From: Candidatus Aminicenantes bacterium
Lineage (GTDB): Bacteria; Acidobacteriota; Aminicenantia; Aminicenantales; JAFGBC01
Length of the DNA stretch: 64,000 nucleotides
Direction: 5' to 3'
Assembly (NCBI GenBank): GCA_963702005.1
Contig: OY969696.1
Span: 704,001-768,000, forward strand
The notes under the pieces: model-generated
Seen by the model: only the letters and a program-made list of their open reading frames with translations
What the model was told of the DNA's origin: nothing
Database searches by the model: none
In this document: piece by piece, positions 1-64,000 of the stretch
Layout of the letters: each line of letters begins with the position of its first letter
Position numbering within the stretch: the first letter of the stretch is position 1
Translations under genes and position numbers: made by a program

Positions 1-171
1 TTTTGGTGGATAGATGATCAATATCGCCGGGTTGGGGTTAACGAGAATTTTAAGGAGGGTGAATGACGGGAGAGTCTGCTAGCTTTCTGTGTCCAAGGTC
101 GGGGTGAATCTCCAACGGATTCATCCCGGGGGAGAGGGATCAAGAGTATTCGGAATGCGGAGTCTAAACGA

Positions 172-3100
172 ATGAAAAACAGGTCATTATGTTTCGCTCT
201 CATCATTTGTTTCTTAACCGTCGGAACCGCGTTCGCTCAGCTCACGCCGGAAGGGAAGATCATAGGAAAGGTTGTTGACAACCAAGGGAGTTCTCTTCCC
301 GGCGTGGCCGTTGAAGCGATCAGCCCCAAGCTGGTCGGAAAGGCCGCCACGATTACCGATGCCAACGGGACCTTCCGTTTGATGGCCCTTCCGACCGGGG
401 TTTACCAGGTCACCTTTTCGCTGCCCGGGTTCAAAACGCTGGTCAGAGAGGATATCTATCTGGAGTTATCCCAGACGCTGACCCTGAATGTCACCCTGGA
501 GATGTCCGCCCTGGCGGAGACGATCACGGTCGTCGGCCAGGCCCCCCTGATCGACGTCAAGAGCACGGTCAAGGGGCAGGTCATGACCAAGGAAACCTTT
601 ATGTCGCTTCCCCGAGGGAGGGCCTTCGATTCTCTCATCAGCCTTATTCCCGGCGTTCAGAATGAGGACATCACCGCCGGCATCTCGGTCGACGGCGCCT
701 CGGGCGCCGAGAACGTGTTCTTCGTCGACGGCGCGGATATGACGGACTTTCACCTGGGCATCAAGGGCCAGAACATGGTTCTCGAGCTGCTGGATGAGGT
801 CAAGGTCACGGCTTCAGGCTACAACGCCGAATTCGGCGGCTCGATGGGCGGCGTCGTCAACGTCATCACCCGCTCCGGCGGCAACGATTATCACGGCGAC
901 GTCATGCTCTTCTACGAGAACAACCGCACCTACATGCAGGGGAAGGCGCGGGACTACCTCAGGCAGAACCCCGACAACGATACGCTCTTCGAGTACGTGA
1001 ACGACGACACGCTCTATTTCAACGGCGGGAAGGACCGGGACCGCTACAACCGGTACGAAGGGGTCGTGAGCCTGGGCGGCTACATCATCAAGAACAAGCT
1101 GTGGTTCTTCGGCTCCCTGAACCCGGTCTACAACCAGACCGCGGCCCAGCGGGACTTCAATTATCGGGAGGGGCCGTTCGCCACGTTCAAGAACAAGAAC
1201 ACCGATTATAACGGCTCCATCCGGCTGTCGGCGGCCCCGACGACTGGGCTCCGGCTGTCGGCGAGCTACGTCAACAATTTCACCAAGTACCGGGGCGCCC
1301 TCCCCAGCATCCTCGGCTATGACGACTCGTCCTACGAATGGCTGAAAGAGGGCTACGACTATCCCAACTGGACGGCGGCGGTAACGGCGGATTATTCCAT
1401 CGGCAACAACCTTCTCATCAGCTACCGGGGCGGCTGGCACGAGCAGAATACGAACAACCAACAAATCCGCCCGCCCGACAGCACAACCTATAACTTCAAC
1501 ACCTCGAATACGGCCTACGCGGACGATCCGTTCTTCCTGGCCCATCCGGACTTGATCCATTCCTCGGGTTGGACCTCGGCCGGGACCTTCCGCGAGACCA
1601 AGAAATACCTGCAGGAAAAGATCAGCAACAACCTGGACGCGACCTACTATCTCAATGCGATGGGGGAACACGCCCTCAAGGCCGGCTTCGGCTATGCCTA
1701 TCTCCACGAGGATGTCTTTGAAGCCGCTACGCACCCCAGAGTTTACCTGGCTTTCGGAAGGACCTTCCAGGGCCTGGGCGATCCCGTCGGCGTCGGCGCC
1801 GACCCGAGCAGTCCCTATTACGGCGCCTACGGATATTATTATATCCGGGGCTCCTTCACCCAGCCCGTCAACGGGGGCGCCTGGAACATCCACGCCAACA
1901 ACTTCTCGGCCTATCTCCAGGATTCCTGGACCATCAAAAACAGGCTGACCGTCAACTTCGGCCTCCGGTCCGAGAGCCAGTACATCCCGTCCATGACCAC
2001 CGACACCTCCTATACGAGCTTCACGGACAAGCCCGTCAAGTTCAATATGGGCCAGATGCTGGCTCCCCGGGTGGGCCTGGTCTATGACGTGTTCGGGGAT
2101 TCCAGCCTGAAGGTTTTCGGCAGCTTCGGCATCTATTACGACGTCATGAAGCTCTACATGGCCGAGCTGACCTTCGGCGGCTGGAAGCGCAATCAGGATT
2201 ACTACGCCCTCATGGACCCGGATTGGAGGAAAATCGCGGCGAGCGGCGTGTTCGGCGATCGGGCCAGCCAGGCGGCTGGCGGCACCTACGCCGGGACCAT
2301 CGATTTCCTGCCGCCGTCGTTCGACCGGGTCGATCCCGACCTTAAGCCGACCGCGCAGCGGGAGATCTCGTTCGGCGCCGAGAAGAAGCTATCCGAGAAC
2401 CTGTCCTTGTCCGTCCGCCTGGTCAATAAGCACCTGATCCGGACGATCGAGGACGTCGGCGTCTTCGAGTGGGTCACCGATCCCGCGACGGGCAGCCGGA
2501 CCCTGCAGGAGCTCTTCTACATCACGAATCCCGGTTTCGGTTATTCCCGGCCGGTCTCCCAGGGCGGAAAGTTCACCGACGAATACTGGCCGTGCCCCAA
2601 GGCGACCCGCGAGTACTACGGCTTGAACGTCACGCTCGAGAAGCGGTTCAGCGATAACTGGCAGGGCGGGATCAACTATACCCTGAGCCGGATCGCGGGA
2701 AATTATTCCGGCCTGGCCAGCGCCGACGAACCCGACAACGGCGTCGGCCGCCTCGGCCCGAACGTCGAACAGTACTACGACGATTGGTTCATCATGTACG
2801 ACGCCAAGGGGAAGGTTCTGGACGGCCCGTTGCCCCAGGACCGAACCCATTACATTAAGGCGTATGGGACCTATTCGTTCCCGTTCGGGCTGACCGTGGG
2901 CGTGACCGCCTACGGCCGCAGCGGCCTGCCGTTAACGACCAAGCTCTGGCTCAACGATCGGTACATCTATCCCGAGAACCGGGCCGATCTGGGCCGGCTG
3001 CCCTTCACTTTCTGGGCCGACCTCTACCTGGACTACTCATTCAAGTTCGGCGACAAATACCGGGCGTCCATCAACCTCCAGGTCAACAACATGACCAACA

Positions 3101-3300
3101 CCCAAACCGTCCAGAGGCAGATTCAGGAGATCAACCTGTACGGCATCTGGGCCGATTACTCGCAGATCCTCGATGGAACGCTGGCTCGCGACTATAAACA
3201 GATGGTCGCGGAGGCGGACGATACGCACCCCGCCTTCAACAAGTGGGTGAGCCGGTTCGGCCCCTGGTCCGCGCGCCTGGGCCTCAAGTTTTCGTTCTGA
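172..3300 (+). CDS. TonB-dependent outer-membrane receptor (Oar-like, N-terminal carboxypeptidase-regulatory-like domain)
   Basis: 1042 aa; signal peptide; GKVVDNQG..LPGVAV domain; plug motif AEFGGSMGGVVNVITRSG; YLQDSW motif; C-terminal ARLGLKFSF beta-barrel signature. Confidence 0.9.
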   Translation: MKNRSLCFALIICFLTVGTAFAQLTPEGKIIGKVVDNQGSSLPGVAVEAISPKLVGKAATITDANGTFRLMALPTGVYQVTFSLPGFKTLVREDIYLELSQTLTLNVTLEMSALAETITVVGQAPLIDVKSTVKGQVMTKETFMSLPRGRAFDSLISLIPGVQNEDITAGISVDGASGAENVFFVDGADMTDFHLGIKGQNMVLELLDEVKVTASGYNAEFGGSMGGVVNVITRSGGNDYHGDVMLFYENNRTYMQGKARDYLRQNPDNDTLFEYVNDDTLYFNGGKDRDRYNRYEGVVSLGGYIIKNKLWFFGSLNPVYNQTAAQRDFNYREGPFATFKNKNTDYNGSIRLSAAPTTGLRLSASYVNNFTKYRGALPSILGYDDSSYEWLKEGYDYPNWTAAVTADYSIGNNLLISYRGGWHEQNTNNQQIRPPDSTTYNFNTSNTAYADDPFFLAHPDLIHSSGWTSAGTFRETKKYLQEKISNNLDATYYLNAMGEHALKAGFGYAYLHEDVFEAATHPRVYLAFGRTFQGLGDPVGVGADPSSPYYGAYGYYYIRGSFTQPVNGGAWNIHANNFSAYLQDSWTIKNRLTVNFGLRSESQYIPSMTTDTSYTSFTDKPVKFNMGQMLAPRVGLVYDVFGDSSLKVFGSFGIYYDVMKLYMAELTFGGWKRNQDYYALMDPDWRKIAASGVFGDRASQAAGGTYAGTIDFLPPSFDRVDPDLKPTAQREISFGAEKKLSENLSLSVRLVNKHLIRTIEDVGVFEWVTDPATGSRTLQELFYITNPGFGYSRPVSQGGKFTDEYWPCPKATREYYGLNVTLEKRFSDNWQGGINYTLSRIAGNYSGLASADEPDNGVGRLGPNVEQYYDDWFIMYDAKGKVLDGPLPQDRTHYIKAYGTYSFPFGLTVGVTAYGRSGLPLTTKLWLNDRYIYPENRADLGRLPFTFWADLYLDYSFKFGDKYRASINLQVNNMTNTQTVQRQIQEINLYGIWADYSQILDGTLARDYKQMVAEADDTHPAFNKWVSRFGPWSARLGLKFSF

Positions 3301-3328
3301 TCGAGGCGCTCGGCACGCAACGTTTCAT

Positions 3329-3366
3329 AAGAGCCCGTCCTTCGTCTCCGAAGGACGGGCTCTTTT
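3329..3366 (+). terminator. Intrinsic terminator
   Basis: aagagcccgtccttcg-tctc-cgaaggacgggctctt hairpin with a short T run, directly after the receptor stop. Confidence 0.8.
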
Positions 3367-3500
3367 CCTGAAGCTCCACCGACTCACGTCCGTGGGGTCT
3401 CCCCTTTACAGGCGTTGGAGCGCGCCTATGGAGCCGTTGATACGGCTCCATGAGTACTGCGAAACCGCACTCATGGAAGCCATGAGTAGTGCAAGGCTGC
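3367..3500 (-). repeat. Composite palindromic intergenic repeat (copy 1)
   Basis: Reverse complement has the same module order as 38321-38465: CAGCCTTGCA, ACTCAT..ATGAGT-type hairpins, CGCTCCAAYGCCTGTAA, CCCAC..GTC..TGGAGCT. Confidence 0.7.
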
Positions 3501-3568
3501 TGCCAGCCCCCGAAAGGGATTGACAGGGGGGGGAAGGGCCCGCTATTCTTGGGGCGGCTTAAAGACCC

Positions 3569-5857
3569 ATGAGTCGAAGAAGTTCCCGAAGAAAGAGGGC
3601 TCGGGCGTCAGGCCGGACCGGATCGAACGCTCCCGCGGCTGAAAAAAAGAGCGAGTTTCACGAGGCCCAAAGTCCGAAATCCGGCAGTCGTCGAGGATTG
3701 ATCGGGGGCATCGCCGGGAGCGCCGCGGCGGCGGGCCTCCTCCTTTATTTTTTAGTTATCGGCCCCGGCCGGAATCGGATCCGGCTACCGGGCGCGCCTT
3801 CTCCGAACGTCCTACTCATCACCCTCGACACCACCAGGGCCGACCATCTGGGCTGTTACGGCTATCGGTCGGCCAAGACTCCCTCTCTGGACGGCCTGGC
3901 CCGGGATGGGATCAGGTTTTCCCGGGTCTATTGTCCCGCGCCCCTGACGCTGCCCTCTCATTGTTCGATCATGACCGGGCTTTATCCTCTCAAGCACGGC
4001 GTTCGCAATAACGGTCATGATCTGCCTTCGGGAATCAAGACGCTGGCGAACATCTTGAAAGGGCACGGCTACGCCACCGCGGCTTTTGTCTCTTCGTTCT
4101 CGGTGGATTCCCGGTTCGGGCTCAACCGGGGCTTCGACGTCTATGACGACCAGTTCCAGTCGGAGCTTCCGATCAAATCCCAGAACGCGGAGCGCCCGGC
4201 CGAGGGAACGTTCGCCCGGTTTTCCCGCTGGCTGGACAAGAATTCCGGCGCCAAGTTTTTCTGCTGGGTCCACTATTATGACCCGCACCTGCCTTATGAC
4301 CCTCCTTCGCCCTACCGGGAAGAGTTCGGCGGCCGTCCCTACGACGGAGAGATCGCCTACATGGATCATTATATAGGCGCCCTGCTGGAGGGGTTGAAGG
4401 ACAAGGGAATTCTGGGGAATACGCTCGTCGTCGTCGCCGGCGACCACGGAGAAGGGTTCGGGAACAAGGTCGAGATCGGCCACGGCCTATTCCTCTATGA
4501 GGAGACCCTCCGGGTCCCGCTCATCTTCTATCATCCCGGGATCTTCCGTCGTCCTCGCGTCGTGGAAGGTTCGGTCCGGCTGGTCGACGCGGCTCCGACC
4601 ATTCTGGAGATCCTCGGCTTGAACGGTGAAGCCGCGGACATGCAGGGGCAAAGCCTGATCGCCCGGATCGGAAGCCGGAGCCGGGATGGCCTCGACAGCC
4701 TGGTCGAATCGTTCTACCCCCGGGAAAATTTCGGCTGGTCGGAACTCGTCGGACTGGTCTCGGGCTCTTGGAAATTCATCCAGTCCCCGCGGCCCGAGCT
4801 CTACGATCTGGGGAATGACCCCGAAGAAAGGAAGAATCTGGCCGATGTCGAGGCCGACCGGGCCCGCGCCTTGAAGGCCAAGCTGGAACAAGGGCTTCTC
4901 GGCTTGAGCCCCGGACGTCCGGCGGCCGGCGAAGGAACCGCGGCCCGGCCGGAAGACATGGACAAACTCAGGTCCCTCGGCTACGTGAATTTCGCCCCGG
5001 CCCGGCCGGGTTCGATTTATCCCGACCCGAAAGACAAGCTCGACCTCCTCAAGCTGATCCAGCAGGCCCAGGCGTATGAGTTCGAGGACAAGTACGCCGA
5101 GGCCGAGCAAGTCGATCTCCGGATCCTGGCCGGCATCCCGGATTCCCCCGCGAGCTATATCAACCTGGCCATCGCCCAGGCGAGGCAACATAAGTTCGAC
5201 CAGGCGGTCGATACGCTGAAAAAGGGCACGGCCCGTATCCCGGATTCCAAGATCCTCCTCTCCCGCCTGGGGCACACCTATCTCGTCGCCGGAAAACTCC
5301 AGGACGCCTCTGAGACGATGAAGCTGACCCTGGCTCTGAACCCCCGAAACGTCGACGCCCTGACCATCTCTGCCGGCATCCTGGACACGTGGGGCCGGAA
5401 GGACCAGGCCCGCACGTATTATGAGCGGGCCCTGGCCGTCGAACCGGGGAGCCGGTACCTCCGGATGAGCTATGCGGGCAATCTGGCCTCCAGCGGCCGG
5501 CTGCGGGAAGCGATCGAGGTCTATAAAAAACTGATCGAAGATTTTCCCGAAGAACAGGCCTTCTATCAGTACGCGGGCATCGCTTATTCCTACCTGGGCG
5601 AATACGAGCCGGCCATTCAGTTCCTCGAACGGGCCGTTGCTATCGGCCCGACGCCGGTCGGATTTTTCAACCTGGCCGTGTCCTGCGAAAAGAGCGGCCG
5701 CCTCCAGGACGCGATAAAATATCTCGGGCTTTACCTGGAGAATTCGGGGGGGAGAGCGAAATCAATATCCGAAGGGCCCGGGCGGAGCTCGAACGTCTGG
5801 AAAAACAACAGCCTCCCCGCTGATCGGTCTTCGCTAAGAATCGGCCGGAGGGGTTGA
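3569..5857 (+). CDS. Sulfatase-like hydrolase with C-terminal TPR repeats; the last ~35 aa are probably frameshifted (true stop probably 5823)
   Basis: LLITLDTTRADHL, PLTLPSHCSIMTG, HYYDPH, GDHGE motifs; TM anchor; TPR helices. Adding one G to the G7 run at 5746-5752 restores a helical tail ESEINIRRARAELERLEK. Confidence 0.85.
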   Translation: MSRRSSRRKRARASGRTGSNAPAAEKKSEFHEAQSPKSGSRRGLIGGIAGSAAAAGLLLYFLVIGPGRNRIRLPGAPSPNVLLITLDTTRADHLGCYGYRSAKTPSLDGLARDGIRFSRVYCPAPLTLPSHCSIMTGLYPLKHGVRNNGHDLPSGIKTLANILKGHGYATAAFVSSFSVDSRFGLNRGFDVYDDQFQSELPIKSQNAERPAEGTFARFSRWLDKNSGAKFFCWVHYYDPHLPYDPPSPYREEFGGRPYDGEIAYMDHYIGALLEGLKDKGILGNTLVVVAGDHGEGFGNKVEIGHGLFLYEETLRVPLIFYHPGIFRRPRVVEGSVRLVDAAPTILEILGLNGEAADMQGQSLIARIGSRSRDGLDSLVESFYPRENFGWSELVGLVSGSWKFIQSPRPELYDLGNDPEERKNLADVEADRARALKAKLEQGLLGLSPGRPAAGEGTAARPEDMDKLRSLGYVNFAPARPGSIYPDPKDKLDLLKLIQQAQAYEFEDKYAEAEQVDLRILAGIPDSPASYINLAIAQARQHKFDQAVDTLKKGTARIPDSKILLSRLGHTYLVAGKLQDASETMKLTLALNPRNVDALTISAGILDTWGRKDQARTYYERALAVEPGSRYLRMSYAGNLASSGRLREAIEVYKKLIEDFPEEQAFYQYAGIAYSYLGEYEPAIQFLERAVAIGPTPVGFFNLAVSCEKSGRLQDAIKYLGLYLENSGGRAKSISEGPGRSSNVWKNNSLPADRSSLRIGRRG

Positions 5858-5910
5858 CTTGCGGGGCGGGCGGGTGTTATCTTGGCCTCCCGATCCAGAG
5901 TCTGGATGCC

Positions 5911-6702
5911 ATGCCGTATCAAGATCATGCCGAAAGCCAGGGCGGCGAAGTCCTGTTCCGCGACGATCAAAGCGATGCGCTCGGACTGACCGAAGAGATC
6001 CGGCCCTCGCGCAGGGGCGGCCGCCACGCCGCGCTTCTCGATACCGGCCGCCTAGGGCTCGTCGAGCTCGATTGGCTGGCCAAGGAAGGGCTGAGTCTTT
6101 ACACGTCGGACGAAGCCGGGCGGTCCGCTCCCGACCTCATTCGGATCGGAGAAGAGATCCGCAAAGCGGGCGGCGGCATGTTTTACTTCCATAACGGGGC
6201 CTGGGATGGAGACGCCAGCCCGGCCCGACCTTCATTCGCGGATCTCGTTGACATGGGGCGAAGCGGGATCGATATCCATGTCTCCAACCGCGAAAGGGAC
6301 CGCGATCCGGTCCGCCTCTGCGAGCTCGCCCGGGCTTGCCGGGAGGGCCGAGCTTGGTTCGTCTATTATCACGCGGGGCGACTCAGCCCTTGGATTGAGG
6401 ACCTGGCTCGTTGCGGCGCTTGGATCCATCTGACCGAGGATAGTCTGTCGGCGGATGGGGATGTCCTTATCGTCAAGGACGCCGCGGCTGCGGCCCGCCG
6501 CCGGGGATTCAACATCATCCTTCATCTGGCCTCGGTCCGGAACGTCTCCTGGATCAAGGATCTCCTCAAGGCGGGCGTCCTGGTCCTCATGGAGACCGCG
6601 CCGAGCGATTATCGGTCTCCCCTCCGGGAGCTCGAAGCCGAGTCTAAAAAAACGCGGCTCGAGCGCAGGATGTATTATCTCAATTCGACCTTCCTTCCTT
6701 AA
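5911..6702 (+). CDS. Hypothetical protein
   Basis: Long ORF with host-like codon usage. ATG 5911 preferred because the track start TTG 5854 coincides with a TTGACT -35-like element. Confidence 0.6.
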   Translation: MPYQDHAESQGGEVLFRDDQSDALGLTEEIRPSRRGGRHAALLDTGRLGLVELDWLAKEGLSLYTSDEAGRSAPDLIRIGEEIRKAGGGMFYFHNGAWDGDASPARPSFADLVDMGRSGIDIHVSNRERDRDPVRLCELARACREGRAWFVYYHAGRLSPWIEDLARCGAWIHLTEDSLSADGDVLIVKDAAAAARRRGFNIILHLASVRNVSWIKDLLKAGVLVLMETAPSDYRSPLRELEAESKKTRLERRMYYLNSTFLP

Positions 6703-6935
6703 TTCCCCCCTGTTTCCCGTAATCATGTTCTTGAGAATCTGCAGACATGATTACGGCAGCCGAATTCGCGTTTCGTTATTCTGCGCCGCCCGTGTTCGGC
6801 TGTGCCGAGTAAGCGGAGCTCAGTAGAGTCGGACGTATCGCTCATGTCGCGACGCTCTTACCTGAAGGAATGAAGCGCTTCGTTCGCCCTATTCATGGGG
6901 GGATTTGGAGGCTTAACCACTAACTATTGGGTCAA

Positions 6936-6987
6936 ATAAAAAAAAAGTAAAAAAAGTATTGACATTTACCGAAAATTGTTTAAATAT
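6936..6987 (+). promoter_or_regulatory. Probable sigma70 promoter with A-tract UP element
   Basis: TTGACA at 6959-6964 preceded by long A tracts and followed by an AT-rich -10 region. Confidence 0.55.
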
Positions 6988-7013
6988 ACGTAAGTGAAAG
7001 ACATAATTCAAAC

Positions 7014-7073
7014 ATGGAGTACGACCAAGAGATTGAATACGGCGCAGAAACAGACGCCGAATTATTAGCGTAA
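7014..7073 (+). CDS. Possible 19-aa acidic leader/small peptide MEYDQEIEYGAETDAELLA
   Basis: ATG...TAA between the promoter and the first ATP-grasp gene; no clear SD. Confidence 0.35.
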   Translation: MEYDQEIEYGAETDAELLA

Positions 7074-7088
7074 CCGAGAAACGACAAA

Positions 7089-8207
7089 ATGAGGATTGCT
7101 TTAATATTTAGCTCCAAAAAAGGTATGGCCGCTTCCCTCCACCGCGTCCTCCCCGAGGAGAAGCGCGAGGACGAGGACGAGCCCCCACCCGATCTCTACG
7201 CCGAGTGCGATTCCGACGAAACCATCTCGGCGGTGCGGGGAGCCCTCGAGGAAAGATACGAGGTCGTTTCCATCGAGTCCGACGACCGCGCCTTTGAGCG
7301 TCTGAAAAAGGCGAAGCCCGACCTCGTCTTCAACATCGCCGAGCGATTGTTCGGGCCCAACCGGGAATCCCATATTCCGATTCTCTGCGAGATTCTCGAC
7401 ATCCCCTATACCGGCTCCGACCCGCTCACCTTGGGGATCTGCCTCGACAAGTCTCGGGCCAAGGAGATCCTCTCCTTCCACGGCATTCTCAACCCGCCTT
7501 TTTGGACCGTCTCTTCTTATCTCGAACTGCCCCGATCGGTCGCCCTGCCGGCCGTCGTCAAGCCCCTGTTCGAGGGCTCGAGCAAGGGGATCAAGGACAA
7601 CTGCCTGGTCCGGACGCGGCGCGACCTCATCCTCCGCGTCCGGGAAGTGACCGGCCTTTACCGTCAACCGGTCATCGTCGAGAAGTTCCTGGGCGGACGG
7701 GAGTTCACCGTGGGCGTCTTGGGGAACCCGCCCGGGATCGAGATCCTGCCCATCGTCGAGATCGACCACAGTCAGCTCCCGGACGGGGCCGCCCCGATCT
7801 ATTCCTACGAAGCCAAGTGGGTTTGGGACCGGCCCGAAAATCCGCTCCGGATTTTCCGCTGTCCCGCCGACCTTTCCGAACGGCTCCAGGACGAGATCGA
7901 GGATCTCGTCCGGCGGACCTGCGACGTCCTCCGTGTCCGCGACTGGTGCCGGATCGATGTCCGGCTCGACGAACGGGATCGCCCCCAGATTCTCGAGGTC
8001 AATCCTTTGCCCGGGATCCTTCCCAACCCGGAGGATAATTCCTGCATGCCCAAGGCTGCCCGGACGGCCGGTTACAGCTATACGGGGCTCGTCCATCGCG
8101 TCGTCGAAGAGGCCTTGTCGCGCCACGGTCTGGACGCGCCCAAACCGCGTATCGTTCAGCGGACGCCGGGCCGCCTCTGGCACGAGGCGCGGGCGGCCGG
8201 AGAGTGA
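7089..8207 (+). CDS. D-Ala-D-Ala ligase-like ATP-grasp enzyme (1)
   Basis: VFNIAE, PYTGS, DK, VVKP..EGSSKGI, EKFLGGREFTV, RIDVR, LEVNPLPG. Confidence 0.85.
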   Translation: MRIALIFSSKKGMAASLHRVLPEEKREDEDEPPPDLYAECDSDETISAVRGALEERYEVVSIESDDRAFERLKKAKPDLVFNIAERLFGPNRESHIPILCEILDIPYTGSDPLTLGICLDKSRAKEILSFHGILNPPFWTVSSYLELPRSVALPAVVKPLFEGSSKGIKDNCLVRTRRDLILRVREVTGLYRQPVIVEKFLGGREFTVGVLGNPPGIEILPIVEIDHSQLPDGAAPIYSYEAKWVWDRPENPLRIFRCPADLSERLQDEIEDLVRRTCDVLRVRDWCRIDVRLDERDRPQILEVNPLPGILPNPEDNSCMPKAARTAGYSYTGLVHRVVEEALSRHGLDAPKPRIVQRTPGRLWHEARAAGE

Positions 8208-8210
8208 CCG

Positions 8211-9227
8211 ATGATGACCCGGAACCTCCTGGTCGGCATCGCTTTCAACGCCTACGAGCCGCCCTCGACGCGCGCTAAAGAGGAACGGATGTCGGAGGAA
8301 TCCGTCGAGCAGATGGCCTTCGAGGTCTTGGAGGCCGTCACCGAGCTTGGCTACTCGGCGGTCGTCCTTCCCCTTCAGCGCAGCTTCCTGCGCTTCCTGG
8401 ACCGGATGAAGAGACTCAACTTCGACGTCCTCATCAACCTCTGCGAAGGATTCCGCGGCCGTCCCCAGCTCGAAGCCAACGTCGCGGCCGCCCTCGAGCT
8501 CCTGGAAACTCCCTTCACCGGCAACTCGTCGCGGACGCTGGCCCTCTGCCAGGACAAATACAATACCAAGGCCATCCTCAACGCTCAGGGCTTGCCCACG
8601 GCCAAGGCCCGTTTGATGACCGCGGCCGAGGAAATCAACGACCTCCGCTTCCCGCTCTTCGTCAAGCCCAACGCCGAAGACGCCAGCTTGGGCATCCATT
8701 CCGATTCGGTCGTCGGCGACCAGGAAAGCCTCTTCCGGCAGGTCGACCACCTGCTCCGGACCTACCAGCAGCCGGTTCTGGTCGAAGAGTACATCGACGG
8801 CCGGGAATTCAACGTCGCCGTCTTCGACAATCACGAGATCCAGGCCCTGCCCGTTTCAGAGATCGATTTTTCGGGGATGCCGGCCTCGGCCCCCCGCATC
8901 TGCAGCTACGAAGCCAAGTGGTTCGAGGACCACGAGTTCTACACGCATACCGTTCCGATCTGCCCCGCCAAGATCGAAGAACAAACCCGGGCCAAGCTCC
9001 AGGCGACGGCCCTGGCCGCCTTCCATGCGACCGGCTGCCGCGACTACGCCCGGGTCGACTTCCGGATGGACAGGGAAGGGGCCCTGGCTATTCTCGAGGT
9101 CAATCCCAACCCCGATATCTCGCTCAACGCGGGCTATGCTCGGGCCCTCAAGGCGTTCGGGATCGACTACAAGATGTTCTGGCATCAGCTCATCGAAAAC
9201 GCCTTGCAGAGGAAACGGGCTTCTTGA
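8211..9227 (+). CDS. D-Ala-D-Ala ligase-like ATP-grasp enzyme (2)
   Basis: INLCEG, PFTGN, FVKPNAEDASLGI, EEYIDGREF, YARVDFR, LEVNPNP. Confidence 0.85.
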   Translation: MMTRNLLVGIAFNAYEPPSTRAKEERMSEESVEQMAFEVLEAVTELGYSAVVLPLQRSFLRFLDRMKRLNFDVLINLCEGFRGRPQLEANVAAALELLETPFTGNSSRTLALCQDKYNTKAILNAQGLPTAKARLMTAAEEINDLRFPLFVKPNAEDASLGIHSDSVVGDQESLFRQVDHLLRTYQQPVLVEEYIDGREFNVAVFDNHEIQALPVSEIDFSGMPASAPRICSYEAKWFEDHEFYTHTVPICPAKIEEQTRAKLQATALAAFHATGCRDYARVDFRMDREGALAILEVNPNPDISLNAGYARALKAFGIDYKMFWHQLIENALQRKRAS

Positions 9228-9694
9228 TCAGGCCCCTGACCCAGGGCGACCGGGCGACCATCCTCCATCTTCTCCGGGACACGGGCATGTTCACGGACGC
9301 CGAGATCGTGGTCGCCGAGGAGCAGATCGATATCGTCCTGAACCAGCCCGGCCAGAAGGACTACGACATCGTCGTTGTCCAGGACGAGGCCGCGGCGGTC
9401 GCCGGATTCCTGTCCTGGGGATCGACCCCCTTGACCGAGGGCGCCTACGACCTGTACTGGATGGCCGTCGCGCCGGACAAGCAGGGTCGCGGCTACGGCA
9501 AACGGCTCGTCCGCTGGCTCGAGGACCGGGTCAAGTCCGAGAAGGGGCGGCTCATCATCATCGAGACCTCGTCCCTGCCGAAGTACAAACCGACCCGCGA
9601 ATTTTATCTCGGGCTCGGCTACAAAGAGGCGGCGCGCATCCCCGACTTCTACAAGCCGGGCGACGCCCGCGTCATCTATACGAAGTATTTGTAA
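9224..9694 (+). CDS. GNAT family N-acetyltransferase
   Basis: TTG start overlaps the upstream TGA; LYWMAVAPDKQGRGYG acetyl-CoA motif; FYLGLGY. Confidence 0.85.
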   Translation: MIRPLTQGDRATILHLLRDTGMFTDAEIVVAEEQIDIVLNQPGQKDYDIVVVQDEAAAVAGFLSWGSTPLTEGAYDLYWMAVAPDKQGRGYGKRLVRWLEDRVKSEKGRLIIIETSSLPKYKPTREFYLGLGYKEAARIPDFYKPGDARVIYTKYL

Positions 9695-9696
9695 AA

Positions 9697-9733
9697 GACC
9701 GGGGTCAAACCTACACTTTGTCACAAAGTGCAA
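9697..9733. repeat. REP-like repeat copy 1, flanking the RAYT
   Basis: gaccggggtcaaacctacactttgtcacaaagtgcaa; internal palindrome cactttgt-c-acaaagtg; inverted relative to copy 2 (2 mismatches in 37 bp). Confidence 0.85.
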
Positions 9734-9754
9734 CTTAAGGAAGAAAAGGCGGTT

Positions 9755-10693
9755 TTATTTCGTCAGATTCTTTGTGATTTCTTCAACAGCCTGACGGAGA
9801 ACGTTGTTCTCACGAATGAGTGTTTTCATTCGGATTGAAATTTTCGCGATGCCGGATTGGCTGAGGTTGAAATAGTCGGCCACGTCCTTGAGTGAATACC
9901 CCGCTTTCTTGCCTGCAATCCATATGACCGCATCTCTATTGAATTTGTTGTTCCGTCCCAAGACTCGATCCGATTCCGATTGAATCCGGTTCAGCGGGGG
10001 CTTTTCTATCAAACTCCGCAAAGCCGGAAGCTCCCGGTCTTTATGACGATCTGGATTTATCCGGCTCGTGATTTTCTCGACAAACTCAGGGCACCCCAGG
10101 ATGGCCGTGCGTATGAAGTCCTGGCGGAGAGATTCGGGATTTCGGCCGGCTTGGCTCAGGACGAAAGAAGCGTAGAGGCGTCTGGCTTGGGTTCTGTCTT
10201 GGCTGAATAGCCCGAGAACGAACTCGATTTTCAGCCAGGGAGGTGGTTTTCGAAGTCCGACATAGTCTCTATAGCTCGACCAGCAATATTGATCCGGCAG
10301 CTCCGCTATATCGGCGCGGACGGGATTTAAATGAATATAACTGGTAAGCAGTTGGGCGTAGGATTCCGCTTCGATCAAGATGCTTTTAAAACGGCCCTGG
10401 AAGAGGTGACCCACTCGTTTCTGCCTCTTGTTGAGATAAATGGAATAAGCGGAATTGATAAACTGCATGATTTGCGAGAGGTTGCCTCTGGGCGTCTCGA
10501 TCATGAAATGAAAATGATTCTCCATGAGGCAATAGGCGTGGAACTGTGCGGCATGCGTCTCGTAAGCCTCTTCAAGGAAATCCAGGAAGCGCAAATAATT
10601 CAAATTGTTGAAAAAGATCGGTTGTTTCTGATTCCCCCTGGAGGTTACATGATAAAAAGCGCCTTCGTATTCAATCCTGAACTGTCGTGCCAC
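9755..10693 (-). mobile_element. REP-associated tyrosine (Y1/HUH) transposase, RAYT-like, with C-terminal HTH
   Basis: FYHVTSRGN, YCLMENHFH (HUH), GHLFQGRFKS, YIHLNPVRA, WSSY; lower GC; flanked by inverted REP-like repeats. Confidence 0.9.
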
Positions 10694-10749
10694 ATGAATA
10701 GAGACTTGAGTCCCCGTCGATCTTTCTCACGATCGGATCTACGCTTGAA

Positions 10750-10786
10750 TTACACTTTATGACAAAGTGTAGGTTTGACCCCGGTC
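10750..10786. repeat. REP-like repeat copy 2
   Basis: ttacactttatgacaaagtgtaggtttgaccccggtc. Confidence 0.85.
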
Positions 10787-10828
10787 GACGTCTTTAGACA
10801 AAATCCCGGCTTTTTAAGGTCTTTATTT

Positions 10829-11374
10829 ATGAAGAGAGCGCGTTCCGCTCGGTGTATCATAAAGACGGCTTTGAGGCCGGACGTAAAAGTGGATTTAGGA
10901 AGGATCTACGACCGGTTCGGGGAGAGGATGTTCCATTATCTGTCTGTCAAGCTCGGCTCGGCCCAGGACGCCGAGGACGTCCTCCAAGAGGTCTTTTATC
11001 GCTTGCTGAAGAATCCCTTAAGGCTCCGGCTCGTGCGCGATCAGGCCGCCTACATCTTCCGGACGGCCCGCAACGAGGCCCTTAGGTTCTTGGGCGGGAA
11101 AATCCGCGATCGGAAGATCTCCAGCCGGGCGCTCGAGCTCCAGGGCGTCATTAGGGAGTCCCTGACCGGGGTCGGCCGGGACGAGGAAGACAGCGCGGCC
11201 CGCGCTTTAGCGGGAATCCCCGAGGAACAGCGTGAGGTCATCATCCTCAAGATTTTCGAGGAGTTGACCTTCAAAGAGATCGCTTCCGTTTGCGGCATTT
11301 CCATCAATACGGCGGCCAGCCGTTACCGGTACGGATTGGAGAAGCTCCGCGAGATCCTGGAGGAGAGACGATGA
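10829..11374 (+). CDS. ECF-family RNA polymerase sigma factor (start uncertain, 10829 or 10889)
   Basis: DAEDVLQEVF, YIFRTARN region 2; IPEEQREVIILK..LTFKEIA..ISINTAASRYRYG region 4. Confidence 0.9.
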   Translation: MKRARSARCIIKTALRPDVKVDLGRIYDRFGERMFHYLSVKLGSAQDAEDVLQEVFYRLLKNPLRLRLVRDQAAYIFRTARNEALRFLGGKIRDRKISSRALELQGVIRESLTGVGRDEEDSAARALAGIPEEQREVIILKIFEELTFKEIASVCGISINTAASRYRYGLEKLREILEERR

Positions 11375-11793
11375 ACGATGTTCGTAAGACCGAGGAATTT
11401 CTGGAAAGGTTCCAGCGGAAGCCCGCGCCTCCCGGCCTGCGGGCGAAGCTCCTGGAGAGGGCCGGGCAGAGGAGGAGGGATTCAAGGCTGCTTGGTCCGG
11501 CGGGCTGGGGAGTGCTCGGCGCGAGCCTCGTCCTGTTAACGCTGGCCTGGGCTTGCGACGGCTTACTATCTAAGCCCCTGGATCGACGGGTGTCGTCTGC
11601 TCTGGGCCGGTCCGGTTCCGAGCGGAATCCGGAAGAACAAGCCTGGAGTGAGCTAGAGAATGAGGTCCGTTTATCGAACGCCGACCTTAAAATGTCTCCT
11701 TGGCTGGTCCGTCCGCCTGACGGCGAGAACAGCGTCGATCGGGAAACGATTCTTCTGCTCAAAACGATGAAGGAGGATTTTGATGAGCTCTAA
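11371..11793 (+). CDS. Putative single-TM anti-sigma factor
   Basis: ATGA overlap with the sigma gene; PAPPGLRAKLL motif then one hydrophobic helix. Confidence 0.6.
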   Translation: MNDVRKTEEFLERFQRKPAPPGLRAKLLERAGQRRRDSRLLGPAGWGVLGASLVLLTLAWACDGLLSKPLDRRVSSALGRSGSERNPEEQAWSELENEVRLSNADLKMSPWLVRPPDGENSVDRETILLLKTMKEDFDEL

Positions 11794-13093
11794 AACAGTG
11801 AGAATTCTGGCTCGGATCGGGGTTGGGGCGCTGGCCCTTCTCGCCGTCGGCCTCGCCCTTCGCGCCGTCCTTAATTATTCCTACGGAAAGAAGCTGGAGT
11901 CTTTGCTTGCGGAGATGAAAGCGTCCGGGGCGCCCATGACGCCTAAGGACGTAGAGCCGACCTGCCCGGCCGGGGATAACGGCGCCCCTCTCTGGAATGC
12001 GGCCTCGGCCCTGCTGAATCTGGAGAACGAGGATAGAAGCCTCCTGGCCAACGGCTTCCTGGCTCTGAGATCTCGAAACGTGCCGGGTAACGATCTCAGG
12101 AGTTCCCTGGAATCGATCATCGCCAAGAATCAAAAAGCCATTCAGATGCTGTTGGAGGCGTCCCGGAAGCCTTGCTTCAAAGACGAGGAAAAATGGCTGG
12201 ATCCCAACAGGGACGGCTTCGCCGCCCGCTTGGTCAAAATCATCGGCGCCTCGAGGCTTTTGGCGCTGGACTCCGTTCTTAAGGCGGAGCAAGGCCGTAG
12301 CGAGGAGGCCGTCGCCGAGTGCCTGGCCGGCTTTCGCCTGATGAGAAGCGGCTTGGAGGACGCCTTCATGATCAACGACCTCGTTTTGGTGGCCTGTGCC
12401 AAGCAGCTCGTTCTTGCCCTGCAGGTCATCGCTTCGGGTCGGGAGCTTCCCGCTCCCCTTCTGTCACAGATCATCGCCGAACTCGACGGCTCGGTATGGC
12501 ATGACGGCATGATCCGGGCTTTGCGTATCGAACGCTTATTAATCCAGGACCACGGTCTTCGGGCGATTCGGGGGGAGGAGAAAAGCTCTTGGTCATGGCT
12601 TCTCCGGCCCATCATAAAATCCGAAATTATCTGGATGTCGTCTGTTTGGGACCGGATTATCCGGGACGCGCAGCGCCCTTATTATGAGAGCGATGGGCTG
12701 CGTCCTGCCATGGAGGATATCGAGAAGGACACTCCTTGGTATTTTCGGATGGCCGGGCTCCTCATCCCGAATGCGGCGTCCTTTGTTTTAAAAGAAGCAA
12801 CCCTCGAAGCCCTTCTGGATGTAACCCGCCTGGGGATCGCCTGCAAGATCTACAAGGCCAAACACGGCGTTTTCCCGGATTCGTTGACTCAGCTCGTCCC
12901 CGCCGTCCTGCCGGACCTCCCCGTAGATCCGTTCAGCGGGAAACCCTTCGTTTATAAAAAATCCGACTCCGGCTTCATCCTCTACAGCCTGGGGTCGAAT
13001 AAAAAGGATGACGGCGGACGGGAAACCTGGGACATCACCCAATTAGTTATGGACAAGGATGACGACTGGGCTTGGCGCGAAACGGCCCGCTGA
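11783..13093 (+). CDS. Membrane-anchored hypothetical protein with a C-terminal GspG/pseudopilin-like module
   Basis: N-terminal TM; C-terminal FPDSLTQL...LPVDPFSGKPFVY...ILYSLGSNKKDDGG. Confidence 0.65.
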   Translation: MSSKTVRILARIGVGALALLAVGLALRAVLNYSYGKKLESLLAEMKASGAPMTPKDVEPTCPAGDNGAPLWNAASALLNLENEDRSLLANGFLALRSRNVPGNDLRSSLESIIAKNQKAIQMLLEASRKPCFKDEEKWLDPNRDGFAARLVKIIGASRLLALDSVLKAEQGRSEEAVAECLAGFRLMRSGLEDAFMINDLVLVACAKQLVLALQVIASGRELPAPLLSQIIAELDGSVWHDGMIRALRIERLLIQDHGLRAIRGEEKSSWSWLLRPIIKSEIIWMSSVWDRIIRDAQRPYYESDGLRPAMEDIEKDTPWYFRMAGLLIPNAASFVLKEATLEALLDVTRLGIACKIYKAKHGVFPDSLTQLVPAVLPDLPVDPFSGKPFVYKKSDSGFILYSLGSNKKDDGGRETWDITQLVMDKDDDWAWRETAR

Positions 13094-13117
13094 GCCGGAC
13101 CCCTCCTTGAATTGCAC

Positions 13118-13723
13118 GAAAGCTTTACAGGCTGCCCCGTGGCTTGCCACGGGGTGGAATGTATGCCTTGCCGAGGGGGTGATAAGGGGGACCGGAAAGT
13201 CCCCCTTATCCACAAAGGCCCTTGCTCGGGAGTGTGGTAAAGTATATGGGTGACGCTGAAACGGACGAGTCATTCGGTCTACGACACGTCCTACCATCTG
13301 GTCTGGTGTCCGAAGTACCGGAAGAAGATTTTCGAGCGGGTGGAAGTCCGGGAACGAGCGAAACAGATCGTGGGAGAGATTTGCGAATCGTACGATATTG
13401 AAATCATCGAGATGGAAATTACCGAAGATCATATTCATTTGCTAGTATCATTTCCGCCATCGCGATCGATCGGGGAGGTCGTCAGGATCATAAAGAGCAT
13501 GAGTGGGAGGGGGTTGTTTCGCGAGTTTGCGGGCTTGAAAAAGAAGCTGTGGGGCGGGGAAGTGTGGGAGGACGGATATTTCGCAAGGACGGTCGGAGAC
13601 CGGATGACGAGGGATGTGATCGCGAAGTACATCGTCAGTCACCGAGAACTGGAGCAAGGGCCTGCGCAGCTGGCCTTGAAGCTGCGCTCCTAATGCCCCG
13701 CGGCTTGCCGCGGGGATCTTTAC
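13118..13723 (+). mobile_element. IS200-type insertion sequence (tnpA only, 606 bp)
   Basis: Subterminal hairpins 13135-13154 and 13696-13715; guides GCTG and AATG predict the cleavage sites GCAC (13114-13117) and TTAC (13720-13723); removing the element restores a REP copy. Confidence 0.9.
13250..13693 (+). CDS. tnpA: IS200/IS605 family transposase TnpA
   Basis: YHLVWCPKYR, DHIHLL (HUH), W..GYFARTVG, catalytic Tyr in IAKYI. Confidence 0.95.
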   Translation: MTLKRTSHSVYDTSYHLVWCPKYRKKIFERVEVRERAKQIVGEICESYDIEIIEMEITEDHIHLLVSFPPSRSIGEVVRIIKSMSGRGLFREFAGLKKKLWGGEVWEDGYFARTVGDRMTRDVIAKYIVSHRELEQGPAQLALKLRS

Positions 13724-13751
13724 TTTGTGACAAAGTGTAGGTTTGACCCCG
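13724..13751. repeat. REP-like repeat copy 3, right part (left part ttgcac at 13112-13117)
   Basis: ttgcac + tttgtgacaaagtgtaggtttgaccccg is the exact reverse complement of copy 1 over 34 bp. Confidence 0.85.
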
Positions 13752-13758
13752 AGCAGGA

Positions 13759-15969
13759 TCAGCGGAACAGGCCGGCCAGGTAGGGGCCGAGGCCGGTCTG
13801 CGTCGCGATCTTGAGCGCTTCCTCGGGCGGAACCGGACTTTTCCGGCGCAACGACTCGAGGATGCGGATGATGGAGTAAGCGACTTCGGCCGTCTGTCCC
13901 GCTTCTTTCCTCTTCGTCTTGAGATAGCCGATGGCGTCGAACAAGACGGCGTTGGCCTCCCCGTAGCCGACGGGCTTCCGGCGGCCGTAAAGGCGGACCC
14001 ATTGGGGTTGGCTCAAAACGTCGTTGACGTGCATCAGGATGAGCGAGGTCGCCCGGCCGATCAGCTTGAGGTTGCTCGGGCTGACGTTGACCATCGTGTT
14101 CCCGATGACCCTGCCCAGCCGGGCCATGACGGCCGTCGAGTGGGCGTTGAGGAGCATTTTGAGCCCGACCTGCTCCCCGAGCCGGAGCGGGTCATCCTCG
14201 GTCTCGGCCGCGATCTGAACGAAAGGCGAGGACTTGGACAAAAGGCCCTTCTGGACCAGGGCCTCGCGGAGCCCGGCCGCACCTTGAACGGATCCGCCGG
14301 CCAGGATGAGGGCCGTCCCGGCGTCCTTTTTCGCGAAGAGTCCGAGGAACGCGCGGGAAGGAGACGTTTCATTCTTCAACTCCTCGACCTCCGGTCCGAG
14401 AGCGATGGCAACCCCAAGGTCGTCCCGGCCGGGCCCCCGCTTGACGATGTTCGGCTCGGCGAATGAGAAGTCGTATTGGTACTGCTGATCGTCGCCGGCC
14501 CGCTTCAGGCTTTCCAGCGCGGCCGTCCGCAGGTAAGGATCCTCGATCTCCTCCTCGAACGGCTTTTGATAGAGGCCGGCCGAGAGTCCTCGAAATGGCC
14601 TCCCTAAAAATGCCCTCCAAGCGGCCCCCAGATCCGGCGCCGGAGTCCAGACCTGGATCCAGCATTTCCGCTTCGGCTCGTAGACGGTATCAAGGGGATA
14701 GAGCCGGAAGGTCGGGCTTCGTTCCGTGCCGTCTATGAAGACGGTGATCAGGCCGTCTGCGGCGAAATAAGTCGAGAAGCGGCCGGCGGCGTAGGCGTCG
14801 GATTCGCGCAACGTGAGGTCCGCCAGCGCCGGGATGCTCGATTGGACCGCCTCGTGGAGAGGGGCGAACCTCAGGAGCCTGTCGCTGAGTGGCGTCTCGT
14901 CCAAGGCAAAGCCGAGCCTCGCCATCTCCTTGGGCGCCAGGACCGTCCTCAGAGCCCTGTCCAGGGCGGTTTCCAGGACCGTCCCGATGACCCAGGTTTC
15001 GATCGTCGTGGCCTGCATTCGGGTCGAGCCCGTGATGGCCTGGGGGCCGGTCGTCAGGTTGATCTTGGTGATGCCCGGGTCCTGGAGGACTTTCCGGCTC
15101 CGTTCGAGAGGGAGGAGCTTATCGTCGGGGTTGTTGTAGATGAAGTACAGGCTGAACCGGCTTTCGCCGGCGTCGACGGCTCCCGGCGCCGTCCAGTCTC
15201 CGCGCGCGGCCAGGATGGTCCCGATGACCGACGAGGTCTCCCCGCCCTCCGTGACGCAGATGACGACATCGCCTTTTTTGATCCCTCGGTCCCGGAGCTG
15301 GAGCCGGCCGATGAGTTGAAGATCTTCGAAGCCTTCGAGAGAGCTGATCAGGGCCCGGTCGCCGCCCGTCATCTCTCCGATCAGGCGCCCCTCGGCATCC
15401 CCGCCGAAGCGGGCTCCGAGCTTGGCCCCGACCTTGGTTTCGGCCGCGGCCTTCCTCCAGAACGGCCTCCACAGGCCGCTTTCCATCTGCTTGGCCAGCC
15501 GGCCCGTGGCGCCGCAGCCGTAGATGTAGACGGAGCGGCCTTGGAGGAGGGCTCCCTCGACGGCCCGGGCCATCTGCTCGAGCCCGGCCGGGTCGGCGGC
15601 GAGGCTGTCGAGCTTGTCGACGATGTCCTGGTCGACCGAGACGATCATCCGGAGTCCGGCCGCCGCGTCCTTTCCGACCCGCTCGCTCAGGTTCCACGTC
15701 TTAGGATGCCGCTGCTCGGTCAGAAGGTCGTGGAGCTGGAATTGGGTTTTGTTCTGGACGTAGTCGATCGATTCGGCCGAGGCCTCGATGCCCAGGAATT
15801 TGAGGAGGCTCGTCTCGACCGAAGGCGGAGCCGTCTGTTCCTGGCCTCGCCCGGCCGCCAGGAAACCCGGCCGGCCCGGAGCGCAGACGAAGAGGGCGAG
15901 AATCAGCAACGAACCCAGGATGCGGGCGGTCCGGACGGCGCCCTCCTCATCCGTACTGATGCTGGTCAT
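13759..15969 (-). CDS. MurQ/GKRP-like double SIS-domain protein with N-terminal signal-like segment
   Basis: LLTEQRHP, YGCGATGRL, EGFED, TGPQAITGSTRMQATT, KMLLNAHST.VM.RLG.V.GNTMVNV.PSN.KL..RA. Confidence 0.75.
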   Translation of the reverse strand: MTSISTDEEGAVRTARILGSLLILALFVCAPGRPGFLAAGRGQEQTAPPSVETSLLKFLGIEASAESIDYVQNKTQFQLHDLLTEQRHPKTWNLSERVGKDAAAGLRMIVSVDQDIVDKLDSLAADPAGLEQMARAVEGALLQGRSVYIYGCGATGRLAKQMESGLWRPFWRKAAAETKVGAKLGARFGGDAEGRLIGEMTGGDRALISSLEGFEDLQLIGRLQLRDRGIKKGDVVICVTEGGETSSVIGTILAARGDWTAPGAVDAGESRFSLYFIYNNPDDKLLPLERSRKVLQDPGITKINLTTGPQAITGSTRMQATTIETWVIGTVLETALDRALRTVLAPKEMARLGFALDETPLSDRLLRFAPLHEAVQSSIPALADLTLRESDAYAAGRFSTYFAADGLITVFIDGTERSPTFRLYPLDTVYEPKRKCWIQVWTPAPDLGAAWRAFLGRPFRGLSAGLYQKPFEEEIEDPYLRTAALESLKRAGDDQQYQYDFSFAEPNIVKRGPGRDDLGVAIALGPEVEELKNETSPSRAFLGLFAKKDAGTALILAGGSVQGAAGLREALVQKGLLSKSSPFVQIAAETEDDPLRLGEQVGLKMLLNAHSTAVMARLGRVIGNTMVNVSPSNLKLIGRATSLILMHVNDVLSQPQWVRLYGRRKPVGYGEANAVLFDAIGYLKTKRKEAGQTAEVAYSIIRILESLRRKSPVPPEEALKIATQTGLGPYLAGLFR

Positions 15970-16456
15970 CGAGGATGTCTCCTTCGCGCCAGGACTTGGC
16001 CCAGTCCTCGACCTTGGAGACGAGGAAGCGTCCGTCGGCCGTGGAGCAGACCACTCGGATCAGGCCCGCGTTGATGAGCATTTTCTTGCAGATGAAGCAG
16101 GGGAAGGCGTCGATGACCGCCCCGCTCTCCGGGACGGTCCCGAAAATATACATGTCGCCGCCCAGGAGGCTCACGCCGGCCCGGGCCGCGTTGATGATGG
16201 CGTTCTGCTCGGCGTGGACGCTCCGGCACAGCTCGTAGCGCTGGCCGTGGGGAATGCCGAGCTTATCGCGAAGGCAGGAGCCGTGCTCGAGACTGTCGCG
16301 GGTTTTGCGGGGAGCCCCGGCGTAGCCGGTCGAGACGATCTGGTCGTCGCGGACGATCAGGGCGCCGATCGAACGCCGGTAGCAGGTGCTGCGGCGGGCG
16401 ACCTCCCGGGCGATCCCGAGATAGTACTCGTCCTTGGAGATCCGTGGAGCCGTCAT
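15947..16456 (-). CDS. dCMP deaminase / ComEB family
   Basis: RSTC, STGY.GAP, HAEQNAI, PCFIC zinc motifs. Confidence 0.9.
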   Translation of the reverse strand: MTAPRISKDEYYLGIAREVARRSTCYRRSIGALIVRDDQIVSTGYAGAPRKTRDSLEHGSCLRDKLGIPHGQRYELCRSVHAEQNAIINAARAGVSLLGGDMYIFGTVPESGAVIDAFPCFICKKMLINAGLIRVVCSTADGRFLVSKVEDWAKSWREGDILDDQHQYG

Positions 16457-16998
16457 GCGAACACCTCCAGCTTGCGATATAGGTTCTCGAGCGTGCCGTC
16501 GTTGATGACGAGGGCATCGGCGAGCTCCCGGCAGCGCCGGAGTTGCTGGCCGGTCGGCGAGCCCTCCATCTCCTCACGCTCTTTGGCGATGAACTCGTCC
16601 AAGGTCCGGGCCGATTCGTCCCGCCCCCGCTTCCGGACGCGCTCGTAGCGGACCTTGACCGGCGCGTCAACGGCCAGGAGGCGGAAGTCCGGCCGGGTTC
16701 GGAAAAAGGCGATCTCATCGGGATTCCTGATGCTGTCGATGACCGATCGCCCCGCGAGGACGGCCATGATCCGGCGGGCCAGGACGTCGGCGCCCTGGGA
16801 GGCTCGAAGGGCGTTCCCGATCCGGATGAGGTTGTCCCTGGTGACGGCTTCGCCCCGGGCCGAGAGCTCGGCGCGGAGGACGTCGGACAGGGAGTGGTAG
16901 GCGAAACCCTTCCGGATGAAATAGGCGGCGACCTCGCCCTTGCCGGCTCCGTTGGTTCCGGTCAGGCCGATCAGACGAACGTCCGGCTTGTCGATCAT
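16453..16998 (-). CDS. Dephospho-CoA kinase-like / NMP kinase-family P-loop protein
   Basis: IGLTGTNGAGKG, SLSD, IDSIRNPDE, INDGTLE. Confidence 0.8.
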   Translation of the reverse strand: MIDKPDVRLIGLTGTNGAGKGEVAAYFIRKGFAYHSLSDVLRAELSARGEAVTRDNLIRIGNALRASQGADVLARRIMAVLAGRSVIDSIRNPDEIAFFRTRPDFRLLAVDAPVKVRYERVRKRGRDESARTLDEFIAKEREEMEGSPTGQQLRRCRELADALVINDGTLENLYRKLEVFA

Positions 16999-17016
16999 GG
17001 ATTCATCGGCGATGTT

Positions 17017-17808
17017 TTATCCGGCCGGGTCGCTCCCGGTCGCGCCCTTGCCGGCTTTGCGCGCCCGGCGCTCCTTCCGTTCTTTTCCGAACAGGAAGGC
17101 GATTAGAATGCCCAGGGCGTAGAGGATCAGCATGGGGAGGGCGAGAATCGTCTGGTTGACCGGATCGGGAGTCGGCGTGATGACGGCGGCGATGATGAAG
17201 ACGGCCAAGATCGCATACTGGAAATTCTTGAGCATCCAGCGCGACGTCACGATCCCCATTCGCGACAGGAAGAAGATCAGGGTCGGCGTCTCGAAGACCG
17301 CCCCGATGCCCAGCAGGAGTTTGATGATCAGGCCGAAATATTCGTCCACCTTGATGACGGCCTGAAAATCCCGGCCCATCTGGAGGAAAAAGCGGCAGGC
17401 GTAGGGGAAGACGATGAAATAGCCGAACAGAGCTCCCAGCAGGAAGAACGCCGTCGTGAACAGGACGAACGGCAAGACGTATTTCTTTTCTTTTTGGTAA
17501 AGGCCGGGGGCGATGAAGTACCAGAGCTGGAGGAAGACGACGGGCGCAGCCAGGAATGCCGCCGTCAGGAAGGCGACCTTCATGTAAAGGACGAACGGCG
17601 CCGTCAGGGCCGTGAAGGCCAGCTTCTGTCCGGGGGGCAGATATTTGGTGACCGGCCGGGCCAGGATGGTGAAGATGTCCTTGGCGAAGATCGCGCTGGG
17701 GATGACGGCGATGACGATCGCGATGAGCGCGTAAAAAATTCTTTTGCGGAGATCCTCGAGGTGCTCGAGGAAGGTCATCTCGTCAGGAGGTTTTTTGGCC
17801 TTCCCCAT
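17017..17808 (-). CDS. tatC: Twin-arginine translocase TatC
   Basis: MTFLEHLEDLRKR, FIAPGLY..EK, FETP, AAVITPTPD. Confidence 0.95.
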   Translation of the reverse strand: MGKAKKPPDEMTFLEHLEDLRKRIFYALIAIVIAVIPSAIFAKDIFTILARPVTKYLPPGQKLAFTALTAPFVLYMKVAFLTAAFLAAPVVFLQLWYFIAPGLYQKEKKYVLPFVLFTTAFFLLGALFGYFIVFPYACRFFLQMGRDFQAVIKVDEYFGLIIKLLLGIGAVFETPTLIFFLSRMGIVTSRWMLKNFQYAILAVFIIAAVITPTPDPVNQTILALPMLILYALGILIAFLFGKERKERRARKAGKGATGSDPAG

Positions 17809-18109
17809 CCGCCTGATCGTCCTTCTTAGGGGAGTCTCCGACGGGGCGTGGGGAATCCTCCCCGGCGAGGGCCGTCGGGATGCTCTTAATGTCCTGGAAA
17901 TCCTTGCGGAGGTCGTCCGCGACGCCCTTGATCTCCGAGGCTTGAATCTCGTCCTCGATCCGCCCCCGGATCTCCTCCGAGGTTTTCTTGAACTCTCTCA
18001 TGGCTTTGCCCAAGGATTTCCCGACTTCGGGGAGCTTCTTCGGTCCGAAGACAAGCAGGGCGACGGCCAGGATGATTAAAAGTTCCGGAATACCGATGCT
18101 GCCGAACAT
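17783..18109 (-). CDS. tatA: TatA/TatB translocase subunit
   Basis: MFGSIGIPELLIIL..ALLVFGPKKLPE.GKSLGKAMREFK. Confidence 0.9.
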   Translation of the reverse strand: MFGSIGIPELLIILAVALLVFGPKKLPEVGKSLGKAMREFKKTSEEIRGRIEDEIQASEIKGVADDLRKDFQDIKSIPTALAGEDSPRPVGDSPKKDDQADGEGQKTS

Positions 18110-18229
18110 GTTTCGCTCTCGTGACAACAGCCACTATAAACCCTCGTTTTCCCGAAGTCAATACGGGCGGCCGCCGGCGACTTTACAAGGCGCGGCCCCT
18201 TTGGTAAGATGTTCATTCAACGGCGACCC

Positions 18230-19798
18230 ATGACAAAGAAACTCGCGCTGACGGCGGTCCTGCTCGCCTCCTTCCTCCACCTGGCGGCCGGGGGGAAGGG
18301 CGATTGGACCGCGGCCGTCGATAAGGCGGAATCGATCGCCGCCCTCGTCGAGAAGAACTATGTCCAGCCTCTGGAGCCCCAAAAGCTGGCCTTCGCCTCG
18401 ATCCGGGGCGCCCTGGAAACCCTGGACCCCCACTCCTATTTTGTGGACCCGGAGATGCGTTCCCGGATGACGGAGGAATACACCGGGAAGTTCTACGGGC
18501 TGGGGATCCAGATCACAAAGCAGGAGGACCGGCTGGTCGTCATCGCCTGCATCGAGGGGACCCCGGCCTCGCGGCTGGGCATCCAGCCGGGGGACGTCAT
18601 CGCCACCATCGACGGCGAAAGCACCAAGCCATTGACCAGCTTCGACGCCATGCAGAAGCTGCGCGGTCTCAAGGGGACCAAGGTCACCATCACGATCGTC
18701 CGCGAAGGCTTCGCCGAGCCGTTCGAGCTCACCGTCATCCGCGAGGAGATCCCCCTTCGCAGCGTCTCCTACGCCTTCCTGCTCGACGAAAAGGTCGGCT
18801 ATATCTACCTCAGGTCGTTCAGCGAAACGACGGTCCCCGAGGTCGAGGCCAAGATAAGCGAGCTCCTGGCTCAGGGCATGGAGAGCCTCATCCTGGATCT
18901 TCGCTGGGACCAGGGCGGCCCCTTTTTCCCGTCCCTGGAGCTGGCCGACGAGTTCTTGCCGAAAGGTTCGCTGATCGTGTCCATCCGGGGCCGCAACAAG
19001 GGCTACGACCGCGAGTTCCGGGCCCTCCGGGACGGCCAGCATGAACGGCTTCCGCTGGTCGTCCTGGTCAATCAAATCAGCGCCAGCGCTTCGGAAATCG
19101 TGGCCGGGGCGATCATGGACAACGACCGCGGCCTTATCGTCGGCGAGGACTCTTGGGGCAAGGGGCTTGTCCAGACCGTTTTCATGCTCGGGCCGAACAG
19201 GGACATGGCCGTCGCCCTGACCACGGCGAAATATTACACGCCGAGCGGCCGCTCAATCCAGCGGGACTACAGCCGGATCGAGGACTACTACATGAACACG
19301 GGAGTTCCCGTCGAATCGCGCGAGGTTCGCTTCACGTCGCGGGGCCGCAAGGTCCTCGGCCAGGGCGGCATCACGCCCGACTATAAAGTCCCGCTGACCC
19401 TGAAGGCCTTGACAGCGGAGTTGACCTTCCGCGGGGCCTTTTTCAGCTACGGCCGCAAGTTCGTCGCCCACCAGACCCCCCTGTCCAAATCTTACATCCT
19501 TCCCCAAGATAAGGGGACGCCCGAGGAGGCGGCCGGCCGGACGATCGTTCTGGACAAGTCCTTCACGGCCGGACCCGAGGTCGTCAACGATTTCAAGGAC
19601 TATCTCCAGTCCCTGAAGATCGAATACAGCCCCGAGAGGTTCGCCGAGGCCGAGGACGAAATAAAAAAGGAGATCGAGCGCGAGGTCGTGTCCTCTGCCT
19701 GGAACCTCGAGGAGGGGATGCGGGTTTACCGGCGGAAGGACCCCGTCGTCCAAAAGGCCATCGCGGCTATGCCCGAAGCCGCCGGGTTCCTCCGCTGA
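18230..19798 (+). CDS. ctpA: S41 carboxyl-terminal processing protease
   Basis: LDPHS, PDZ domain, ILDLR, SASASEI, GKG.VQ, TTAKYYTPSGRSIQ. Confidence 0.9.
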   Translation: MTKKLALTAVLLASFLHLAAGGKGDWTAAVDKAESIAALVEKNYVQPLEPQKLAFASIRGALETLDPHSYFVDPEMRSRMTEEYTGKFYGLGIQITKQEDRLVVIACIEGTPASRLGIQPGDVIATIDGESTKPLTSFDAMQKLRGLKGTKVTITIVREGFAEPFELTVIREEIPLRSVSYAFLLDEKVGYIYLRSFSETTVPEVEAKISELLAQGMESLILDLRWDQGGPFFPSLELADEFLPKGSLIVSIRGRNKGYDREFRALRDGQHERLPLVVLVNQISASASEIVAGAIMDNDRGLIVGEDSWGKGLVQTVFMLGPNRDMAVALTTAKYYTPSGRSIQRDYSRIEDYYMNTGVPVESREVRFTSRGRKVLGQGGITPDYKVPLTLKALTAELTFRGAFFSYGRKFVAHQTPLSKSYILPQDKGTPEEAAGRTIVLDKSFTAGPEVVNDFKDYLQSLKIEYSPERFAEAEDEIKKEIEREVVSSAWNLEEGMRVYRRKDPVVQKAIAAMPEAAGFLR

Positions 19799-19860
19799 AC
19801 CGGGACCGAGGGGGCCGGGATGCTCGACCGTTCGGAGCCGTTTTGGACATGGAGGCCGAG

Positions 19861-20310
19861 ATGAAAATCGTCCTGGCATCGGATCATGCCGGGTATGACT
19901 TGAAGATGGGAATCGCGGACTTCCTGGCCGGGCGGGAGATCGAGATCCTCGACGTCGGCTGCGGGCCGGGGGAGTCCGTCGACTACGTCGATTTCGGGGC
20001 CAAGGCTGCGGCTAGTCTCGCTCGGGGGGAGCAGAACCTGGCGATCCTCTTCTGCGGGACGGGTATGGGCATGGCCGTCGTCGCCAATAAGTTCAAGGGC
20101 GTCCGGGCGACCCCGTGCTGGAGCGTCTATACGGCCGAGATGAGCCGGAAGCACAACGACGCCAATTGCCTGACGATGGGCGGGCGCGTCCTGAGCCTTG
20201 AAGAAGCCAAGGCCATCGTCACCACCTGGCTGAGGACGGCTTTCGAGGGTGGGCGCCACGGCCGGCGGGTCGATAAAATCCGCCTCCTGGAAAGCGGAAA
20301 CTTCAAATGA
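19861..20310 (+). CDS. rpiB: Ribose-5-phosphate isomerase B
   Basis: ASDHAG, CGTGMGM..VANK, HNDAN, FEGGRH.RR. Confidence 0.95.
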   Translation: MKIVLASDHAGYDLKMGIADFLAGREIEILDVGCGPGESVDYVDFGAKAAASLARGEQNLAILFCGTGMGMAVVANKFKGVRATPCWSVYTAEMSRKHNDANCLTMGGRVLSLEEAKAIVTTWLRTAFEGGRHGRRVDKIRLLESGNFK

Positions 20311-21791
20311 TCCGAGACGCGTCCGCCGCGGAGCAGGGCAGGGAGGCAGACATGGCGGCGCTGCGCGCAAAGATGGAGACGCTGGTCGGCAGGATCGAAG
20401 ACAACAACGTCTGGCGTCAGGCGGATTCTTTCAACCTCATTCCGTCCGAGTCAACTCCGTCCCTTCTCGTCAAAATGTGCGAAATTTCTGACCCGTCGGG
20501 CCGCTACGCCGAGCACAGGACCATGAAGGGCGAAGAGGTCTATTTCTATCAAGGCACCGACTTCATCCGGGACGTCGAGGTCGAGGCGCAGAAAGAGCTG
20601 GCGGCCTTCTTCGGCTGCCGGGACCTCGAACTCCGGCCCATCTCAGGCCAGATGGCCAACGAGGTCGTCTTCAAGGGGCTGGTCCGGTTCCTCAACCGGA
20701 ACAAGCCCCCCGGGTCCCAGCCCCGCAAGCTGCGGCTCGTCCTCAACAACGATCTCAACAAAGGCGGCCACCTGAGCGCCCAGCCGATGGGCGCCCTGTT
20801 CAATTACGTCGAGGAAGATCCCGGGACGGGCAAGGAGCGGGTCATCCATTTCCCCGTCTTGAAGGATAATCCCTACAAGGTCGATGGCGCGGCCCTCGCC
20901 GAGCTCTTGGAGGGTCCGAGGCCGGAGCTCATCGTATTCGGGAAGAGCATGTTCATCTATGCCGAGCCGGTCCGGCTCGTGGCCGAGATCGTCAAGAGCT
21001 GGACCGAGCGTCCCCTCCTCATGTTCGACATGGCCCACGTCCTGGGTCTGTATGGCGCATTCCAGACGCCCCTGGCCGAGGGCGCCGACATCGTGACCGG
21101 GAGCACCCACAAGACGTTCTTCGGTCCCCAGCGGGGGGTCATCGCCGGCAGCTTCCCCAAGGAGAGCCCCCTCCATTCGTTCTGGCTGGACGTCAAAGGC
21201 CGCGCCTTCCCCGGCTCGACCTCGAACCACCATCTGGGCACGCTGCTCGGTCTGCTGGCCGCCGCCTACGAGATGAACGCCTTCAAATCCGAGTTCGCGG
21301 AGAAGGTCCGGGCCAACGCCAAAGCCTTCGCCCGCGCCCTTAAAGACGAGGGCGTCCCGGTCGAAGGCGACCCGGCGGACGGCTACACGGAGACGCACCA
21401 GGTCCTCATCCGGGTCAAGGCCTTCGGGTCCGGCCAGGTGATCGCCCGCCGGCTCGAGGAGAACAATATCCTGACCAACTACCAGGCCCTCCCGGACGAC
21501 GAGACCTTTTTGGCCTCGAGCGGCATCCGGCTCGGCGTTCAGGAAATGACGCGGTTCGGGATGGAGGCCGAGGATTTCGATACGCTGGCGGGATTGATGG
21601 CGGACTGCATCGTTCGCGATAAAAGCGTCAAAAACGAGGTCCGGGCCTTCCGCCGGAACTTTCTGGAGATGCGATACTGTCTTCCCGAGCGGGAAGCGGC
21701 CGGCTTAGCCGCCCGCGTTCTCCGCAGCGTATTCCCCCAGGGCGGCGTCGTGGAGGCCCTGATCGACGGGCTCCGCAAGGCCGGCCGTTGA
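20307..21791 (+). CDS. glyA: Serine hydroxymethyltransferase-like PLP enzyme (divergent; start may be 20352)
   Basis: NLIPSE, SGQMAN, GGHLS, DMAH, STHKTFFGPQRG, SGIRLG. Confidence 0.8.
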   Translation: MIRDASAAEQGREADMAALRAKMETLVGRIEDNNVWRQADSFNLIPSESTPSLLVKMCEISDPSGRYAEHRTMKGEEVYFYQGTDFIRDVEVEAQKELAAFFGCRDLELRPISGQMANEVVFKGLVRFLNRNKPPGSQPRKLRLVLNNDLNKGGHLSAQPMGALFNYVEEDPGTGKERVIHFPVLKDNPYKVDGAALAELLEGPRPELIVFGKSMFIYAEPVRLVAEIVKSWTERPLLMFDMAHVLGLYGAFQTPLAEGADIVTGSTHKTFFGPQRGVIAGSFPKESPLHSFWLDVKGRAFPGSTSNHHLGTLLGLLAAAYEMNAFKSEFAEKVRANAKAFARALKDEGVPVEGDPADGYTETHQVLIRVKAFGSGQVIARRLEENNILTNYQALPDDETFLASSGIRLGVQEMTRFGMEAEDFDTLAGLMADCIVRDKSVKNEVRAFRRNFLEMRYCLPEREAAGLAARVLRSVFPQGGVVEALIDGLRKAGR

Positions 21792-21831
21792 GGGGCGGGA
21801 GGGCGGCGGACTCGAACAAGGGAGGACGAGG

Positions 21832-23112
21832 ATGAGAGTCTTGATCATAGGCTCCGGGGGCCGGGAGCACGCCCTAGCCTGGAAGATCAGCCAGAGCCCG
21901 CTCCTCAAGAAGCTCTTTTGCGCCCCGGGCAATCCCGGGACGGCCCAAGTCGCCGAGAACGTCCCCATCCGCGAAACGGATCTTCCCGGCCTGGCCGAAT
22001 TCGCCAGCCGGGAGAGGATCGACCTAACGGTCGTGGGTCCCGAGCTGCCCTTGACGATGGGAATCGCGGACGAGTTCGAGTCTCAGGGGCTGCGGATCTT
22101 CGGCCCGTCCAAGAAGGCGGCCGAGCTCGAGGGGAGCAAGATCTTCGCCAAGCAGTTCATGGAGCGGCACCGGATCCCGACGGCCCGCTTCAAGATCGCC
22201 GAGACGGACGACCAGGCCATGAAGATCCTCAACTCGGGCGCGTTCAGCTTTCCCCTCGTCATCAAGGCGGACGGTCTGGCCGGCGGCAAGGGCGCCGTCG
22301 TCTGTCCGAACATGAAGAAGGCCGAGGAGACGATCCAGTCGATCATGGTCAAGAAGCAGTTCGGCGAGGAGAACACCCGGGTCGTCATCGAGGAGTTCCT
22401 GCGCGGCCGCGAAGCTTCCTTCATCGTCATCTCCGACGGGACCCAGGTCCAGCCCCTCGTCACGGCCATGGACCACAAGGCCGCGTACGAGGGTGACCGG
22501 GGCCCGAACACGGGCGGGATGGGCGCCGTCTCGCCGTCGCCCTTCATCACCAAGGAGCTCTTCATGCAGGTGGCGAGTTCCATCATCTTCCCGACCATCA
22601 CCCGGATGCTCGAGGAGGGCCGGCGCTTGCGGGGCGTCCTCTACGCCGGCCTGATGCTGACCGACCAGGGACCCAAAGTCCTCGAGTTCAACTGCCGGTT
22701 CGGAGATCCGGAAACCCAGGCCCAGCTCCTCAGGATGGAAAGCGACTTCCTGGAAATCCTCCTTTCGGCCGTGTTCGAGAACGTCCTGAGCCGCAAAGTC
22801 CGCTGGAGCGCCAAGGTATCCGGTTGCGTCGTCCTGGCCTCGGGCGGCTATCCCCTCCGCTACGAGACGGGAAAGCCGATCGAGGGCCTTGAGCAAGCCG
22901 AAGCCATCCCCGGCGTCACCGTCTTTCATGCCGGGACCCGGATGGAAAACCGAGCGCTGCTGACGAACGGAGGCCGGGTCCTCAACGTCTGCGCGCTCGA
23001 CACGAACCTGGCCGGGGCCATGGACAAAGCCTACGAGGCCGCTTCGGCCGTCCGCTTCGAAGCCATGCATTATCGCCGCGATATCGGCTGCGAACGGGAG
23101 GAGGCGGAATGA
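21832..23112 (+). CDS. purD: Phosphoribosylamine-glycine ligase
   Basis: GSGGREHALAW, KADGLAGGKG, GPNTGGMG, EFNCRFGDPE. Confidence 0.97.
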   Translation: MRVLIIGSGGREHALAWKISQSPLLKKLFCAPGNPGTAQVAENVPIRETDLPGLAEFASRERIDLTVVGPELPLTMGIADEFESQGLRIFGPSKKAAELEGSKIFAKQFMERHRIPTARFKIAETDDQAMKILNSGAFSFPLVIKADGLAGGKGAVVCPNMKKAEETIQSIMVKKQFGEENTRVVIEEFLRGREASFIVISDGTQVQPLVTAMDHKAAYEGDRGPNTGGMGAVSPSPFITKELFMQVASSIIFPTITRMLEEGRRLRGVLYAGLMLTDQGPKVLEFNCRFGDPETQAQLLRMESDFLEILLSAVFENVLSRKVRWSAKVSGCVVLASGGYPLRYETGKPIEGLEQAEAIPGVTVFHAGTRMENRALLTNGGRVLNVCALDTNLAGAMDKAYEAASAVRFEAMHYRRDIGCEREEAE

Positions 23113-23600
23113 AGGTCGTCATTTTTCTGGGCAGCGAATCCGATTTCGACGTCATCCAGGAAGCCCTGGAGGTCCTCAAGGAGTTCGGCGTCCCCTTCCG
23201 GCTCGAAGTCAGCTCGGCCCACCGCAGCCCGGAGCGGACCTTGCGCCTTGTCCGGGAGACGGAGGCGGCCGGGGCCGAGGTCTACATCGCCGTGGCCGGG
23301 AAGGCGGCTCATCTGGCCGGCGCCGTGGCCGCCCAAACCGTCCGCCCCGTCATCGGCGTGCCCGTCGACAGCGCCGCCCTGAGCGGTCTCGACGCCCTCC
23401 TCTCGACCGTCCAGATGCCGAAGGGCATCCCGGTCGCGACGATGGGGCTCGGCAAAATGGGCGGCACGAACGCCGCGCTGCTGGCGATCGCCATCCTGAG
23501 CCTGAGCGATCCCGGCTTGAAGGACAAGCTCCTCGCCTACCGGGCCCGGATGGCCGCCCAGGTCGAAGCGGGCTCGGCCAAGCTCCGGCGGAAGTTATGA
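23109..23600 (+). CDS. purE: N5-CAIR mutase
   Basis: GSESD, SAHRSP, AGKAAHLAG, STVQMPKGIPVAT. Confidence 0.97.
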   Translation: MKVVIFLGSESDFDVIQEALEVLKEFGVPFRLEVSSAHRSPERTLRLVRETEAAGAEVYIAVAGKAAHLAGAVAAQTVRPVIGVPVDSAALSGLDALLSTVQMPKGIPVATMGLGKMGGTNAALLAIAILSLSDPGLKDKLLAYRARMAAQVEAGSAKLRRKL

Positions 23601-23666
23601 CCCGTTCGCCGATACTAACCCCCGCTTTTCAAAGCGGGGATGAGAAGCGAGGCTCAGGGTTAACCC
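23600..23666 (+). repeat. Dispersed intergenic repeat with GC hairpin (copy A)
   Basis: acccgttcgccga..cta.ccccgc-loop-gcgggga.gagaagcg.ggctcagggtta, shared with 38246-38310. Confidence 0.75.
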
Positions 23667-23704
23667 CCTACAAGACCGGGCAATCATGTCGGGGAGTTGA
23701 GGGG

Positions 23705-24952
23705 TTGACCTCCGTCCTCATTCACAACTTCGGCTGCCGGGTCAATCAAGCCGAGGCCTTCGGCTGGGCGGAAGAGCTCCAGAGCCGCGGGCTGAGACTT
23801 GAAAAGGACATAGCCCGGAGCGACCTCGTCGTCGTCAACACCTGCACCCTGACGAATCGGGCCGAGAGCGATGTCCGCCGCTACCTGCGCCGGGTGACGC
23901 GACTCAACCCGTCCGCCCGCCTCGTCCTGACCGGTTGTTCGGTCGCGTTGGACCGTGCGCGCTTCGAAGGGGGACCGCAGGTCTGGCTGGTCGTTCCCAA
24001 CGAGGACAAGGCGCATCTCGCGGACCGGGTCCTGGCTTTGGTCGGCGCGGCCCCGGCGCGGCCGATCGAGCCTTTCCGGTCACGCGCCCTGATCAAGATC
24101 CAGGACGGCTGTGATTTTCGTTGCGCCTTCTGCATCATCCCGGCCGTCCGGGGCGGAGGACGGAGCCTCGCGGCCGCCGAAATCCTGTCCAAGGTCCGGG
24201 GTTTCGCGGAGCGGGGCTTCGCCGAGGTCGTCCTTTCCGGAGTTCAGCTGGGCTCGTACGGGACCGACCTCGTCCCGCGAACGTCCCTCCTCGAACTCCT
24301 GGAGACGTTGGAGAAGGCGGCGGGCGGAATCCGCCTCCGGCTGAGTTCGCTCGATCCAAGGTTCATGACGGCCGGGCTCCTGGATTTCTTCGCGGCGAGC
24401 AGGGCCGTCTGTCCCCATTTCCATCTTTCCCTCCAGTCCGGCTCGGACACGGTCCTGGAGAGGATGGGCCGGCGGATCGGCGCCACCCGTTATTGCGAAA
24501 TCCTGACGCGGCTGGCGGAGGGCGTGCCGGGCGCGGCGCTGGGCGCGGACATCATCGTAGGGTTTCCGGGCGAGACCGAGGAAGAATTCGATCGGACCCG
24601 CCGCTTCGTCGAGGCCTCGCCGCTGACATACCTCCATGTCTTTTCTTATTCGCCGCGGGCCGGGACGCCGGCCGCCGTCCTCCCCCAGTTGGATGCGAAG
24701 GTCAAGAAGCGGCGTTCGGCTTCCCTGCGAGCCCTTGCCAAGGACAAGAATCTCGCTTTCCGTCGAACGTTTGTAGGGCGGGAATCCGAGGCCGTCGTCA
24801 TCAAGCGCGGCGGCGCCCTGGGCGAAGTCCTCACTCCGAATTACATCAAGGTTCTCGTCGCTGGCGGACTCCCCCAAGCCGGGGCCTGTGTCCGGGTCCG
24901 GATCAGCCGCGCAACTCCCGCCGTGACCGAGGGACGCGTTTGCCCGCCCTGA
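23705..24952 (+). CDS. mtaB: tRNA methylthiotransferase (MtaB type, radical SAM)
   Basis: FGCRVNQAE, NTCT, TGC, IQDGCDFRCAFC, IIVGFPGET; TTG start at 23705 (the upstream part of the track ORF is a repeat). Confidence 0.9.
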   Translation: MTSVLIHNFGCRVNQAEAFGWAEELQSRGLRLEKDIARSDLVVVNTCTLTNRAESDVRRYLRRVTRLNPSARLVLTGCSVALDRARFEGGPQVWLVVPNEDKAHLADRVLALVGAAPARPIEPFRSRALIKIQDGCDFRCAFCIIPAVRGGGRSLAAAEILSKVRGFAERGFAEVVLSGVQLGSYGTDLVPRTSLLELLETLEKAAGGIRLRLSSLDPRFMTAGLLDFFAASRAVCPHFHLSLQSGSDTVLERMGRRIGATRYCEILTRLAEGVPGAALGADIIVGFPGETEEEFDRTRRFVEASPLTYLHVFSYSPRAGTPAAVLPQLDAKVKKRRSASLRALAKDKNLAFRRTFVGRESEAVVIKRGGALGEVLTPNYIKVLVAGGLPQAGACVRVRISRATPAVTEGRVCPP

Positions 24953-26619
24953 CCAAGATCCATCGTCTTCCCGCGGCGGTCGCTCAGAAGATCGCGGCCG
25001 GTGAAGTCATCGAGCGGCCCGCGTCGGTCGTCAAGGAGCTCGTCGAGAACGCTCTCGACGCCGGCGCCCGCGAAATCCGGATCGAGCTCCAGGACGGCGG
25101 GAAGTCCATGATCCGTGTCCAGGACGACGGGCAGGGGATGGGGCGCGAAGACGCCCTTCTCTGCTGCGAACGGCACGCCACCAGCAAGCTCGCCGACGAA
25201 GAGGACCTGGCCCGGATCGCGACCCTGGGATTCCGGGGCGAAGCGCTGGCCAGCATCGCGGCCGTGGCCGGGGTCGTTCTCAAGACGTCGGACGATACGG
25301 GCCGTCCCGGAACGGCCGTCGAGCAGGAAGCCGGCGAACAAATAAGCGTTTCCGACATTCCCTTTCCGCGGGGGACCAGCGTCGAGGTCAGGGACCTTTT
25401 CTTCAACCTGCCGGCCCGCCGCAAGTTCCTCCGGTCCGGATCGTCCGAACTGACGGTCATCGCCAAACAGATGACGCTCGTCGCTCTCGGCCGTCCCGGC
25501 GTCCGCTTCCATGTTCTCCACGGCAAGCGGGAGGTCCTGAACGCTCCGGCCGTGGCCGGCCTACGAGAGCGGGTGTTCCAGCTCTTCGGGAAGACCGTTC
25601 TCGACCGGCTCGCCGAAGTCAACTTTGAGGAGGGAGGCTGCCGGCTCAGCGGGCTCGCTTCGCGCCCGCCCCAAGGCAAGGCGGACCGGGCTCACCAGTT
25701 TTTCTTCGTGAACGGCCGGCCGGTCCGCGACCGCCTCCTCCAGGCGGCCCTCAACCAAGGATACCGGGGGCTCCTGGAAAAAGATTCTTACCCCGAGGCC
25801 TTTTTATTCTTGACGCTTCCCTTCGAGGAGGTGGACGTCAACGTTCATCCGGCCAAATCCGAGGTCCGTTTCAAGGACTCCCAGAGGGTTTTCGCCGCGG
25901 TCGTTCGGGGGCTCGAGACGTCGCTCCGGCGAGGTCCCAGGATCAAGGAAATGATCCCGGAGCGGGCCGGAACGCTTAGGGTCGAGGAAAGCCGCCAGGA
26001 CTCTCTGTTCGGAGCCCCCGAGCCCGGCCCGTCCGGGTCCGAAAGGCCGCTCTTTCCCCAAGTTCTAGGACAGTTCCTGACGACCTACATAGTCGCGGCG
26101 GCCGAGGAAGGCGTCTATATTATCGATCAGCACAACGCCCATGAGCGGATCCTGTTCGACCGCTTCAAGGAGGCCAAAGGCCGCGGCCGTCTGCCCCGGA
26201 AAACGGCTCTCCTCCCGGTTCTTGTCGAGCTTTCCCCCGCTCAGATCTTGAGCCTGGAAGCGGAAAGAGAATCCCTGGACGAAACGGGCTTTCGGGTCGA
26301 GGAGATGGGAGGACGAACCGTCGTCCTCAAGGAATACCCCGACCTGTTCGGTCCCGACGGGGCCAGAGAGGCCTTCTTGGCCGTCCTCGAGGAGATGGGA
26401 AAGGACCAAACCGGGGACCGGCTGGATCGGATCCTAAGGACATTGGCCTGTAAATCGGCCATCAAGGCCGGAGAGCCGCTTCTTCGGGAGAAGATGGAGT
26501 ATCTCGTAGCTGAACTTTTCCGGCTTGAAGACAGGGCGCTCTGTCCCCACGGCCGCCCGATCATGATCTTGATCGAAAGAGGCCAGGTCGAAAAGGGCCT
26601 CAAGAGACACCCAAATTGA
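24940..26619 (+). CDS. mutL: DNA mismatch repair protein MutL
   Basis: IAAGEVIERPASVVKELVEN, GFRGEALASI, DVNVHPAK, DQHNAHER, ACK, CPHGRP; true start near 24940. Confidence 0.96.
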   Translation: MPALTKIHRLPAAVAQKIAAGEVIERPASVVKELVENALDAGAREIRIELQDGGKSMIRVQDDGQGMGREDALLCCERHATSKLADEEDLARIATLGFRGEALASIAAVAGVVLKTSDDTGRPGTAVEQEAGEQISVSDIPFPRGTSVEVRDLFFNLPARRKFLRSGSSELTVIAKQMTLVALGRPGVRFHVLHGKREVLNAPAVAGLRERVFQLFGKTVLDRLAEVNFEEGGCRLSGLASRPPQGKADRAHQFFFVNGRPVRDRLLQAALNQGYRGLLEKDSYPEAFLFLTLPFEEVDVNVHPAKSEVRFKDSQRVFAAVVRGLETSLRRGPRIKEMIPERAGTLRVEESRQDSLFGAPEPGPSGSERPLFPQVLGQFLTTYIVAAAEEGVYIIDQHNAHERILFDRFKEAKGRGRLPRKTALLPVLVELSPAQILSLEAERESLDETGFRVEEMGGRTVVLKEYPDLFGPDGAREAFLAVLEEMGKDQTGDRLDRILRTLACKSAIKAGEPLLREKMEYLVAELFRLEDRALCPHGRPIMILIERGQVEKGLKRHPN

Positions 26620-26644
26620 CACCCCCCGGCCGTTTTGTTAAGAT
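26616..26644 (+). promoter_or_regulatory. Sigma70 promoter for the tRNA pair
   Basis: TTGACA-17 nt-TAAGAT upstream of tRNA-Pro. Confidence 0.7.
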
Positions 26645-26716
26645 GGGCTGGCTCGCGAGACAGGGTCGGCCGGATCCGGGTCGTTTCTCGAAATGCCATC
26701 GCCTCCGCCGCGGGAC

Positions 26717-26791
26717 CGGGGAGTAGCGCAGCCTGGTTAGCGCGCCTGCCTTGGGAGCAGGAGGTCGTCGGTTCAAATCCGATCTCCCCGA
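26717..26791 (+). tRNA. tRNA-Pro(TGG)
   Basis: Acceptor stem cggggag/ctccccg; anticodon arm cctgc-ctTGGga-gcagg; GGTTCAAATCC; CCA not encoded. Confidence 0.95.
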
Positions 26792-26856
26792 TTGTACTTC
26801 AAGGCAGGCGGCCGGGCGATCACGCGCCGAACGGCCGCGAGCTGGTCTGGCCTTAA

Positions 26857-26930
<74 letters not shown>

Positions 26931-27214
26931 TTCTCCCTCCTTCTTATAAGTGACAATAATTGCCCAGAGAGTGCGTGCCCGAGGATTCTATATAGCCTTT
27001 GAAGGTGAGGCGCTTCACCAAAAATTCACCTTGCCAATCCCCCTGAGGGGTGATTGACGCCTGCCAAGGGCTGGGATAGGTTTGAAAAGCGTCAGACAAT
27101 TTTTGGCTTGGATGAAGCAGGCATCGAGAAAAGAGCCAGAGAAGACCGTCTTGTTAGTAGAGGCGAAAAGCTTGACGAAAATTGTCAGGGTAAGTCCTAA
27201 GCGACGGAGTCGAG

Positions 27215-28939
27215 ATGGCGTCTAACTTAGGGGAACTCCTGCTCCGCGAAAAGGCGATCACGGCCGAACAGCTCAGGTCCGCCCTCGAACACGAACGAAA
27301 ACACAGCCTTCCGCTCGGGACATCCCTGGTCAGCCTCGGCTTAATCTCCGAAGAGGAGATCGCTCAAGCCCTGAGCCGGCAGCTCGGCTACCCGTTCATC
27401 GACCTCGACCAGTTCGAGGTCTATCCCGACGTCATCAACCTCATTCCCGTCGAGATCGCCAAGAAATACATGATCATGCCGATCCACCGGATCCGTTCCT
27501 TCCTGACCCTGGCCATGGTCGACCCGACCGACCTCGAGATCACCGAGGACATCCGGTTCCGGACCGGGCTCAGCATCCAGCCGGTCATCGCCTCGGAGTC
27601 GGGGGTCCTGAGCGCCATCAACAAGTATTACGGGACGTCGAGCGACATCCGGGTCAAGAAGATCATCGACGACATCGAGCTGGCCCAGGATACGACCGTC
27701 AACATCATCGAGGAGGAGAAGGAAGACTACACGATCGAGGAGCTCGTCCACTCGACCGAAGAGGCCCCGATCATTACCCTCGTCAACACGATCTTCATCG
27801 ACGCCATCAAGAAGGGGGCCAGCGACGTTCACTTCGAGCCCTACGAGAAGACCTTCCGGATCCGCTACCGGATCGACGGCACCCTCTACGAAGTCCAGAG
27901 CCTCCCGCTCAAGTTCAAGAACCCGGTCGTGTCCCGGGTCAAGATCTTATCCAACATGGACATCGCCGAGAAGCGGCTCCCCCAGGACGGCCGGATCCGG
28001 ATGCGGGCCAAGCTCGAGAACGGCGGCCGCAAGGAAGTCGACCTCCGCGTCTCGGCCCTGCCGACCATGTTCGGCGAGAAGGTCGTCGCCCGTATTTTGG
28101 ATAGGGAGATGCTCAAGCTCGACCTGACCGAGCTCGGGTTCGAGCCGGAGTCCCTCGAGGTTTTCCAGGAGGGCATCCGCCGGCCCTGGGGTATCATCCT
28201 GGTCACCGGGCCGACCGGGAGCGGCAAAACGAACACCCTTTACTCGGCCATCCAGAACCTCAATACGGTCGAGAAAAATATCCTGACGGCCGAGGACCCG
28301 GTCGAGTTCTACTTGTCCGGGATCAACCAGGTCAACATCAAGGAAGAGATCAAGCTCGATTTTCCGACCTGCCTCCGCTCCTTCCTCCGTCAGGACCCGG
28401 ACATCATGCTCGTGGGCGAGATGCGCGACCACGAGACGGTGGACGTCGCCATCAAGGCCGCGTTGACCGGCCACCTCGTCTTCTCGACCGTCCACACCAA
28501 CGATGCCGCGAGCACGGTCACCCGTCTCGTCAACATGGGGATCGAGCCCTTCCTGGTCGCCGATTCGGTCTTCCTGATCGTCGCCCAGAGGCTGGTCCGG
28601 CGCCTGTGCAAGAAGTGCGCCATCGACCACAGGATGCCGCCCCATGCGCTCGAGGAGACGGGGTTCACTTCGGAGGAGGCGAGCCGGGCCCGGGTCTTCA
28701 AGCCCAAGGGCTGCGAGGGCTGCAATAACACCGGCTACAAAGGCCGAATCGCGCTTTACGAAGTCCTGCGAGTCACCGACGATATCAAGGACATGATCCT
28801 CAACCGGGCGCAGTCCAAGGACATCAAGAGAAAGGCCATTGAGCAGGGGATGCTGACCCTGCGCCGGAGCGGCATCATCAAGATCCTGAACGGCATCACC
28901 TCCATGGAGGAGGTCTTGCGGGAGACGATCCGAGACTAG
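27215..28939 (+). CDS. pilB: Type IV pilus assembly ATPase
   Basis: N-terminal MshEN-like LGELLL repeats, ASDVHFEP, GPTGSGKT, LRQDPD, CxxC..CxxC. Confidence 0.95.
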   Translation: MASNLGELLLREKAITAEQLRSALEHERKHSLPLGTSLVSLGLISEEEIAQALSRQLGYPFIDLDQFEVYPDVINLIPVEIAKKYMIMPIHRIRSFLTLAMVDPTDLEITEDIRFRTGLSIQPVIASESGVLSAINKYYGTSSDIRVKKIIDDIELAQDTTVNIIEEEKEDYTIEELVHSTEEAPIITLVNTIFIDAIKKGASDVHFEPYEKTFRIRYRIDGTLYEVQSLPLKFKNPVVSRVKILSNMDIAEKRLPQDGRIRMRAKLENGGRKEVDLRVSALPTMFGEKVVARILDREMLKLDLTELGFEPESLEVFQEGIRRPWGIILVTGPTGSGKTNTLYSAIQNLNTVEKNILTAEDPVEFYLSGINQVNIKEEIKLDFPTCLRSFLRQDPDIMLVGEMRDHETVDVAIKAALTGHLVFSTVHTNDAASTVTRLVNMGIEPFLVADSVFLIVAQRLVRRLCKKCAIDHRMPPHALEETGFTSEEASRARVFKPKGCEGCNNTGYKGRIALYEVLRVTDDIKDMILNRAQSKDIKRKAIEQGMLTLRRSGIIKILNGITSMEEVLRETIRD

Positions 28940-28949
28940 GAGGCGGCCG

Positions 28950-30068
28950 ATGGCCATTCCGATCCAAGAGTTGCTCAAGATTTGCGTCGACGAAGATTCC
29001 AGCGACCTCCACATCACCACCTACGTCCCGCCCCGCATCCGGGTCCACGGCACCCTCCGCTCGATCGAGCATCCGCCCCTGACGCCGGCCGAGACGAAGC
29101 AGCTCGTCTACAGCATCCTGTCCGACAAGCAGAAGAAGACCTTCGAAGAAAAGCTCGAGCTCGATTTCTCGTTCGGAATCAAGGACCTGGGCCGATTCCG
29201 GGTCAACGTCTTCATGCAGAAGGGCTCGGTGGCGGCCGCCTTCCGCCGCTTCCTGCCGACGATGTGGAGCTTCTCGCAGCTCGGCATTCCCCAGCGGATC
29301 GCCCAGCTGTGCTACCTCCCACGCGGCCTCATCCTGGTCACCGGCCCGACCGGCTGCGGGAAGTCGACCTCGCTCGCCTGCATGATCGACCACATCAACC
29401 ACGAGCGGCCCGTCCACATCGTCACGATCGAGGACCCGATCGAATATTATTTTTCGCCCAAGAAGGCCATCATCAACCAGCGGGAGCTCCTGGTCGACAC
29501 CCTGTCCTACGCGAACGCGCTGCGCTCCGTCCTCCGCGAAGATCCCGACGTCGTCCTGGTCGGCGAGATGCGGGATTTGGAAACGGTCGAGGCGACCCTC
29601 CGGGTCGCCGAGACGGGCCACTTGACCTTCTCGACCCTTCACACCAACTCAGCCTCGGAGACGATCTCGCGGATCGTCGACATCTTCCCCAGCCAGTACC
29701 AGAGCCAGGTCCGGATCATGCTGTCCATGACCCTCGAGGCCGTCTTGACCCAAGCCCTCCTCCCCCGGGCCGACGGGAAGGGGCGGGCCTTGACCATGGA
29801 GATCCTCATCCCCAACCCGGCCATCCGGAACCTGATCCGGGAGAATAAAATCCACCAGATCTATTCGGCCATGCAGATGGGCCAAGAGAAGTTCGGGATG
29901 CAGACCTTTAATCAATCCCTGGCCAACCTCTACACCAAGGGGATCATCACCCTGGACACGGCCATGAGCGTCACCTCCTTCCCCGAGGAGCTGACGGATA
30001 TCCTCCAGCGCCGGGAGGGCCTCAAGGCCGGATCGGGCGGCGCGACGGCGGGGACCGGCCGAAAGTAA
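28950..30068 (+). CDS. pilT: Type IV pilus retraction ATPase
   Basis: SDLHI, GPTGCGKST, EDPIE, LREDPD, AIRNLIRE. Confidence 0.96.
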   Translation: MAIPIQELLKICVDEDSSDLHITTYVPPRIRVHGTLRSIEHPPLTPAETKQLVYSILSDKQKKTFEEKLELDFSFGIKDLGRFRVNVFMQKGSVAAAFRRFLPTMWSFSQLGIPQRIAQLCYLPRGLILVTGPTGCGKSTSLACMIDHINHERPVHIVTIEDPIEYYFSPKKAIINQRELLVDTLSYANALRSVLREDPDVVLVGEMRDLETVEATLRVAETGHLTFSTLHTNSASETISRIVDIFPSQYQSQVRIMLSMTLEAVLTQALLPRADGKGRALTMEILIPNPAIRNLIRENKIHQIYSAMQMGQEKFGMQTFNQSLANLYTKGIITLDTAMSVTSFPEELTDILQRREGLKAGSGGATAGTGRK

Positions 30069-30092
30069 CGAGAGGCGAAAAAGGGGACAACC

Positions 30093-31295
30093 ATGCCACT
30101 CTACAGCTGGAAAGGCACGAACAGGTACGGGGACGAAGTCCAGGGCGAGCGAATGGCGGCTACCCAGGATGAACTCCTCAGGACGCTCCAGAAAGAGCAG
30201 ATCACGGTCTCGAACGTCACCATTAAAAGGCGGGGCTTCTCGATCCCCTTTATTAAGCGGGAGAGGGTCAAGCTCAAGGAGTTGGCCATCTACAGCCGCC
30301 AGCTCTCGGTCCTGATCGACGCCGAGCTCCCCCTCATCCAGAGCCTCAACATCCTGACCGAGCAGACCCGAAACAAGTATTTCAAGGGGATCATCGCCCA
30401 GGTCCGGGAGGACGTCGAGGCCGGCTCTTCCTTGAACCAAGCCAAGCGCAAGCATCCCAAAGCCTTCGACGACCTCTACTGCAACCTGATCGCTTCGGGC
30501 GAACAGAGCGGCTCCCTCGACATCATGCTCCGCCGGCTCTCGGAATTCATCGAGAAGATCGTCCGCCTCCGGTCCAAGGTCCGCCAGGCCATGATCTACC
30601 CCGCCGCCATCATCACTTTCGCGATCGTGGTTGCCATCTTCCTCCTCTGGAAGGTCATCCCCATCTTCGCCTCCATCTTCCAGGAGCTCGGGGCGTCCCT
30701 TCCCTTCCTGACCGTCATCGTCATGAAGCTGAGCAATTTTACCCAGAACTATATCGTTTTCATCTTTCTGGGGCTGATCGGCCTCGTCTTCTCATTCCGT
30801 TATTTTCGGAACTCGCCCCGGGGCCGGGTCATCGTCGACCGGACCCTCCTCCGCATCCCCCTCGTCGGCAAGATCCTGGAGAAGGTCGCCGTGTCGCGGA
30901 TTACCCGGACGTTGTCGACCCTCCTCTCGGGCGGCGTCTCCATGCTCGAGAGTCTCCGGATCACCTCGAGCACGGCCGGGAACGTCATCCTCGAGGGCTG
31001 GGTCATGGAATCCCGCCGCCTGGTCGCCGAGGGCAAGAGCCTGACCGACGGCCTCCGCGAGGCCGGGGCCTTCCCGTTCATGATGACCCAGATGGTCAGC
31101 GTCGGCGAAGCGACCGGAACCCTGGACGAGATGCTCAGCAAGCTGGCCGATTTCTACGACGAGGAAGTGGACACTTCGGTCGCCTCGATGCTGTCGATCC
31201 TTGAGCCCGTCATGCTCATTCTCGTCGGCGGACTCGTCGGGTCGCTGGTCATATCCATGTACCTCCCCATCTTCAGCCTCCTCCAGCAGTTCTAA
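30093..31295 (+). CDS. pilC: Type IV pilus platform protein (GspF family)
   Basis: SRQLSVLI, GEQSGSL, AMIYP, GEATGTL, MYLPIF. Confidence 0.95.
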   Translation: MPLYSWKGTNRYGDEVQGERMAATQDELLRTLQKEQITVSNVTIKRRGFSIPFIKRERVKLKELAIYSRQLSVLIDAELPLIQSLNILTEQTRNKYFKGIIAQVREDVEAGSSLNQAKRKHPKAFDDLYCNLIASGEQSGSLDIMLRRLSEFIEKIVRLRSKVRQAMIYPAAIITFAIVVAIFLLWKVIPIFASIFQELGASLPFLTVIVMKLSNFTQNYIVFIFLGLIGLVFSFRYFRNSPRGRVIVDRTLLRIPLVGKILEKVAVSRITRTLSTLLSGGVSMLESLRITSSTAGNVILEGWVMESRRLVAEGKSLTDGLREAGAFPFMMTQMVSVGEATGTLDEMLSKLADFYDEEVDTSVASMLSILEPVMLILVGGLVGSLVISMYLPIFSLLQQF

Positions 31296-31316
31296 GCCCG
31301 GCCGGAGCCCGGCGCC

Positions 31317-32597
31317 ATGAAGATAGACAGGAAGAGCATTCTTTGGCTCATCATTCTCCGTCTCGTCATCATGGTGACCCTTCTGCTTTCGACGATCATC
31401 ATCCAGTCGGCCGCCCCCTTCTTCATGCCGATCATTCCTTTTTACATCCTCGTCCTCGCCTCGCTCCTCATGTCGGCGGGCTATTTCTTCCTTTACCGCG
31501 TCTCGCGGAACACGACCTTTCAAGCCTATCTTCAGATCATCCTGGACCTCTTCCTGATCACGGGCCTCGTCTACATCTCGGGCGGATTGTCCGGGTCGTT
31601 CTACTTCCTGTACGTTTTTGTCATCCTGGCCGGCGGGGTCATCCTGCCCAAACGGGCGGCCTACCTGGTCGCCGCCCTGGCCGGGATTTGGTTCGGGATG
31701 ATGGTCGACGGCATCTACTACGGCCTCATCCCGAGCTTGAACCCCGATCAGGGCGGGAAAATCGCGCCCGGTTATGTCCTGTTCACGGTGTTGATGGCCT
31801 GGGCCGTCTTCTTCGTCGTCGCCTTCCTGATCGACCACCTGATGCGGAAGCTCCGCCTGGCCGGGGAGAATCTTCGCCTGGCCCAGAAAGAGCTCGAGAT
31901 CAAAGAACGCTTGGCCGCCGCCGGACAGCACGCGGCCACCCTGGCCCATGAGATTCGCAACCCTCTGGCCGCCATCGCCGGCTCGGTCCAGTTCCTGAGG
32001 GGGGAGCTCAGTCTCAACCGGGAACAGGGGCGCCTCATGGACATCGTCCTCAACGAGTCGAACCGGGTCTCGCAGACGATCGAGCAATTCTTGACCCTAG
32101 CCTCTCCTGAGCGAGTCGCCTTCACGGTCCTGAACCTTTCCGAGCTTTTCCAGGAGACGCTGACCATCCTCCGGGCGGGCGGCGAGTTGGACGGCGGGAT
32201 CCGGATCGAAGGGAACTTCACGGAGGGCGGCGTCTATTACTATGGAAACAGCAACCAGTTCAAGCAGATTTTATGGAATCTGACCAAGAACGCCGTCAAG
32301 GCCATGCCCCAGGGCGGAAGCCTGACGATCGACTTCCTGCGCCCCCGGGAGACCGAGCTCCAGATTCGGTTCTCCGACACGGGGCGAGGCATGACCGACC
32401 AGGAACGGGCCCGCATGTTCCTGCCCTTCCAGTCCGGGTTCGATACGGGCTGGGGCTTGGGCATGGCCCTCGTCCGGCGGATCGTCGAAGACTATGAGGG
32501 GACGATCGACGTCGTCTCGAGTCCCGGCCGGGGGACCGTCATCTCGATCATCCTGCCCGTCCGGGGGAGAGCGGCCCGCGAGGCGGCCGCTTCCTGA
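31317..32597 (+). CDS. pilS: PilS-like sensor histidine kinase
   Basis: Multiple TMs, AHEIRNPL, NLTKNA, DTGRG, GLGM; pil context. Confidence 0.85.
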   Translation: MKIDRKSILWLIILRLVIMVTLLLSTIIIQSAAPFFMPIIPFYILVLASLLMSAGYFFLYRVSRNTTFQAYLQIILDLFLITGLVYISGGLSGSFYFLYVFVILAGGVILPKRAAYLVAALAGIWFGMMVDGIYYGLIPSLNPDQGGKIAPGYVLFTVLMAWAVFFVVAFLIDHLMRKLRLAGENLRLAQKELEIKERLAAAGQHAATLAHEIRNPLAAIAGSVQFLRGELSLNREQGRLMDIVLNESNRVSQTIEQFLTLASPERVAFTVLNLSELFQETLTILRAGGELDGGIRIEGNFTEGGVYYYGNSNQFKQILWNLTKNAVKAMPQGGSLTIDFLRPRETELQIRFSDTGRGMTDQERARMFLPFQSGFDTGWGLGMALVRRIVEDYEGTIDVVSSPGRGTVISIILPVRGRAAREAAAS

Positions 32598-32604
32598 GGA
32601 TGCC

Positions 32605-34014
32605 ATGGAAACGATCATCATCCTCGACGACGAGAAGAGCATCGTCGAGCTGTTGACCATGGTCTTCGGCAAGGAGGGCTACGCCGTCAAGTCCTTCGTC
32701 CCCTCGGCCCGGGTCATGGACAGCCTCGAGAAGGAGGATTTCGACCTCCTCATCACCGACATCCGGATGCCCCAGATCAGCGGGATGAAGATCCTCAAAC
32801 ACATGCGGGCGGCCAAGCCGGATGTCCCGGTCATCGTCATCACGGCCTACGGCAGCATCCCCCAGGCCGTCGAGGCCCTCAAGGAAGGAGCCCTCGACTA
32901 CGTCGTCAAGCCCTTCAATATGGATGAGCTCAAGATCATCGTCCAGAACGGCCTCGAAAAAAAGCGGCTCAAGGATGAGAACGTCCTCCTCAAGAAAGAC
33001 CTCCAGGAAATCTACAGCTTCGAGCAGATGATCGGGAAGAGCAAGGTCATGAAGGAGATCTACACGCTCATCGAGAAGATCGCGACGACGGACTCGACCG
33101 TCCTCATCTCGGGCGAGAGCGGGACGGGCAAGGAACTGGCCGCCCGGGCCCTTCACTTCCAGAGTCGGCGCCGCAACGGCTCGTTCGTCTCCTTGAACTG
33201 CGCGGCCCTTCCCGAGAACCTCCTCGAATCGGAGCTGTTCGGCCATATCCGGGGGGCCTTCACCGGAGCGGTCGTCGACAAGCGCGGCATGTTCGAGGTC
33301 GCCCAACGGGGGACTTTGTTCCTGGACGAGATCGGGGAAACGACGCCCTGGACGCAGGTCAAGATCCTGCGGGCCCTCCAGGACCGGAAGATCCGCCGCG
33401 TCGGCGGGACCGAGGAGATCCCGATCGACGTCCGGATCATCTGCGCCACCAACCTGGACCTCAAAAAAAGAATCGAGGAGGGCAAGTTCCGGGAGGAGCT
33501 CTTCTACCGGATCAACGTCATCTCGTTCGAGATGCCCGCCCTGCGCCGGAGGATCGAGGACATCCCCCTCCTCGTCTCCCACTTCCTCCAGAAGTATTGC
33601 CAGCGGATGAACAGGCGCATGAAGCGGGTCGCGCCCGAGGTCATCGGCTTATTCGAGGCCTACGGCTGGCCCGGCAACGTCCGGGAGCTTGAAAACGCCG
33701 TCGAGAGGATCGTGGCCATCGAGGATCGGGAGACGATCACCCCGACCTGTCTGTCGCCCGAGATCCTCCATCCCGGCCAGCCGGCCGAAGCGCCGACCGG
33801 GCTCGAGGCCGGCTTCAACTTGACGGCCCACATCGACGAGATCTCCAAGAGGTACCTCCTCCAGGCCCTCCAGGCGGCAGGATCCAACTTGAAAAAGGCG
33901 GCCGACCTGCTCGGCCTCAGCTACCGCTCCCTCCGCTACCTGATCGACAAATACGGCCTCAAAGACCATCCGGAAGAGCCCCAGGCGGGGAAGACCGCGG
34001 AGGGGGCCAGATGA
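32605..34014 (+). CDS. pilR: Sigma54-dependent response regulator, PilR-like
   Basis: Receiver DD/D/K residues, GESGTGKE, GAFTGA, WPGNVREL, C-terminal HTH. Confidence 0.9.
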   Translation: METIIILDDEKSIVELLTMVFGKEGYAVKSFVPSARVMDSLEKEDFDLLITDIRMPQISGMKILKHMRAAKPDVPVIVITAYGSIPQAVEALKEGALDYVVKPFNMDELKIIVQNGLEKKRLKDENVLLKKDLQEIYSFEQMIGKSKVMKEIYTLIEKIATTDSTVLISGESGTGKELAARALHFQSRRRNGSFVSLNCAALPENLLESELFGHIRGAFTGAVVDKRGMFEVAQRGTLFLDEIGETTPWTQVKILRALQDRKIRRVGGTEEIPIDVRIICATNLDLKKRIEEGKFREELFYRINVISFEMPALRRRIEDIPLLVSHFLQKYCQRMNRRMKRVAPEVIGLFEAYGWPGNVRELENAVERIVAIEDRETITPTCLSPEILHPGQPAEAPTGLEAGFNLTAHIDEISKRYLLQALQAAGSNLKKAADLLGLSYRSLRYLIDKYGLKDHPEEPQAGKTAEGAR

Positions 34015-34092
34015 CCAAATATCGGCACGTTGAGACATTTATTGTCACAATGCAGAAGGGAAGAAGGATTCCGAAGTTTTTAAAATTAGATT

Positions 34093-34135
34093 TATCAACG
34101 AGTTACGTTATATTGCTTTTGGCACGGGGATTGCA
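34093..34135 (+). promoter_or_regulatory. IHF site and sigma54 (-24/-12) promoter of the pilin gene
   Basis: TATCAAcgagTTA (WATCAAN4TTR) at 34093-34105; TGGCAC-gggga-TTGCA at 34120-34135. Confidence 0.85.
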
Positions 34136-34211
34136 TAAAATAGGTGCGTCTGCACTGATTCTAAATAGTATCCTTGCTCGATGAGAAGTCAGCAAGGAAA
34201 AGGAGGTTTCA

Positions 34212-34775
34212 ATGTTTAAGCGGATGAGAGGATTCACCCTCATCGAGCTGCTGATCGTCGTCGCGATCATCGGGATTCTGGCCGCTCTCCTTATCCCCAA
34301 CGCCATCACGGCCATCCAGAAGGCCAAGCAGAAGAGCACCATGAAGGACATCAACACGATGTCGACCGGATGCGCCGACTACATCACGGACCATGGCTCT
34401 TGGGATGCCTTCACCCAGGACGGGCAGCTGACGGCCAACAACGAGTGGTTGCAAGCCATCGCGCCCTTCTACGTCAAGATCCTTCCCGTGGGCGACGGCT
34501 GGGGCAACGGGTTCTATGTCTATGTCGGCCAGACCGCTGTCCAGGGCAACGGCGCCATCACCAGCCTGAACTCCGGGGACGTGGGCGAGGATGACTTCGT
34601 CTGCGCTTCGGCCGGCCGCGACAAGACGCTCGAGGGCTTTGCTTTCGATGAGACCAATCCCGAGAGCGGTTTCTACGAAGTCAACAGCCTCGCCGATTTC
34701 CAGAACGACCTGGTTCAGTGGAGCGGCTCTTGGGTTCGTTGCCCCAGAATCGCTCGGGCCATCGCGGGCACCTGA
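34212..34775 (+). CDS. pilA: Type IV major pilin (prepilin)
   Basis: MFKRMRG|FTLIELLIVVAIIGILAALLIP; strong SD; sigma54 promoter; own terminator. Confidence 0.85.
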   Translation: MFKRMRGFTLIELLIVVAIIGILAALLIPNAITAIQKAKQKSTMKDINTMSTGCADYITDHGSWDAFTQDGQLTANNEWLQAIAPFYVKILPVGDGWGNGFYVYVGQTAVQGNGAITSLNSGDVGEDDFVCASAGRDKTLEGFAFDETNPESGFYEVNSLADFQNDLVQWSGSWVRCPRIARAIAGT

Positions 34776-34813
34776 TCCTGAACTGATCGCAGTCTGAAGA
34801 CAGGCCAAACGGA

Positions 34814-34852
34814 AGGGGCGAACCGCCCAGGGCGGTTCGCCCCTATTTTTTT
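34814..34852 (+). terminator. Intrinsic terminator
   Basis: aggggcgaaccgccc-a-gggcggttcgcccct followed by a T7 run. Confidence 0.9.
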
Positions 34853-34872
34853 ACCCCGATCTTAATCTCGGC

Positions 34873-36826
34873 TTAGAATCCCCGCTCGGGGAGGATATCG
34901 TAATACTTCTTAGGGTTGTATCCGCTGTCCATCATCCTGCGCCGGATCCGGTCGGCCTCTTTACGGAAGCCGAGCTTGAAGTAGCAGGACAGAAGCCGGT
35001 TGAGAAGCGTATCCCGCCAGAGGGGGTCCGTTTCGACCTGAAGGGCCGCCTCGTAGGAATAGGCGGCCCTTCGGTAATCGAGCCCCTTCATATAGGCGAG
35101 GCCGCGCTCGATGAGATGGGGGACGTCCCAGGCCGTCCAGTCCGCGGAACGAGCCACCTCGTCGAGAAAAGACTGGAAGTCTTTAGAGTAGAGCTTAAAC
35201 AGATCTTGGGGGCGACCGACGAGCCGGACCCGGCCCCGTCGGTCCGGATTGAAGATCAAGGGCGGGCCGGCCGATACGGCTGAGCCGCTTCGCTCCAGGG
35301 GGATTAGCAGGCCGCGCTCCAGAGTTCCTAGATAGATGAAGAAGCGGCGGTCCGGGTGGCAATCCAGGAGACGGACGTTGTCGGCGCCCTGGTCTCGGGC
35401 GTAAATAATGTCGGCTTTAAGGTCGGGATCATTGAAGAGAAACCCCGAGCTCCAAACTCCGGCCGGATAGAACCGGCTCGGCGAACGGAGGATGCGCATG
35501 AATACGACGGCCCGCCCAAGGGAAAGCGAGCGGAGGGTGCGGCCGATGGCCGGGGACGTGCCGGCCAGGTCGTGACCGATCGTGTCCAGGGGATAGCCCG
35601 AATCTTTGGGCCATATCCAGCGTGGGAAACGGACGAAGAAACCGTGGCCGATGAAGAGAATGAGGAGGCCGGCCGTCAGGGCTTGGACCGCCCGGGGCTT
35701 GAGCCCCCCTCCCGAGCGGAGGAAGCGCTGGAATTCGAGAACGCCGCGCGCGCTGAGGAGAACGAGAAGGACGACGGTCTCGAACATGAGCCTGGGCCCG
35801 AGGGCGATAAGCGTTCCCCAGAAGAAGAAAAGGCCGACGAGCATCGAGAGAATCCCCGAGGCCAGGAGCAGGTCTTTGCGTCGCTCCTCGGCGGGGCGCT
35901 TGAGAACGACCAAGGGGAGAAGCGCCCACAGGGACGAGAGGGGCCATCCGAACAAGTCCCGGTTGAGCGCCTTGAGATAGGCGAAGATATTGTCCCAGCC
36001 CTGCAGCATGGTGAAGGCAGTGCCGGCCAAGCCCGTGTTTCCGAAGCCGGGAAGGATCTTGTCGCCGAATACGACCGAATATCCCATCCTGAACGGAGAA
36101 CCGTTGGTGATCTGATTGTAGGCGCCCAGGACGGCGATGAAGAAGGCCGCCCCGCCGGCGGCGGCCAGGATATTTCCCGCTCGCGACTTCAGCTCGGGCA
36201 GGGTCTTCCAGGCGTAGCTGAGAAGAAAAAGGAAGCCCGAAAATGAGGGCATTGTAAGGACGAATCATGATCATGAAGCCGAGACCGACTCCGGCCAGGA
36301 GCCCGTTGAGGAGGGTCGGCTTTGAAAGCGAGCGGATGAAAAAGACAAGGAACAGGGACGCGAAAAAGAGGCTGCTGGTGTGGTTCATGAAGCTCGAGGA
36401 CATCAGCAGAAACCAGATCGAGGCTGCGCCCAGGACGGCCGCCAGGGTTCCGGTTCGGCGGTCATAAAGCTCTACGCCCAACGCGTAGAAAAGGAGGATG
36501 GTAAGGGCCGCCAGCAGGGGGTTGACTATCCAGGGCGCGCCCAGGATGATGCCGATGGCCAGCAGGAGGGGATAGCCCGGCGTGTACATGCTGTACCAGC
36601 GGCCGTTGTTGATCGTGTGCGGGAAGGCAAAAAAATCCCTGGCGCAGGGCGATGGGGCGTAGAGGCGGCCCGACGCGAACAGACGGGCCTGGAACAGATA
36701 ATCGATCTCGTCGTGGATACGGGGCGTGTGTTCGAAAACGACCCAGGAGAAGACGTTGCTGAAAATGAGCACGAAGGCGGCGGCCGCCAGGACCGGCCAA
36801 GGGATCTTATTCCATCCGTGAACCAT
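34873..36826 (-). CDS. GT-C fold (ArnT/PMT-like) membrane glycosyltransferase, split by a +1 frameshift at 36226-36230
   Basis: HDEIDY, YTPGYPLLLA, many TMs, IRPY. Deleting one base of the A5 run joins track ORFs 35429-36826 and 34873-36252 into about 650 aa. Confidence 0.75.
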
Positions 36827-36874
36827 CGGTCCCTTTATAGTTCAAATCCGTATCCGTTTCAATCCCCTTCGCGG

Positions 36875-36910
36875 GATCCCACGGACGTAAGTCCGTGGAG
36901 CTTCAGGCCG
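36875..36910 (+). repeat. Single CCCACGGAC-N4-GTCCGTGG hairpin module of the composite repeat
   Basis: cccacggacgtaagtccgtggagcttcagg matches the reverse complement of 3367-3396 and resembles 38433-38462. Confidence 0.7.
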
Positions 36911-36956
36911 GAGTCGCCGGCGCGGTCATTTGTGCTATAATCAAAAACCGGACCCG

Positions 36957-37658
36957 ATGAGAACGATCGTTTGTCTTGGCGTCTATGTGCTGGCCGTCCT
37001 GATCATCATTCCCTTTCTCCTCGTTTGCTTTGTCTTCGGGCTGCGGGAGCCGGTCGCGGCGGCCGGGAAGGCGGCCCTCAAGCTGGGGCGGCCCATCCTC
37101 GGCCTCAAGCTCAAGGTCGCGGGCCTGCAACGCCTCGACCCGGGGACGCCCTACGTTTACATGGCCAATCACCTGAGCTTACTGGACGGGCCGATCCTGT
37201 TCGCCGTCATCCCCCGCCTGGTCCGGGTCATCCTCAAGAAGGAAGTCTTCCGGATTCCGGTCATCGGCCAGGGCATGCGCTTCGTCGATTTCGTGCCCGT
37301 CGACCGTAAGGGCTTCAAGGCCGGGAAGAAGAGCATTGAAAGGGCCGTCCGGCTCATGGCTGAGCGGAGATATTCTTTCCTCGTCTTTCCGGAGGGGACG
37401 CGGAGCCGGGACGGGCGCCTCCAGGCCTTCAAACGGGGGGGATTTTTCCTGGCGCTGGCTGGCGGCGCCCCGATCGTCCCCATCACCATTCGGGGCAGCT
37501 ACGAGCTCATGCCCCGCGGCCGATTCTTCGTCAAGAAGGGCCCCGTCGGGGTCGAATTCCATGAACCCGTACCGGTCGCAGGATACGGGCCGGAAACCCT
37601 GTCCGCCCTCGTGGACAGGATTAGGGACATCATCCGATCAGAGGGAGGGGAGGATTAG
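36957..37658 (+). CDS. plsC: 1-acyl-sn-glycerol-3-phosphate acyltransferase
   Basis: NHLSLLD, FPEGTRS, FKRGGF. Confidence 0.9.
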   Translation: MRTIVCLGVYVLAVLIIIPFLLVCFVFGLREPVAAAGKAALKLGRPILGLKLKVAGLQRLDPGTPYVYMANHLSLLDGPILFAVIPRLVRVILKKEVFRIPVIGQGMRFVDFVPVDRKGFKAGKKSIERAVRLMAERRYSFLVFPEGTRSRDGRLQAFKRGGFFLALAGGAPIVPITIRGSYELMPRGRFFVKKGPVGVEFHEPVPVAGYGPETLSALVDRIRDIIRSEGGED

Positions 37659-37660
37659 CG

Positions 37661-38224
37661 ATGAACTACATGGCGGCGATCGAAAACCTGGGCCTGGTCG
37701 CTCAGGGCTTTTTCGAGACCAAGCAGGGACCGTTTGAAAAGGTCGTCGACGTCTGCGTCCGGAGTCTGCTGGCCGGGGGGAAGATCCTTCTGTTCGGGAA
37801 CGGCGGGAGCGCCGCCGAGGCCCAGCATTTCGCGGCCGAGCTCGTCAACAAATTCTACCGGATCCGCTCCGCCCTGCCCGCCCTGGCCTTGACGACGGAC
37901 GGCTCGATTTTGACCTCGATCGCCAACGACAGCTCCTACGACAAAGTTTTCAGCCGCCAGGTCGAGGCCCTGGGGATGCCCGGGGATGTCGCCATCGGCC
38001 TTTCGACGAGCGGGACGTCGGCCAATGTCGTGGAGGGGCTGCGCACGGCCAAGGCGAGGGGCCTGGTGACCGTGGCCTTGACCGGGAAGGGCGGCGCCGA
38101 GATGGCCGAGCTCGCCGACCATCTCCTCGACGTGCCCAGTAAAACGACTCCCCGCATCCAGGAGGTTCATCTGATCATCCTGCACCTTCTGGCCGAGCTG
38201 CTCGAGGAGAGACTTTCGAGTTGA
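37661..38224 (+). CDS. gmhA: Phosphoheptose isomerase
   Basis: GNGGSAAEAQHFAAEL, IAND, STSG.S, RIQEVH. Confidence 0.93.
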   Translation: MNYMAAIENLGLVAQGFFETKQGPFEKVVDVCVRSLLAGGKILLFGNGGSAAEAQHFAAELVNKFYRIRSALPALALTTDGSILTSIANDSSYDKVFSRQVEALGMPGDVAIGLSTSGTSANVVEGLRTAKARGLVTVALTGKGGAEMAELADHLLDVPSKTTPRIQEVHLIILHLLAELLEERLSS

Positions 38225-38245
38225 GATAGGCGGGAGGGCCGGCTC

Positions 38246-38600
38246 ACCCGTTCGCCGACGCTACCCCGCCATGAAAGGCGGGGACGAGAAGCGTGGCTCA
38301 GGGTTAAACCTGATCAAGCCCAGCCTTGCAGTACACACGAACCGGGAACGGTTCGTGGGTGCCGGCATTCAGCACTCATAAGCCGTAAACGGCTTATGAG
38401 TACAGTCGCTCCAATGCCTGTAATGCGCGGTTCCCACAGAATTGAGTCCATGGAGCTCCGGGCCGGCGAGCAGCCTTGCAGCACTCATGACCCATAAACG
38501 GGCCATGAGTACTGCGAAACGCCTGCACTCATGACCCATAAACGGGCCATGAGTACTGCGAAACGCCTGCACTCATGGCTTCCATGAGTGTCGAGGGTTT
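38246..38600. repeat. Cluster of palindromic repeats, including a 44-bp tandem duplication
   Basis: 38246-38310 matches 23600-23666; 38321-38465 matches the reverse complement of 3367-3500; 38481-38524 and 38525-38568 are identical, with a partial third unit. Confidence 0.85.
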
Positions 38601-40942
38601 GACTTTCCGGAGGTCACGATCTCCTTGATTTTATCGGCGCCGGCGACCCCGCTGTTGAGCCAGATACAAACGGTTTTTTCCAGAAGCTTCCGGAAGAACG
38701 CCCTGTGCGCTTCCAGCCTGTCGGGCGTCCCCGGAAGAAGGTGGGGGTTGAAGAAAGGCTGGTTCCTGGACGGCGTCAGGTGTTTCCCCGCTCCCGAGGT
38801 CTCGCCGGTTTCAAGGATGCGGAGGGCCTCTTCGGCCGGAAGCGTGACGGCCTCGGGCGAGAAGGCGTCTCGGCGCAGGATGAACAGCCAGCGGAGGGTG
38901 GTTCGTTTGGCGTAGGCCGCGCTACCGCCCAGCCAATGGGGGTCGAGGAGGGCGTGGGCGTCTTTGGAGGCTTTGTAGCAGAACCCCGTCCCCCGGTCGA
39001 GCCGGCATTCCTGGAGCCGCTGGCAGTCCGCGTCCTGACAGTCCTCCTTGCGGATGATCACGTTCTCGCACTTGGAATTGTCGAAGAGGGAGGCGAGCCG
39101 GGGGAAAGCCTCGACAGCCGCGGTCGGGAGATAGAGCTTGCGCTCGACGTTGTCCGATTGGGGTTCGCCGTCGCTCATCCGGACGAAGGCGAGGTCGGTC
39201 GCGTGGAGCCGGAAGCGGGGGTCTCCGAGGAGTCCGAAGAAAAGCTCGGTCTTGGCGGTCCCCTTGGGGCCGATCAGGATGAGCCCCTTCCCCCCGCAAT
39301 CGGCCGCCATGCCGCGGACGGACTGCGCGCCCGACAGCCGTTCCGCGATGTCGGCGACCAGGCCGAGGGCCAGGCTCCGGAGCGGACCGTAGCCGTCGCT
39401 GTTGACGAGGACGCCCGTCTGAGTTTCGGCGTTGGTGAAGGCGCGCGGCTCCCGGCCCGGAATCCCGTCGACGGCATAGATGACGGCGTGGGGTTTCACG
39501 TCGGCGTCCAGCTGGGCCGGCGACCAGTTGTCCATCCAGAAGTCGTAGAGATGGGCGACGTTGGTCCGGAGCCGAACGATCAGGCCGTTGATGTTCGCGT
39601 TCCACTCGAAATCGCGGCCGGGACCGAGCCGGCTCTCCGCCTCGGCGACCAGGCCTTCGCGGACCGGAAGCGGAACGGCCGCTTCGACGGGGACGGGCTT
39701 CCGGACCCGGGTCAGGACGTTGTCGAGGGCGATCCGCTTGACCTTCTTGGCCGCCCTGAGCCTGGACATGGCTTCGACGATGCGGTCCATGCCCTTCTCC
39801 AGGTTCTCCATGGACGTCGCGTAGGAGAAGCGGATGTAGTCATCCGCCCCGAAGGCGTCGCCCGGGATAAGGGCGACCCGGGCCTGCTTGAGGAGATAGT
39901 ACGACAGCCCGTACGAGTTCCGGATCGCCAAGCCGTCGCATTCCTTGTCGTAGTAGGCCGAGACGTTGGGAAACAGGTAGAACGCGCCCTGGGGCTTGAA
40001 GCAGGAGACCTGGGGGACGGCCTGAAGGCGCATCAGGCAGTAATTCCGGCGACGCTGGAATTCGGCGACCATCCGCGAGACCTCATGCTGAGGTCCGGCC
40101 AAGGCTTCCACGCTCGCCTTTTGGGAAATCGAGCAGGCGTTGGACGTGCTGTGGCTTTGGATCTTGGCCATTCCGGCGATGACGTCGGCGGGTCCGGCCG
40201 CGTAGCCGATCCGCCAGCCCGTCATCGAATAAGCCTTTGAGACGCCGTTGATCAGGATCGTCTTTTTCTTGACGGCCTCGCCCAGGGCGGCGAAGCTCGT
40301 GAACTTGAATTCGTCGTAGACGAGGGCGGCATAGATCTCGTCGGCGATGACATAGATGTCCTCGTCCTTGATGACCGCGGCCAGGGCCTCGAGCTCCTCC
40401 CGGCTGTAAGCGGCGCCGGTCGGGTTCGAGGGGTTATTGAGGAGGAGGGCCTTGGTCGCCGGCGTGATGGCGGCCTTGAGCTCCTCGGCGGTCAGCCGGA
40501 ATCCGTTCTCCTCGCGAGTCGGGACGATGACCGGCTTCCCCAGGGCCAGGGCGACGGATTCGGGATAGGTCACCCAGTAGGGCGCCGGGATGATGACTTC
40601 GTCGCCTTCATTGACGAGAGCCTGGATAAGATGGTAGAGGGAGCTTTTTGCGCCGGAGGACACGATGACCTGATTCATCTCGTATCCGAGCCCGCAGTCC
40701 TCCTTGAGCCGGGCCAGGACGGCCTTCTTGAGGGCCGGAATCCCCTCGTTCTCGGTGTACTTGGTGAAGTTCTGCTCGATGGCCTTGATGCCGGCCGCCT
40801 TGACGTTGGCCGGGGTCGGGAAGTCGGGTTCGCCCAGGCTCAGGTCGACGACGTCGATGCCCTCGGCCTTCATGGCCATGGCCTTGGCCGAGATCTTCAG
40901 GGTCGGGGATGATCCGATCTTGCTGGCCTTGTCGGAGATCAT
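38573..40942 (-). CDS. Class I/II PLP aminotransferase (AspAT-like) fused to a degenerate PEPCK/HprK-like P-loop domain
   Basis: GEPDF, NNPSNPTG, DEIY, SKAYSMTGWRIG in the first ~395 aa; C-terminal half has GLILIGPKGTAKT and a Cys cluster. Confidence 0.85.
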   Translation of the reverse strand: MISDKASKIGSSPTLKISAKAMAMKAEGIDVVDLSLGEPDFPTPANVKAAGIKAIEQNFTKYTENEGIPALKKAVLARLKEDCGLGYEMNQVIVSSGAKSSLYHLIQALVNEGDEVIIPAPYWVTYPESVALALGKPVIVPTREENGFRLTAEELKAAITPATKALLLNNPSNPTGAAYSREELEALAAVIKDEDIYVIADEIYAALVYDEFKFTSFAALGEAVKKKTILINGVSKAYSMTGWRIGYAAGPADVIAGMAKIQSHSTSNACSISQKASVEALAGPQHEVSRMVAEFQRRRNYCLMRLQAVPQVSCFKPQGAFYLFPNVSAYYDKECDGLAIRNSYGLSYYLLKQARVALIPGDAFGADDYIRFSYATSMENLEKGMDRIVEAMSRLRAAKKVKRIALDNVLTRVRKPVPVEAAVPLPVREGLVAEAESRLGPGRDFEWNANINGLIVRLRTNVAHLYDFWMDNWSPAQLDADVKPHAVIYAVDGIPGREPRAFTNAETQTGVLVNSDGYGPLRSLALGLVADIAERLSGAQSVRGMAADCGGKGLILIGPKGTAKTELFFGLLGDPRFRLHATDLAFVRMSDGEPQSDNVERKLYLPTAAVEAFPRLASLFDNSKCENVIIRKEDCQDADCQRLQECRLDRGTGFCYKASKDAHALLDPHWLGGSAAYAKRTTLRWLFILRRDAFSPEAVTLPAEEALRILETGETSGAGKHLTPSRNQPFFNPHLLPGTPDRLEAHRAFFRKLLEKTVCIWLNSGVAGADKIKEIVTSGKSNPRHSWKP

Positions 40943-40971
40943 GGCAGACTATTCCGTCGGAGTCCGGGCCC

Positions 40972-42387
40972 TCAGCCGGCTTTCTCGCCTTTCTTAGGCT
41001 CGGGCGTGAGCTTGTCCTTGAGGAACTTCTGGAAGTCGACCCCGGTCAGGGTTTTGACGACCTCGGGCATTTGGGCCAGGATCTGGCCGACCTGGGCCGT
41101 CAGCTTGGTCGTGCCTAATTCTTTGTCTCCGCCGACGATAACGATCTTGTCGACCTTGGACAGGGGCTCGGCGATGGACTTGGCGAGCTGGGGCAGGACG
41201 CGGAGGTACATTTCGAGCAGGGCCGCATCGTTGTATTGCTTCCAGGCCTTGGACTTCTCGACCATGGCCTCGGCTTCGGCCAGGCCCTTCTGGCGGATCT
41301 TATCGGCCTCGATCCCGCCCTCGAGCCGCAGGGCCTCGGCCTTGCCGCGGGCTTCGGCCTGGATCCGGAACTCCTCGGCCTCGGCCTCGGCCCGGATCTG
41401 GTACTTGCGGGCGTCGGCCGTCCGGATGACGCTCGCTTCGAGTTCCTTCTCCTTGCGGCTGATCTCGAGGGTTTCGATCTGGATGGCCTGCTCCTTCTCG
41501 ATGATCAGGACCTTGGCCTCCTCCTTCTTGATCTCCTGGTTGAGCCGATGGCGCTCGAGCTCGTAGGCGAAGTCGGCCTGGGCCTTTTTCTGGTTGACGG
41601 CGGTTTGGGACTCGGCTTTCTTGGCCTCGTTCTCCCACTGGGCCTTGGCGATATGGGCGTCGGACTGGAGGCGGGCGACCTCGGCTTCCTTACGGGCCTG
41701 GCTGGACCGGATGACGGCCTCTTTCTCCGTCTCGGCCTCGGCGACCGCGGCGTCGCGCTTGGCGGCCGAGATGAGGGGCCGGGATAGGGAGTCGATATAA
41801 CCCTGGGTGTCGCTGATCCCCATCAGGGAGAAGGACATCAGGGTCAGGCCCATCCGGGACAGGTCGTGAAGGGCGGCCTGGATGACGCGGTTTGCAAACT
41901 CTTGCCGTCCCCGATAGATTTCTTCGACGCTCATCGTCCCGATGACCTCGCGCATCTTGCCCTCGAGGATCGCCATCGAGATGTGACGGATGCCGTCTTT
42001 GCCCAGGCCGAGAAACTGTTCGGCGGCCAGGCGAATGCCCTGGTCCGAGGAGTCGACCTTGAGCTGGGCAACCCCTTCGGCCATGACCGGGACGCCGCCG
42101 TGGGTCAGGACCTCGGGCGTCTTGATCGTGAGGGGGATGACCTCCAGGGGCAGGACGTTGACGATCTCCAATAAGGGCCAGACAAAAGTCCCTCCGCCCA
42201 GCCGGCAACGGTAGCCGACCTTGCGCTTGGCGCCGTCCGGTCCGACGACCGTCCGTTTCCGGCCGCCCGAGACGATCAGGGCCTCGTTGGGGCCGACCTT
42301 CCGGTACTGTTTGGACATGACGAGGGCGATCAGGATCAGGACGACGAGTATGATACCGGCGATGATAAGCTTGGCTACGATGGTCAT
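40972..42387 (-). CDS. Flotillin / SPFH-domain protein
   Basis: N-terminal TM, PNEALIVSG, LEGKMREVIG.M.VEEI, AEA-rich coiled coil. Confidence 0.9.
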   Translation of the reverse strand: MTIVAKLIIAGIILVVLILIALVMSKQYRKVGPNEALIVSGGRKRTVVGPDGAKRKVGYRCRLGGGTFVWPLLEIVNVLPLEVIPLTIKTPEVLTHGGVPVMAEGVAQLKVDSSDQGIRLAAEQFLGLGKDGIRHISMAILEGKMREVIGTMSVEEIYRGRQEFANRVIQAALHDLSRMGLTLMSFSLMGISDTQGYIDSLSRPLISAAKRDAAVAEAETEKEAVIRSSQARKEAEVARLQSDAHIAKAQWENEAKKAESQTAVNQKKAQADFAYELERHRLNQEIKKEEAKVLIIEKEQAIQIETLEISRKEKELEASVIRTADARKYQIRAEAEAEEFRIQAEARGKAEALRLEGGIEADKIRQKGLAEAEAMVEKSKAWKQYNDAALLEMYLRVLPQLAKSIAEPLSKVDKIVIVGGDKELGTTKLTAQVGQILAQMPEVVKTLTGVDFQKFLKDKLTPEPKKGEKAG

Positions 42388-42483
42388 GACAACCTCCTAA
42401 ACGCGTCTCCCCGTGACGAGAAGAAACCTAATCTATTCTAAACCTGCCCCGTTCGTCAAGCGACCGGCCCGGACGGCCCCGCC

Positions 42484-43227
42484 TCATCCGTAGGCCATGA
42501 ACAGGATGCTTTTCTTCTTGAGGATCTCCCGCTGGGCCTGGATGAGCTTGGCGATCCCATCGTCGGCCAGCTTGAGAAGGTTTCCCAGCTCCTTGCGGGT
42601 GAAGGGGTTCCGCTCGGCGCCGGCTTGGATCTCCACGAGCTGGCCCCGATCGGTCTCGACGACGTTCATGTCCAAGTCGGCCCGGGAATCCTCGCCGTAG
42701 TCCAGGTCGAGGAGGGTCTGGCCGGCCACGATCCCGACGCTGACCCCGGCGACCAGGTGGCGGAGGGGCATCTGGTCGATGACCTTGTCGTCCATCATCT
42801 TCTTAAGGGCCAGGGCCAGGGCGACGCAGCCGGCCGTGACCGAAGCCGTCCGGGTCCCGCCGTCGGCCTGGATGACGTCGCAGTCGACGATGATCGTCCG
42901 TTCCCCCAGGACGGAAAGCTCCGTGACCGATCTCAGGACCCGCCCGATCAGGCGCTGAATCTCCTGGCTGCGTCCCGACATCCGCCCCTGGTTCCGCTCC
43001 CGCTGGGTTCGTTTTTCGGTCGAGCGGGGAAGCATGGAGTACTCGGCCGTGACCCAGCCCTGTCCGCTGCCCTTGAGGAAGGGCGGGACCTTATCGTCGA
43101 CCGAAGCGGCGGCCACGACCCTCGTCTTCCCGACCTCGATATAAGCCGACCCCTCGGCAAAGTCGAGGTAGTCCGTCTTGATCCTGAAAAGCCGGAGCTC
43201 GTCGTCGGCCCGGTTGTTGAGTCTCAT
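42484..43227 (-). CDS. rph: Ribonuclease PH
   Basis: GWVTAEYSMLP, EIQRLIGR, QADGGTRTAS, DLDY.EDS.A..DMNV. Confidence 0.96.
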   Translation of the reverse strand: MRLNNRADDELRLFRIKTDYLDFAEGSAYIEVGKTRVVAAASVDDKVPPFLKGSGQGWVTAEYSMLPRSTEKRTQRERNQGRMSGRSQEIQRLIGRVLRSVTELSVLGERTIIVDCDVIQADGGTRTASVTAGCVALALALKKMMDDKVIDQMPLRHLVAGVSVGIVAGQTLLDLDYGEDSRADLDMNVVETDRGQLVEIQAGAERNPFTRKELGNLLKLADDGIAKLIQAQREILKKKSILFMAYG

Positions 43228-43248
43228 GACCGTCCTTCCTTCGCGCCG

Positions 43249-44145
43249 TCAGGGCGCTCCGGCCGGCCGCGACTTCCAGCGATTGTGAAACCAGAGCCAC
43301 TGGGCCGGCCGCTCGCTTATCTCGGCCTCGATAATCTTAGTGCAGAGCTGGGTTATTTTCAACACGTCCCGGTCGAAGTCGCCCTCGGAACGGACCCGGA
43401 CCGGAGGATGGATCTTCAGGCGGTAGCCGCGCGGCGGGTCGGACGCGCAGAAGACGGGGAGGAGGGGGGCGCGGGTCCTGAGATGGAGGGCGGCCAGGGC
43501 CGGGGTCGTGGCGGCGGCCTTGCCGAAGAAGTCAACGAACACGGCCTGGCTGCGGAGGACGTTCTGGTCGATGAGAATGGCCACCATCTCGTTTCGACGT
43601 AGGGCCTGGAGGATCGGCCGCGACGCCCATGTCTTGTAGATAACCTCGGCGCCGAGCGCGGCGCGGACGGCGGCCAACTCCTTTTCCAAGAGCGCGTTAT
43701 CGAGTGCGCGGGCCACGACCTTGAGCCGTCCCCGCCGAGAGATCGAGGCGGCTCCGACCTCCCAATTTCCGAAATGGGCCGTGAAGAGTAAAACCCCTTT
43801 CCCTTCCCCGAGGGCGGCATCGAGATGCTCGGCGCCCTCGACCGAAATGCGCTTGGCGACTTCGTCGGGTCCGAGCTCGGCCAGCTTGAGGATGTCGAAC
43901 AGGATCGCGCCGAAATGCCGGAAGGAAGCGCGGGCGATCCGGTCGCGCTCGGGGACGGCCAGATCTCGGCCGAAGGCCGTCCGGAGGTTGTCCTTGGCGA
44001 GCCGGCGATGCCGGGCGTCCAGGCCGTAGGCCAGCAGGCCGAGGCCGCGGCCAAGAGCCAAGCAGATCGGCCTGGGCAGGATACGGATGAGGCCCCTCAA
44101 GGCCCTGAAGGCTAATAACTCGAACGGGCTTCGCTTTTGGGCCAT
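43249..44145 (-). CDS. Lipid A lauroyl/myristoyl acyltransferase (LpxL/HtrB family)
   Basis: TAHFGNWE, LIDQN, VDFFG, PAQWLWFHNRWK. Confidence 0.88.
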   Translation of the reverse strand: MAQKRSPFELLAFRALRGLIRILPRPICLALGRGLGLLAYGLDARHRRLAKDNLRTAFGRDLAVPERDRIARASFRHFGAILFDILKLAELGPDEVAKRISVEGAEHLDAALGEGKGVLLFTAHFGNWEVGAASISRRGRLKVVARALDNALLEKELAAVRAALGAEVIYKTWASRPILQALRRNEMVAILIDQNVLRSQAVFVDFFGKAAATTPALAALHLRTRAPLLPVFCASDPPRGYRLKIHPPVRVRSEGDFDRDVLKITQLCTKIIEAEISERPAQWLWFHNRWKSRPAGAP

Positions 44146-44148
44146 GAT

Positions 44149-45144
44149 TCAGGTCCGCGGAAAGAAGGGCTTCAAGGCCGTCTTGACCCGCTCGAAAAAT
44201 CCGCTCTCGAGCTCGATCCTGATCTTGAGGGCGAAGACGGGAAGCCCCGCCAGGAGTTCGCCCGGGGGATCAAGCTTGACGGCGTCTTTTTCGGTCGTGA
44301 CCGCAAGTTCCGCCCCCGATTCTTCGTACGCAGCGCGGAGGTTCTTTCGGCCGGGCGGCGGATAGCTGAAATGGTCGGGAAAGGCGAGGCGGCGCCGGAT
44401 GAGGGCCCCCGATTGCTCCAAAAGCTCGAAGAACCGCTCCGGCCCGGCAATACCGCAGAAGGCCAATACCTTTTTCCCGTTAAGCCGGTTCGCCGGGAGC
44501 GTTTCCTTCCCGTCCAAGCTCACGAGCCCGTCGGGACGGACCCGATAGGGCAGAACCTTTTCCGGCGCCAAGAGTTCGTCGGCTTTGCCGAGCCGGAGGC
44601 GGTTTCGGACGAGGACCAGATCGGCTCTTTTCAGGGAGGAGAGAGGTTCCCGGAGGATCGGGGACCCCGCCGGGTTGACCAGGACGATATCCAGATCGCG
44701 GTGAAGGCGGCGGTGCTGGAAGCCGTCGTCGAGAACCGCGACCTGAAATCCCATTTCTCGAGCCTTCCGGCAGGAGTCGAGGCGGCGCTTGCCGACGAAG
44801 ACCCCCGCTGCGGGAAGCTTGCGGGCGACCAGGGCGGGTTCGTCGCCGCCCTCCCGCCAGCCGGCCGGGAGTCCCTTGCCGGCCGACACGACCCCCCCAG
44901 GTCCTTCCCAGCGGCCTTTATACCCCCTGGAGATAAGCGCGGGCCTTAGGCCGAGGCCGAGGAGCCAGGACAGCAGCTCTATGGCCAGGGGTGTCTTTTC
45001 CGTTCCTCCGAACGAGATATTTCCGACGCTGATAACGGGAATGGAGGACCGGGCCGGCCGCCTGATGCCCCAGGCGTAGAGCCTGTTCTTGATCCGGCAG
45101 CCAGTCTGGTGAAGGAAGGAAAAGAGACCCCGAAGAACGACCAT
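44149..45144 (-). CDS. lpxK: Tetraacyldisaccharide 4'-kinase
   Basis: ISVGNISFGGTEKTP, SRGY, GDEP, LDDGFQH, FPDH, TTEKDAVK. Confidence 0.93.
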   Translation of the reverse strand: MVVLRGLFSFLHQTGCRIKNRLYAWGIRRPARSSIPVISVGNISFGGTEKTPLAIELLSWLLGLGLRPALISRGYKGRWEGPGGVVSAGKGLPAGWREGGDEPALVARKLPAAGVFVGKRRLDSCRKAREMGFQVAVLDDGFQHRRLHRDLDIVLVNPAGSPILREPLSSLKRADLVLVRNRLRLGKADELLAPEKVLPYRVRPDGLVSLDGKETLPANRLNGKKVLAFCGIAGPERFFELLEQSGALIRRRLAFPDHFSYPPPGRKNLRAAYEESGAELAVTTEKDAVKLDPPGELLAGLPVFALKIRIELESGFFERVKTALKPFFPRT

Positions 45145-45258
45145 TCAGAGGGGACTATACATCATTCCCCTCCCTGATTCAACCGATCCCGGCCCTTTAC
45201 ATCTCGCTTGTATTTTCCTATAATACGTCGGTAGTTTTTCGTTGAACGAGGAGGAACT

Positions 45259-46125
45259 ATGAGGAGTAAGGCACTTATCGCGCTTCTCGCCGTCGGGATG
45301 GCGCTCACCTTCATCTCGTGCCAGAAAAAGGCCAAGGTCGAGGGCGTCGATCTGGCCGTCAGCTTCGCCGATCAGCCCCTGACCGACAACCTGATGACGA
45401 ACGTCACCTACGCCTGGAAGACGGCCGCGGGCTTCAAGAAGATGTCCCAGGACTTCATGGTTTTCGTCCACTTTTGGCACAACAACAACCTTCTGGTCCA
45501 AGACGATTATAGCCTTGAGGTTCCGACGACCAAATGGGAGCCCGGGAAGGAATACAAGACGACCCGGCGGATCTACATCCCCCGCTTCATAGACGAATTC
45601 GATCCCCAGTTCAAAGGCCAGGAAAACTTGGTTCTGGCCGTAGGCCTCTATAATCCCTATGACCGGACCGGCAAGTCCGAGCTCGAAGTCTACCGCAAGA
45701 AGCTCGATGTCCTACCGCCCCCCGTCGACACGCCCGAAATCATCTACGAGGACGGCTGGTACGACAAGGAGACCAACGCCGAAGCCGCCCTCAAGGAATG
45801 GCGCTGGACCGGCAAGGAAGCCAAGTGCCTGATCGATAATCCTCACCGCGACGCCCTTCTCGTCATCCAGGGCGGGGTCAACCTCGAGGCCGTGCCGGGC
45901 CAAAAGATCATCTTCAAGATCAACGACACGGTCCTTGATGAGTTCGCCCCTTCCTCGAGCGCCTTCGACAAGACCTACCGGATTAAAAAGGAAGCGCTCG
46001 GCGACAAAGACGACTTCGTCCTGACCATAGGCGTCGATAAAACCTTCGTCCCCGGAAAAATCTTTCCCCAAGCGGGAGATCAGAGGGAATTGGGCGCCCA
46101 GGTCTCTTTCATCTATTTCCGCTGA
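45259..46125 (+). CDS. Hypothetical lipoprotein
   Basis: GGAGGA SD; lipobox-like LTFISC; beta-rich; followed by a terminator. Confidence 0.7.
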   Translation: MRSKALIALLAVGMALTFISCQKKAKVEGVDLAVSFADQPLTDNLMTNVTYAWKTAAGFKKMSQDFMVFVHFWHNNNLLVQDDYSLEVPTTKWEPGKEYKTTRRIYIPRFIDEFDPQFKGQENLVLAVGLYNPYDRTGKSELEVYRKKLDVLPPPVDTPEIIYEDGWYDKETNAEAALKEWRWTGKEAKCLIDNPHRDALLVIQGGVNLEAVPGQKIIFKINDTVLDEFAPSSSAFDKTYRIKKEALGDKDDFVLTIGVDKTFVPGKIFPQAGDQRELGAQVSFIYFR

Positions 46126-46142
46126 GCTGAATCGACTTTTAA

Positions 46143-46181
46143 GGCCGGCCTCCCGCCCGGAGCGGGAGCCGGCTTTTTTTT
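46143..46181 (+). terminator. Intrinsic terminator
   Basis: gccggc.tcccgc...gcggga.gccggc hairpin followed by a T8 run. Confidence 0.75.
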
Positions 46182-46267
46182 ATCTCAGGCAAGACAAGAC
46201 AAGATGAATGGAAAACAAGTCGGCGATAAAGGGCGAATAAGCTTAAAAACCTTGAAGGTCAGCGGAT

Positions 46268-46855
46268 TCAGAGAGGCGGCGCGTTCTCTTTCCCGACCCG
46301 GGCGATATAGTCGTCGAGCTCTTTTTTAACGGCGTTTTCTTCCCCCCGGGCCTTTTCCATCTTGTCGAAGGTCAGGGCGATCTCCTGTTGGATCGTATCC
46401 CGGGGCGTCATATCATCGAGGCTGTAAAATTGCTGCCAGAGGGCGGCTATTTTCAGCTCCAAGAGGTCGGCGTATTCCTTAGCCTGGGCGTATCTGGCCT
46501 CGAGGTTGGTCCGATAGCCGTCCGCCATCCCGGGAATCGCGCCCGGTTCCGAATCCAAGGGAGGCCCGTTAAGAGCCTGCTCGGCCTCTCCCTGGCGATA
46601 TTCCGTGGACTGCTCCCCTTCAGGGGCGGATTGGCCCGCCGTTTCCGTCTGGGGCGGGGCCGGCGGAGTTTCCAACCCGGCCTTCTTCTTATTTTTGCCC
46701 AAGTCGGCATTCGTTATGGCGACGGGCCGTTTTCCCTTGAGGCCGTCGCGACGTTCCTTCTCCTTCTTGGAGAGCTCGGACAGGCTTTGGGCGGCAAGGA
46801 TCGAAACAAGGAATAGGGGCAGGATCAGCATAATAAACGCTTTTTTCATTCCCAT
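46268..46855 (-). CDS. Hypothetical secreted protein
   Basis: Signal peptide, QSLSELSKKEKERR, ITNADL, helical C-terminus. Confidence 0.65.
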   Translation of the reverse strand: MGMKKAFIMLILPLFLVSILAAQSLSELSKKEKERRDGLKGKRPVAITNADLGKNKKKAGLETPPAPPQTETAGQSAPEGEQSTEYRQGEAEQALNGPPLDSEPGAIPGMADGYRTNLEARYAQAKEYADLLELKIAALWQQFYSLDDMTPRDTIQQEIALTFDKMEKARGEENAVKKELDDYIARVGKENAPPL

Positions 46856-46908
46856 ATCGCCTATAGAAATTATAGGCATGCCTCCGGTCTTTGTCAATCC
46901 GCCCCGCG

Positions 46909-46993
46909 AATTCGGGGGACACACGACTTAATTCCGGACTCCTTCTTTATCGACAATAGCAGCTTGAGAATTAAGTCGTGTGTCCCCCGAATT
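46909..46993. repeat. Perfect 26-bp inverted repeat (GGGGACA...TGTCCCC type) overlapping the comEC 3' end
   Basis: aattcgggggacacacgacttaattc (46909-46934) and its exact reverse complement (46968-46993), 33-bp spacer. Confidence 0.9.
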
Positions 46994-49363
46994 TTCATGG
47001 GTGCGGATGGAGACGGACCGGCCGTCAGCCGTGATCTCGACGGCGCCGTCAAGGTCGGTCCGGTACAAGCGCACGCTGGCGTTTCTATACCTGGCCAAGA
47101 CGTCCTCATTGGGCAGGCCGTAGCGGTTGCCGCTCCCTACCGACAGGACTGCGATTTGGGGCCGGACCGCCTCTAAAAAAAGCGGGGAGCTCGAGGACCG
47201 GCTTCCATGGTGGGGGATCTTTAGAACCAGGCTGGCCAGATCGGGAAAGGCCTTGACGATGCCTTCCTCGGCCGCCGTGCCGACGTCGGCTGCCAGCAGG
47301 CAGGAAAAACCGGTCATTTTAAGCCTTAGGACCATGGATAGGTCGTTGTCAGCCGGAGCCGTTTCAGGAAGCGGCTCCGCCGGATGAAGGACTTCGACCA
47401 GGACGGCCCCTTCTCGAAGAGTCTTCCCCCTCGACCAAACGGTCTGCACGGTTCCGGGCGAGAGAAGCCGTTTGAATTCCGCGTAGGAAGGATCGCCGGC
47501 CGACCGGACCGCTTCATGGAACTCCTTGACCTTGAAGTTGCGGACCACGGCTTTGAGTCCTTCCAGGTGATCGGGATGGGCGTGGGTCAGGACAACATGG
47601 TCGAGGGTCTTGATCCCCTTCCTCCACAGGAAGGGCGAGACGATCCGCTCTCCGATGTCGAATCCGTCCCCCGGGATGCCCCCTCCGTCCACGAGCATCT
47701 TCCTGCGGCCGGGGAATTCGACCAGGATGGAGTCGCCCTGGCCGACGTCGAGGAAGGTGATCCGCAGCCCGGGCGAGTAAGCCGGCGGGAACGGATAGGT
47801 GACGATGAGGATGAAAAAAACCGCGAACCCGGTTAAAATCGCGGCCTTGGCCCTCTTGCTTTTCAGGGGCGCCAGGAGGGCCAGAAGCAGGAGGTAATAG
47901 GCGATGATGAGAAGGGGATGGGGCGCGGGGATGCGGTAGGACATGAAATGGACCGGGTCGAGGAGGCCGGCGATCCAAACGAACCCTTTCAAGCCGAACC
48001 GGAGGGCGGCGGCCAGCCACCCGGCCAGCGCAGTTGAGACAAAGGCCGTCAGGAAAAAGACGTAACCGGCCGCCATCAGTGCGGCGACCAGGGGGATGGC
48101 CGGCAGGTTGAGGAGGAAAGATGAGAACGTGACTCGGTTGAACGATGCCGCGATGACGGGAAGGACTCCGAGCTGGGCCGCCGTCGTCAGGGCCGTCATT
48201 TCCCCGAGTTTGAATGGGAGACGAGGCATCCGCTTGAGGAGAGGCTTGTAGAATAAAAGAATGCCTAAGGTGGCGAGATAGGTCAGCTGAAACCCGGCGT
48301 CGAAGACCTGGAAGGGATTGAAGAGGAGGATGGCCAGGGCGCTGGCCGCGATCGTGTTGAGGAGGTGGACGTCCTTCCAGAGGAGCTTCCCGATGAAGAA
48401 GGCGGCGGCCATGACCGTGGCCCTGACGACCGATGCGTTTCCTTCGACGAGAAGGGCATAGCCGGCCAGAATCACGGTCAGGATTAGGTAGGAGGGGCGG
48501 GGAGAGACGCGAATGAGGCGGAGCAGGAAAAAGAGCAGGACCGCGATAATCCCGATATGGGCGCCCGAGATGGCCAGGAGATGGTAGAGCCCGGAGCGCT
48601 GGAGGACGAGGTTGACGGATTCGTCGAGACGTCCCCTCTCGCCGATGAGCAACGCCTCGAGAACGCCCCCTTCGGTCGAGAGGCCGGGCGGAGGGCCTTC
48701 GCCGAAATGCGCCTCGACCTTGCGTTGGAGGGCTTGCCGGGCCGATGAGATGGGCCCGAAGAAAAACGCCCAGGGTCCGGTCCCGATCTTCTTGACGAGA
48801 AGAGGGCTCTTGGAGAAGGCCGAGGCGTGGATCTTCCGGTTGCGCAGGATCCGGAGGTAGGGAGGAACCCTGAAGTTTCGGTCGGACGATGATACGCCGA
48901 GCTGGGCCGAAACCATGATGCGATCGCCGGTCCGGAGGGGAGGGAGCGGGTTCTCGGCCGAGAACGGAACGGTAACCCTCAAGGTTCCGCTGACGGCCGA
49001 CTTGTCCGTCCCGGCCACGACCTCATCGACCTTGAGGTATAGCGTATCTTTGTCCTTGCCCCTTCCCGGCGATTGGGTCAAGGTTCCGTAGAAATCCGCA
49101 AACGCCGCGAGACGCAGCCGGTGCAGGCCGTTTTCCTCGTAGTTGCGCTCCTGCCAGACGAAGAGCAGCCCGCCCAGGACGAGCGAAGCGGCCCAGATCA
49201 TCCCCAGGCAGGCCTTGTCCTTCTTTCGCCAAGAAAAAATCCAGGCCGCGGCCAGGGAAACGCCCAGGGCGCCGGCCCAAGCTTGGAGGGGAAGAGGAAC
49301 GGATGAGGCCGTCACGATTCCGAGAACGACGGCCGCCGCGACGAAGAGAAGGGGGAAAGCCAT
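46928..49363 (-). CDS. comEC: DNA internalization competence protein ComEC/Rec2
   Basis: HLLAISGAH, GFQL.YLAT, DVGQGD, THAHPDH, PHHGS, RTD..GA. Confidence 0.95.
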   Translation of the reverse strand: MAFPLLFVAAAVVLGIVTASSVPLPLQAWAGALGVSLAAAWIFSWRKKDKACLGMIWAASLVLGGLLFVWQERNYEENGLHRLRLAAFADFYGTLTQSPGRGKDKDTLYLKVDEVVAGTDKSAVSGTLRVTVPFSAENPLPPLRTGDRIMVSAQLGVSSSDRNFRVPPYLRILRNRKIHASAFSKSPLLVKKIGTGPWAFFFGPISSARQALQRKVEAHFGEGPPPGLSTEGGVLEALLIGERGRLDESVNLVLQRSGLYHLLAISGAHIGIIAVLLFFLLRLIRVSPRPSYLILTVILAGYALLVEGNASVVRATVMAAAFFIGKLLWKDVHLLNTIAASALAILLFNPFQVFDAGFQLTYLATLGILLFYKPLLKRMPRLPFKLGEMTALTTAAQLGVLPVIAASFNRVTFSSFLLNLPAIPLVAALMAAGYVFFLTAFVSTALAGWLAAALRFGLKGFVWIAGLLDPVHFMSYRIPAPHPLLIIAYYLLLLALLAPLKSKRAKAAILTGFAVFFILIVTYPFPPAYSPGLRITFLDVGQGDSILVEFPGRRKMLVDGGGIPGDGFDIGERIVSPFLWRKGIKTLDHVVLTHAHPDHLEGLKAVVRNFKVKEFHEAVRSAGDPSYAEFKRLLSPGTVQTVWSRGKTLREGAVLVEVLHPAEPLPETAPADNDLSMVLRLKMTGFSCLLAADVGTAAEEGIVKAFPDLASLVLKIPHHGSRSSSSPLFLEAVRPQIAVLSVGSGNRYGLPNEDVLARYRNASVRLYRTDLDGAVEITADGRSVSIRTHENSGDTRLNSQAAIVDKEGVRN

Positions 49364-49366
49364 GCG

Positions 49367-50698
49367 CTAAGAGCCGATTTTGGAAGGGGCGGGCTCGACC
49401 CTGCTTTGGAGCTCGAGGCCGTCGAGAACGAGATGGCAGAGGAGCTTGATGGCCAGGGGGAGACTACGTTCGTCGGGGTTGAACAAGGCGCTGTTGAGAG
49501 GGGCCGCGCTCGAGAGTCGCGGATTCCGGACGCCGAGGAGGAAGAAGAAGCCGGGAGCCTTCTGGGTGTAGAAGCCGAAATCGTCCGAGATCGTCTGGGG
49601 GATGAGCGGAAGGACGTTGTCCTGTCCTTGGAGATCGACCAGGGTCGGCAGGAGGCTTCGAACGAGGTCGGCCAGGTTGACGACGGGAGGGATCACCGGC
49701 TTGATATCGAAGGCATAATCCGCGCCGAAGGGAGTCACGACGCCCCTGACGATGCTTTCGATCAGGCGGGGCATCCGGCGCCGGTTGGCCTCGCTCAGGG
49801 TTCGGACCGTGCCCTCCAGCACCGCCTTGTCGGCGACCATCCCGGCGCTCGTCCCGCCTTCGATAAGGCCGACCGTCAGGACGATTGGGTCCTGAGGATC
49901 GGCCGTCCGGCTGGCGATGGACTGGAGGGCGACGACGATTTGGGCGGCCAGGACGATCGCGTCGATCCCTTCATAGGGGCGGGCGCCGTGGGCCGTCCGG
50001 CCCTTGACGGTGATTTGGAACCAGTCGGCGCCGGCCAGGACGGGGCCGCTCGAGACGAAGACTTGTCCGAGCTGCTCGGGCCAGACATGAAAGCCGACGA
50101 TGGCCCTGACGGTCGGGTTTTCGAGAACGCCCTCGGCGATCATGGCCGCCGCCCCCGATTCGCCCCCGTCCGTTCCTCCCTCAGAGGCCGGCTGGAAGAT
50201 GAACTTGACGTTTCCCGGAATGATATCCTTAAGGCCGGCCAGGACCATGGCCGTCCCCAGGACGGCCGAGATATGGATATCGTGGCCGCAGGCGTGCATG
50301 ATGCCGGGATTCAGGGATTTATAAGGAAGGTCATTGGCCTCCTGGATGGGGAGGGCGTCCAGGTCGGCCCGCAGGGCAAGCGTGCTCCCGTGGTCGCGGC
50401 CCCGGAGAAGGGCGACGACGCCGGTCTTGGCGACGCCGGTCTTGACTTCGAGGCCGAGCGAGACGAGCTTGGCCGCGACGAGCTTGGCCGTCTCGACTTC
50501 CTCCCCGGCCAGCTCGGGATTCATATGAATGAAGCGGCGGATCTTGATGATTTCGGCCCGGCCTCGCTCGACGGCCTCGTCGATCCGCTGGGCGGTCGGC
50601 TTGTCGACGGCCCGGGCCGGTCCGGCCGCGAGGGCGCACACGGCCAGGGCCGATAGCATGGACGGAAGAATCGCCGCCGCTTTCCCATTCCCTCTCAT
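49367..50698 (-). CDS. M20D family amidohydrolase with signal peptide and altered active site
   Basis: HMNPEL, LRADLDALP, MHACGHD, G..AHGA.P. Confidence 0.85.
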   Translation of the reverse strand: MRGNGKAAAILPSMLSALAVCALAAGPARAVDKPTAQRIDEAVERGRAEIIKIRRFIHMNPELAGEEVETAKLVAAKLVSLGLEVKTGVAKTGVVALLRGRDHGSTLALRADLDALPIQEANDLPYKSLNPGIMHACGHDIHISAVLGTAMVLAGLKDIIPGNVKFIFQPASEGGTDGGESGAAAMIAEGVLENPTVRAIVGFHVWPEQLGQVFVSSGPVLAGADWFQITVKGRTAHGARPYEGIDAIVLAAQIVVALQSIASRTADPQDPIVLTVGLIEGGTSAGMVADKAVLEGTVRTLSEANRRRMPRLIESIVRGVVTPFGADYAFDIKPVIPPVVNLADLVRSLLPTLVDLQGQDNVLPLIPQTISDDFGFYTQKAPGFFFLLGVRNPRLSSAAPLNSALFNPDERSLPLAIKLLCHLVLDGLELQSRVEPAPSKIGS

Positions 50699-50762
50699 AG
50701 ACGCCTCTTGCGCCGCCCGGTGGCCCGGGCGGAATCCGAAACCGAAGCCGGACGCGCCGGCG

Positions 50763-51083
50763 CTATTTGGGCTCGTCCTTGGCGGGGCCCGGGGTCTTGG
50801 TCATCTCGTCGCGCTTTTTCTCGATGAAATCGCGGATGGCCTCGACGCCGTCCTGGGTCTTTTCCTTCACATACTGGACGCCCTTCTCGGCCTCCCGGGC
50901 GATCTTCTCGTAGTTCTCCTTGGCCTTTTCGCCGGTCTTGACGGCTTGCTCCTTGAGCTTCTTCCGGGTCTCCTTGCCGCTGGCGGGGGCGAACAGGACG
51001 CCGAGCACGAAGCCGGCGGCGGCCCCGATCAGGAACGAAACGGCGACTTCAAGGGCGCCCGACCCTTTGTGATCGTCTGCCAT
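50763..51083 (-). CDS. YtxH-like protein
   Basis: FLIGAAAG...GVLFAPASGKETRKKL. Confidence 0.85.
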   Translation of the reverse strand: MADDHKGSGALEVAVSFLIGAAAGFVLGVLFAPASGKETRKKLKEQAVKTGEKAKENYEKIAREAEKGVQYVKEKTQDGVEAIRDFIEKKRDEMTKTPGPAKDEPK

Positions 51084-51084
51084 T

Positions 51085-51444
51085 TCACTTCTCCTTTCGC
51101 TTCTTGAATTGCTGCCACCCCATGCGAAGGAGCGGGAAGAGGAACGGCCACCACTTCGAGGAGGGGCGGATGACTTTGGTCGTCACGAACAGGGCGATCT
51201 CCGAAGCGGACTCCGTCATCTTCCGGGTGGCTTGGATGGTCCCGGCCAGGTCCTCGACGGCCAGGTTGACCTTGCGCTCGGTCTCCTGGAGGTTCCGGAG
51301 GAGGGCCGTCGCCTCGGCCATGGCTTTTTGGGCCTCCCGGGCCGTCCGGCTGAGCTGGAGGAAGAGCCGGGCCAGGAAGGCGAGGGCCACGACGGCCGCG
51401 ACGGTCAAGACCAGCCACAGGGCCTGGCTGAGGGTGATCTGCAT
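51085..51444 (-). CDS. DUF948/YoxC-like small membrane protein
   Basis: N-terminal TM plus coiled coil, directly upstream of the ytxH-like gene. Confidence 0.6.
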   Translation of the reverse strand: MQITLSQALWLVLTVAAVVALAFLARLFLQLSRTAREAQKAMAEATALLRNLQETERKVNLAVEDLAGTIQATRKMTESASEIALFVTTKVIRPSSKWWPFLFPLLRMGWQQFKKRKEK

Positions 51445-51490
51445 GGTAACCTCAAAAATAGACCAAAAAGGGGGGCTTTGTCAATCGACG

Positions 51491-52108
51491 TCAGACGGCA
51501 GGCTCGGAAGGGACCGGTGTTTTTTTGCCGGGCGGCCAGAGCACCTTGTTGAGGCCGGTCAGGCCGAAGGCGGCCTCCATCCGTTCCAGGAGGTTGGGGT
51601 ATAGGCCCTCGGCTCCGGCCTTGACCGCGTCCTCCCACTCGGCGAGGAGCTCGGAAACCTCGAAGTCGTGCCCCTTGCGGCCGAGATGCTGGAGGCCCCG
51701 CAGGGCCTGCCAGTGGGTGATCATGATAAGGGCCAGGGCGCCGAAGAAGACGTTGGGGCCGGGGAGAAGCGTGGCCAGGCCGCTCAAGGGGAGGAGCAGG
51801 GTTTCTCCGACGAGGAGCAGGATATGGCGGGTCCGCTGCTTCTGGAGGAACAGGAAGAAGCGGAAGCGGACCTTCTTATCCTCGGTCCGGGCGGAGACGA
51901 GGATGCGGACCGAAGGACCCTCGAGCCGGGCGACCCGGGCCAGGGCCTGCTCCTGACGCAGGGAGCGCTGAGGGAGGAGGAGAAGCTTGGCTTTGGCTTT
52001 GTCCCAAAGCCTTCGCCAGCGGGTGGTACGGACTTCGATCGGCCGAACGGGCTCGGTCGAGAAGAAGCTGTACTTATGGCCGGCGTCTCGGACGAAGAAG
52101 AATGTCAT
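51491..52108 (-). CDS. Hypothetical membrane protein, possibly related to Mit_KHE1
   Basis: ATG at 52108; LATLLPGPNVF...THWQALRGL. Confidence 0.5.
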   Translation of the reverse strand: MTFFFVRDAGHKYSFFSTEPVRPIEVRTTRWRRLWDKAKAKLLLLPQRSLRQEQALARVARLEGPSVRILVSARTEDKKVRFRFFLFLQKQRTRHILLLVGETLLLPLSGLATLLPGPNVFFGALALIMITHWQALRGLQHLGRKGHDFEVSELLAEWEDAVKAGAEGLYPNLLERMEAAFGLTGLNKVLWPPGKKTPVPSEPAV

Positions 52109-52149
52109 GCATTCTCTGGTACGCGCCGCCGCCGCGAAAGTTGGCCGGC

Positions 52150-54184
52150 TCAGAAGCTCCGCGCGCAGATCCCGCCGCCCGCGGTCCCGACGTAGATCTT
52201 GCGGGCGGCGCCGTCGACCTGGATCGAGTTCACGCTCTTGACCGGCAGGTCGCCGGAGAGGTCCGTCCAGGTCGCCCCCTTGTCGGCGCTGTGCCAGAGG
52301 CCGTTCCAGTTCCCGACAAAAAGCTCGTTCGGATTGAGCTTGTTGACGGCCAGGCAATCGCCGGAATAGGGCGCGTTGGCGAGCTTGGTCCAGGAGCCGC
52401 CGCCGTCCGTGGAGGCGAAAATGCCTTCCCACCCGGTCGCGGCATAGACCGTGGCGGGAGAGCCGCCGGACACGGCCAGGGCGTCGATCGGGCACCCGGT
52501 CGAGGGCGGGCTCAACGAGGTCCAGTTGGCCCCGCCGTCCGTGCTTTTATGCAGGACCGGCGAGCCGGAGGAGGTCGTGCCGGCGACATAGATCGTCCGG
52601 GTATTGGAGGGGTCGAACGCGGCGGCGCAAGCCTGGCTGTTTTCATCGGTCCGAATCCGGACCTGGGTCCAAGTCAGGCCGCCGTCGGTCGAGATGAAAA
52701 CGCCCATGTAATTTTTGCCGCCGACCACGATGTATCCCGCCGCCAGGACGCGGTTGGGAACGGCCGGGTCGACGACCAGGATCAGCCCCTGGCAGCCGGC
52801 GCCGGGAAGAAGCTGTTGAAAGTTGGCGCCTCCGTCTACAGACCTGTAGACGCGGGGGGTGCTTCAGCCGTAGGTCGAGAGATAAACCCGGTTCGGGTCC
52901 GCGCTGGGGACGGCCAGGTCGGCGATGTTGTCGCTCCCCAGGAAATCGGGGAGCTTCGTCCAGCTCGCGCAGGCGTTCGCGCTCTTGAAAACCCCGACCG
53001 ACGTCGCCGCCGCGTACGCCGTGGCCGGAGCGATCGCCGAGGACGAAGAGCCGGGCATCCGGAACCCCCCGATGTTCGTCGCCAGGATCCCCGCCTGGGA
53101 CGGCAGGAAGGTTTTCCCGGCGCTGGTGCTTTTAAAGACCCCCGCCGTCGCGGAGACGTGAACCGTGCTTCCCGAGATCAAGACCTTCGACGCGAGTCCG
53201 GCGAAGCCGGTCCCGCATTTGGTCCAATCCGTTCCGCCGTTCGTGCTCTTCCAGACTTCCTTGGACCCGCCGCCGTACACGATGCTGGGATGGACCTTGT
53301 TCGAAGGCCAGGGACTCCAGGTAAGCGATATAAGACGGGCTGTTCTGCTTCTTCCAAGTGGTCCCGGAGTTGGCCGATATCGCCACCCCCGCTACCGTGT
53401 TTTGGTAGGACACCAAGATCCGGGAGGGATTCGAGGGGTCGATGGCGACCGTGTAAGCATAGTTGACTATGGTGTGGAGATCGTTCATGAATGCGGGCGT
53501 GACGTTCTTCCAGGCCCCCCCGCCGTTCGTGGAGCGGAAGACGCGGGCGCGATAATTCGAGCCGTCGTAGAAGTACCCGCAGAAGAAAATGGTGGACGGA
53601 TTCTTGGGGGAGATGGCGATATCGCGGCCGTAGGCGTAGCTCGACGTCGCCTCCATCGTCTTATGGCTCCAGGTTTGGCCGCCGTTCGTCGTCATGAAGA
53701 CGGCGAGGCATGTCTTCCAACTGGACGTGTCATAGGTATAACTCCCCGCGACGAAAATGACCTTGGGATTTTGGGGGTTGATGGCGATCCTCCCGGAATA
53801 GCCCTGCCGGTATTGGCCGAACGGAAGCTTCGTGAAGGTCGACCCTTGATCGACCGATTTATAAAGTCCGTCCGAGGCCAGGATATAGATCGTCCGCGGA
53901 TTTTTAGGGTCCAGGACGAAATCGTAAGCGTAATCGCCGAGGATGGACTTGAGGGTCCAGCTCTTGCCGTTGTTGACGGACCGGTACACCAGCCCGCGCT
54001 CGGACACCGCATAAAGCTCGGAGGGCGATTTGAGGTTGCGGGCGATGCCCATGATGTTGCCGCCGGTGGGGCCGAGCTGGGTCCAGACCGCCGCTTGATC
54101 CACAGGGCGGGCGGCGCGCATGCCGGGGCCGCCGATGAGAAGGGCGCCAAGGATTGCCCAGATATAAACGGCCGGTCTTTTCAT
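52150..54184 (-). CDS. Secreted BNR beta-propeller candidate selenoprotein, paralog D (TGA 52864-52866; +1 frameshift at 53300-53301)
   Basis: Reads through TGA in frame as STYG-U-STPRVYRSVDGGANFQQLLPGAGCQG into ORF 52150-52728; deleting one base gives SLAFDKVHPSIVYGG, matching paralog A. Confidence 0.75.
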
Positions 54185-54225
54185 TCTCCCTCCTCCGGAA
54201 AAATCCGCATTTTCCCTTCTCGGCC

Positions 54226-54254
54226 ATTATAGCGGGGGGTGTCCCGGCGGTCAA
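54226..54254 (-). promoter_or_regulatory. Sigma70 promoter of paralog D
   Basis: TTGACC-17 nt-TATAAT. Confidence 0.75.
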
Positions 54255-54323
54255 CAGAGGTTGAGGCTCGGCGTCCGAGCCGCTGGGAGGCGACTGGTCG
54301 TCACCCCGGCGCCGGCCCGCTCC

Positions 54324-56345
54324 CTAAAACGTCCGCTTCCAGATGCCTCCACCTTGGGTCCCGACGTAGAGGGTGTGGTTCGTCGCGTTGAAAACGAGCT
54401 GATTTACGTACGGAACGGGCAGTCCCTGGCTGACGTCGGTCCAGGTCAGGCCCCGGTTCTGGCTGTAAAAAACGTTCTGGTTGTTTCCGACGAACACTTG
54501 GTTGGGATTGTTCTTGTTGACGGCCACGGCCCGGAAACCGTAGCTGTATGTTGTGAAGGTGCACTTGGTCCAGGAGGTCCCGCCGTTCGCACTCCGCCAG
54601 AGCTCACTGTTGGTCCCGACATAGACGATATTCGAGTCCTGGGGATCGACGGCGATCGCCTGGGGCGGGTATTGAATCCCGTTCGTGATCGCGGTCCAGT
54701 TGACCCCCCCATCCGCGCTCCTATACACGAGAGCGCTAGAGTTGGAGGTATATCCGCCGACGTAGAGGATGTTCGCGTCGCCCGGCGCGACCGCCACCAC
54801 GGTCGATTGGCTGCCCTCTTGGGTGCTGATCCGGATGGGCGTCCAGTTCGTCCCCCCGTCCTTGGAGACGACGATTCCCATCGACGTGACGCTCCCTTGT
54901 TTGACTGATCCGGTAATGATAAGTTGGCTGAAGTTCTGGGGATTCGCGTAGAGGCTTCCGTATCGGCACTCGTAGAGATCGTAAATCTGTTGGAACGTCC
55001 GTCCTCCGTCTACAGACCTGTAGACGAATTCGCCCTGCGGTCAGCCGCTGGGCTTGACATAGATGGTATTGGGATTCGTGGGGTGAACGACGATGCTGGC
55101 GACGAGCGTGCTGCCCACGAATGTTCCGCAGGTCGTCCAGGCCGATCCCCCATTGGCCGTCTTAAAGAGGGCATATCCCGTGATCCCGGCGTAGATGGTG
55201 CTCGGCGAAGAAGGCGAGACGCCTAAAGCCGCGATGTTCGAGCCGCGGATGCCGGCGTGGCTGGGATTCCAGGTGGAGCCGCCGTTCTTGCTCAGGAAAA
55301 TCCCAACCTGGCTTGCCAGGTGGACATTGGACCCGGCGGCCAGGATTATGCGGCTCTCTCCATGGATGCCGTCGCTGTAAGCTTTCCAGGTGATCCCGCC
55401 GTCCGTGCTCTTGAGGACGCTGTAGACGTAATCGAGCTCGCCTCCGGCATAAAGGATCTTGGAGTTGGCGGAATCGGCCGTGATGGAGTACACATACGTG
55501 ATCCCTGGAGTCTGTTGGGCCTTCCAGCTTCCGCCGGCGTTCGTCGTCCGGGCGATGCCGTTGTTGTGGGCCACCCAGGCTTTTTTCGGGTCGTGGGCGT
55601 CTACATAGATGGCGTTACAGGCGGGATAGGTTCCGTCGAAAATCGCGGCGCCGCCGACGCTCGTCCAGGTGCTTCCTCCGTTCTTCGAAACGTAGGCGCG
55701 GCCGGTATCGACGCTGTTCTTATAGTCGTAGCCGCATAGATAAATGTAATTGGGGTTGGCCTTGGCAAAAACGACGTCATATCCATAGCCGGAATCGGCC
55801 GAGTTCGGGAACCTCTTGACGGTCCAAGACGCGCCGCCGTTCGTCGTTTTAGCGACGGCGATATCGCTTTTGTAGTTCACGTTGTCATACCGGTATGACC
55901 CGGCGATCATAATGATCTGGGGATTGGCCGGGTGGACGGCGATCCGGCCGTACCAGCCGGTAAATCCGGCCGGGAATGCGCGAACCGTGAAATTTTTGCC
56001 CTTGTCCGTGCTCTTGTGAAGATAGCCGTAGCTGAGGACGTAGATCGTGCTCGGGGTCTTGGGATCGACAGCGAGGTCGTAGATCGCCTGGGAGACGATG
56101 GATTGGCGCGTCCAGCTCGCGCCGCTGTTCGTGGATCTCCAAACCTGACTCGGCCAGCTCGAGCTCGCGGCATAGAGCTCGGCCGCCGACTTGGGATTCC
56201 GGGCCAGGCCGCGGATATCCCCTCCGTAGGGGCCGACCGGGGTCCAGGAACCGGCCCGGTCGGGCCGCTCGATCGGGGCGGAGCCGCGCCCGAAGAGGAA
56301 GACGGCGCACAGGACCGCCAGGATGATGACGACGGCTTTTTTCAT
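54324..56345 (-). CDS. Secreted BNR beta-propeller candidate selenoprotein, paralog C (673 aa, Sec435, TGA 55041-55043)
   Basis: KPSG-U-PQGEFVYRSVDGGRTFQQIYDLYECRYG is open and in frame with ORF 54324-54881; SECIS-like hairpin. Confidence 0.82.
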
Positions 56346-56387
56346 AGGCCCTCCTCCGGGGTTCGAGCTCGTTGCATCCGTGACCGG

Positions 56388-56417
56388 ATTATAGGCAATT
56401 TCCCGCCCGGCGGTCAA
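56388..56417 (-). promoter_or_regulatory. Sigma70 promoter of paralog C
   Basis: TTGACC-18 nt-TATAAT. Confidence 0.75.
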
Positions 56418-56441
56418 TACAAAGGGTTGAAGGGGGGCTGC

Positions 56442-58463
56442 TTAAAACGTCCGCTTCCAGATGCCTCCACCTTGGGTCCCGACGTAGAGGGTGTGGTTCG
56501 TCGCGTTGAAAACGAGCTGGGCTACGTACGGAACGGGCAATCCCTGGCTGACGTCGGTCCAGGTCAGGCCTCGGTTCTGGCTGTAGAAAACGCCCTGGCT
56601 GGACCCGACAAACACCTCGTTGGGGTTGTTGTTGTTGACGGCCACAGCATCGAAATTGTAGGCGTTGGTCGGGAACGTGCATTTCGTCCATGAGGCCCCG
56701 CCGTTCGAACTCCGCCAAACTTCCCAAAAGGTCCCAACATAGACGATGTTCGGATCCTGGGGATCGATGGCGATAGATTGGGGCACGTATTGGATTCCGT
56801 TCGTGACGGAGGTCCAGTCAACCCCTCCGTTCACGCTCTTATAGACAAGCCCGGTATAGGTAGCGCTCTGGCCGCCGACATAGAGGAGGTTAGCGTTGCT
56901 GGGCGCGACCGCCGCGACGTTCGATTGGCTGCCGTCCTGGCTGCAGATTTTGACCGGCGTCCAACTCGACCCCCCGTTCGTCGAGAACACGATTCCCATC
57001 GAGGTTACGCCCCCCTGCTTGACCGAGCCCGTGATCAGGAGGAAGTTGATGTTCTGGGGGTTCGCGTAAAGGTTTCCGTACCGGCATTCGTAGAGATCGT
57101 AAATCTGCTCGAATTTCCGTCCTCCGTCTACAGACCTGTAGACGAATTCGCCCTGGGGTCAGCCGCTGGGCTTGACGTAGATGGTGTTCGGGTTCGAGGG
57201 ATGGACGACCACGCTGGCGACGAGATCGCTGCCGTAGAATTCGGTACAGGGCGTCCAGGCGGAACCCCCGTTGACCGTCTTGAGCAGAGCGTAGCCTTGG
57301 ATTCCGGTGTAAATCGTGTTCGGCGAGGAAGGGGCGATGGCGAAGGCTTTGATATTTGCCGCCCGGATTCCGTTGTGGCCGGGGTTCCAGGTCGTGCCGC
57401 CGTTCTTGCTCAAGAAGATTCCCGCTTGCGTCGCCTGGTGGACCTTGGAGCCGGCGGCCAATATTTGGCGACATTCTCCGTAGAGGCCGGTGCTCGAAGC
57501 CTTCCAGGCATTACCCCCGTCGGTGCTCTTGAGGCTGCTGTAGACCAAATTGTACTTGCCGCCCGCGTAGAGGATATTCGGGTTGGAGGAATCGGCCGCG
57601 ATGGCCGTAACATGCGTGATCTGGGGCGTCTGCTGGGCCTTCCAGCTCCCGCCGGCGTTCGTGGTCCGGGCGATGCCGCTGTCATGGCCCACCCAGGCTT
57701 TTTTCGGGTCGCGGGGATCGACGTGAATGGAGTAGCAGGCAGGGTAGCTGTTGTTGAAGACGGCCGACGAGCCGACGCTCGCCCAGGTGCTCCCGCCGTT
57801 CTTGGAAACGAAGACCCGCGCGGCTGTGACGCTGTTTTTCTGATCATACCCACAGAGATAAATGTAATTGGGGTTGCTTTTGGCGAATACGATGCCGCGG
57901 CCATAACCATAGTCGGTCAGATTGGAAAGTCTTTTGAGCGTCCAGGTCGCGCCGCCGTTCGTCGTCTTGGCGACGGCGATTTCGGAATGCCAATCGGCGG
58001 TGTTGTAATAATAAGACCCGACGACCATGATAATCTTGGGATTAGCCGGGTGGACGGCGATCCGGCCGTTGTAGGACTGGAAATCGTCCGGGAACCGATG
58101 GTTCGAGAAGGTCTTGCCTTTATCCGTGCTCGTGTAGAGATAACTTTCGCTGAGGAGGTAAATCGTGCTCGGGGTCTTGGGGTCGATGGCGAGGTCGTAA
58201 ATCCATTGCATGACGATCGATTGGCGCGTCCAGCTGGCGCCGCTGTTCGTGGATCTCCAAATCTGGCTCGGAGAACTCGAGCTCACGGCGTAGAGTTCGG
58301 CCGCCGACTTGGGATTCCGGGCCAGGCCTTGGATATCCCCTCCGTAGGGGCCGAGCGGGGTCCAGGAACCAGCCCGGTCGGGCCTGTCCGCCGGGCCGGG
58401 GCTGCGCCCGAATAGAAAGACGGCGCACAGGACCGCCAGGATGATGACGACGGCTTTTTTCAT
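56442..58463 (-). CDS. Secreted BNR beta-propeller candidate selenoprotein, paralog B (673 aa, Sec435, TGA 57159-57161)
   Basis: KPSG-U-PQGEFVYRSVDGGRKFEQIYDLYECRYG in frame with ORF 56442-56999; 13 Asp-box repeats; SECIS-like hairpin. Confidence 0.82.
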
Positions 58464-58505
58464 GGGCCCTCCTCCGGGGTTCGAGCTCGTTGCATCCGCG
58501 ACGGG

Positions 58506-58535
58506 ATTATAGGCAATTTCCCGGCCGGCGGTCAA
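58506..58535 (-). promoter_or_regulatory. Sigma70 promoter of paralog B
   Basis: TTGACC-18 nt-TATAAT. Confidence 0.75.
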
Positions 58536-58642
58536 GAAACCGCGGTAAAAAGGCCATCCTCAGAACTTCCTCCACCAGATCCCCGCCCCCTCGGTCGCGG
58601 CAAAAACTCTCCGGCCGGCCGCGGAATCGGCGTCAGCGCCGA

Positions 58643-60679
58643 TTAAAAATCCCTCCGCAGAATGCCGCCCCCCGATGTTCCGACGTAGACCTGGCGGGCG
58701 GCGCCGTCGATCTCTATCGATGTCACGCCCCTGACGGGAAGACCCTCCGAAATGTCCGTCCAGGTTGCTCCTTTGTCGTTGCTGTAGGAAAAGAAGCTCC
58801 AGTTCCCCGCGAATATTTCGTTTGGGTTGGACTCATTGATGGCGATGCAATTGCATCCCCAGGGGCCGTTCTCGAGCTTGGTCCAGGTGTCCCCGCCGTT
58901 CGTGGAGACGAAAATACCCGCCCAGGAGGTTCCCAGATAGATCGTGCCCGAGACGCTCGGATCTACGGCGATGGCCTCGATCCTGGCTGAGGACGAGGGA
59001 GGAGTCAGCTCGGTCCAGCTCGCGCCCCCGTCCGTGCTCTTGTGCAGGGCCGGGGCATAGGAGGATTTATAGCCGGCGACATAGATCGTATTCCTGTTCG
59101 AAGGGTCGAACGCCGCGACTTCCAGGCAGCTGCCCGTATCGTTCCTGATCTTGATTTGTTTCCAATCGGATCCGCCGTCCGTCGACAGGAAAATCCCCAT
59201 TACATATTGACTGCCGCTGACGACATATCCTCCCGCTATGATGTGCTTCGGATCCGCGGGATCGGTCAGGAGGATGAGTCCTTGGCAGCCGGCTCCGGGC
59301 AGAAGTTGCTTAAAGCTTTTGCCTCCGTCTACGGAACTGTAGACGCGGGGGTTGCTTCAGCCGTAGGTCGAGAGGTAGACCCTGTTCGGGTCCGCGTTCG
59401 GAACGGCGAGATGAGCGATGCTGTCGCTTCCCGCGAAATTGCCGAGCTTCGCCCAGCTCCTGAAGCCGTTCTCGGTTCTAAAGATGCCGTAATTGGTGAC
59501 CGCGGCATAGGCTGTGTTTGCGGAGGCGGCGCTCGCCGATGAGCGGGGATATTGGAAATCCGCTATTTCGGCGGCTTGAATTCCCGCGTGGGAGGCTTTA
59601 AAAGAGCGGCCCGCGTTCGTGCTCTTGAAGACGCCCGCCGTGGACGTGACCTGAAGCGTATTCCCCGAGGCAATGATCCTCGATACGGTGCCGCAGAGGA
59701 CGTTCGAGAATGGCGTCCAATGATGTCCGCCGTCCTTGCTTTGATAGATCGTTTTATAGGCTCCTCCGTAGAGGACATTGGGATTGGTTTTGTCGAGGGA
59801 AAGGGACTGGATATTATAAAGGCTCTGAGGATTCGTCTGGTTCTGCCAACTGACCCCGGCGTCGGCCGTAAAGGCCACTCCGCCATAATACGGGACGAAC
59901 AATCTCGCGGCGTTCGAGGGGTCGACGGCGACGGCGTAGGCCTGGCCGTAAAATCCCGAGCCCGCGTTCATGAAGGCGGGAGTGATGTCCTTCCAGGTCC
60001 CGCCCGTATTCGTGGAGCGGTAGATGCGGGCGATGCAGCCCGTGCCGGCCCAATAATAGCCGCAGAAATAGACCGTGGACGGAGCCTGGGCGGGAATGAC
60101 GATGTCGCGCGCGCAGCCCGAATCCGAAGTCGTGTCCATCGTCTTCTGGGTCCAGCTTTTGCCTCCGTTCGTCGATTTGAAGACGGCCAGGCACGATTTG
60201 TTGGCGCTTGAATTGGTGGTATAGCTTCCCGAAACGAAGACGATATTCGGATTTTGGGGGTGGACCGCGATTCGGCCCAGAAAGGCGTATCGATGGCCGC
60301 CGAGCGGGAATTTCGTGAATGTTGTTCCTCTATCGGCGGACTTATAGAACGCTTCCGAGGATAGGACATAGACTGTCCGCGGATTCTTCGGGTCCAGCGC
60401 TATATCGGAAGCATCGATGTCGAGGTGGGACTGGCGTGTCCAACTCCCGCAGCCGTCGGCTGACCGGAAGACTTGCCCCTGCTTGGTTAGGACGTATAGT
60501 TCGCTCGGAGATTTCGGGTGGCGCGCGATGGAGATGATATTTCCGCCGTTCGGCCCGAGTCCGGTCCAGACCGAAGCGGCCTCCGGAGACGACGATGGAG
60601 AGGGCTCCGGTCCGCGAAGGCGGCCGTAGAGCACGGCGGCGCAGAAGACGGCTAAGATGACCCCCATGGCTTTTTTCAT
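58643..60679 (-). CDS. Secreted BNR beta-propeller candidate selenoprotein, paralog A (678 aa, Sec441, TGA 59357-59359)
   Basis: STYG-U-SNPRVYSSVDGGKSFKQLLPGAGCQG in frame with ORF 58643-59200; hairpin CGTCTAC-AGTTCC-GTAGACG. Confidence 0.8.
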
Positions 60680-60720
60680 GGACCCTCCGTCGGAAGCCGC
60701 GTTCCTTTTATCCTGGCTGA

Positions 60721-60750
60721 ATTATAGGGAATTCTCCGCCCGGCGGTCAA
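60721..60750 (-). promoter_or_regulatory. Sigma70 promoter of paralog A
   Basis: TTGACC-18 nt-TATAAT. Confidence 0.75.
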
Positions 60751-60780
60751 GAAACCGCGGAAAAAAGCCGTTCTCTCCTC

Positions 60781-60809
60781 TTGACAAGCCGCGGGGGTTT
60801 CAATAACTT
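60781..60809 (+). promoter_or_regulatory. Divergent sigma70 promoter for dsbD-N/selA/selD
   Basis: TTGACA-17 nt-TAACTT. Confidence 0.55.
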
Positions 60810-60819
60810 AGGTAAAGCC

Positions 60820-61386
60820 ATGAGAACCAAGACAGTCCTATCCACCCTGTTCTTTTTCGCGGTTTTCTGCCTTTTGTCCTCGGCCCTCGCCTCGGCCCAG
60901 CTCGAAGTCCCCAAGGTCGTGACCGCGCGGGCCGTCTTGTCCAAGAGCGCAGTCCACGCCGGTGAGACGGTCAAAATCGCCGTCGTCCTCAAGATCGAGA
61001 AGGGCTGGCACATCAACTCGGATGATCCCGGCGACGAGTTCCTGTTCCCCTCGTCCCTCGCCCTTGACGAGGTCGCCGGCTTCGAGGTCAAGGCTTTGGC
61101 CTTCCCCAAGCCCAAGCAGGCCAAGTTCGAGTACTCCGACTTCGAGCTCCGCGTCTACGAAGACGAGGCCGTCGTGGGGGCGCTCCTCCAGGTCGCGGAG
61201 AGCGTTAAAGCCGGCGCCTACAGCCTGACGGGAGTGTTCAAGTACCAGGCCTGCAACAATACGTCGTGCATTATGCCCCAGGACCTCCGCCTCGAGATCC
61301 CGGTCGAGGTCGTGGCGGCGGGCGTCGAGACCAAGGACGTCGAGCCCGACCTCTTCGCCAAGATCGAATTCAAGGACAAAAGCTGA
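60820..61386 (+). CDS. Secreted stand-alone DsbD N-terminal (Ig-like) domain protein
   Basis: Signal peptide; GWHINS, FPKP, YQACNNTSCIMP (Cx4C) motif typical of DsbD-alpha. Confidence 0.8.
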   Translation: MRTKTVLSTLFFFAVFCLLSSALASAQLEVPKVVTARAVLSKSAVHAGETVKIAVVLKIEKGWHINSDDPGDEFLFPSSLALDEVAGFEVKALAFPKPKQAKFEYSDFELRVYEDEAVVGALLQVAESVKAGAYSLTGVFKYQACNNTSCIMPQDLRLEIPVEVVAAGVETKDVEPDLFAKIEFKDKS

Positions 61387-61432
61387 GGCGCGGGCCGCGA
61401 TCGGAGGCTCGGTCGGCTCCGAACGGAGACGC

Positions 61433-62842
61433 ATGAAAGAATCTCTTTTTCGGCTGATCCCATCTGTGGACGCCCTCCTCAATCATCCGGAGGCGCGCCG
61501 GCTCGCCGAGGCGTACGGGCGGCCCTTGGCCTTGGACGCCGTCCGCGACGAGCTCGAGGCGGTCCGGGCCGAAATCCAAACGGCCGGCGCCGCATCATCC
61601 TTGGCCGAGAAAGACCTTGCCCCGGAGGCCTTGCTCGACCGAGTCCGGGCGCGGCTCGAGCGGAAGCTCGCCCCCTCGCTGGGACGCACGATCAACGCGA
61701 CCGGGATCGTCATCCATACCGGGCTGGGGCGGGCCGTCCTGGCTCCCGAGGCGCGGGAGGCCCTGGCGCGCGTGTCCCAAGGATACTCGCAGCTCGCCGT
61801 GGATCTTGAGACAGGTCAGCGCGGCCATCGCGACGTCCATTACGCCTCCCTTCTCCGCGAGCTGACCGGCGCCGAGGCCGGTTTCGCCGTCAACAACAAC
61901 GCCGCGGCGACCGTCCTCCTTCTCAACACCCTGGCCAAAGGCAAGGAGGTCATCCTCTCGCGCGGCCAGCTTGTCGAGATCGGGGGTTCGTTCCGGATGC
62001 CCGACGTCATGGAGACGTCGGGGGCCGTCCTGCGCGAGGTCGGGACGACCAACAAGACCCATCTCCGCGACTACGAGGCGGCGATCTCGGACCGGACCGG
62101 CATCCTCCTTCGCGTCCACCACTCGAACTACCGGATCATGGGCTTCGCCGAGGAGCCGGGGATCGAGGAGCTGGTCGAGCTCGGCCGCAAGCACGGCCTC
62201 CCCGTCGTCGACGATATCGGAAGCGGGGCGCTGGTTGACCTCAAAGATTACGACCTCGAGACCGAGCCACTCGTCCAGCGGAGCGTCCGGGCCGGCGCCG
62301 ACGCCGTCTGCTTCTCGGGCGACAAGCTCATCGGCGGGCCCCAGTCGGGGATCATCGTCGGCAGGGCCAAGGTCGTCGGGCGCGTCAAGAAAAACCCGCT
62401 GGCCCGCGCTTTCCGGATCGGGAAGCTGACCGCGGCCGCCCTCGAAGCGACCCTCAAGCTCTTCCTGGACCCGGACCGGCTGAGGGACCGGCATCCCGTC
62501 TACCGGATGCTGGGGCTGGACGCGAAGGAGATCGAACGGCGGGCGCGCGCCGCGTCGGATACGCTGGCGCTCGGCCTGGCCGGGCGGGCCCGCGTTTCGG
62601 TCGTAGAGGACCGGTCCCAGGTCGGAAGCGGCTCGGTCCCGGTTGAGACCCTCCCGACCTTCGTCCTCAAAATCGAATCCGCGTCTCTTCCGGCCGAGGA
62701 GCTGGCCCGCCGGCTGCGGCGCGGCGCCCCGCCCGTCTTCGGCCGCGTCCACAAGGACGCGCTCCTTCTCGACTTTCGGACCGTCTTCCCCGAAGAGGAC
62801 GGCATCGTCATCGACGCCGTCCGGGCGGCCGTCGAACCTTAA
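61433..62842 (+). CDS. selA: L-seryl-tRNA(Sec) selenium transferase
   Basis: INATG.VIHT.LGRA, VNNNAAA, SRGQLVEIGGSFRMP, EVGTTNKT, DIGSG, FSGDKLIGGPQ. Confidence 0.97.
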   Translation: MKESLFRLIPSVDALLNHPEARRLAEAYGRPLALDAVRDELEAVRAEIQTAGAASSLAEKDLAPEALLDRVRARLERKLAPSLGRTINATGIVIHTGLGRAVLAPEAREALARVSQGYSQLAVDLETGQRGHRDVHYASLLRELTGAEAGFAVNNNAAATVLLLNTLAKGKEVILSRGQLVEIGGSFRMPDVMETSGAVLREVGTTNKTHLRDYEAAISDRTGILLRVHHSNYRIMGFAEEPGIEELVELGRKHGLPVVDDIGSGALVDLKDYDLETEPLVQRSVRAGADAVCFSGDKLIGGPQSGIIVGRAKVVGRVKKNPLARAFRIGKLTAAALEATLKLFLDPDRLRDRHPVYRMLGLDAKEIERRARAASDTLALGLAGRARVSVVEDRSQVGSGSVPVETLPTFVLKIESASLPAEELARRLRRGAPPVFGRVHKDALLLDFRTVFPEEDGIVIDAVRAAVEP

Positions 62843-62857
62843 GGGAGAGAACCGGCC

Positions 62858-64000
62858 ATGGTCGACCTCGAAAAGCGCCGCCGGATCATGGGGCGCTCCA
62901 TCAAGCTCGGGCACTGCATCTGCAACCCCAAGGACCCCTGTCCCTGCGACCTGTTCAAGCGGAAGAACGTCTGCCTCTGCGCGGGCGAGCGCGAAGAGGA
63001 GGCGGCCGAGGACGTCGCCCTGACCAAGCTCGTCGAGAACGCGGGCTGCGCCTCCAAGGTCTCCCAGGAATTTCTCAAACAGGCCCTCGAGGGGCTGCCC
63101 GCCGTCTTCGACCCGCGGGTGCTCGTCAGCTCCTCGACTTGCGACGACGCCGGGATCTTCAAGCTCAACAATACGACCGCGCTCGTCCAGACGGTCGACG
63201 TCTTCTCGCCCTGCGTCGACGACCCCTACGTCTTCGGCCAGATCGCCGCGGCCAACTCCGTGAGCGACGTCTATGCCATGGGCGGAAAACCCCTGACGGC
63301 CCTGTCCATTATCGGATTCCCCTCGGACCGGCTCTCGCCCCGGATCATGAACAAGATGCTCCAGGGCGGAATCGACAAGCTCGGCGAGGCCGGGGTCCCC
63401 GTCCTAGGCGGCCACAGCATCAAGGACGCCGAAGTCAAATTTGGGTTCGCCGTCACCGGGGTCGTCCGGCCCGATCGCATCCTGACCAACGACAAGGCCC
63501 GGCCCGGGAACGTCCTTGTCCTGACCAAGCCGATCGGGACGGGGCTGGCCTGCTTCGCCCAACAGCTCGGGAAGGCGGACGCGGCGCTCCTCGAGGCGAC
63601 CGCCCGCTCCATGACCGAGCTCAACGGCCCCGCCGCCGAGGAGGCCGTCAGAGCCGGCGTGCGGGCCGCGACCGACGTGACCGGATTCGGTCTCCTCGGC
63701 CACTTGGCCGAGATGGCTGTCCAGAGCCGGGTCACGGCCGAAATCTGGGCCGAGGAAGTGCCCCTGTTCAAGGGCGTCCTCGACCTCGCCCGCAAGGGGG
63801 TCGTCTCGGGCGCCGTCGAGCGGAACCGGGAATACGCGATGCGCTTCGTGACCAAGGCCCCGGACGTCGGCGAAGAGTGGGAGGCGGTCCTCCTCGATCC
63901 CCAGACCTCGGGCGGTCTTCTTCTTGCCGTTTCCCGGGCGCGCGCGGCCGGGCTCCTCAAGAGGCTCGCGGCGCGGGGGATCGCGTCGGCGCGGATCATC
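62858..64000 (+). CDS. selD: Selenide, water dikinase with Cys-rich N-terminal extension (runs off the window end; absent from the ORF track)
   Basis: Read manually: LTKLVENAGCASKV, DDAG, QTVDVF, FGQIAAANSVSDVYAMGG, GGHSI, LTKPIGTG, TDVTGFGLLGH, DPQTSGGLL. Confidence 0.95.
   Translation, partial: MVDLEKRRRIMGRSIKLGHCICNPKDPCPCDLFKRKNVCLCAGEREEEAAEDVALTKLVENAGCASKVSQEFLKQALEGLPAVFDPRVLVSSSTCDDAGIFKLNNTTALVQTVDVFSPCVDDPYVFGQIAAANSVSDVYAMGGKPLTALSIIGFPSDRLSPRIMNKMLQGGIDKLGEAGVPVLGGHSIKDAEVKFGFAVTGVVRPDRILTNDKARPGNVLVLTKPIGTGLACFAQQLGKADAALLEATARSMTELNGPAAEEAVRAGVRAATDVTGFGLLGHLAEMAVQSRVTAEIWAEEVPLFKGVLDLARKGVVSGAVERNREYAMRFVTKAPDVGEEWEAVLLDPQTSGGLLLAVSRARAAGLLKRLAARGIASARII

Follow-up and report, generated by a model that had tools for sequence, protein, structure and literature searches.

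Tandem double beta-propeller genes with an in-frame UGA in a Candidatus Aminicenantes bacterium point to an apparently undescribed selenoprotein family

A Candidatus Aminicenantes bacterium has four neighbouring minus-strand genes whose predicted products are secreted double beta-propeller proteins; each gene contains an in-frame UGA codon that is very probably decoded as selenocysteine (Sec). The array occupies positions 52150-60679 of the window, as we call the whole 64,000-nucleotide stretch that was analysed (assembly GCA_963702005.1, contig OY969696.1, positions 704,001 to 768,000). The first-pass annotation of this DNA had taken the genes for selenoprotein genes, and the hairpin, the Sec machinery, the covariation, the selection, the stop codon use and the UCA tRNA all agree with this reading. 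Selenium incorporation is a prediction from sequence. At that level it is well supported: all the testable hallmarks of bacterial Sec decoding were found, and they outweigh the scarcity of homologs with Cys at the Sec site. Apparently, the genes belong to a large selenoprotein family of sediment bacteria that has been undescribed so far.

Genes A (58643..60679), B (56442..58463) and C (54324..56345) are single open frames of 678, 673 and 673 codons, with one in-frame TGA apiece and the stop codons TAA, TAA and TAG. They were identified by translation and, for gene A, also by Pfam matches (Sortilin-Vps10/BNR) and an AF2 model. The TGA is codon 441 in A (59357..59359) and codon 435 in B (57159..57161) and C (55041..55043); in gene D (52150..54184, stop TGA) it lies at 52864..52866. 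In all four genes it follows Gly, exactly where the first-pass annotation had placed it. The open gap from the TGA to the next listed ORF, given there as 156 (A), 159 (B), 159 (C) and 135 nt (D), matches the ORF table, and the intact Asp-box of the linker is encoded just past each TGA as VY(R/S)SVDGG. The full length of 673-678 residues holds for A, B and C; it fails for D, a family member with a one-base frameshift at 53300 in this assembly, whose N-terminal 350 codons (53132-54184) lie in another frame than the TGA-bearing part. Contigs of related strains in three of four runs (X2, X3, X4) are one base shorter exactly there, and the frame is restored. Therefore, the shift is either an indel of the assembly or a lesion specific to this strain. 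Two other family copies are frameshifted in this assembly as well. The read-through products of A, B and C begin with a K-rich and a hydrophobic segment; to this extent the proposed signal peptide stands, and the products of the family are probably exported. With a strict regular expression, Asp-box-like motifs numbered 11 in A, 13 in B and 15 in C, close to the predicted 13 or so. Genes B and C are 74% identical, A is 39-40% identical to B and C, and A shares 57% with the C-terminal part of D, as expected for divergent A/D and B/C subtypes. A promoter-like TTGACC-N18-TATAAT lies on the minus strand ahead of gene A (60721..60750, 11 of 12 matches). The same motif search found it ahead of B (58506..58535) and C (56388..56417) and, with an N17 spacer, ahead of D (54226..54254).

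Each TGA is followed by a minus-strand SECIS-like hairpin, which starts 11 nt later in A (59326..59345) and D (52833..52852) and 14 nt later in B (57125..57144) and C (55007..55026). The stem has 8 bp, or 7 bp in A. Hairpin B reads CGUCUACA-GGUC-UGUAGACG. The apex is CAGGUCUG in B, C and D and CAGUUCCG in A, where the loop is AGUUCC and the hairpin encodes VYSSVD. The hairpin is at the same time the code of the Asp-box, VYRSVDGG. Its core is found at four places in the window, with zero occurrences expected from 100 shuffles. A related-strain contig (run X1) has no listed differences over 54996-55058, the hairpin region of gene C, and has differences on both flanks. Using the bSECIS criteria of PMC13188914, section 5, we found that all 22 hairpins examined fit the model: loops of 4-6 nt with G at position 1 or 2, stems of 7-8 bp, a spacing of 18-22 nt after UGA and a minimum free energy of -7.9 to -9.6 kcal/mol. 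Thus, the SECIS postulated immediately 3' of the UGA has a matching hairpin behind each of the four codons. The stem covaries: 98.9% of 176 stem cells are paired, G-C is replaced by A-U in four sequences and A-U by U-A in two, the latter change turning the encoded peptide into VFRSED. The observed covariation score was reached by none of 500 shuffles. Compared with shuffles, the whole 60-nt folds of B, C and D showed no clear gain in stability (z = -0.44, -0.87, -1.49); the stability signal sits in the local hairpin, not in the whole 60-nt fold.

The hairpin goes together with the TGA. All 14 hairpin motif matches in the genome have TGA upstream, and so do 52 of 53 hits of the exact hairpin 20-mer in JGI metagenome contigs. 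The peptide [VI]YRSVDG was present in 77 of the 80 genome-contig loci examined. The five of these loci with an upstream U have hairpin-forming codons (GTCTACAGGTCTGTAGAC in four, a compensated ATC...GAT in L053), and among the loci without U, by our reading, the hairpin was formed only in L124. The four paralogs described earlier are present in the array, but they are just four of the 14 family genes in this genome. The break is always TGA, in frame and at one site, in these 14 genes, in 8 genes of related genomes and in 52 cases in metagenome contigs; the claim that it is never TAA or TAG, made for the array, extends throughout the 22 genomic copies.

The Sec machinery adjoins the array, and six family genes flank the sel operon. 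The selA gene (L-seryl-tRNA(Sec) selenium transferase, 61433..62842, plus strand; Pfam SelA 476 bits, TIGR00474 562 bits) is divergent from gene A. Next to it, as had been noticed before, lies selD (selenide, water dikinase, plus strand; TIGR00476 364 bits), which starts at 62858 and runs beyond the window end at 64000. Outside the window, within 2.1 kb, are selB (G000:768099-769995; TIGR00475) and tRNA-Sec (G000:770011-770106; Rfam 73.8 bits, ARAGORN anticodon tca), both of which the first-pass annotation had proposed to confirm elsewhere in the genome. It had also proposed to compare the codon at the site between genomes with and without selAB. The presence of selA is not discriminating: selA is present in five of five genomes with Sec forms (the window's genome and four others) and also in four of five genomes holding non-Sec forms only.

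We compared selection on the two sides of the UGA in five gene pairs with 223-238 aligned downstream codons per pair. The dN/dS ratio was 0.22-0.41 downstream versus 0.21-0.38 upstream. Judging by these ratios, purifying selection is equal on both sides and the part past the UGA is translated. In the first 13 codons past U, dS was 0.12-0.24 versus 0.19-0.86 elsewhere (five gene pairs).

These data also bear on the other ways in which the UGA could be explained. Gene callers list the family genes as two ORFs, as the first-pass annotation had foreseen, and a 440-aa piece of a family product is stored as a database protein (P0005); together with the frameshifts in gene D and two other copies, this could mean that each locus holds two separately translated genes with true stops, or a decaying pseudogene. 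Such an explanation is very unlikely, given that no start codon occurs until 135-159 nt past the TGA, with conserved coding sequence between, that the in-frame TGA keeps its site in all 14 + 8 + 52 cases, that dN/dS is 0.2-0.4 on either side, and that the contigs of related strains lack the frameshift of D. The UGA could also be read as a standard amino acid, through a reassigned code (Trp or Gly) or a suppressor tRNA, and relatives do have Gly and Ser there, in a GG-x-G context. However, TGA is the true stop of 6 of the 14 family genes, tRNA-Trp has the anticodon CCA, and the sole UCA-anticodon tRNA among the genome's 53 tRNA/tmRNA genes is tRNA-Sec. The G+C content of about 60% also speaks against this account, which leaves the strict coupling of hairpin and TGA unexplained and has hardly any probability. 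In bacteria, Sec insertion has to compete with RF2 and is frequently inefficient. It is therefore conceivable, if improbable, that the UGA mostly terminates, the fragment of 434-440 residues being the main product and the read-through a selenium-dependent switch or by-product, or that the hairpin is a pause or attenuator; the Ser and Gly of relatives indicate that the fold tolerates non-Sec residues at the site. On the other hand, the 223-238 aligned downstream codons per pair are selected as strictly as the upstream part, the apex that binds SelB in fdhF recurs in the hairpin, and the sel operon adjoins. Termination would also break the second propeller, as had been pointed out, leaving it with about two of seven blades by the model.

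For Sec decoding we propose the following course, taken from established bacterial Sec biology. When the ribosome stands at the in-frame UGA, SelB with Sec-tRNA(Sec) would bind the hairpin starting 11-14 nt downstream, whose GGUC apical loop starts 19-22 nt past the UGA. SelB would then deliver selenocysteine, which would yield a protein of 673-678 residues and not the fragment of 434-440 residues. The same 20 nt also encode a strand and the Asp-box VYRSVDGG, so the RNA signal would fix not only the peptide but also the codons used for it. E. coli fdhF (formate dehydrogenase H) likewise has an intragenic hairpin directly 3' of the UGA, with the identical apex CAGGUCUG (fdhF SECIS from NC_000913). 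Counted from the U of UGA, the GGUC loop occupies nt 22-25 in fdhF and 23-26 or 26-29 in the propeller genes. In contrast to fdhF, the propeller protein is unrelated, the lower stem is different, no equivalent of the bulged U was seen, and the hairpin doubles as Asp-box code.

The product would consist of an N-terminal signal or anchor segment, implying export, and two tandem 7-bladed propellers. The AF2 model is unbroken across the Sec site (pLDDT 88.4, pTM 0.88), and its top Foldseek matches are all GH74, with E about 1e-27 and TMq 0.62-0.67 for most entries listed. By this model the fold is two tandem 7-bladed Asp-box propellers, nearest to GH74, which bears out the two propellers of the first-pass annotation. 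GH74 xyloglucanases and OXG-RCBH (1sqj, 2cn3, 5fkr) have the same tandem architecture at about 700 residues and are also the best PDB sequence matches. The identity is only 16-20%. GH74 enzymes have a catalytic Asp pair in the cleft between the propellers; in the profile alignment to 2cn2, the repeats shifted the register. To our knowledge, no GH74 enzyme contains Sec. The Pfam profile PF15902 (Sortilin/Vps10) scores 129-134 bits against a cut-off of 33. Sortilin is a single 10-bladed propeller, and this fold was rejected: the model matches sortilin with a TMq of 0.22 versus 0.62-0.67 for most GH74 entries. The PF15902 match reflects shared Asp-box repeats, the signature that the family has in common with Sortilin/Vps10 and Ycf48/BNR proteins.

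According to the model, Sec probably lies on the variable "top" face, in a loop that connects strand 2 to strand 3 in approximately the second blade of the C-terminal propeller. In Asp-box propellers the top face serves ligand binding and catalysis (topology and use of this face in PMC2716378). A Cys is located at -24 (13) or +24 (3) in 16 of 17 aligned Sec forms, the sole form without a nearby Cys being G000:1221052-1223016; Cys at -24 was found in none of 11 aligned non-Sec forms. In all 46 distinct metagenome contexts there is a Cys within -28..-21, +21..+32 or -6..-1. Between two paralogs near tRNA-Sec lie three of the genome's five WxxWCxxC thioredoxin motifs and a Fer4_5 polyferredoxin. 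It is from covariation and gene neighbourhood that we infer a pairing of Sec with Cys and a link to the TlpA-like genes. Most likely, though we hold this tentatively, Sec and the neighbouring Cys form a selenylsulfide/selenol-thiol redox pair or a pair binding soft metal or chalcogen, which may be serviced by the TlpA-like thioredoxins and the polyferredoxin of the same cluster. It is also quite possible that Sec is decoded for another role than a cycling redox centre: a reduction-resistant selenylsulfide staple under anoxic conditions, or a single soft-metal/chalcogen ligand. Selenylsulfides have a lower potential, the partner Cys shifts among three loop positions and is always close, the proteins are apparently exported, and relatives function with Ser. 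Against this, the clustering with TlpA-like reductants and the polyferredoxin hints at electron delivery; nothing else separates the options. Export, Sec close to Cys and clustered selenoprotein genes are shared with the SAO system and the UGSC-containing and TlpA-type selenoproteins, as described in bioRxiv 10.1101/2022.07.06.499078 and PMC13188914 (sections 7 and 9). As presented there, those systems use thioredoxin-like, substrate-binding-protein or small-protein folds with CU or UxxC motifs, whereas the propeller family has a large propeller scaffold, a partner Cys about 24 residues off and 14 paralogs in one family.

Relatives go by the name Candidatus Aminicenantes, apart from a single Zixibacteria genome. 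Among metagenome contigs from wetlands and sediments, the family is common. Cys (TGC) at the Sec site was found in only one of the 11 non-Sec relatives that were aligned; the others have Ser, Gly, Pro or another residue, mostly Ser or Gly. The first-pass annotation had expected Cys there and had counted a lack of Cys-aligned homologs against its own reading, a situation that is nearly what we found. Among full-length database proteins the closest is P0004 (54% identical), with Ser at the site. Since Cys-aligned homologs are scarce and this protein has Ser, Sec may be catalytically non-essential. Against NCBIfam NF045728 (F510_1955 family glycosylhydrolase), a 246-position model with a curated cut-off of 175 bits for the whole protein, eight members score 160-228 bits, made up of 4-6 partial matches to the repeats; five exceed the cut-off and three fall short. 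A propeller family with Sec was absent from NCBIfam and from the 2026 catalogue of 119 selenoprotein families, its supplements aside, in line with the earlier remark that no such family had been characterised. The family probably arose inside a non-Sec propeller family, and it has expanded to 14 copies in this genome.

With this finding, the known selenoproteins would gain a large and apparently exported family whose fold is not that of thioredoxin. Gene callers cut all these genes in two. Standard discovery methods require Cys/Sec pairs (PMC13188914, section 6), and Sec aligns here mainly with Ser or Gly. Thus, such methods would tend to miss the family, and similar families may exist. The hairpin would be a clean natural case of dual coding, in which a SECIS sets the amino acids and rare codons of a structural protein motif and compensatory changes even alter the peptide, from VYRSVD to VFRSED. 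The fdhF-like apex suggests that the element is directly testable in E. coli. A further possibility, which we consider doubtful, is that the proteins are a selenium-based extracytoplasmic module for redox reactions or capture, with a carbohydrate-enzyme-type propeller as the scaffold and a ligand-face Sec-Cys pair that is recharged by TlpA-like thioredoxins and a membrane polyferredoxin whose genes lie beside the sel operon. If this were true, the family, having no Cys homologs, would have gone unnoticed in selenoprotein discovery, which depends on searches for Cys/Sec pairs. The substrate would be extracellular, for example polysulfide, elemental sulfur, selenium, a soft metal or disulfide-rich organic matter, and the 14 paralogs would be the main reason why these sediment bacteria keep the Sec trait.

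Four neighbouring propeller genes, A to D, follow one another in tandem at 52150-60679 of the window, all on its minus strand. When the in-frame TGA is read through as Sec, gene A (58643-60679) encodes 678 residues, and genes B (56442-58463) and C (54324-56345) encode 673 residues each. These products are uninterrupted, with exactly one in-frame TGA each (59357, 57159 and 55041) and Gly before it, where the first-pass annotation had placed the breaks. Its gaps between the TGA and the next listed ORF (156, 159, 159 and 135 nt) were returned by the ORF finder. Full-length open frames had been described for all four genes. This holds for A, B and C but not for D (52150-54184, homologous TGA at 52864), which is split by a frameshift: in this assembly, its initial 350 codons are in a different frame from the rest. 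Homology with A places the shift at 53300, and short-read contigs of related strains have one base fewer exactly there in at least three of four sequencing runs (X2, X3 and X4). With that base removed, D reads like A (...SLAFDKVHPSIVYGG vs. ...SLSLDKTNPNVLYGG). D is therefore intact in relatives, and what the window shows is an indel in the consensus or else a lesion of recent origin. Since the related strains lack this base, the assembly may carry scattered indel errors. Family copies split by frame changes like D were also seen at 3454978-3456934 and 1976626-1978576 of the single-contig assembly (G000:C1, the window's own genome).

B and C are 74% identical, and A is 57% identical to the C-terminal part of D. 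A shares only 39-40% with B and C, which agrees with the divergent subtypes noted earlier. In all four genes, the N-terminus is hydrophobic and K-rich, and a strict regular expression finds 11-15 Asp-box-like motifs per protein. Each gene is preceded on the minus strand by a near-consensus promoter-like site, TTGACC-N17/18-TATAAT, with 11 of 12 consensus matches (60721-60750, 58506-58535, 56388-56417 and 54226-54254). This site is kept even across the subtypes that are only 39% identical. The TTG start assigned to B and C by the ORF finder is its -35 hexamer. Downstream of the array, also on the minus strand, are an M20 peptidase (49367-50698) and a competence protein of the ComEC/Rec2 type that carries a metallo-beta-lactamase domain (46928-49363).

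After each TGA the sequence can form a hairpin, CGUCUACA-GGUC-UGUAGACG; A differs in having a 7-bp stem and the loop AGUUCC. The hairpin starts 11 nt after the UGA in A and D and 14 nt after it in B and C. The window contains four copies of the hairpin core, and 100 shuffles gave none. The apex of the E. coli K-12 fdhF SECIS (NC_000913) has the same CAGGUCUG; counting from the U of UGA, GGUC occupies nt 22-25 there and nt 23-26 or 26-29 in the family. We collected 22 hairpins: 14 from this genome, five from a same-genus genome and three from other genomes. All 22 agree with the bSECIS model as section 5 of a 2026 review gives it (PMC13188914), with a spacing of 18-22 nt and an MFE of -7.9 to -9.6 kcal/mol. 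In their alignment 98.9% of the stem cells are paired. Four sequences carry a double change from G-C to A-U, which replaces Val by Ile in one arm and is silent (GAC to GAU) in the other. Two carry A-U to U-A, which changes Tyr to Phe and Val to Glu, so that the peptide becomes VFRSED. None of 500 shuffles matched the covariation score, and sliding the partner columns by 1-3 positions lowered the pairing to 15-55%. The signal is confined to the local hairpin: whole 60-nt folds of B, C and D were not convincingly more stable than shuffles. The only Rfam matches in the window at gathering thresholds were two tRNAs; none was to a SECIS family.

The nucleotides of the hairpin also encode an Asp-box, and we compared loci with and without the UGA. 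A degenerate hairpin pattern has 14 matches in the window's genome, all with an in-frame TGA 4-6 codons upstream. The exact 20-mer has 53 matches in JGI metagenome contigs, and 52 of them have an in-frame TGA with the frame open on both sides. The peptide [VI]YRSVDG is encoded at 77 of 80 examined GTDB-species loci, with an upstream U at five of the 80 (from four records of 'Candidatus Aminicenantes' and one of 'Candidatus Zixiibacteriota'). These five carry hairpin-forming codons, which read GTC TAC AGG TCT GTA GAC at four loci and take the compensated form ATC...GAT at L053. In the list of 80 loci, those without U encode the same peptide with different codons, and apparently L124 alone forms the hairpin. 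The hairpin is also absent from the non-Sec paralogs of the window's genome. Thus, in the sequences compared, the hairpin goes with the UGA and not with the encoded peptide. Only two VYRSVDG-coding hairpin stretches without an upstream TGA were found: L124, a Gemmatimonadaceae record with the loop CGGUCU, and L179, a metagenome contig with the exact 20-mer. Both are probably due to chance. A SECIS that doubles as Asp-box code is a notable and unusual trait of the family.

The machinery for Sec is complete and lies next to the array. The selA gene (61433-62842) is adjacent to gene A and divergent from it, and selD (62858 onwards) adjoins selA, as the first-pass annotation had said. It had named selB and tRNA-Sec as genes to be confirmed elsewhere in the genome, and it turned out that both lie just past selD, at G000:768099-769995 and G000:770011-770106. 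Presence of selA does not by itself discriminate: all five genomes with Sec forms have it, and so do four of five genomes with non-Sec forms only.

A UGA in the middle of a gene may also be a true stop that leaves a split gene, the mark of a pseudogene, a codon of a reassigned code or a regulatory signal that mainly terminates. TGA is the terminator in six of 14 family genes, including D, and two of the 14 Sec genes (D and 3455342-3456934) are frameshifted in the assembly. Among the 53 tRNA and tmRNA genes that ARAGORN found in the whole genome, the UCA anticodon occurs only in tRNA-Sec, and tRNA-Trp has CCA. Because six family genes end in TGA and the sole UCA tRNA is tRNA-Sec, TGA is an ordinary stop here unless the hairpin follows. 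Across five gene pairs, paralogous or orthologous, dN/dS is equal on the two sides of the UGA, at 0.22-0.41 downstream and 0.21-0.38 upstream. Within the 13 codons that follow U, dS drops to 0.12-0.24, against 0.19-0.86 elsewhere, as expected under a constraint on the RNA. For A, an AlphaFold2 model made from a 28-sequence alignment is confident and unbroken across the site (pLDDT 88.4, pTM 0.88). Taken together, the alternatives appear improbable. The observation made at first pass is real, and the hairpin, the sel machinery and the equal dN/dS on both sides of the UGA support its interpretation of these genes as probable selenoproteins. SelB would insert Sec at the UGA, and the N-terminal signal would direct export.

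Pfam matches of the proteins are Sortilin-Vps10, BNR and PSII_BNR, and NCBIfam gives generic Asp-box models only. A sortilin-type fold was a poor match (TMq 0.22). The solved structures that match best, in sequence as well as in fold, are GH74 xyloglucanases, in which two 7-bladed propellers stand in tandem (16-20% identity; E about 1e-27; TMq 0.62-0.67 in most of the listed entries). The two 7-bladed propellers expected earlier are recovered in the model of A. We therefore describe the fold as GH74-like, a likeness shown at the level of sequence and fold match, and do not call the proteins GH74 enzymes. The model puts Sec441 of A in the loop that joins strand 2 to the strand 3 leading into the Asp-box, with strand 434-438 before it and strand 446-449 after it. 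[quoted passage not shown] Sec would accordingly be on the functional face of the C-terminal propeller, in about its second blade.

Of the 17 Sec forms in the 28-sequence alignment, 13 carry a Cys some 24 residues upstream, within the loop that leads into the same blade; this Cys is missing from all 11 non-Sec forms. A, B and C have a Cys about 24 residues downstream instead, in the loop leaving the blade, and one Sec form has neither. All 46 distinct metagenome contexts have a Cys at -28..-21, +21..+32 or -6..-1, although such counts overstate independence because the sequences are related. Still, the partner Cys changes position between subfamilies and is always in a loop that would be expected to lie next to Sec. 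A divergent subtype in two JGI metagenome contigs (L138 and L173) has Cys just four residues before Sec (CPVGU and CGSGU), not about 24 away. A gene cluster just beyond the window lies between two Sec paralogs downstream of tRNA-Sec (G000:C1:774900-780300; 6900-12300 of locus L132). It encodes three signal-peptide TlpA/ResA-like thioredoxins with WC(V/G)PC, one fused to DUF6029 and one to CarboxypepD_reg, and holds three of the genome's five WxxWCxxC motifs. It also encodes a membrane protein of the Fer4_5 polyferredoxin type and an outer-membrane barrel resembling OmpW. From the covariation and the gene neighbourhood, we tentatively suggest that Sec and Cys could pair on the top face for redox chemistry or binding, and that the neighbouring thioredoxins might recharge this pair.

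The window's genome has 14 genes with UGA and hairpin and about seven paralogs without UGA. The sel operon has six Sec copies around it, with A-D to one side and 772368-774833 and 780279-782771 to the other. The latter two continue at the C-terminus for about 150 further residues that have no counterpart in other copies. The same-genus genome gave five matches, all with TGA, and a genome from another family of the same order gave one. A phylum-wide search found the close family in at least three of 401 genomes, an undercount, as two candidates were scored per genome. A maximum-likelihood tree of 28 sequences places non-Sec members inside Sec clades with strong support, with Ser in two cases and Cys in one; its deeper branches are non-Sec, and it forces at least four changes. 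Most simply, Sec may have been gained once and then lost several times, on a tree whose root is unproven. Non-Sec relatives mostly have Ser or Gly at the Sec site, not Cys.

A heuristic genome scan for other UGA-plus-hairpin sites, which falls short of a selenoproteome census, missed three of 14 family genes. Two more genes outside the window, G000:C1:1013349-1015058 (+) and 2162569-2164131 (-), have an in-frame TGA and, after it, a hairpin whose loop is GGUC/GGGUC. They encode a signal peptide, a thioredoxin-like N-terminus with G-U-G-S-C and a long helical-repeat tail. We regard them as candidate selenoproteins; they resemble the 'UGSC-containing protein' family of PMC13188914 Table 1, a likeness only.

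That table, which the authors of the review regard as the most comprehensive inventory, lists 119 families and subfamilies, and none of its entries is for BNR, Asp-box, Vps10, GH74 or propeller proteins. Release 20.0 of NCBIfam contains no model specific to the family. In the literature listings searched, and within PMC13188914, PMC12013277, PMC13326102 and bioRxiv 10.1101/2022.07.06.499078, selenocysteine was not co-mentioned with BNR, sortilin, VPS10, propeller, GH74 or Asp-box. These results agree with the earlier view that the family is uncharacterised. Discovery methods, as described in PMC13188914, rely on Cys/Sec pairs, and such pairs are largely absent here.

New selenoprotein families are found regularly. 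The UGA, the SECIS-type hairpin, the complete Sec machinery, the constraint past the UGA and the GH74-like fold are all shown at the sequence level. This is probably a new such family with the standard decoding mechanism; its selenium incorporation and function are as yet predictions. Its unusual traits are the large, apparently exported propeller scaffold, homologs with Ser or Gly rather than Cys, and 14 paralogs. The family and its dual-coding SECIS would be of note to specialists, and the predictions are directly testable.

Follow-up and report, generated by a model that had tools for sequence, protein, structure and literature searches.

The window analysed here is a stretch of 64,000 nt from a Candidatus Aminicenantes bacterium (GCA_963702005.1 OY969696.1:704001-768000). 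Four neighbouring paralogs, A to D, lie on its minus strand and each contains one in-frame UGA. They are contiguous with selA, selD, selB and tRNA-SeC, the genes for selenocysteine (Sec) synthesis and insertion, and a gene for an exported DsbD N-terminal-domain protein is located between paralog A and selA, divergent from A. The features are given below in window coordinates unless stated otherwise; loop positions are counted with the U of UGA as +1.

52150..54184, minus strand: paralog D, of the same subtype as A, gene terminating in a TGA stop
52833..52852, minus strand: predicted selenocysteine insertion sequence (SECIS) hairpin of paralog D, CGUCUAC-AGGUCU-GUAGACG, loop start +22, core minimum free energy (MFE) -9.6 kcal/mol
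52864..52866, minus strand: in-frame UGA of paralog D, context STYG-U-STPRVYRSVDGG
54324..56345, minus strand: paralog C, 673 aa, predicted Sec at residue 435
55005..55028, minus strand: predicted SECIS hairpin of paralog C, same sequence as that of paralog B
55041..55043, minus strand: in-frame UGA of paralog C
56442..58463, minus strand: paralog B, 673 aa, predicted Sec at residue 435
57123..57146, minus strand: predicted SECIS hairpin of paralog B, 7-bp core CGUCUAC/GUAGACG, 10 bp when extended, loop AGGUCU from +25
57159..57161, minus strand: in-frame UGA of paralog B, context KPSG-U-PQGEFVYRSVDGG
58643..60679, minus strand: paralog A, 678 aa, predicted Sec at residue 441 (ORF read with TGA=U)
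59326..59345, minus strand: predicted SECIS hairpin of paralog A, CGUCUAC-AGUUCC-GUAGACG, loop start +22, core MFE -8.7 kcal/mol
59357..59359, minus strand: in-frame UGA of paralog A, context STYG-U-SNPRVYSSVDGG
60781..61386, plus strand: exported DsbD N-terminal-domain protein, 201 aa, Pfam PF11412 (3.9e-10, 40.2 bits, cut-off 25)
61433..62842, plus strand: selA, L-seryl-tRNA(Sec) selenium transferase, Pfam SelA (9.9e-143) and TIGR00474 (9.7e-169)
62858..64000, plus strand: selD, selenide, water dikinase, TIGR00476 (5.6e-109), continuing past the window end
Genome 768099-769995, just beyond the window: selB
Genome 770011-770106, just beyond the window: tRNA-SeC, anticodon TCA

Paralog A begins with a signal peptide, behind which lies a GH74-like tandem Asp-box β-propeller; its profile matches are Pfam Sortilin-Vps10 (2e-37), Pfam BNR and NCBIfam NF045728. 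Paralogs B and C share 74% identity. The Asp-box propeller assignment of the family is based on the Pfam BNR and Sortilin-Vps10 matches together with the propeller fold. An AlphaFold2 model of paralog B is all-beta (pLDDT 91.2) and has U435 in a loop between strands 428-432 and 439-444. The predicted Sec would thereby lie in the C-terminal propeller, in an exposed loop that joins strands two and three of a single blade. GH74 is the best match among solved structures in a PDB profile search (E ~1e-43), and the top 24 Foldseek matches are all GH74 (TM 0.61-0.68). The window proteins resemble the GH74 xyloglucanases, which are tandem seven-bladed Asp-box propellers, in length, two-propeller build and fold, but their identity to them is a mere 15-18%. 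GH74 enzymes have two catalytic Asp residues in the cleft between the domains; the loops matching these motifs appear to lack Asp here, which serves as a lead only. The best full-length database homolog of the C-terminal half of paralog B is 43% identical; no full-length entry close to identity was thus found for the Sec forms.

Two of these genes are disrupted in the assembly. In paralog D a 1-nt shift breaks the reading frame near 53300-53320. selB is likewise frameshifted, with model positions 1-32 and 30-351 in different frames, so that the gene is split. If real, the selB frameshift would make Sec insertion impossible in this strain. Since frameshifts also occur in paralog D and in one non-Sec paralog, indel errors in the assembly are likely, though unproven.

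A preliminary description of this DNA had placed a SECIS-like hairpin after all four UGAs, and RNAfold predicts the stem CGUCUAC/GUAGACG in 4/4 paralogs. The 23-mer that it reported as identical in B, C and D, GTCTACAGGTCTGTAGACGGAGG, was located exactly at 52829-52851, 55003-55025 and 57121-57143 (minus strand), and with two mismatches at 59322-59344 in paralog A (4 observed matches vs 0 expected from 100 dinucleotide shuffles). It starts 12 nt past the UGA in A and D and 15 nt past it in B and C. Recomputing the first loop base returned the positions already described, +22 (A, D) and +25 (B, C). The loop letters AGGUCU recur in three paralogs and paralog A keeps the 7-bp stem with a hexaloop AGUUCC, both as previously noted; in the RNAfold structures an extra A-U pair closes the loop to a GGUC tetraloop and the stem reaches 10 bp in B and C. 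All four stems are perfect, without a bulged U. The 20-nt core has an MFE of -8.7 (A) or -9.6 kcal/mol (B, C, D), and the 24-nt hairpin of paralog B reaches -11.9 kcal/mol. Segments of 60-64 nt fold no better than their shuffles (z -1.38, -0.77, -0.29 and -2.88), and the evidence for the hairpin therefore lies in its conservation, not in thermodynamics. Rfam gave zero matches at gathering score in the window and zero at E <= 10 in 52700-59500.

In the protein, the hairpin corresponds to Val-Tyr-Arg/Ser-Ser-Val-Asp of the Asp-box located behind the Sec loop (V/I-Y/F-R/S-S-V/E-D-G, written GUC UAC AGG UCU GUA GAC G). Built from Asp-box codons, the RNA structure and the protein motif constrain each other. 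The codons concerned had been suspected to be uncommon, and codon usage estimated over 1,333 long open frames of the genome bears this out, with shares of 8.5% for AGG among Arg codons, 6.2% for TCT among Ser codons and 9.4% for GTA among Val codons. The pair AGG-TCT is used in 12/13 R-S boxes after a TGA vs 2/93 other R-S boxes, in agreement with the proposal that Asp-box codons were co-opted for the SECIS; one non-Sec paralog, at genome position 4062020, has kept AGG-TCT with a broken stem. As a control, 277 Asp-box-like peptides were collected from a six-frame translation of the genome and a TGA was sought within 9 codons upstream. Such a TGA was found for 16/277, of which 14 are the paralogs described below, all with 6/6 stem pairs, and 2 are spurious frames. 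Complete pairing thus occurs in 14/16 boxes with a TGA vs just 3/261 without, which upholds the earlier remark that other Asp-boxes do not show the hairpin.

The coupling of hairpin and UGA extends over the genome. The exact pattern GTCTAC-N6-GTAGAC has 10 copies in 4.31 Mb, and 10/10 sit 12-15 nt after an in-frame TGA; the element overall lies 12-18 nt past an in-frame UGA and nowhere else in the genome. A tblastn paralog scan retrieved 14 genes with one TGA each at the same alignment position and the hairpin behind it. The four UGA genes reported earlier therefore all hold, but the family is larger, with at least 14 genes in the genome (4 in the window and 10 elsewhere). Their proteins are merely 30-45% identical, the UGA usually stands in the context G-G-UGA-G, and the frame remains open for 229-405 further codons after it in 14/14 paralogs. 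A TGA stop terminates 6/14 of these genes, and TGA is thus without genome-wide reassignment.

Protein-based searches, in which no DNA motif was imposed, returned 26 internal-TGA places in 9 genomes. UGA and hairpin occur together in 24/26, namely 14 in the own genome, 5 in G001 and 1 each in G040, G091, G479, G607 and G511; the remaining 2 are frameshift debris in which no Asp-box has a UGA next to it. The UGA position and the hairpin accordingly recur in six other genomes, reaching another family of the phylum. Covariation, put forward earlier as a check, is present as compensatory change at two stem pairs. Among the 24 members, 17 have G-C and 7 have A-U at the outer pair, with no mismatches; at the inner pair, 22 have A-U and 2 have U-A, and in the U-A form Tyr->Phe and Val->Glu changed together. 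The two Gly codons right behind the stem vary freely, and three of the 7 stem pairs are invariant even in this protein-ascertained set. The loop is AGGUCU in 21/24 members and AGUUCC, AGUUCU or AGGUCC in the other three.

An alignment of 85 distinct sequences has 98.8% paired cells, vs 17-61% after shifting the partner column by 1-3 positions, and again shows changes on both sides at two pairs. A DNA pattern in which 4/7 pairs are fixed was used to collect much of this alignment, and invariance at those pairs is therefore uninformative. The loop starts at +22 (n=52), +25 (n=30) or +28 (n=3), i.e. at a distance of 18, 21 or 24 nt from the UGA, and the hairpin MFE has a median of -9.6 and a weakest value of -5.1 kcal/mol. 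A pattern scan of metagenomes in which both middle stem bases were left free yielded 82 unique contexts. The middle bases are complementary in 53/53 contexts with a TGA 15-21 nt upstream and in 16/29 without such a TGA (Fisher p = 1.5e-7, a value that overstates the case since kin are non-independent). A SelB match over cut-off was found in 4/4 checked relatives with UGA propellers; in G479 this match and the propeller gene share a contig and lie ~6 kb apart.

The bacterial SECIS consensus of the bSECISearch model (Zhang and Gladyshev), as outlined in PMC13188914, comprises a stem of 4-16 bp, a loop of 3-9 nt with a G in its first two positions followed by G or U, a UGA-to-loop distance of 16-37 nt and an MFE <= -7.5 kcal/mol. 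The hairpin agrees with this consensus in all sequence criteria. It is a coding-region hairpin directly behind the UGA in 4/4 window genes and 14/14 genome paralogs, its stem (7-10 bp) and loop (4-6 nt) are both within range, the loop-start G is followed by G/U in 24/24 members, the spacing is 18-24 nt and the window energies are -8.7 to -11.9 kcal/mol. Unlike the consensus, the stem is near-invariant in sequence family-wide, dictated by and dictating the Asp-box. The likeness to the E. coli fdhF element asserted in the preliminary description stands in part: the letters AGGUCU agree with those of the fdhF apical loop, whereas the position and shape of the element differ. The loop G-U lies at +24/+25, +27/+28 or +30/+31 instead of +23/+24 as in fdhF (1-7 nt farther from the UGA; in the window +24/+25 for A and D and +27/+28 for B and C, 1 or 4 nt farther), and the helix is perfect over 7-10 bp, without the bulged U17. 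For the E. coli SECIS, the review PMC8659212 describes G23 and U24 as conserved in the apical loop, U17 and G23 as SelB-binding sites and the bulged U17 as essential.

Homologs without the UGA generally lack the hairpin. It is absent from own-genome paralogs in which C, S, G, L or another residue stands at the Sec position; one of these has Cys, and its lack of the hairpin is the loss that had been anticipated for Cys-containing relatives. It is likewise absent from a same-genus Ser ortholog and from non-Sec homologs in two same-order genomes. Among 25 aligned database homologs, 3 have Cys in the Sec column (P0007, P0009 and P0013, the last with 53% identity to a Sec paralog); many homologs without Sec have Gly or some other small residue there, not Cys. 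Occurrence of the hairpin in UGA-free homologs had been named as evidence against a SECIS, and it does occur, but rarely: full hairpins lie on genuine UGA-free Asp-boxes in L059 (genome collection) and in L161 and L166 (metagenome collection), all on unrelated contigs, and the UGA-free Asp-box of L055 has 5/6 core pairs. Complementary FRSED-type stems without UGA are also present in the metagenome collection. By a rough estimate, such UGA-free hairpins may be about as frequent as expected from chance codon choice among very many YRSVDGG boxes.

We consider the hairpin to be a bacterial SECIS with a probability of roughly 0.88. A ribosome arriving at the in-frame UGA would find the hairpin 12-15 nt downstream still folded, SelB loaded with Sec-tRNA(Sec) would bind it through its C-terminal part, and the UGA would be decoded as selenocysteine instead of stop. 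Both SelB binding and actual Sec insertion are inferred. To judge from its position in the sequence, the Sec would form a selenol-based redox or metal-binding site with cysteines of nearby loops. Reading the UGAs as true stops, with split genes or pseudogenes and a palindrome left by duplication or gene conversion that has no decoding role, would account for the frameshifts in paralog D and another paralog as some decay or sequencing error in the family, is in line with the frameshifted selB, and draws on the 74% identity of B and C, which makes their sharing of a hairpin trivial. Relics of this kind, however, are hard to reconcile with a homologous frame open past the UGA in 14/14 genes, with a UGA position and hairpin that persist in six other genomes and 53 metagenome contexts, and with stem codons that are fixed or compensating in proteins of 30-45% identity whose Gly codons vary; we regard this as the least probable of the explanations weighed here.

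Slightly more probable, yet still very unlikely, is a role of the hairpin other than decoding, as a pause or attenuation signal, a regulator site or a recombination hot spot homogenising the paralogs. The unusual uniformity of the stem, with 3/7 pairs invariant, exceeds what base pairing demands and would suit such a role. SelB reading stem bases would equally predict sequence-specific stem conservation, however, and the element is confined to 12-18 nt behind an in-frame UGA and is gone where the UGA is absent. The strongest of the improbable options is read-through of the UGA as Gly, Trp or Cys by a near-cognate or suppressor tRNA, with the hairpin as a generic read-through stimulator. It fits the frequent Gly or small residue, instead of Cys, at the aligned position and the mostly G-G-UGA-G context. 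Against it, the sel gene set and tRNA-SeC adjoin the genes, SelB is found in the 4/4 relatives checked, Cys homologs exist, loop, stem and spacing match the SelB-dependent consensus, and 6/14 genes use TGA as their terminator.

With the hairpin read as a SECIS, paralogs A to D and their genome paralogs apparently form an uncatalogued family of exported β-propeller selenoproteins. Table 1 of the 2026 catalogue (119 families/subfamilies, PMC13188914) contains no BNR, Asp-box, Sortilin-Vps10, beta-propeller or GH74 family, and NCBIfam holds no selenoprotein model matching the window propellers. They share with catalogued prokaryotic selenoproteins the single Sec per protein, the Cys homologs and a SECIS behind the UGA. 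They differ from them in a fold that is not thioredoxin-like, in the lack of a UxxC/CxxU motif and in an unusually high number of 14 copies per genome; known bacterial selenoproteins are described as almost all thiol-oxidoreductase-like (PMC13188914). Gene callers split the Sec propeller genes in two, and each genome consequently has fourteen large exported proteins misread.

A wider reading, which we put forward tentatively and consider more likely wrong than right, is that the Sec machinery mainly serves the 14-copy exported GH74-like propellers, which would carry an extracytoplasmic selenol site, and that the SECIS is a portable module. Four of the 14 copies adjoin the DsbD_N-selA-selD-selB-tRNA(Sec) cluster. 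On this reading, Sec and the cysteines of neighbouring top-face loops would make up the selenol site, used for redox chemistry or metal/metalloid binding, and the exported DsbD-alpha-like protein and two DsbD-gamma-like UGSC selenoproteins of the genome would keep it reduced. Because the SECIS lies in an Asp-box needed by every blade, duplication would carry the recoding signal along; if true, this portability would explain such a large expansion of a selenoprotein family. A multi-copy tandem propeller with Sec in a surface loop would broaden the known uses of selenium. An FdhA-type selenoprotein had no match in the genome, which bears on what maintains the Sec machinery of this organism.

The element also offers a natural case of one nucleotide stretch under two codes, as a hairpin in the RNA and as a structural motif in the protein, in which compensations alter two residues. 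In support of the SECIS reading, the genome also encodes two selenoproteins of an orthodox kind, exported thioredoxin-like UGSC proteins, whose hairpins have loops GUC or GGU at the same 18-nt spacing. A simple search pattern for the propeller element yields 53 further distinct members from metagenomes.

Four paralogous propeller genes, A to D, form a head-to-tail array on the minus strand (window positions 52150-60679). All four match the Asp-box/BNR and Sortilin-Vps10 families of Pfam as well as NF045728 of NCBIfam, which offers no selenoprotein model for these proteins. Each reading frame contains a single in-frame TGA, written here as U (selenocysteine, Sec):

Propeller genes of the window and their in-frame TGA codons
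58643-60679, minus strand: paralog A, 678 residues with TGA as U, N-terminal signal peptide; TGA at 59357-59359
56442-58463, minus strand: paralog B, 673 residues with TGA as U, N-terminal signal peptide; TGA at 57159-57161
54324-56345, minus strand: paralog C, 673 residues with TGA as U, N-terminal signal peptide; TGA at 55041-55043
52150-54184, minus strand: paralog D, the same kind of gene, with a one-base frameshift near 53300-53320 interrupting its frame; TGA at 52864-52866

The preliminary description proposed that a hairpin resembling a SECIS, the element that recruits SelB and Sec-tRNA(Sec), follows all four UGAs, with an identical 23-mer shared by B, C and D. This 23-mer is present in three exact copies and one copy with two mismatches (four observed against none expected in 100 shuffles), starting 12 nt past the UGA in A and D and 15 nt past it in B and C. 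RNAfold recovers the stem CGUCUAC/GUAGACG in all four, and in B and C this stem reaches 10 bp. Its loop reads AGUUCC in A and otherwise AGGUCU, which RNAfold closes to a GGUC tetraloop. As had also been claimed, the hairpin is spelled by the Asp-box codons for Val-Tyr-Arg-Ser-Val-Asp-Gly, among them codons that are uncommon in this genome (AGG, 8.5% of Arg; TCT, 6.2% of Ser; GTA, 9.4% of Val). The whole 60-64 nt segments are not significantly more stable than their shuffles (z-scores of -0.29 to -2.88), so thermodynamics alone proves nothing and the comparative evidence is relied on. We assign a probability of about 0.88 to the hairpin being a SECIS, that is, a predicted Sec insertion element.

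The own genome, a single 4.31 Mb contig of which the window is part, contains the exact pattern GTCTAC-N6-GTAGAC ten times, and all ten copies are located 12-15 nt past an in-frame TGA. A tblastn search queried with the C-terminal half of either A or B identified about 30 paralogous loci, 14 of which have a TGA at the common alignment position followed by the hairpin. In each of these 14 the frame stays open for 229-405 further codons after the UGA; TGA is also the terminal stop of 6 of them. The hairpin is absent from the paralogs with Gly, Ser, Cys, Leu or other residues at the UGA position. Six-frame translation of the own genome yielded 277 Asp-box-like peptides, of which 16 have a TGA at most nine codons upstream, namely the 14 paralogs, each forming 6/6 stem pairs, and two spurious frames. 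Among the 261 peptides lacking the TGA only three show 6/6 pairs, which bears out the statement that other Asp-boxes do not carry the hairpin. Likewise, 12 of the 13 Arg-Ser boxes that follow a TGA are encoded with AGG-TCT, versus 2 of the 93 others.

Two paralogs without UGA deserve mention. The nearest non-Sec paralog of A (L038, genome 4061292-4062179) carries Gly in place of Sec, and its open frame spans only 325 aa; it retains the rare AGG-TCT with a broken stem (3/6 pairs) and may be a former Sec gene. In another non-Sec paralog (L041, genome 3044113-3044170) the Asp-box is covered by a hairpin of another kind, CCCUCCGUU/AACGGAGGG, with 9 bp and a 12-nt loop, which may be due to chance.

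Six-frame protein searches, independent of the DNA motif, covered 40 relatives as well as 400 genomes from the phylum and 300 from the class. Internal TGA codons turned up at 26 places in nine genomes, and at 24 of these a UGA is followed by the hairpin: 14 in the own genome, five in G001 (same genus) and single cases in G040, G479, G607 and G511, all of the same order, and in G091, from another family of the phylum. The other two, L179 in genome G016 (two TGA flagged) and the own-genome locus at 1977866 (one TGA flagged), are disruptions of the frameshift type, and neither has a UGA adjoining an Asp-box. The phylum-wide search says little on distribution, since only six candidates were scored per genome; it added one further UGA homolog in 400 other genomes. 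The hairpin is missing from the UGA-less homologs of G003, G011 and the congeneric G002, the last of which has Ser at the position.

Covariation was checked on the 24 elements found through the protein searches. Seventeen of them have G-C as the outer pair and seven have A-U, without mismatches; this pair links the first base of a Val/Ile codon to the third base, a synonymous site, of the codon for Asp. At an inner pair, 22 elements have A-U and two have U-A, and the U-A form changes Tyr to Phe and Val to Glu jointly. The two Gly codons directly 3' of the stem vary freely among GGA, GGC, GGT and GGG. When 85 distinct elements were aligned, 98.8% of cells were paired, against 17-61% with the partners slid by 1-3 columns; four of the seven pairs were fixed by the search patterns, and thus uninformative, in most rows. 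Both-side changes occur at two stem pairs of this alignment.

Public collections of genomes and metagenomes were also scanned by pattern. The exact 19-mer was found at 13 loci of the genome collection, eight with an in-frame TGA (by record title, seven Candidatus Aminicenantes and one Zixibacteria) and five without, of which two (L055 and L059) are true Asp-boxes and three are not recognizably so. A metagenome scan with a pattern degenerate at the two middle stem bases and at two loop positions returned 103 loci in 82 unique contexts. A TGA lies 15-21 nt upstream in 53 contexts; in these the middle bases are complementary in 53/53, the outer position is paired in 52/53 and the loop is AGGUCU in 53/53. 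Only 16 of the 29 contexts without such a TGA are complementary, a difference for which Fisher's p = 1.5e-7 overstates the case because related sequences are not independent; the loops of these 29 are mixed. Full hairpins do occur on UGA-less Asp-boxes, namely at L059 in the genome collection and at L161 and L166 in the metagenome collection; on a rough estimate rather than a computed one, they are about what chance codon choice would produce among very many YRSVDGG-type boxes. A propeller gene in a record titled Candidatus Zixiibacteriota (L050) has the same UGA and an identical hairpin under another phylum label, which suggests horizontal spread of the family or else a mis-binned contig.

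The apical loop of the E. coli fdhF SECIS has the letters AGGUCU. The likeness to fdhF in the preliminary description is partial: the loop letters agree, but the bulged U17 is absent and the G-U is displaced by 1 or 4 nt; a review (PMC8659212) describes this bulge as essential in the E. coli SECIS. The 2026 review PMC13188914 gives a bacterial SECIS consensus with a loop of 3-9 nt, a stem of 4-16 bp, a G within the first two loop positions followed mostly by G or U, a UGA-to-loop distance of 16-37 nt and an MFE of at most -7.5 kcal/mol. The hairpins of A to D agree with every point of this consensus, having 7-10 bp in the stem, a loop of 4-6 nt that starts with AGG or AGU, a spacing of 18 or 21 nt and energies of -8.7 to -11.9 kcal/mol. 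No SECIS or other family of Rfam matches the hairpin region. As judged from sequence, the hairpin is a predicted recoding element of the orthodox SelB type.

The genes for Sec decoding are found next to the array, in the following order from paralog A:

Genes between paralog A and the tRNA-SeC gene
60781-61386, plus strand: exported DsbD N-terminal-domain protein (PF11412), between paralog A and selA
61433-62842, plus strand: selA, adjoining the DsbD N-terminal-domain gene
62858 onward (to 63999 in the window), plus strand: selD, profile match
just past the window end: selB, profile match
just past the window end: tRNA-SeC with anticodon TCA, adjoining selB

By eye, selD has Cys, not Sec, at what we take to be the catalytic position of its N-terminal loop. 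The DsbD N-terminal-domain neighbor hints at a link of the sel cluster with extracytoplasmic thiol/selenol redox. In this assembly selB appears frameshifted in a GAAGAAGAAG run (genome 768099-768250; L001, L008): the P-loop part, SelB model positions 1-32, is out of frame with the remainder. The frame of D changes once, at window 53290-53330 (minus strand) between ...SLAFEQGPS and ...PSNKVHPSIVYGG, which reflects an assembly error of one base or else recent pseudogenization. The third apparent one-base frameshift in the assembly is that of a non-Sec propeller paralog (L046, genome ~1977860-1977900). Together, these frameshifts in selB, D and L046 look like assembly indel errors. Among relatives with a UGA propeller, SelB scores over the curated cut-off in G001, G040, G479 and G091, with matches starting at model position 1-2 and free of stops; its distance from the propeller gene in G479 is about 6 kb. 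No SelB match over this cut-off was obtained in G002 (83% complete), which has Ser at the position.

Two more selenoproteins are predicted in the own genome, both exported, with a thioredoxin-like domain containing a UGSC motif followed by TPR repeats:

Predicted UGSC/TPR selenoproteins
genome 1013349-1015058 (L186, 150-1859), plus strand: with SECIS-like hairpin
genome 2162569-2164092 (L187, 170-1693), minus strand: with SECIS-like hairpin

Their hairpins have the stem CUGCUG/CAGCAG and the loop GUC or GGU, 18 nt past the UGA. Scanning the own genome for TGA combined with a GGT-loop hairpin yielded 38 matches, 12 of them propeller paralogs; the others looked like out-of-frame noise. A coding-potential scan returned 581 TGA-bridged frames, too many to use and mostly neighboring same-frame genes. 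Filtering by bSECIS criteria reduced these to 46, comprising 12 propellers, the two thioredoxin-like UGSC proteins and a remainder judged by eye to be noise. An FdhA-type selenoprotein was not found in the own genome (best match 59 bits against a cut-off of 814, no internal stop).

We could not find the propeller selenoprotein family in print. The main-text portions of the deep-Sep and BSepDB papers contain no mention of BNR, sortilin or photosystem-factor-like proteins, and a full-text literature search gave nothing relevant tying selenocysteine or selenoproteins to BNR repeats, Asp-boxes, GH74 or Aminicenantes. The family stands out in copy number, in having a non-redox fold and in an RNA signal that overlaps a protein repeat motif.

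A profile of 28 homologs matched GH74 xyloglucanases among solved structures (E ~1e-43). The AlphaFold2 model of B (pLDDT 91.2, pTM 0.89) gave GH74 enzymes as its best 24 Foldseek matches (TM 0.61-0.68, identity 15-18%). In this model strands 428-432 and 439-444 flank the loop that contains U435, and pLDDT within the C-terminal propeller is lowest over the block 431-440. A Cys about 22 residues before Sec, in a Y-R-C motif, occurs in many of the Sec paralogs, and a Cys is found 20-27 residues downstream in the A/D and B/C subtypes; by blade topology, both should lie on the face of the Sec loop. Our best guess is that Sec in the propeller forms an extracytoplasmic redox or metal-binding site, to which only the nearby cysteines, the DsbD N-terminal-domain neighbor and the DsbD-gamma-like selenoproteins of the same genome point. 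Cys occupies the Sec column in 3 of 25 aligned database homologs (P0007, P0009 and P0013), one of which is 53% identical to a Sec paralog.
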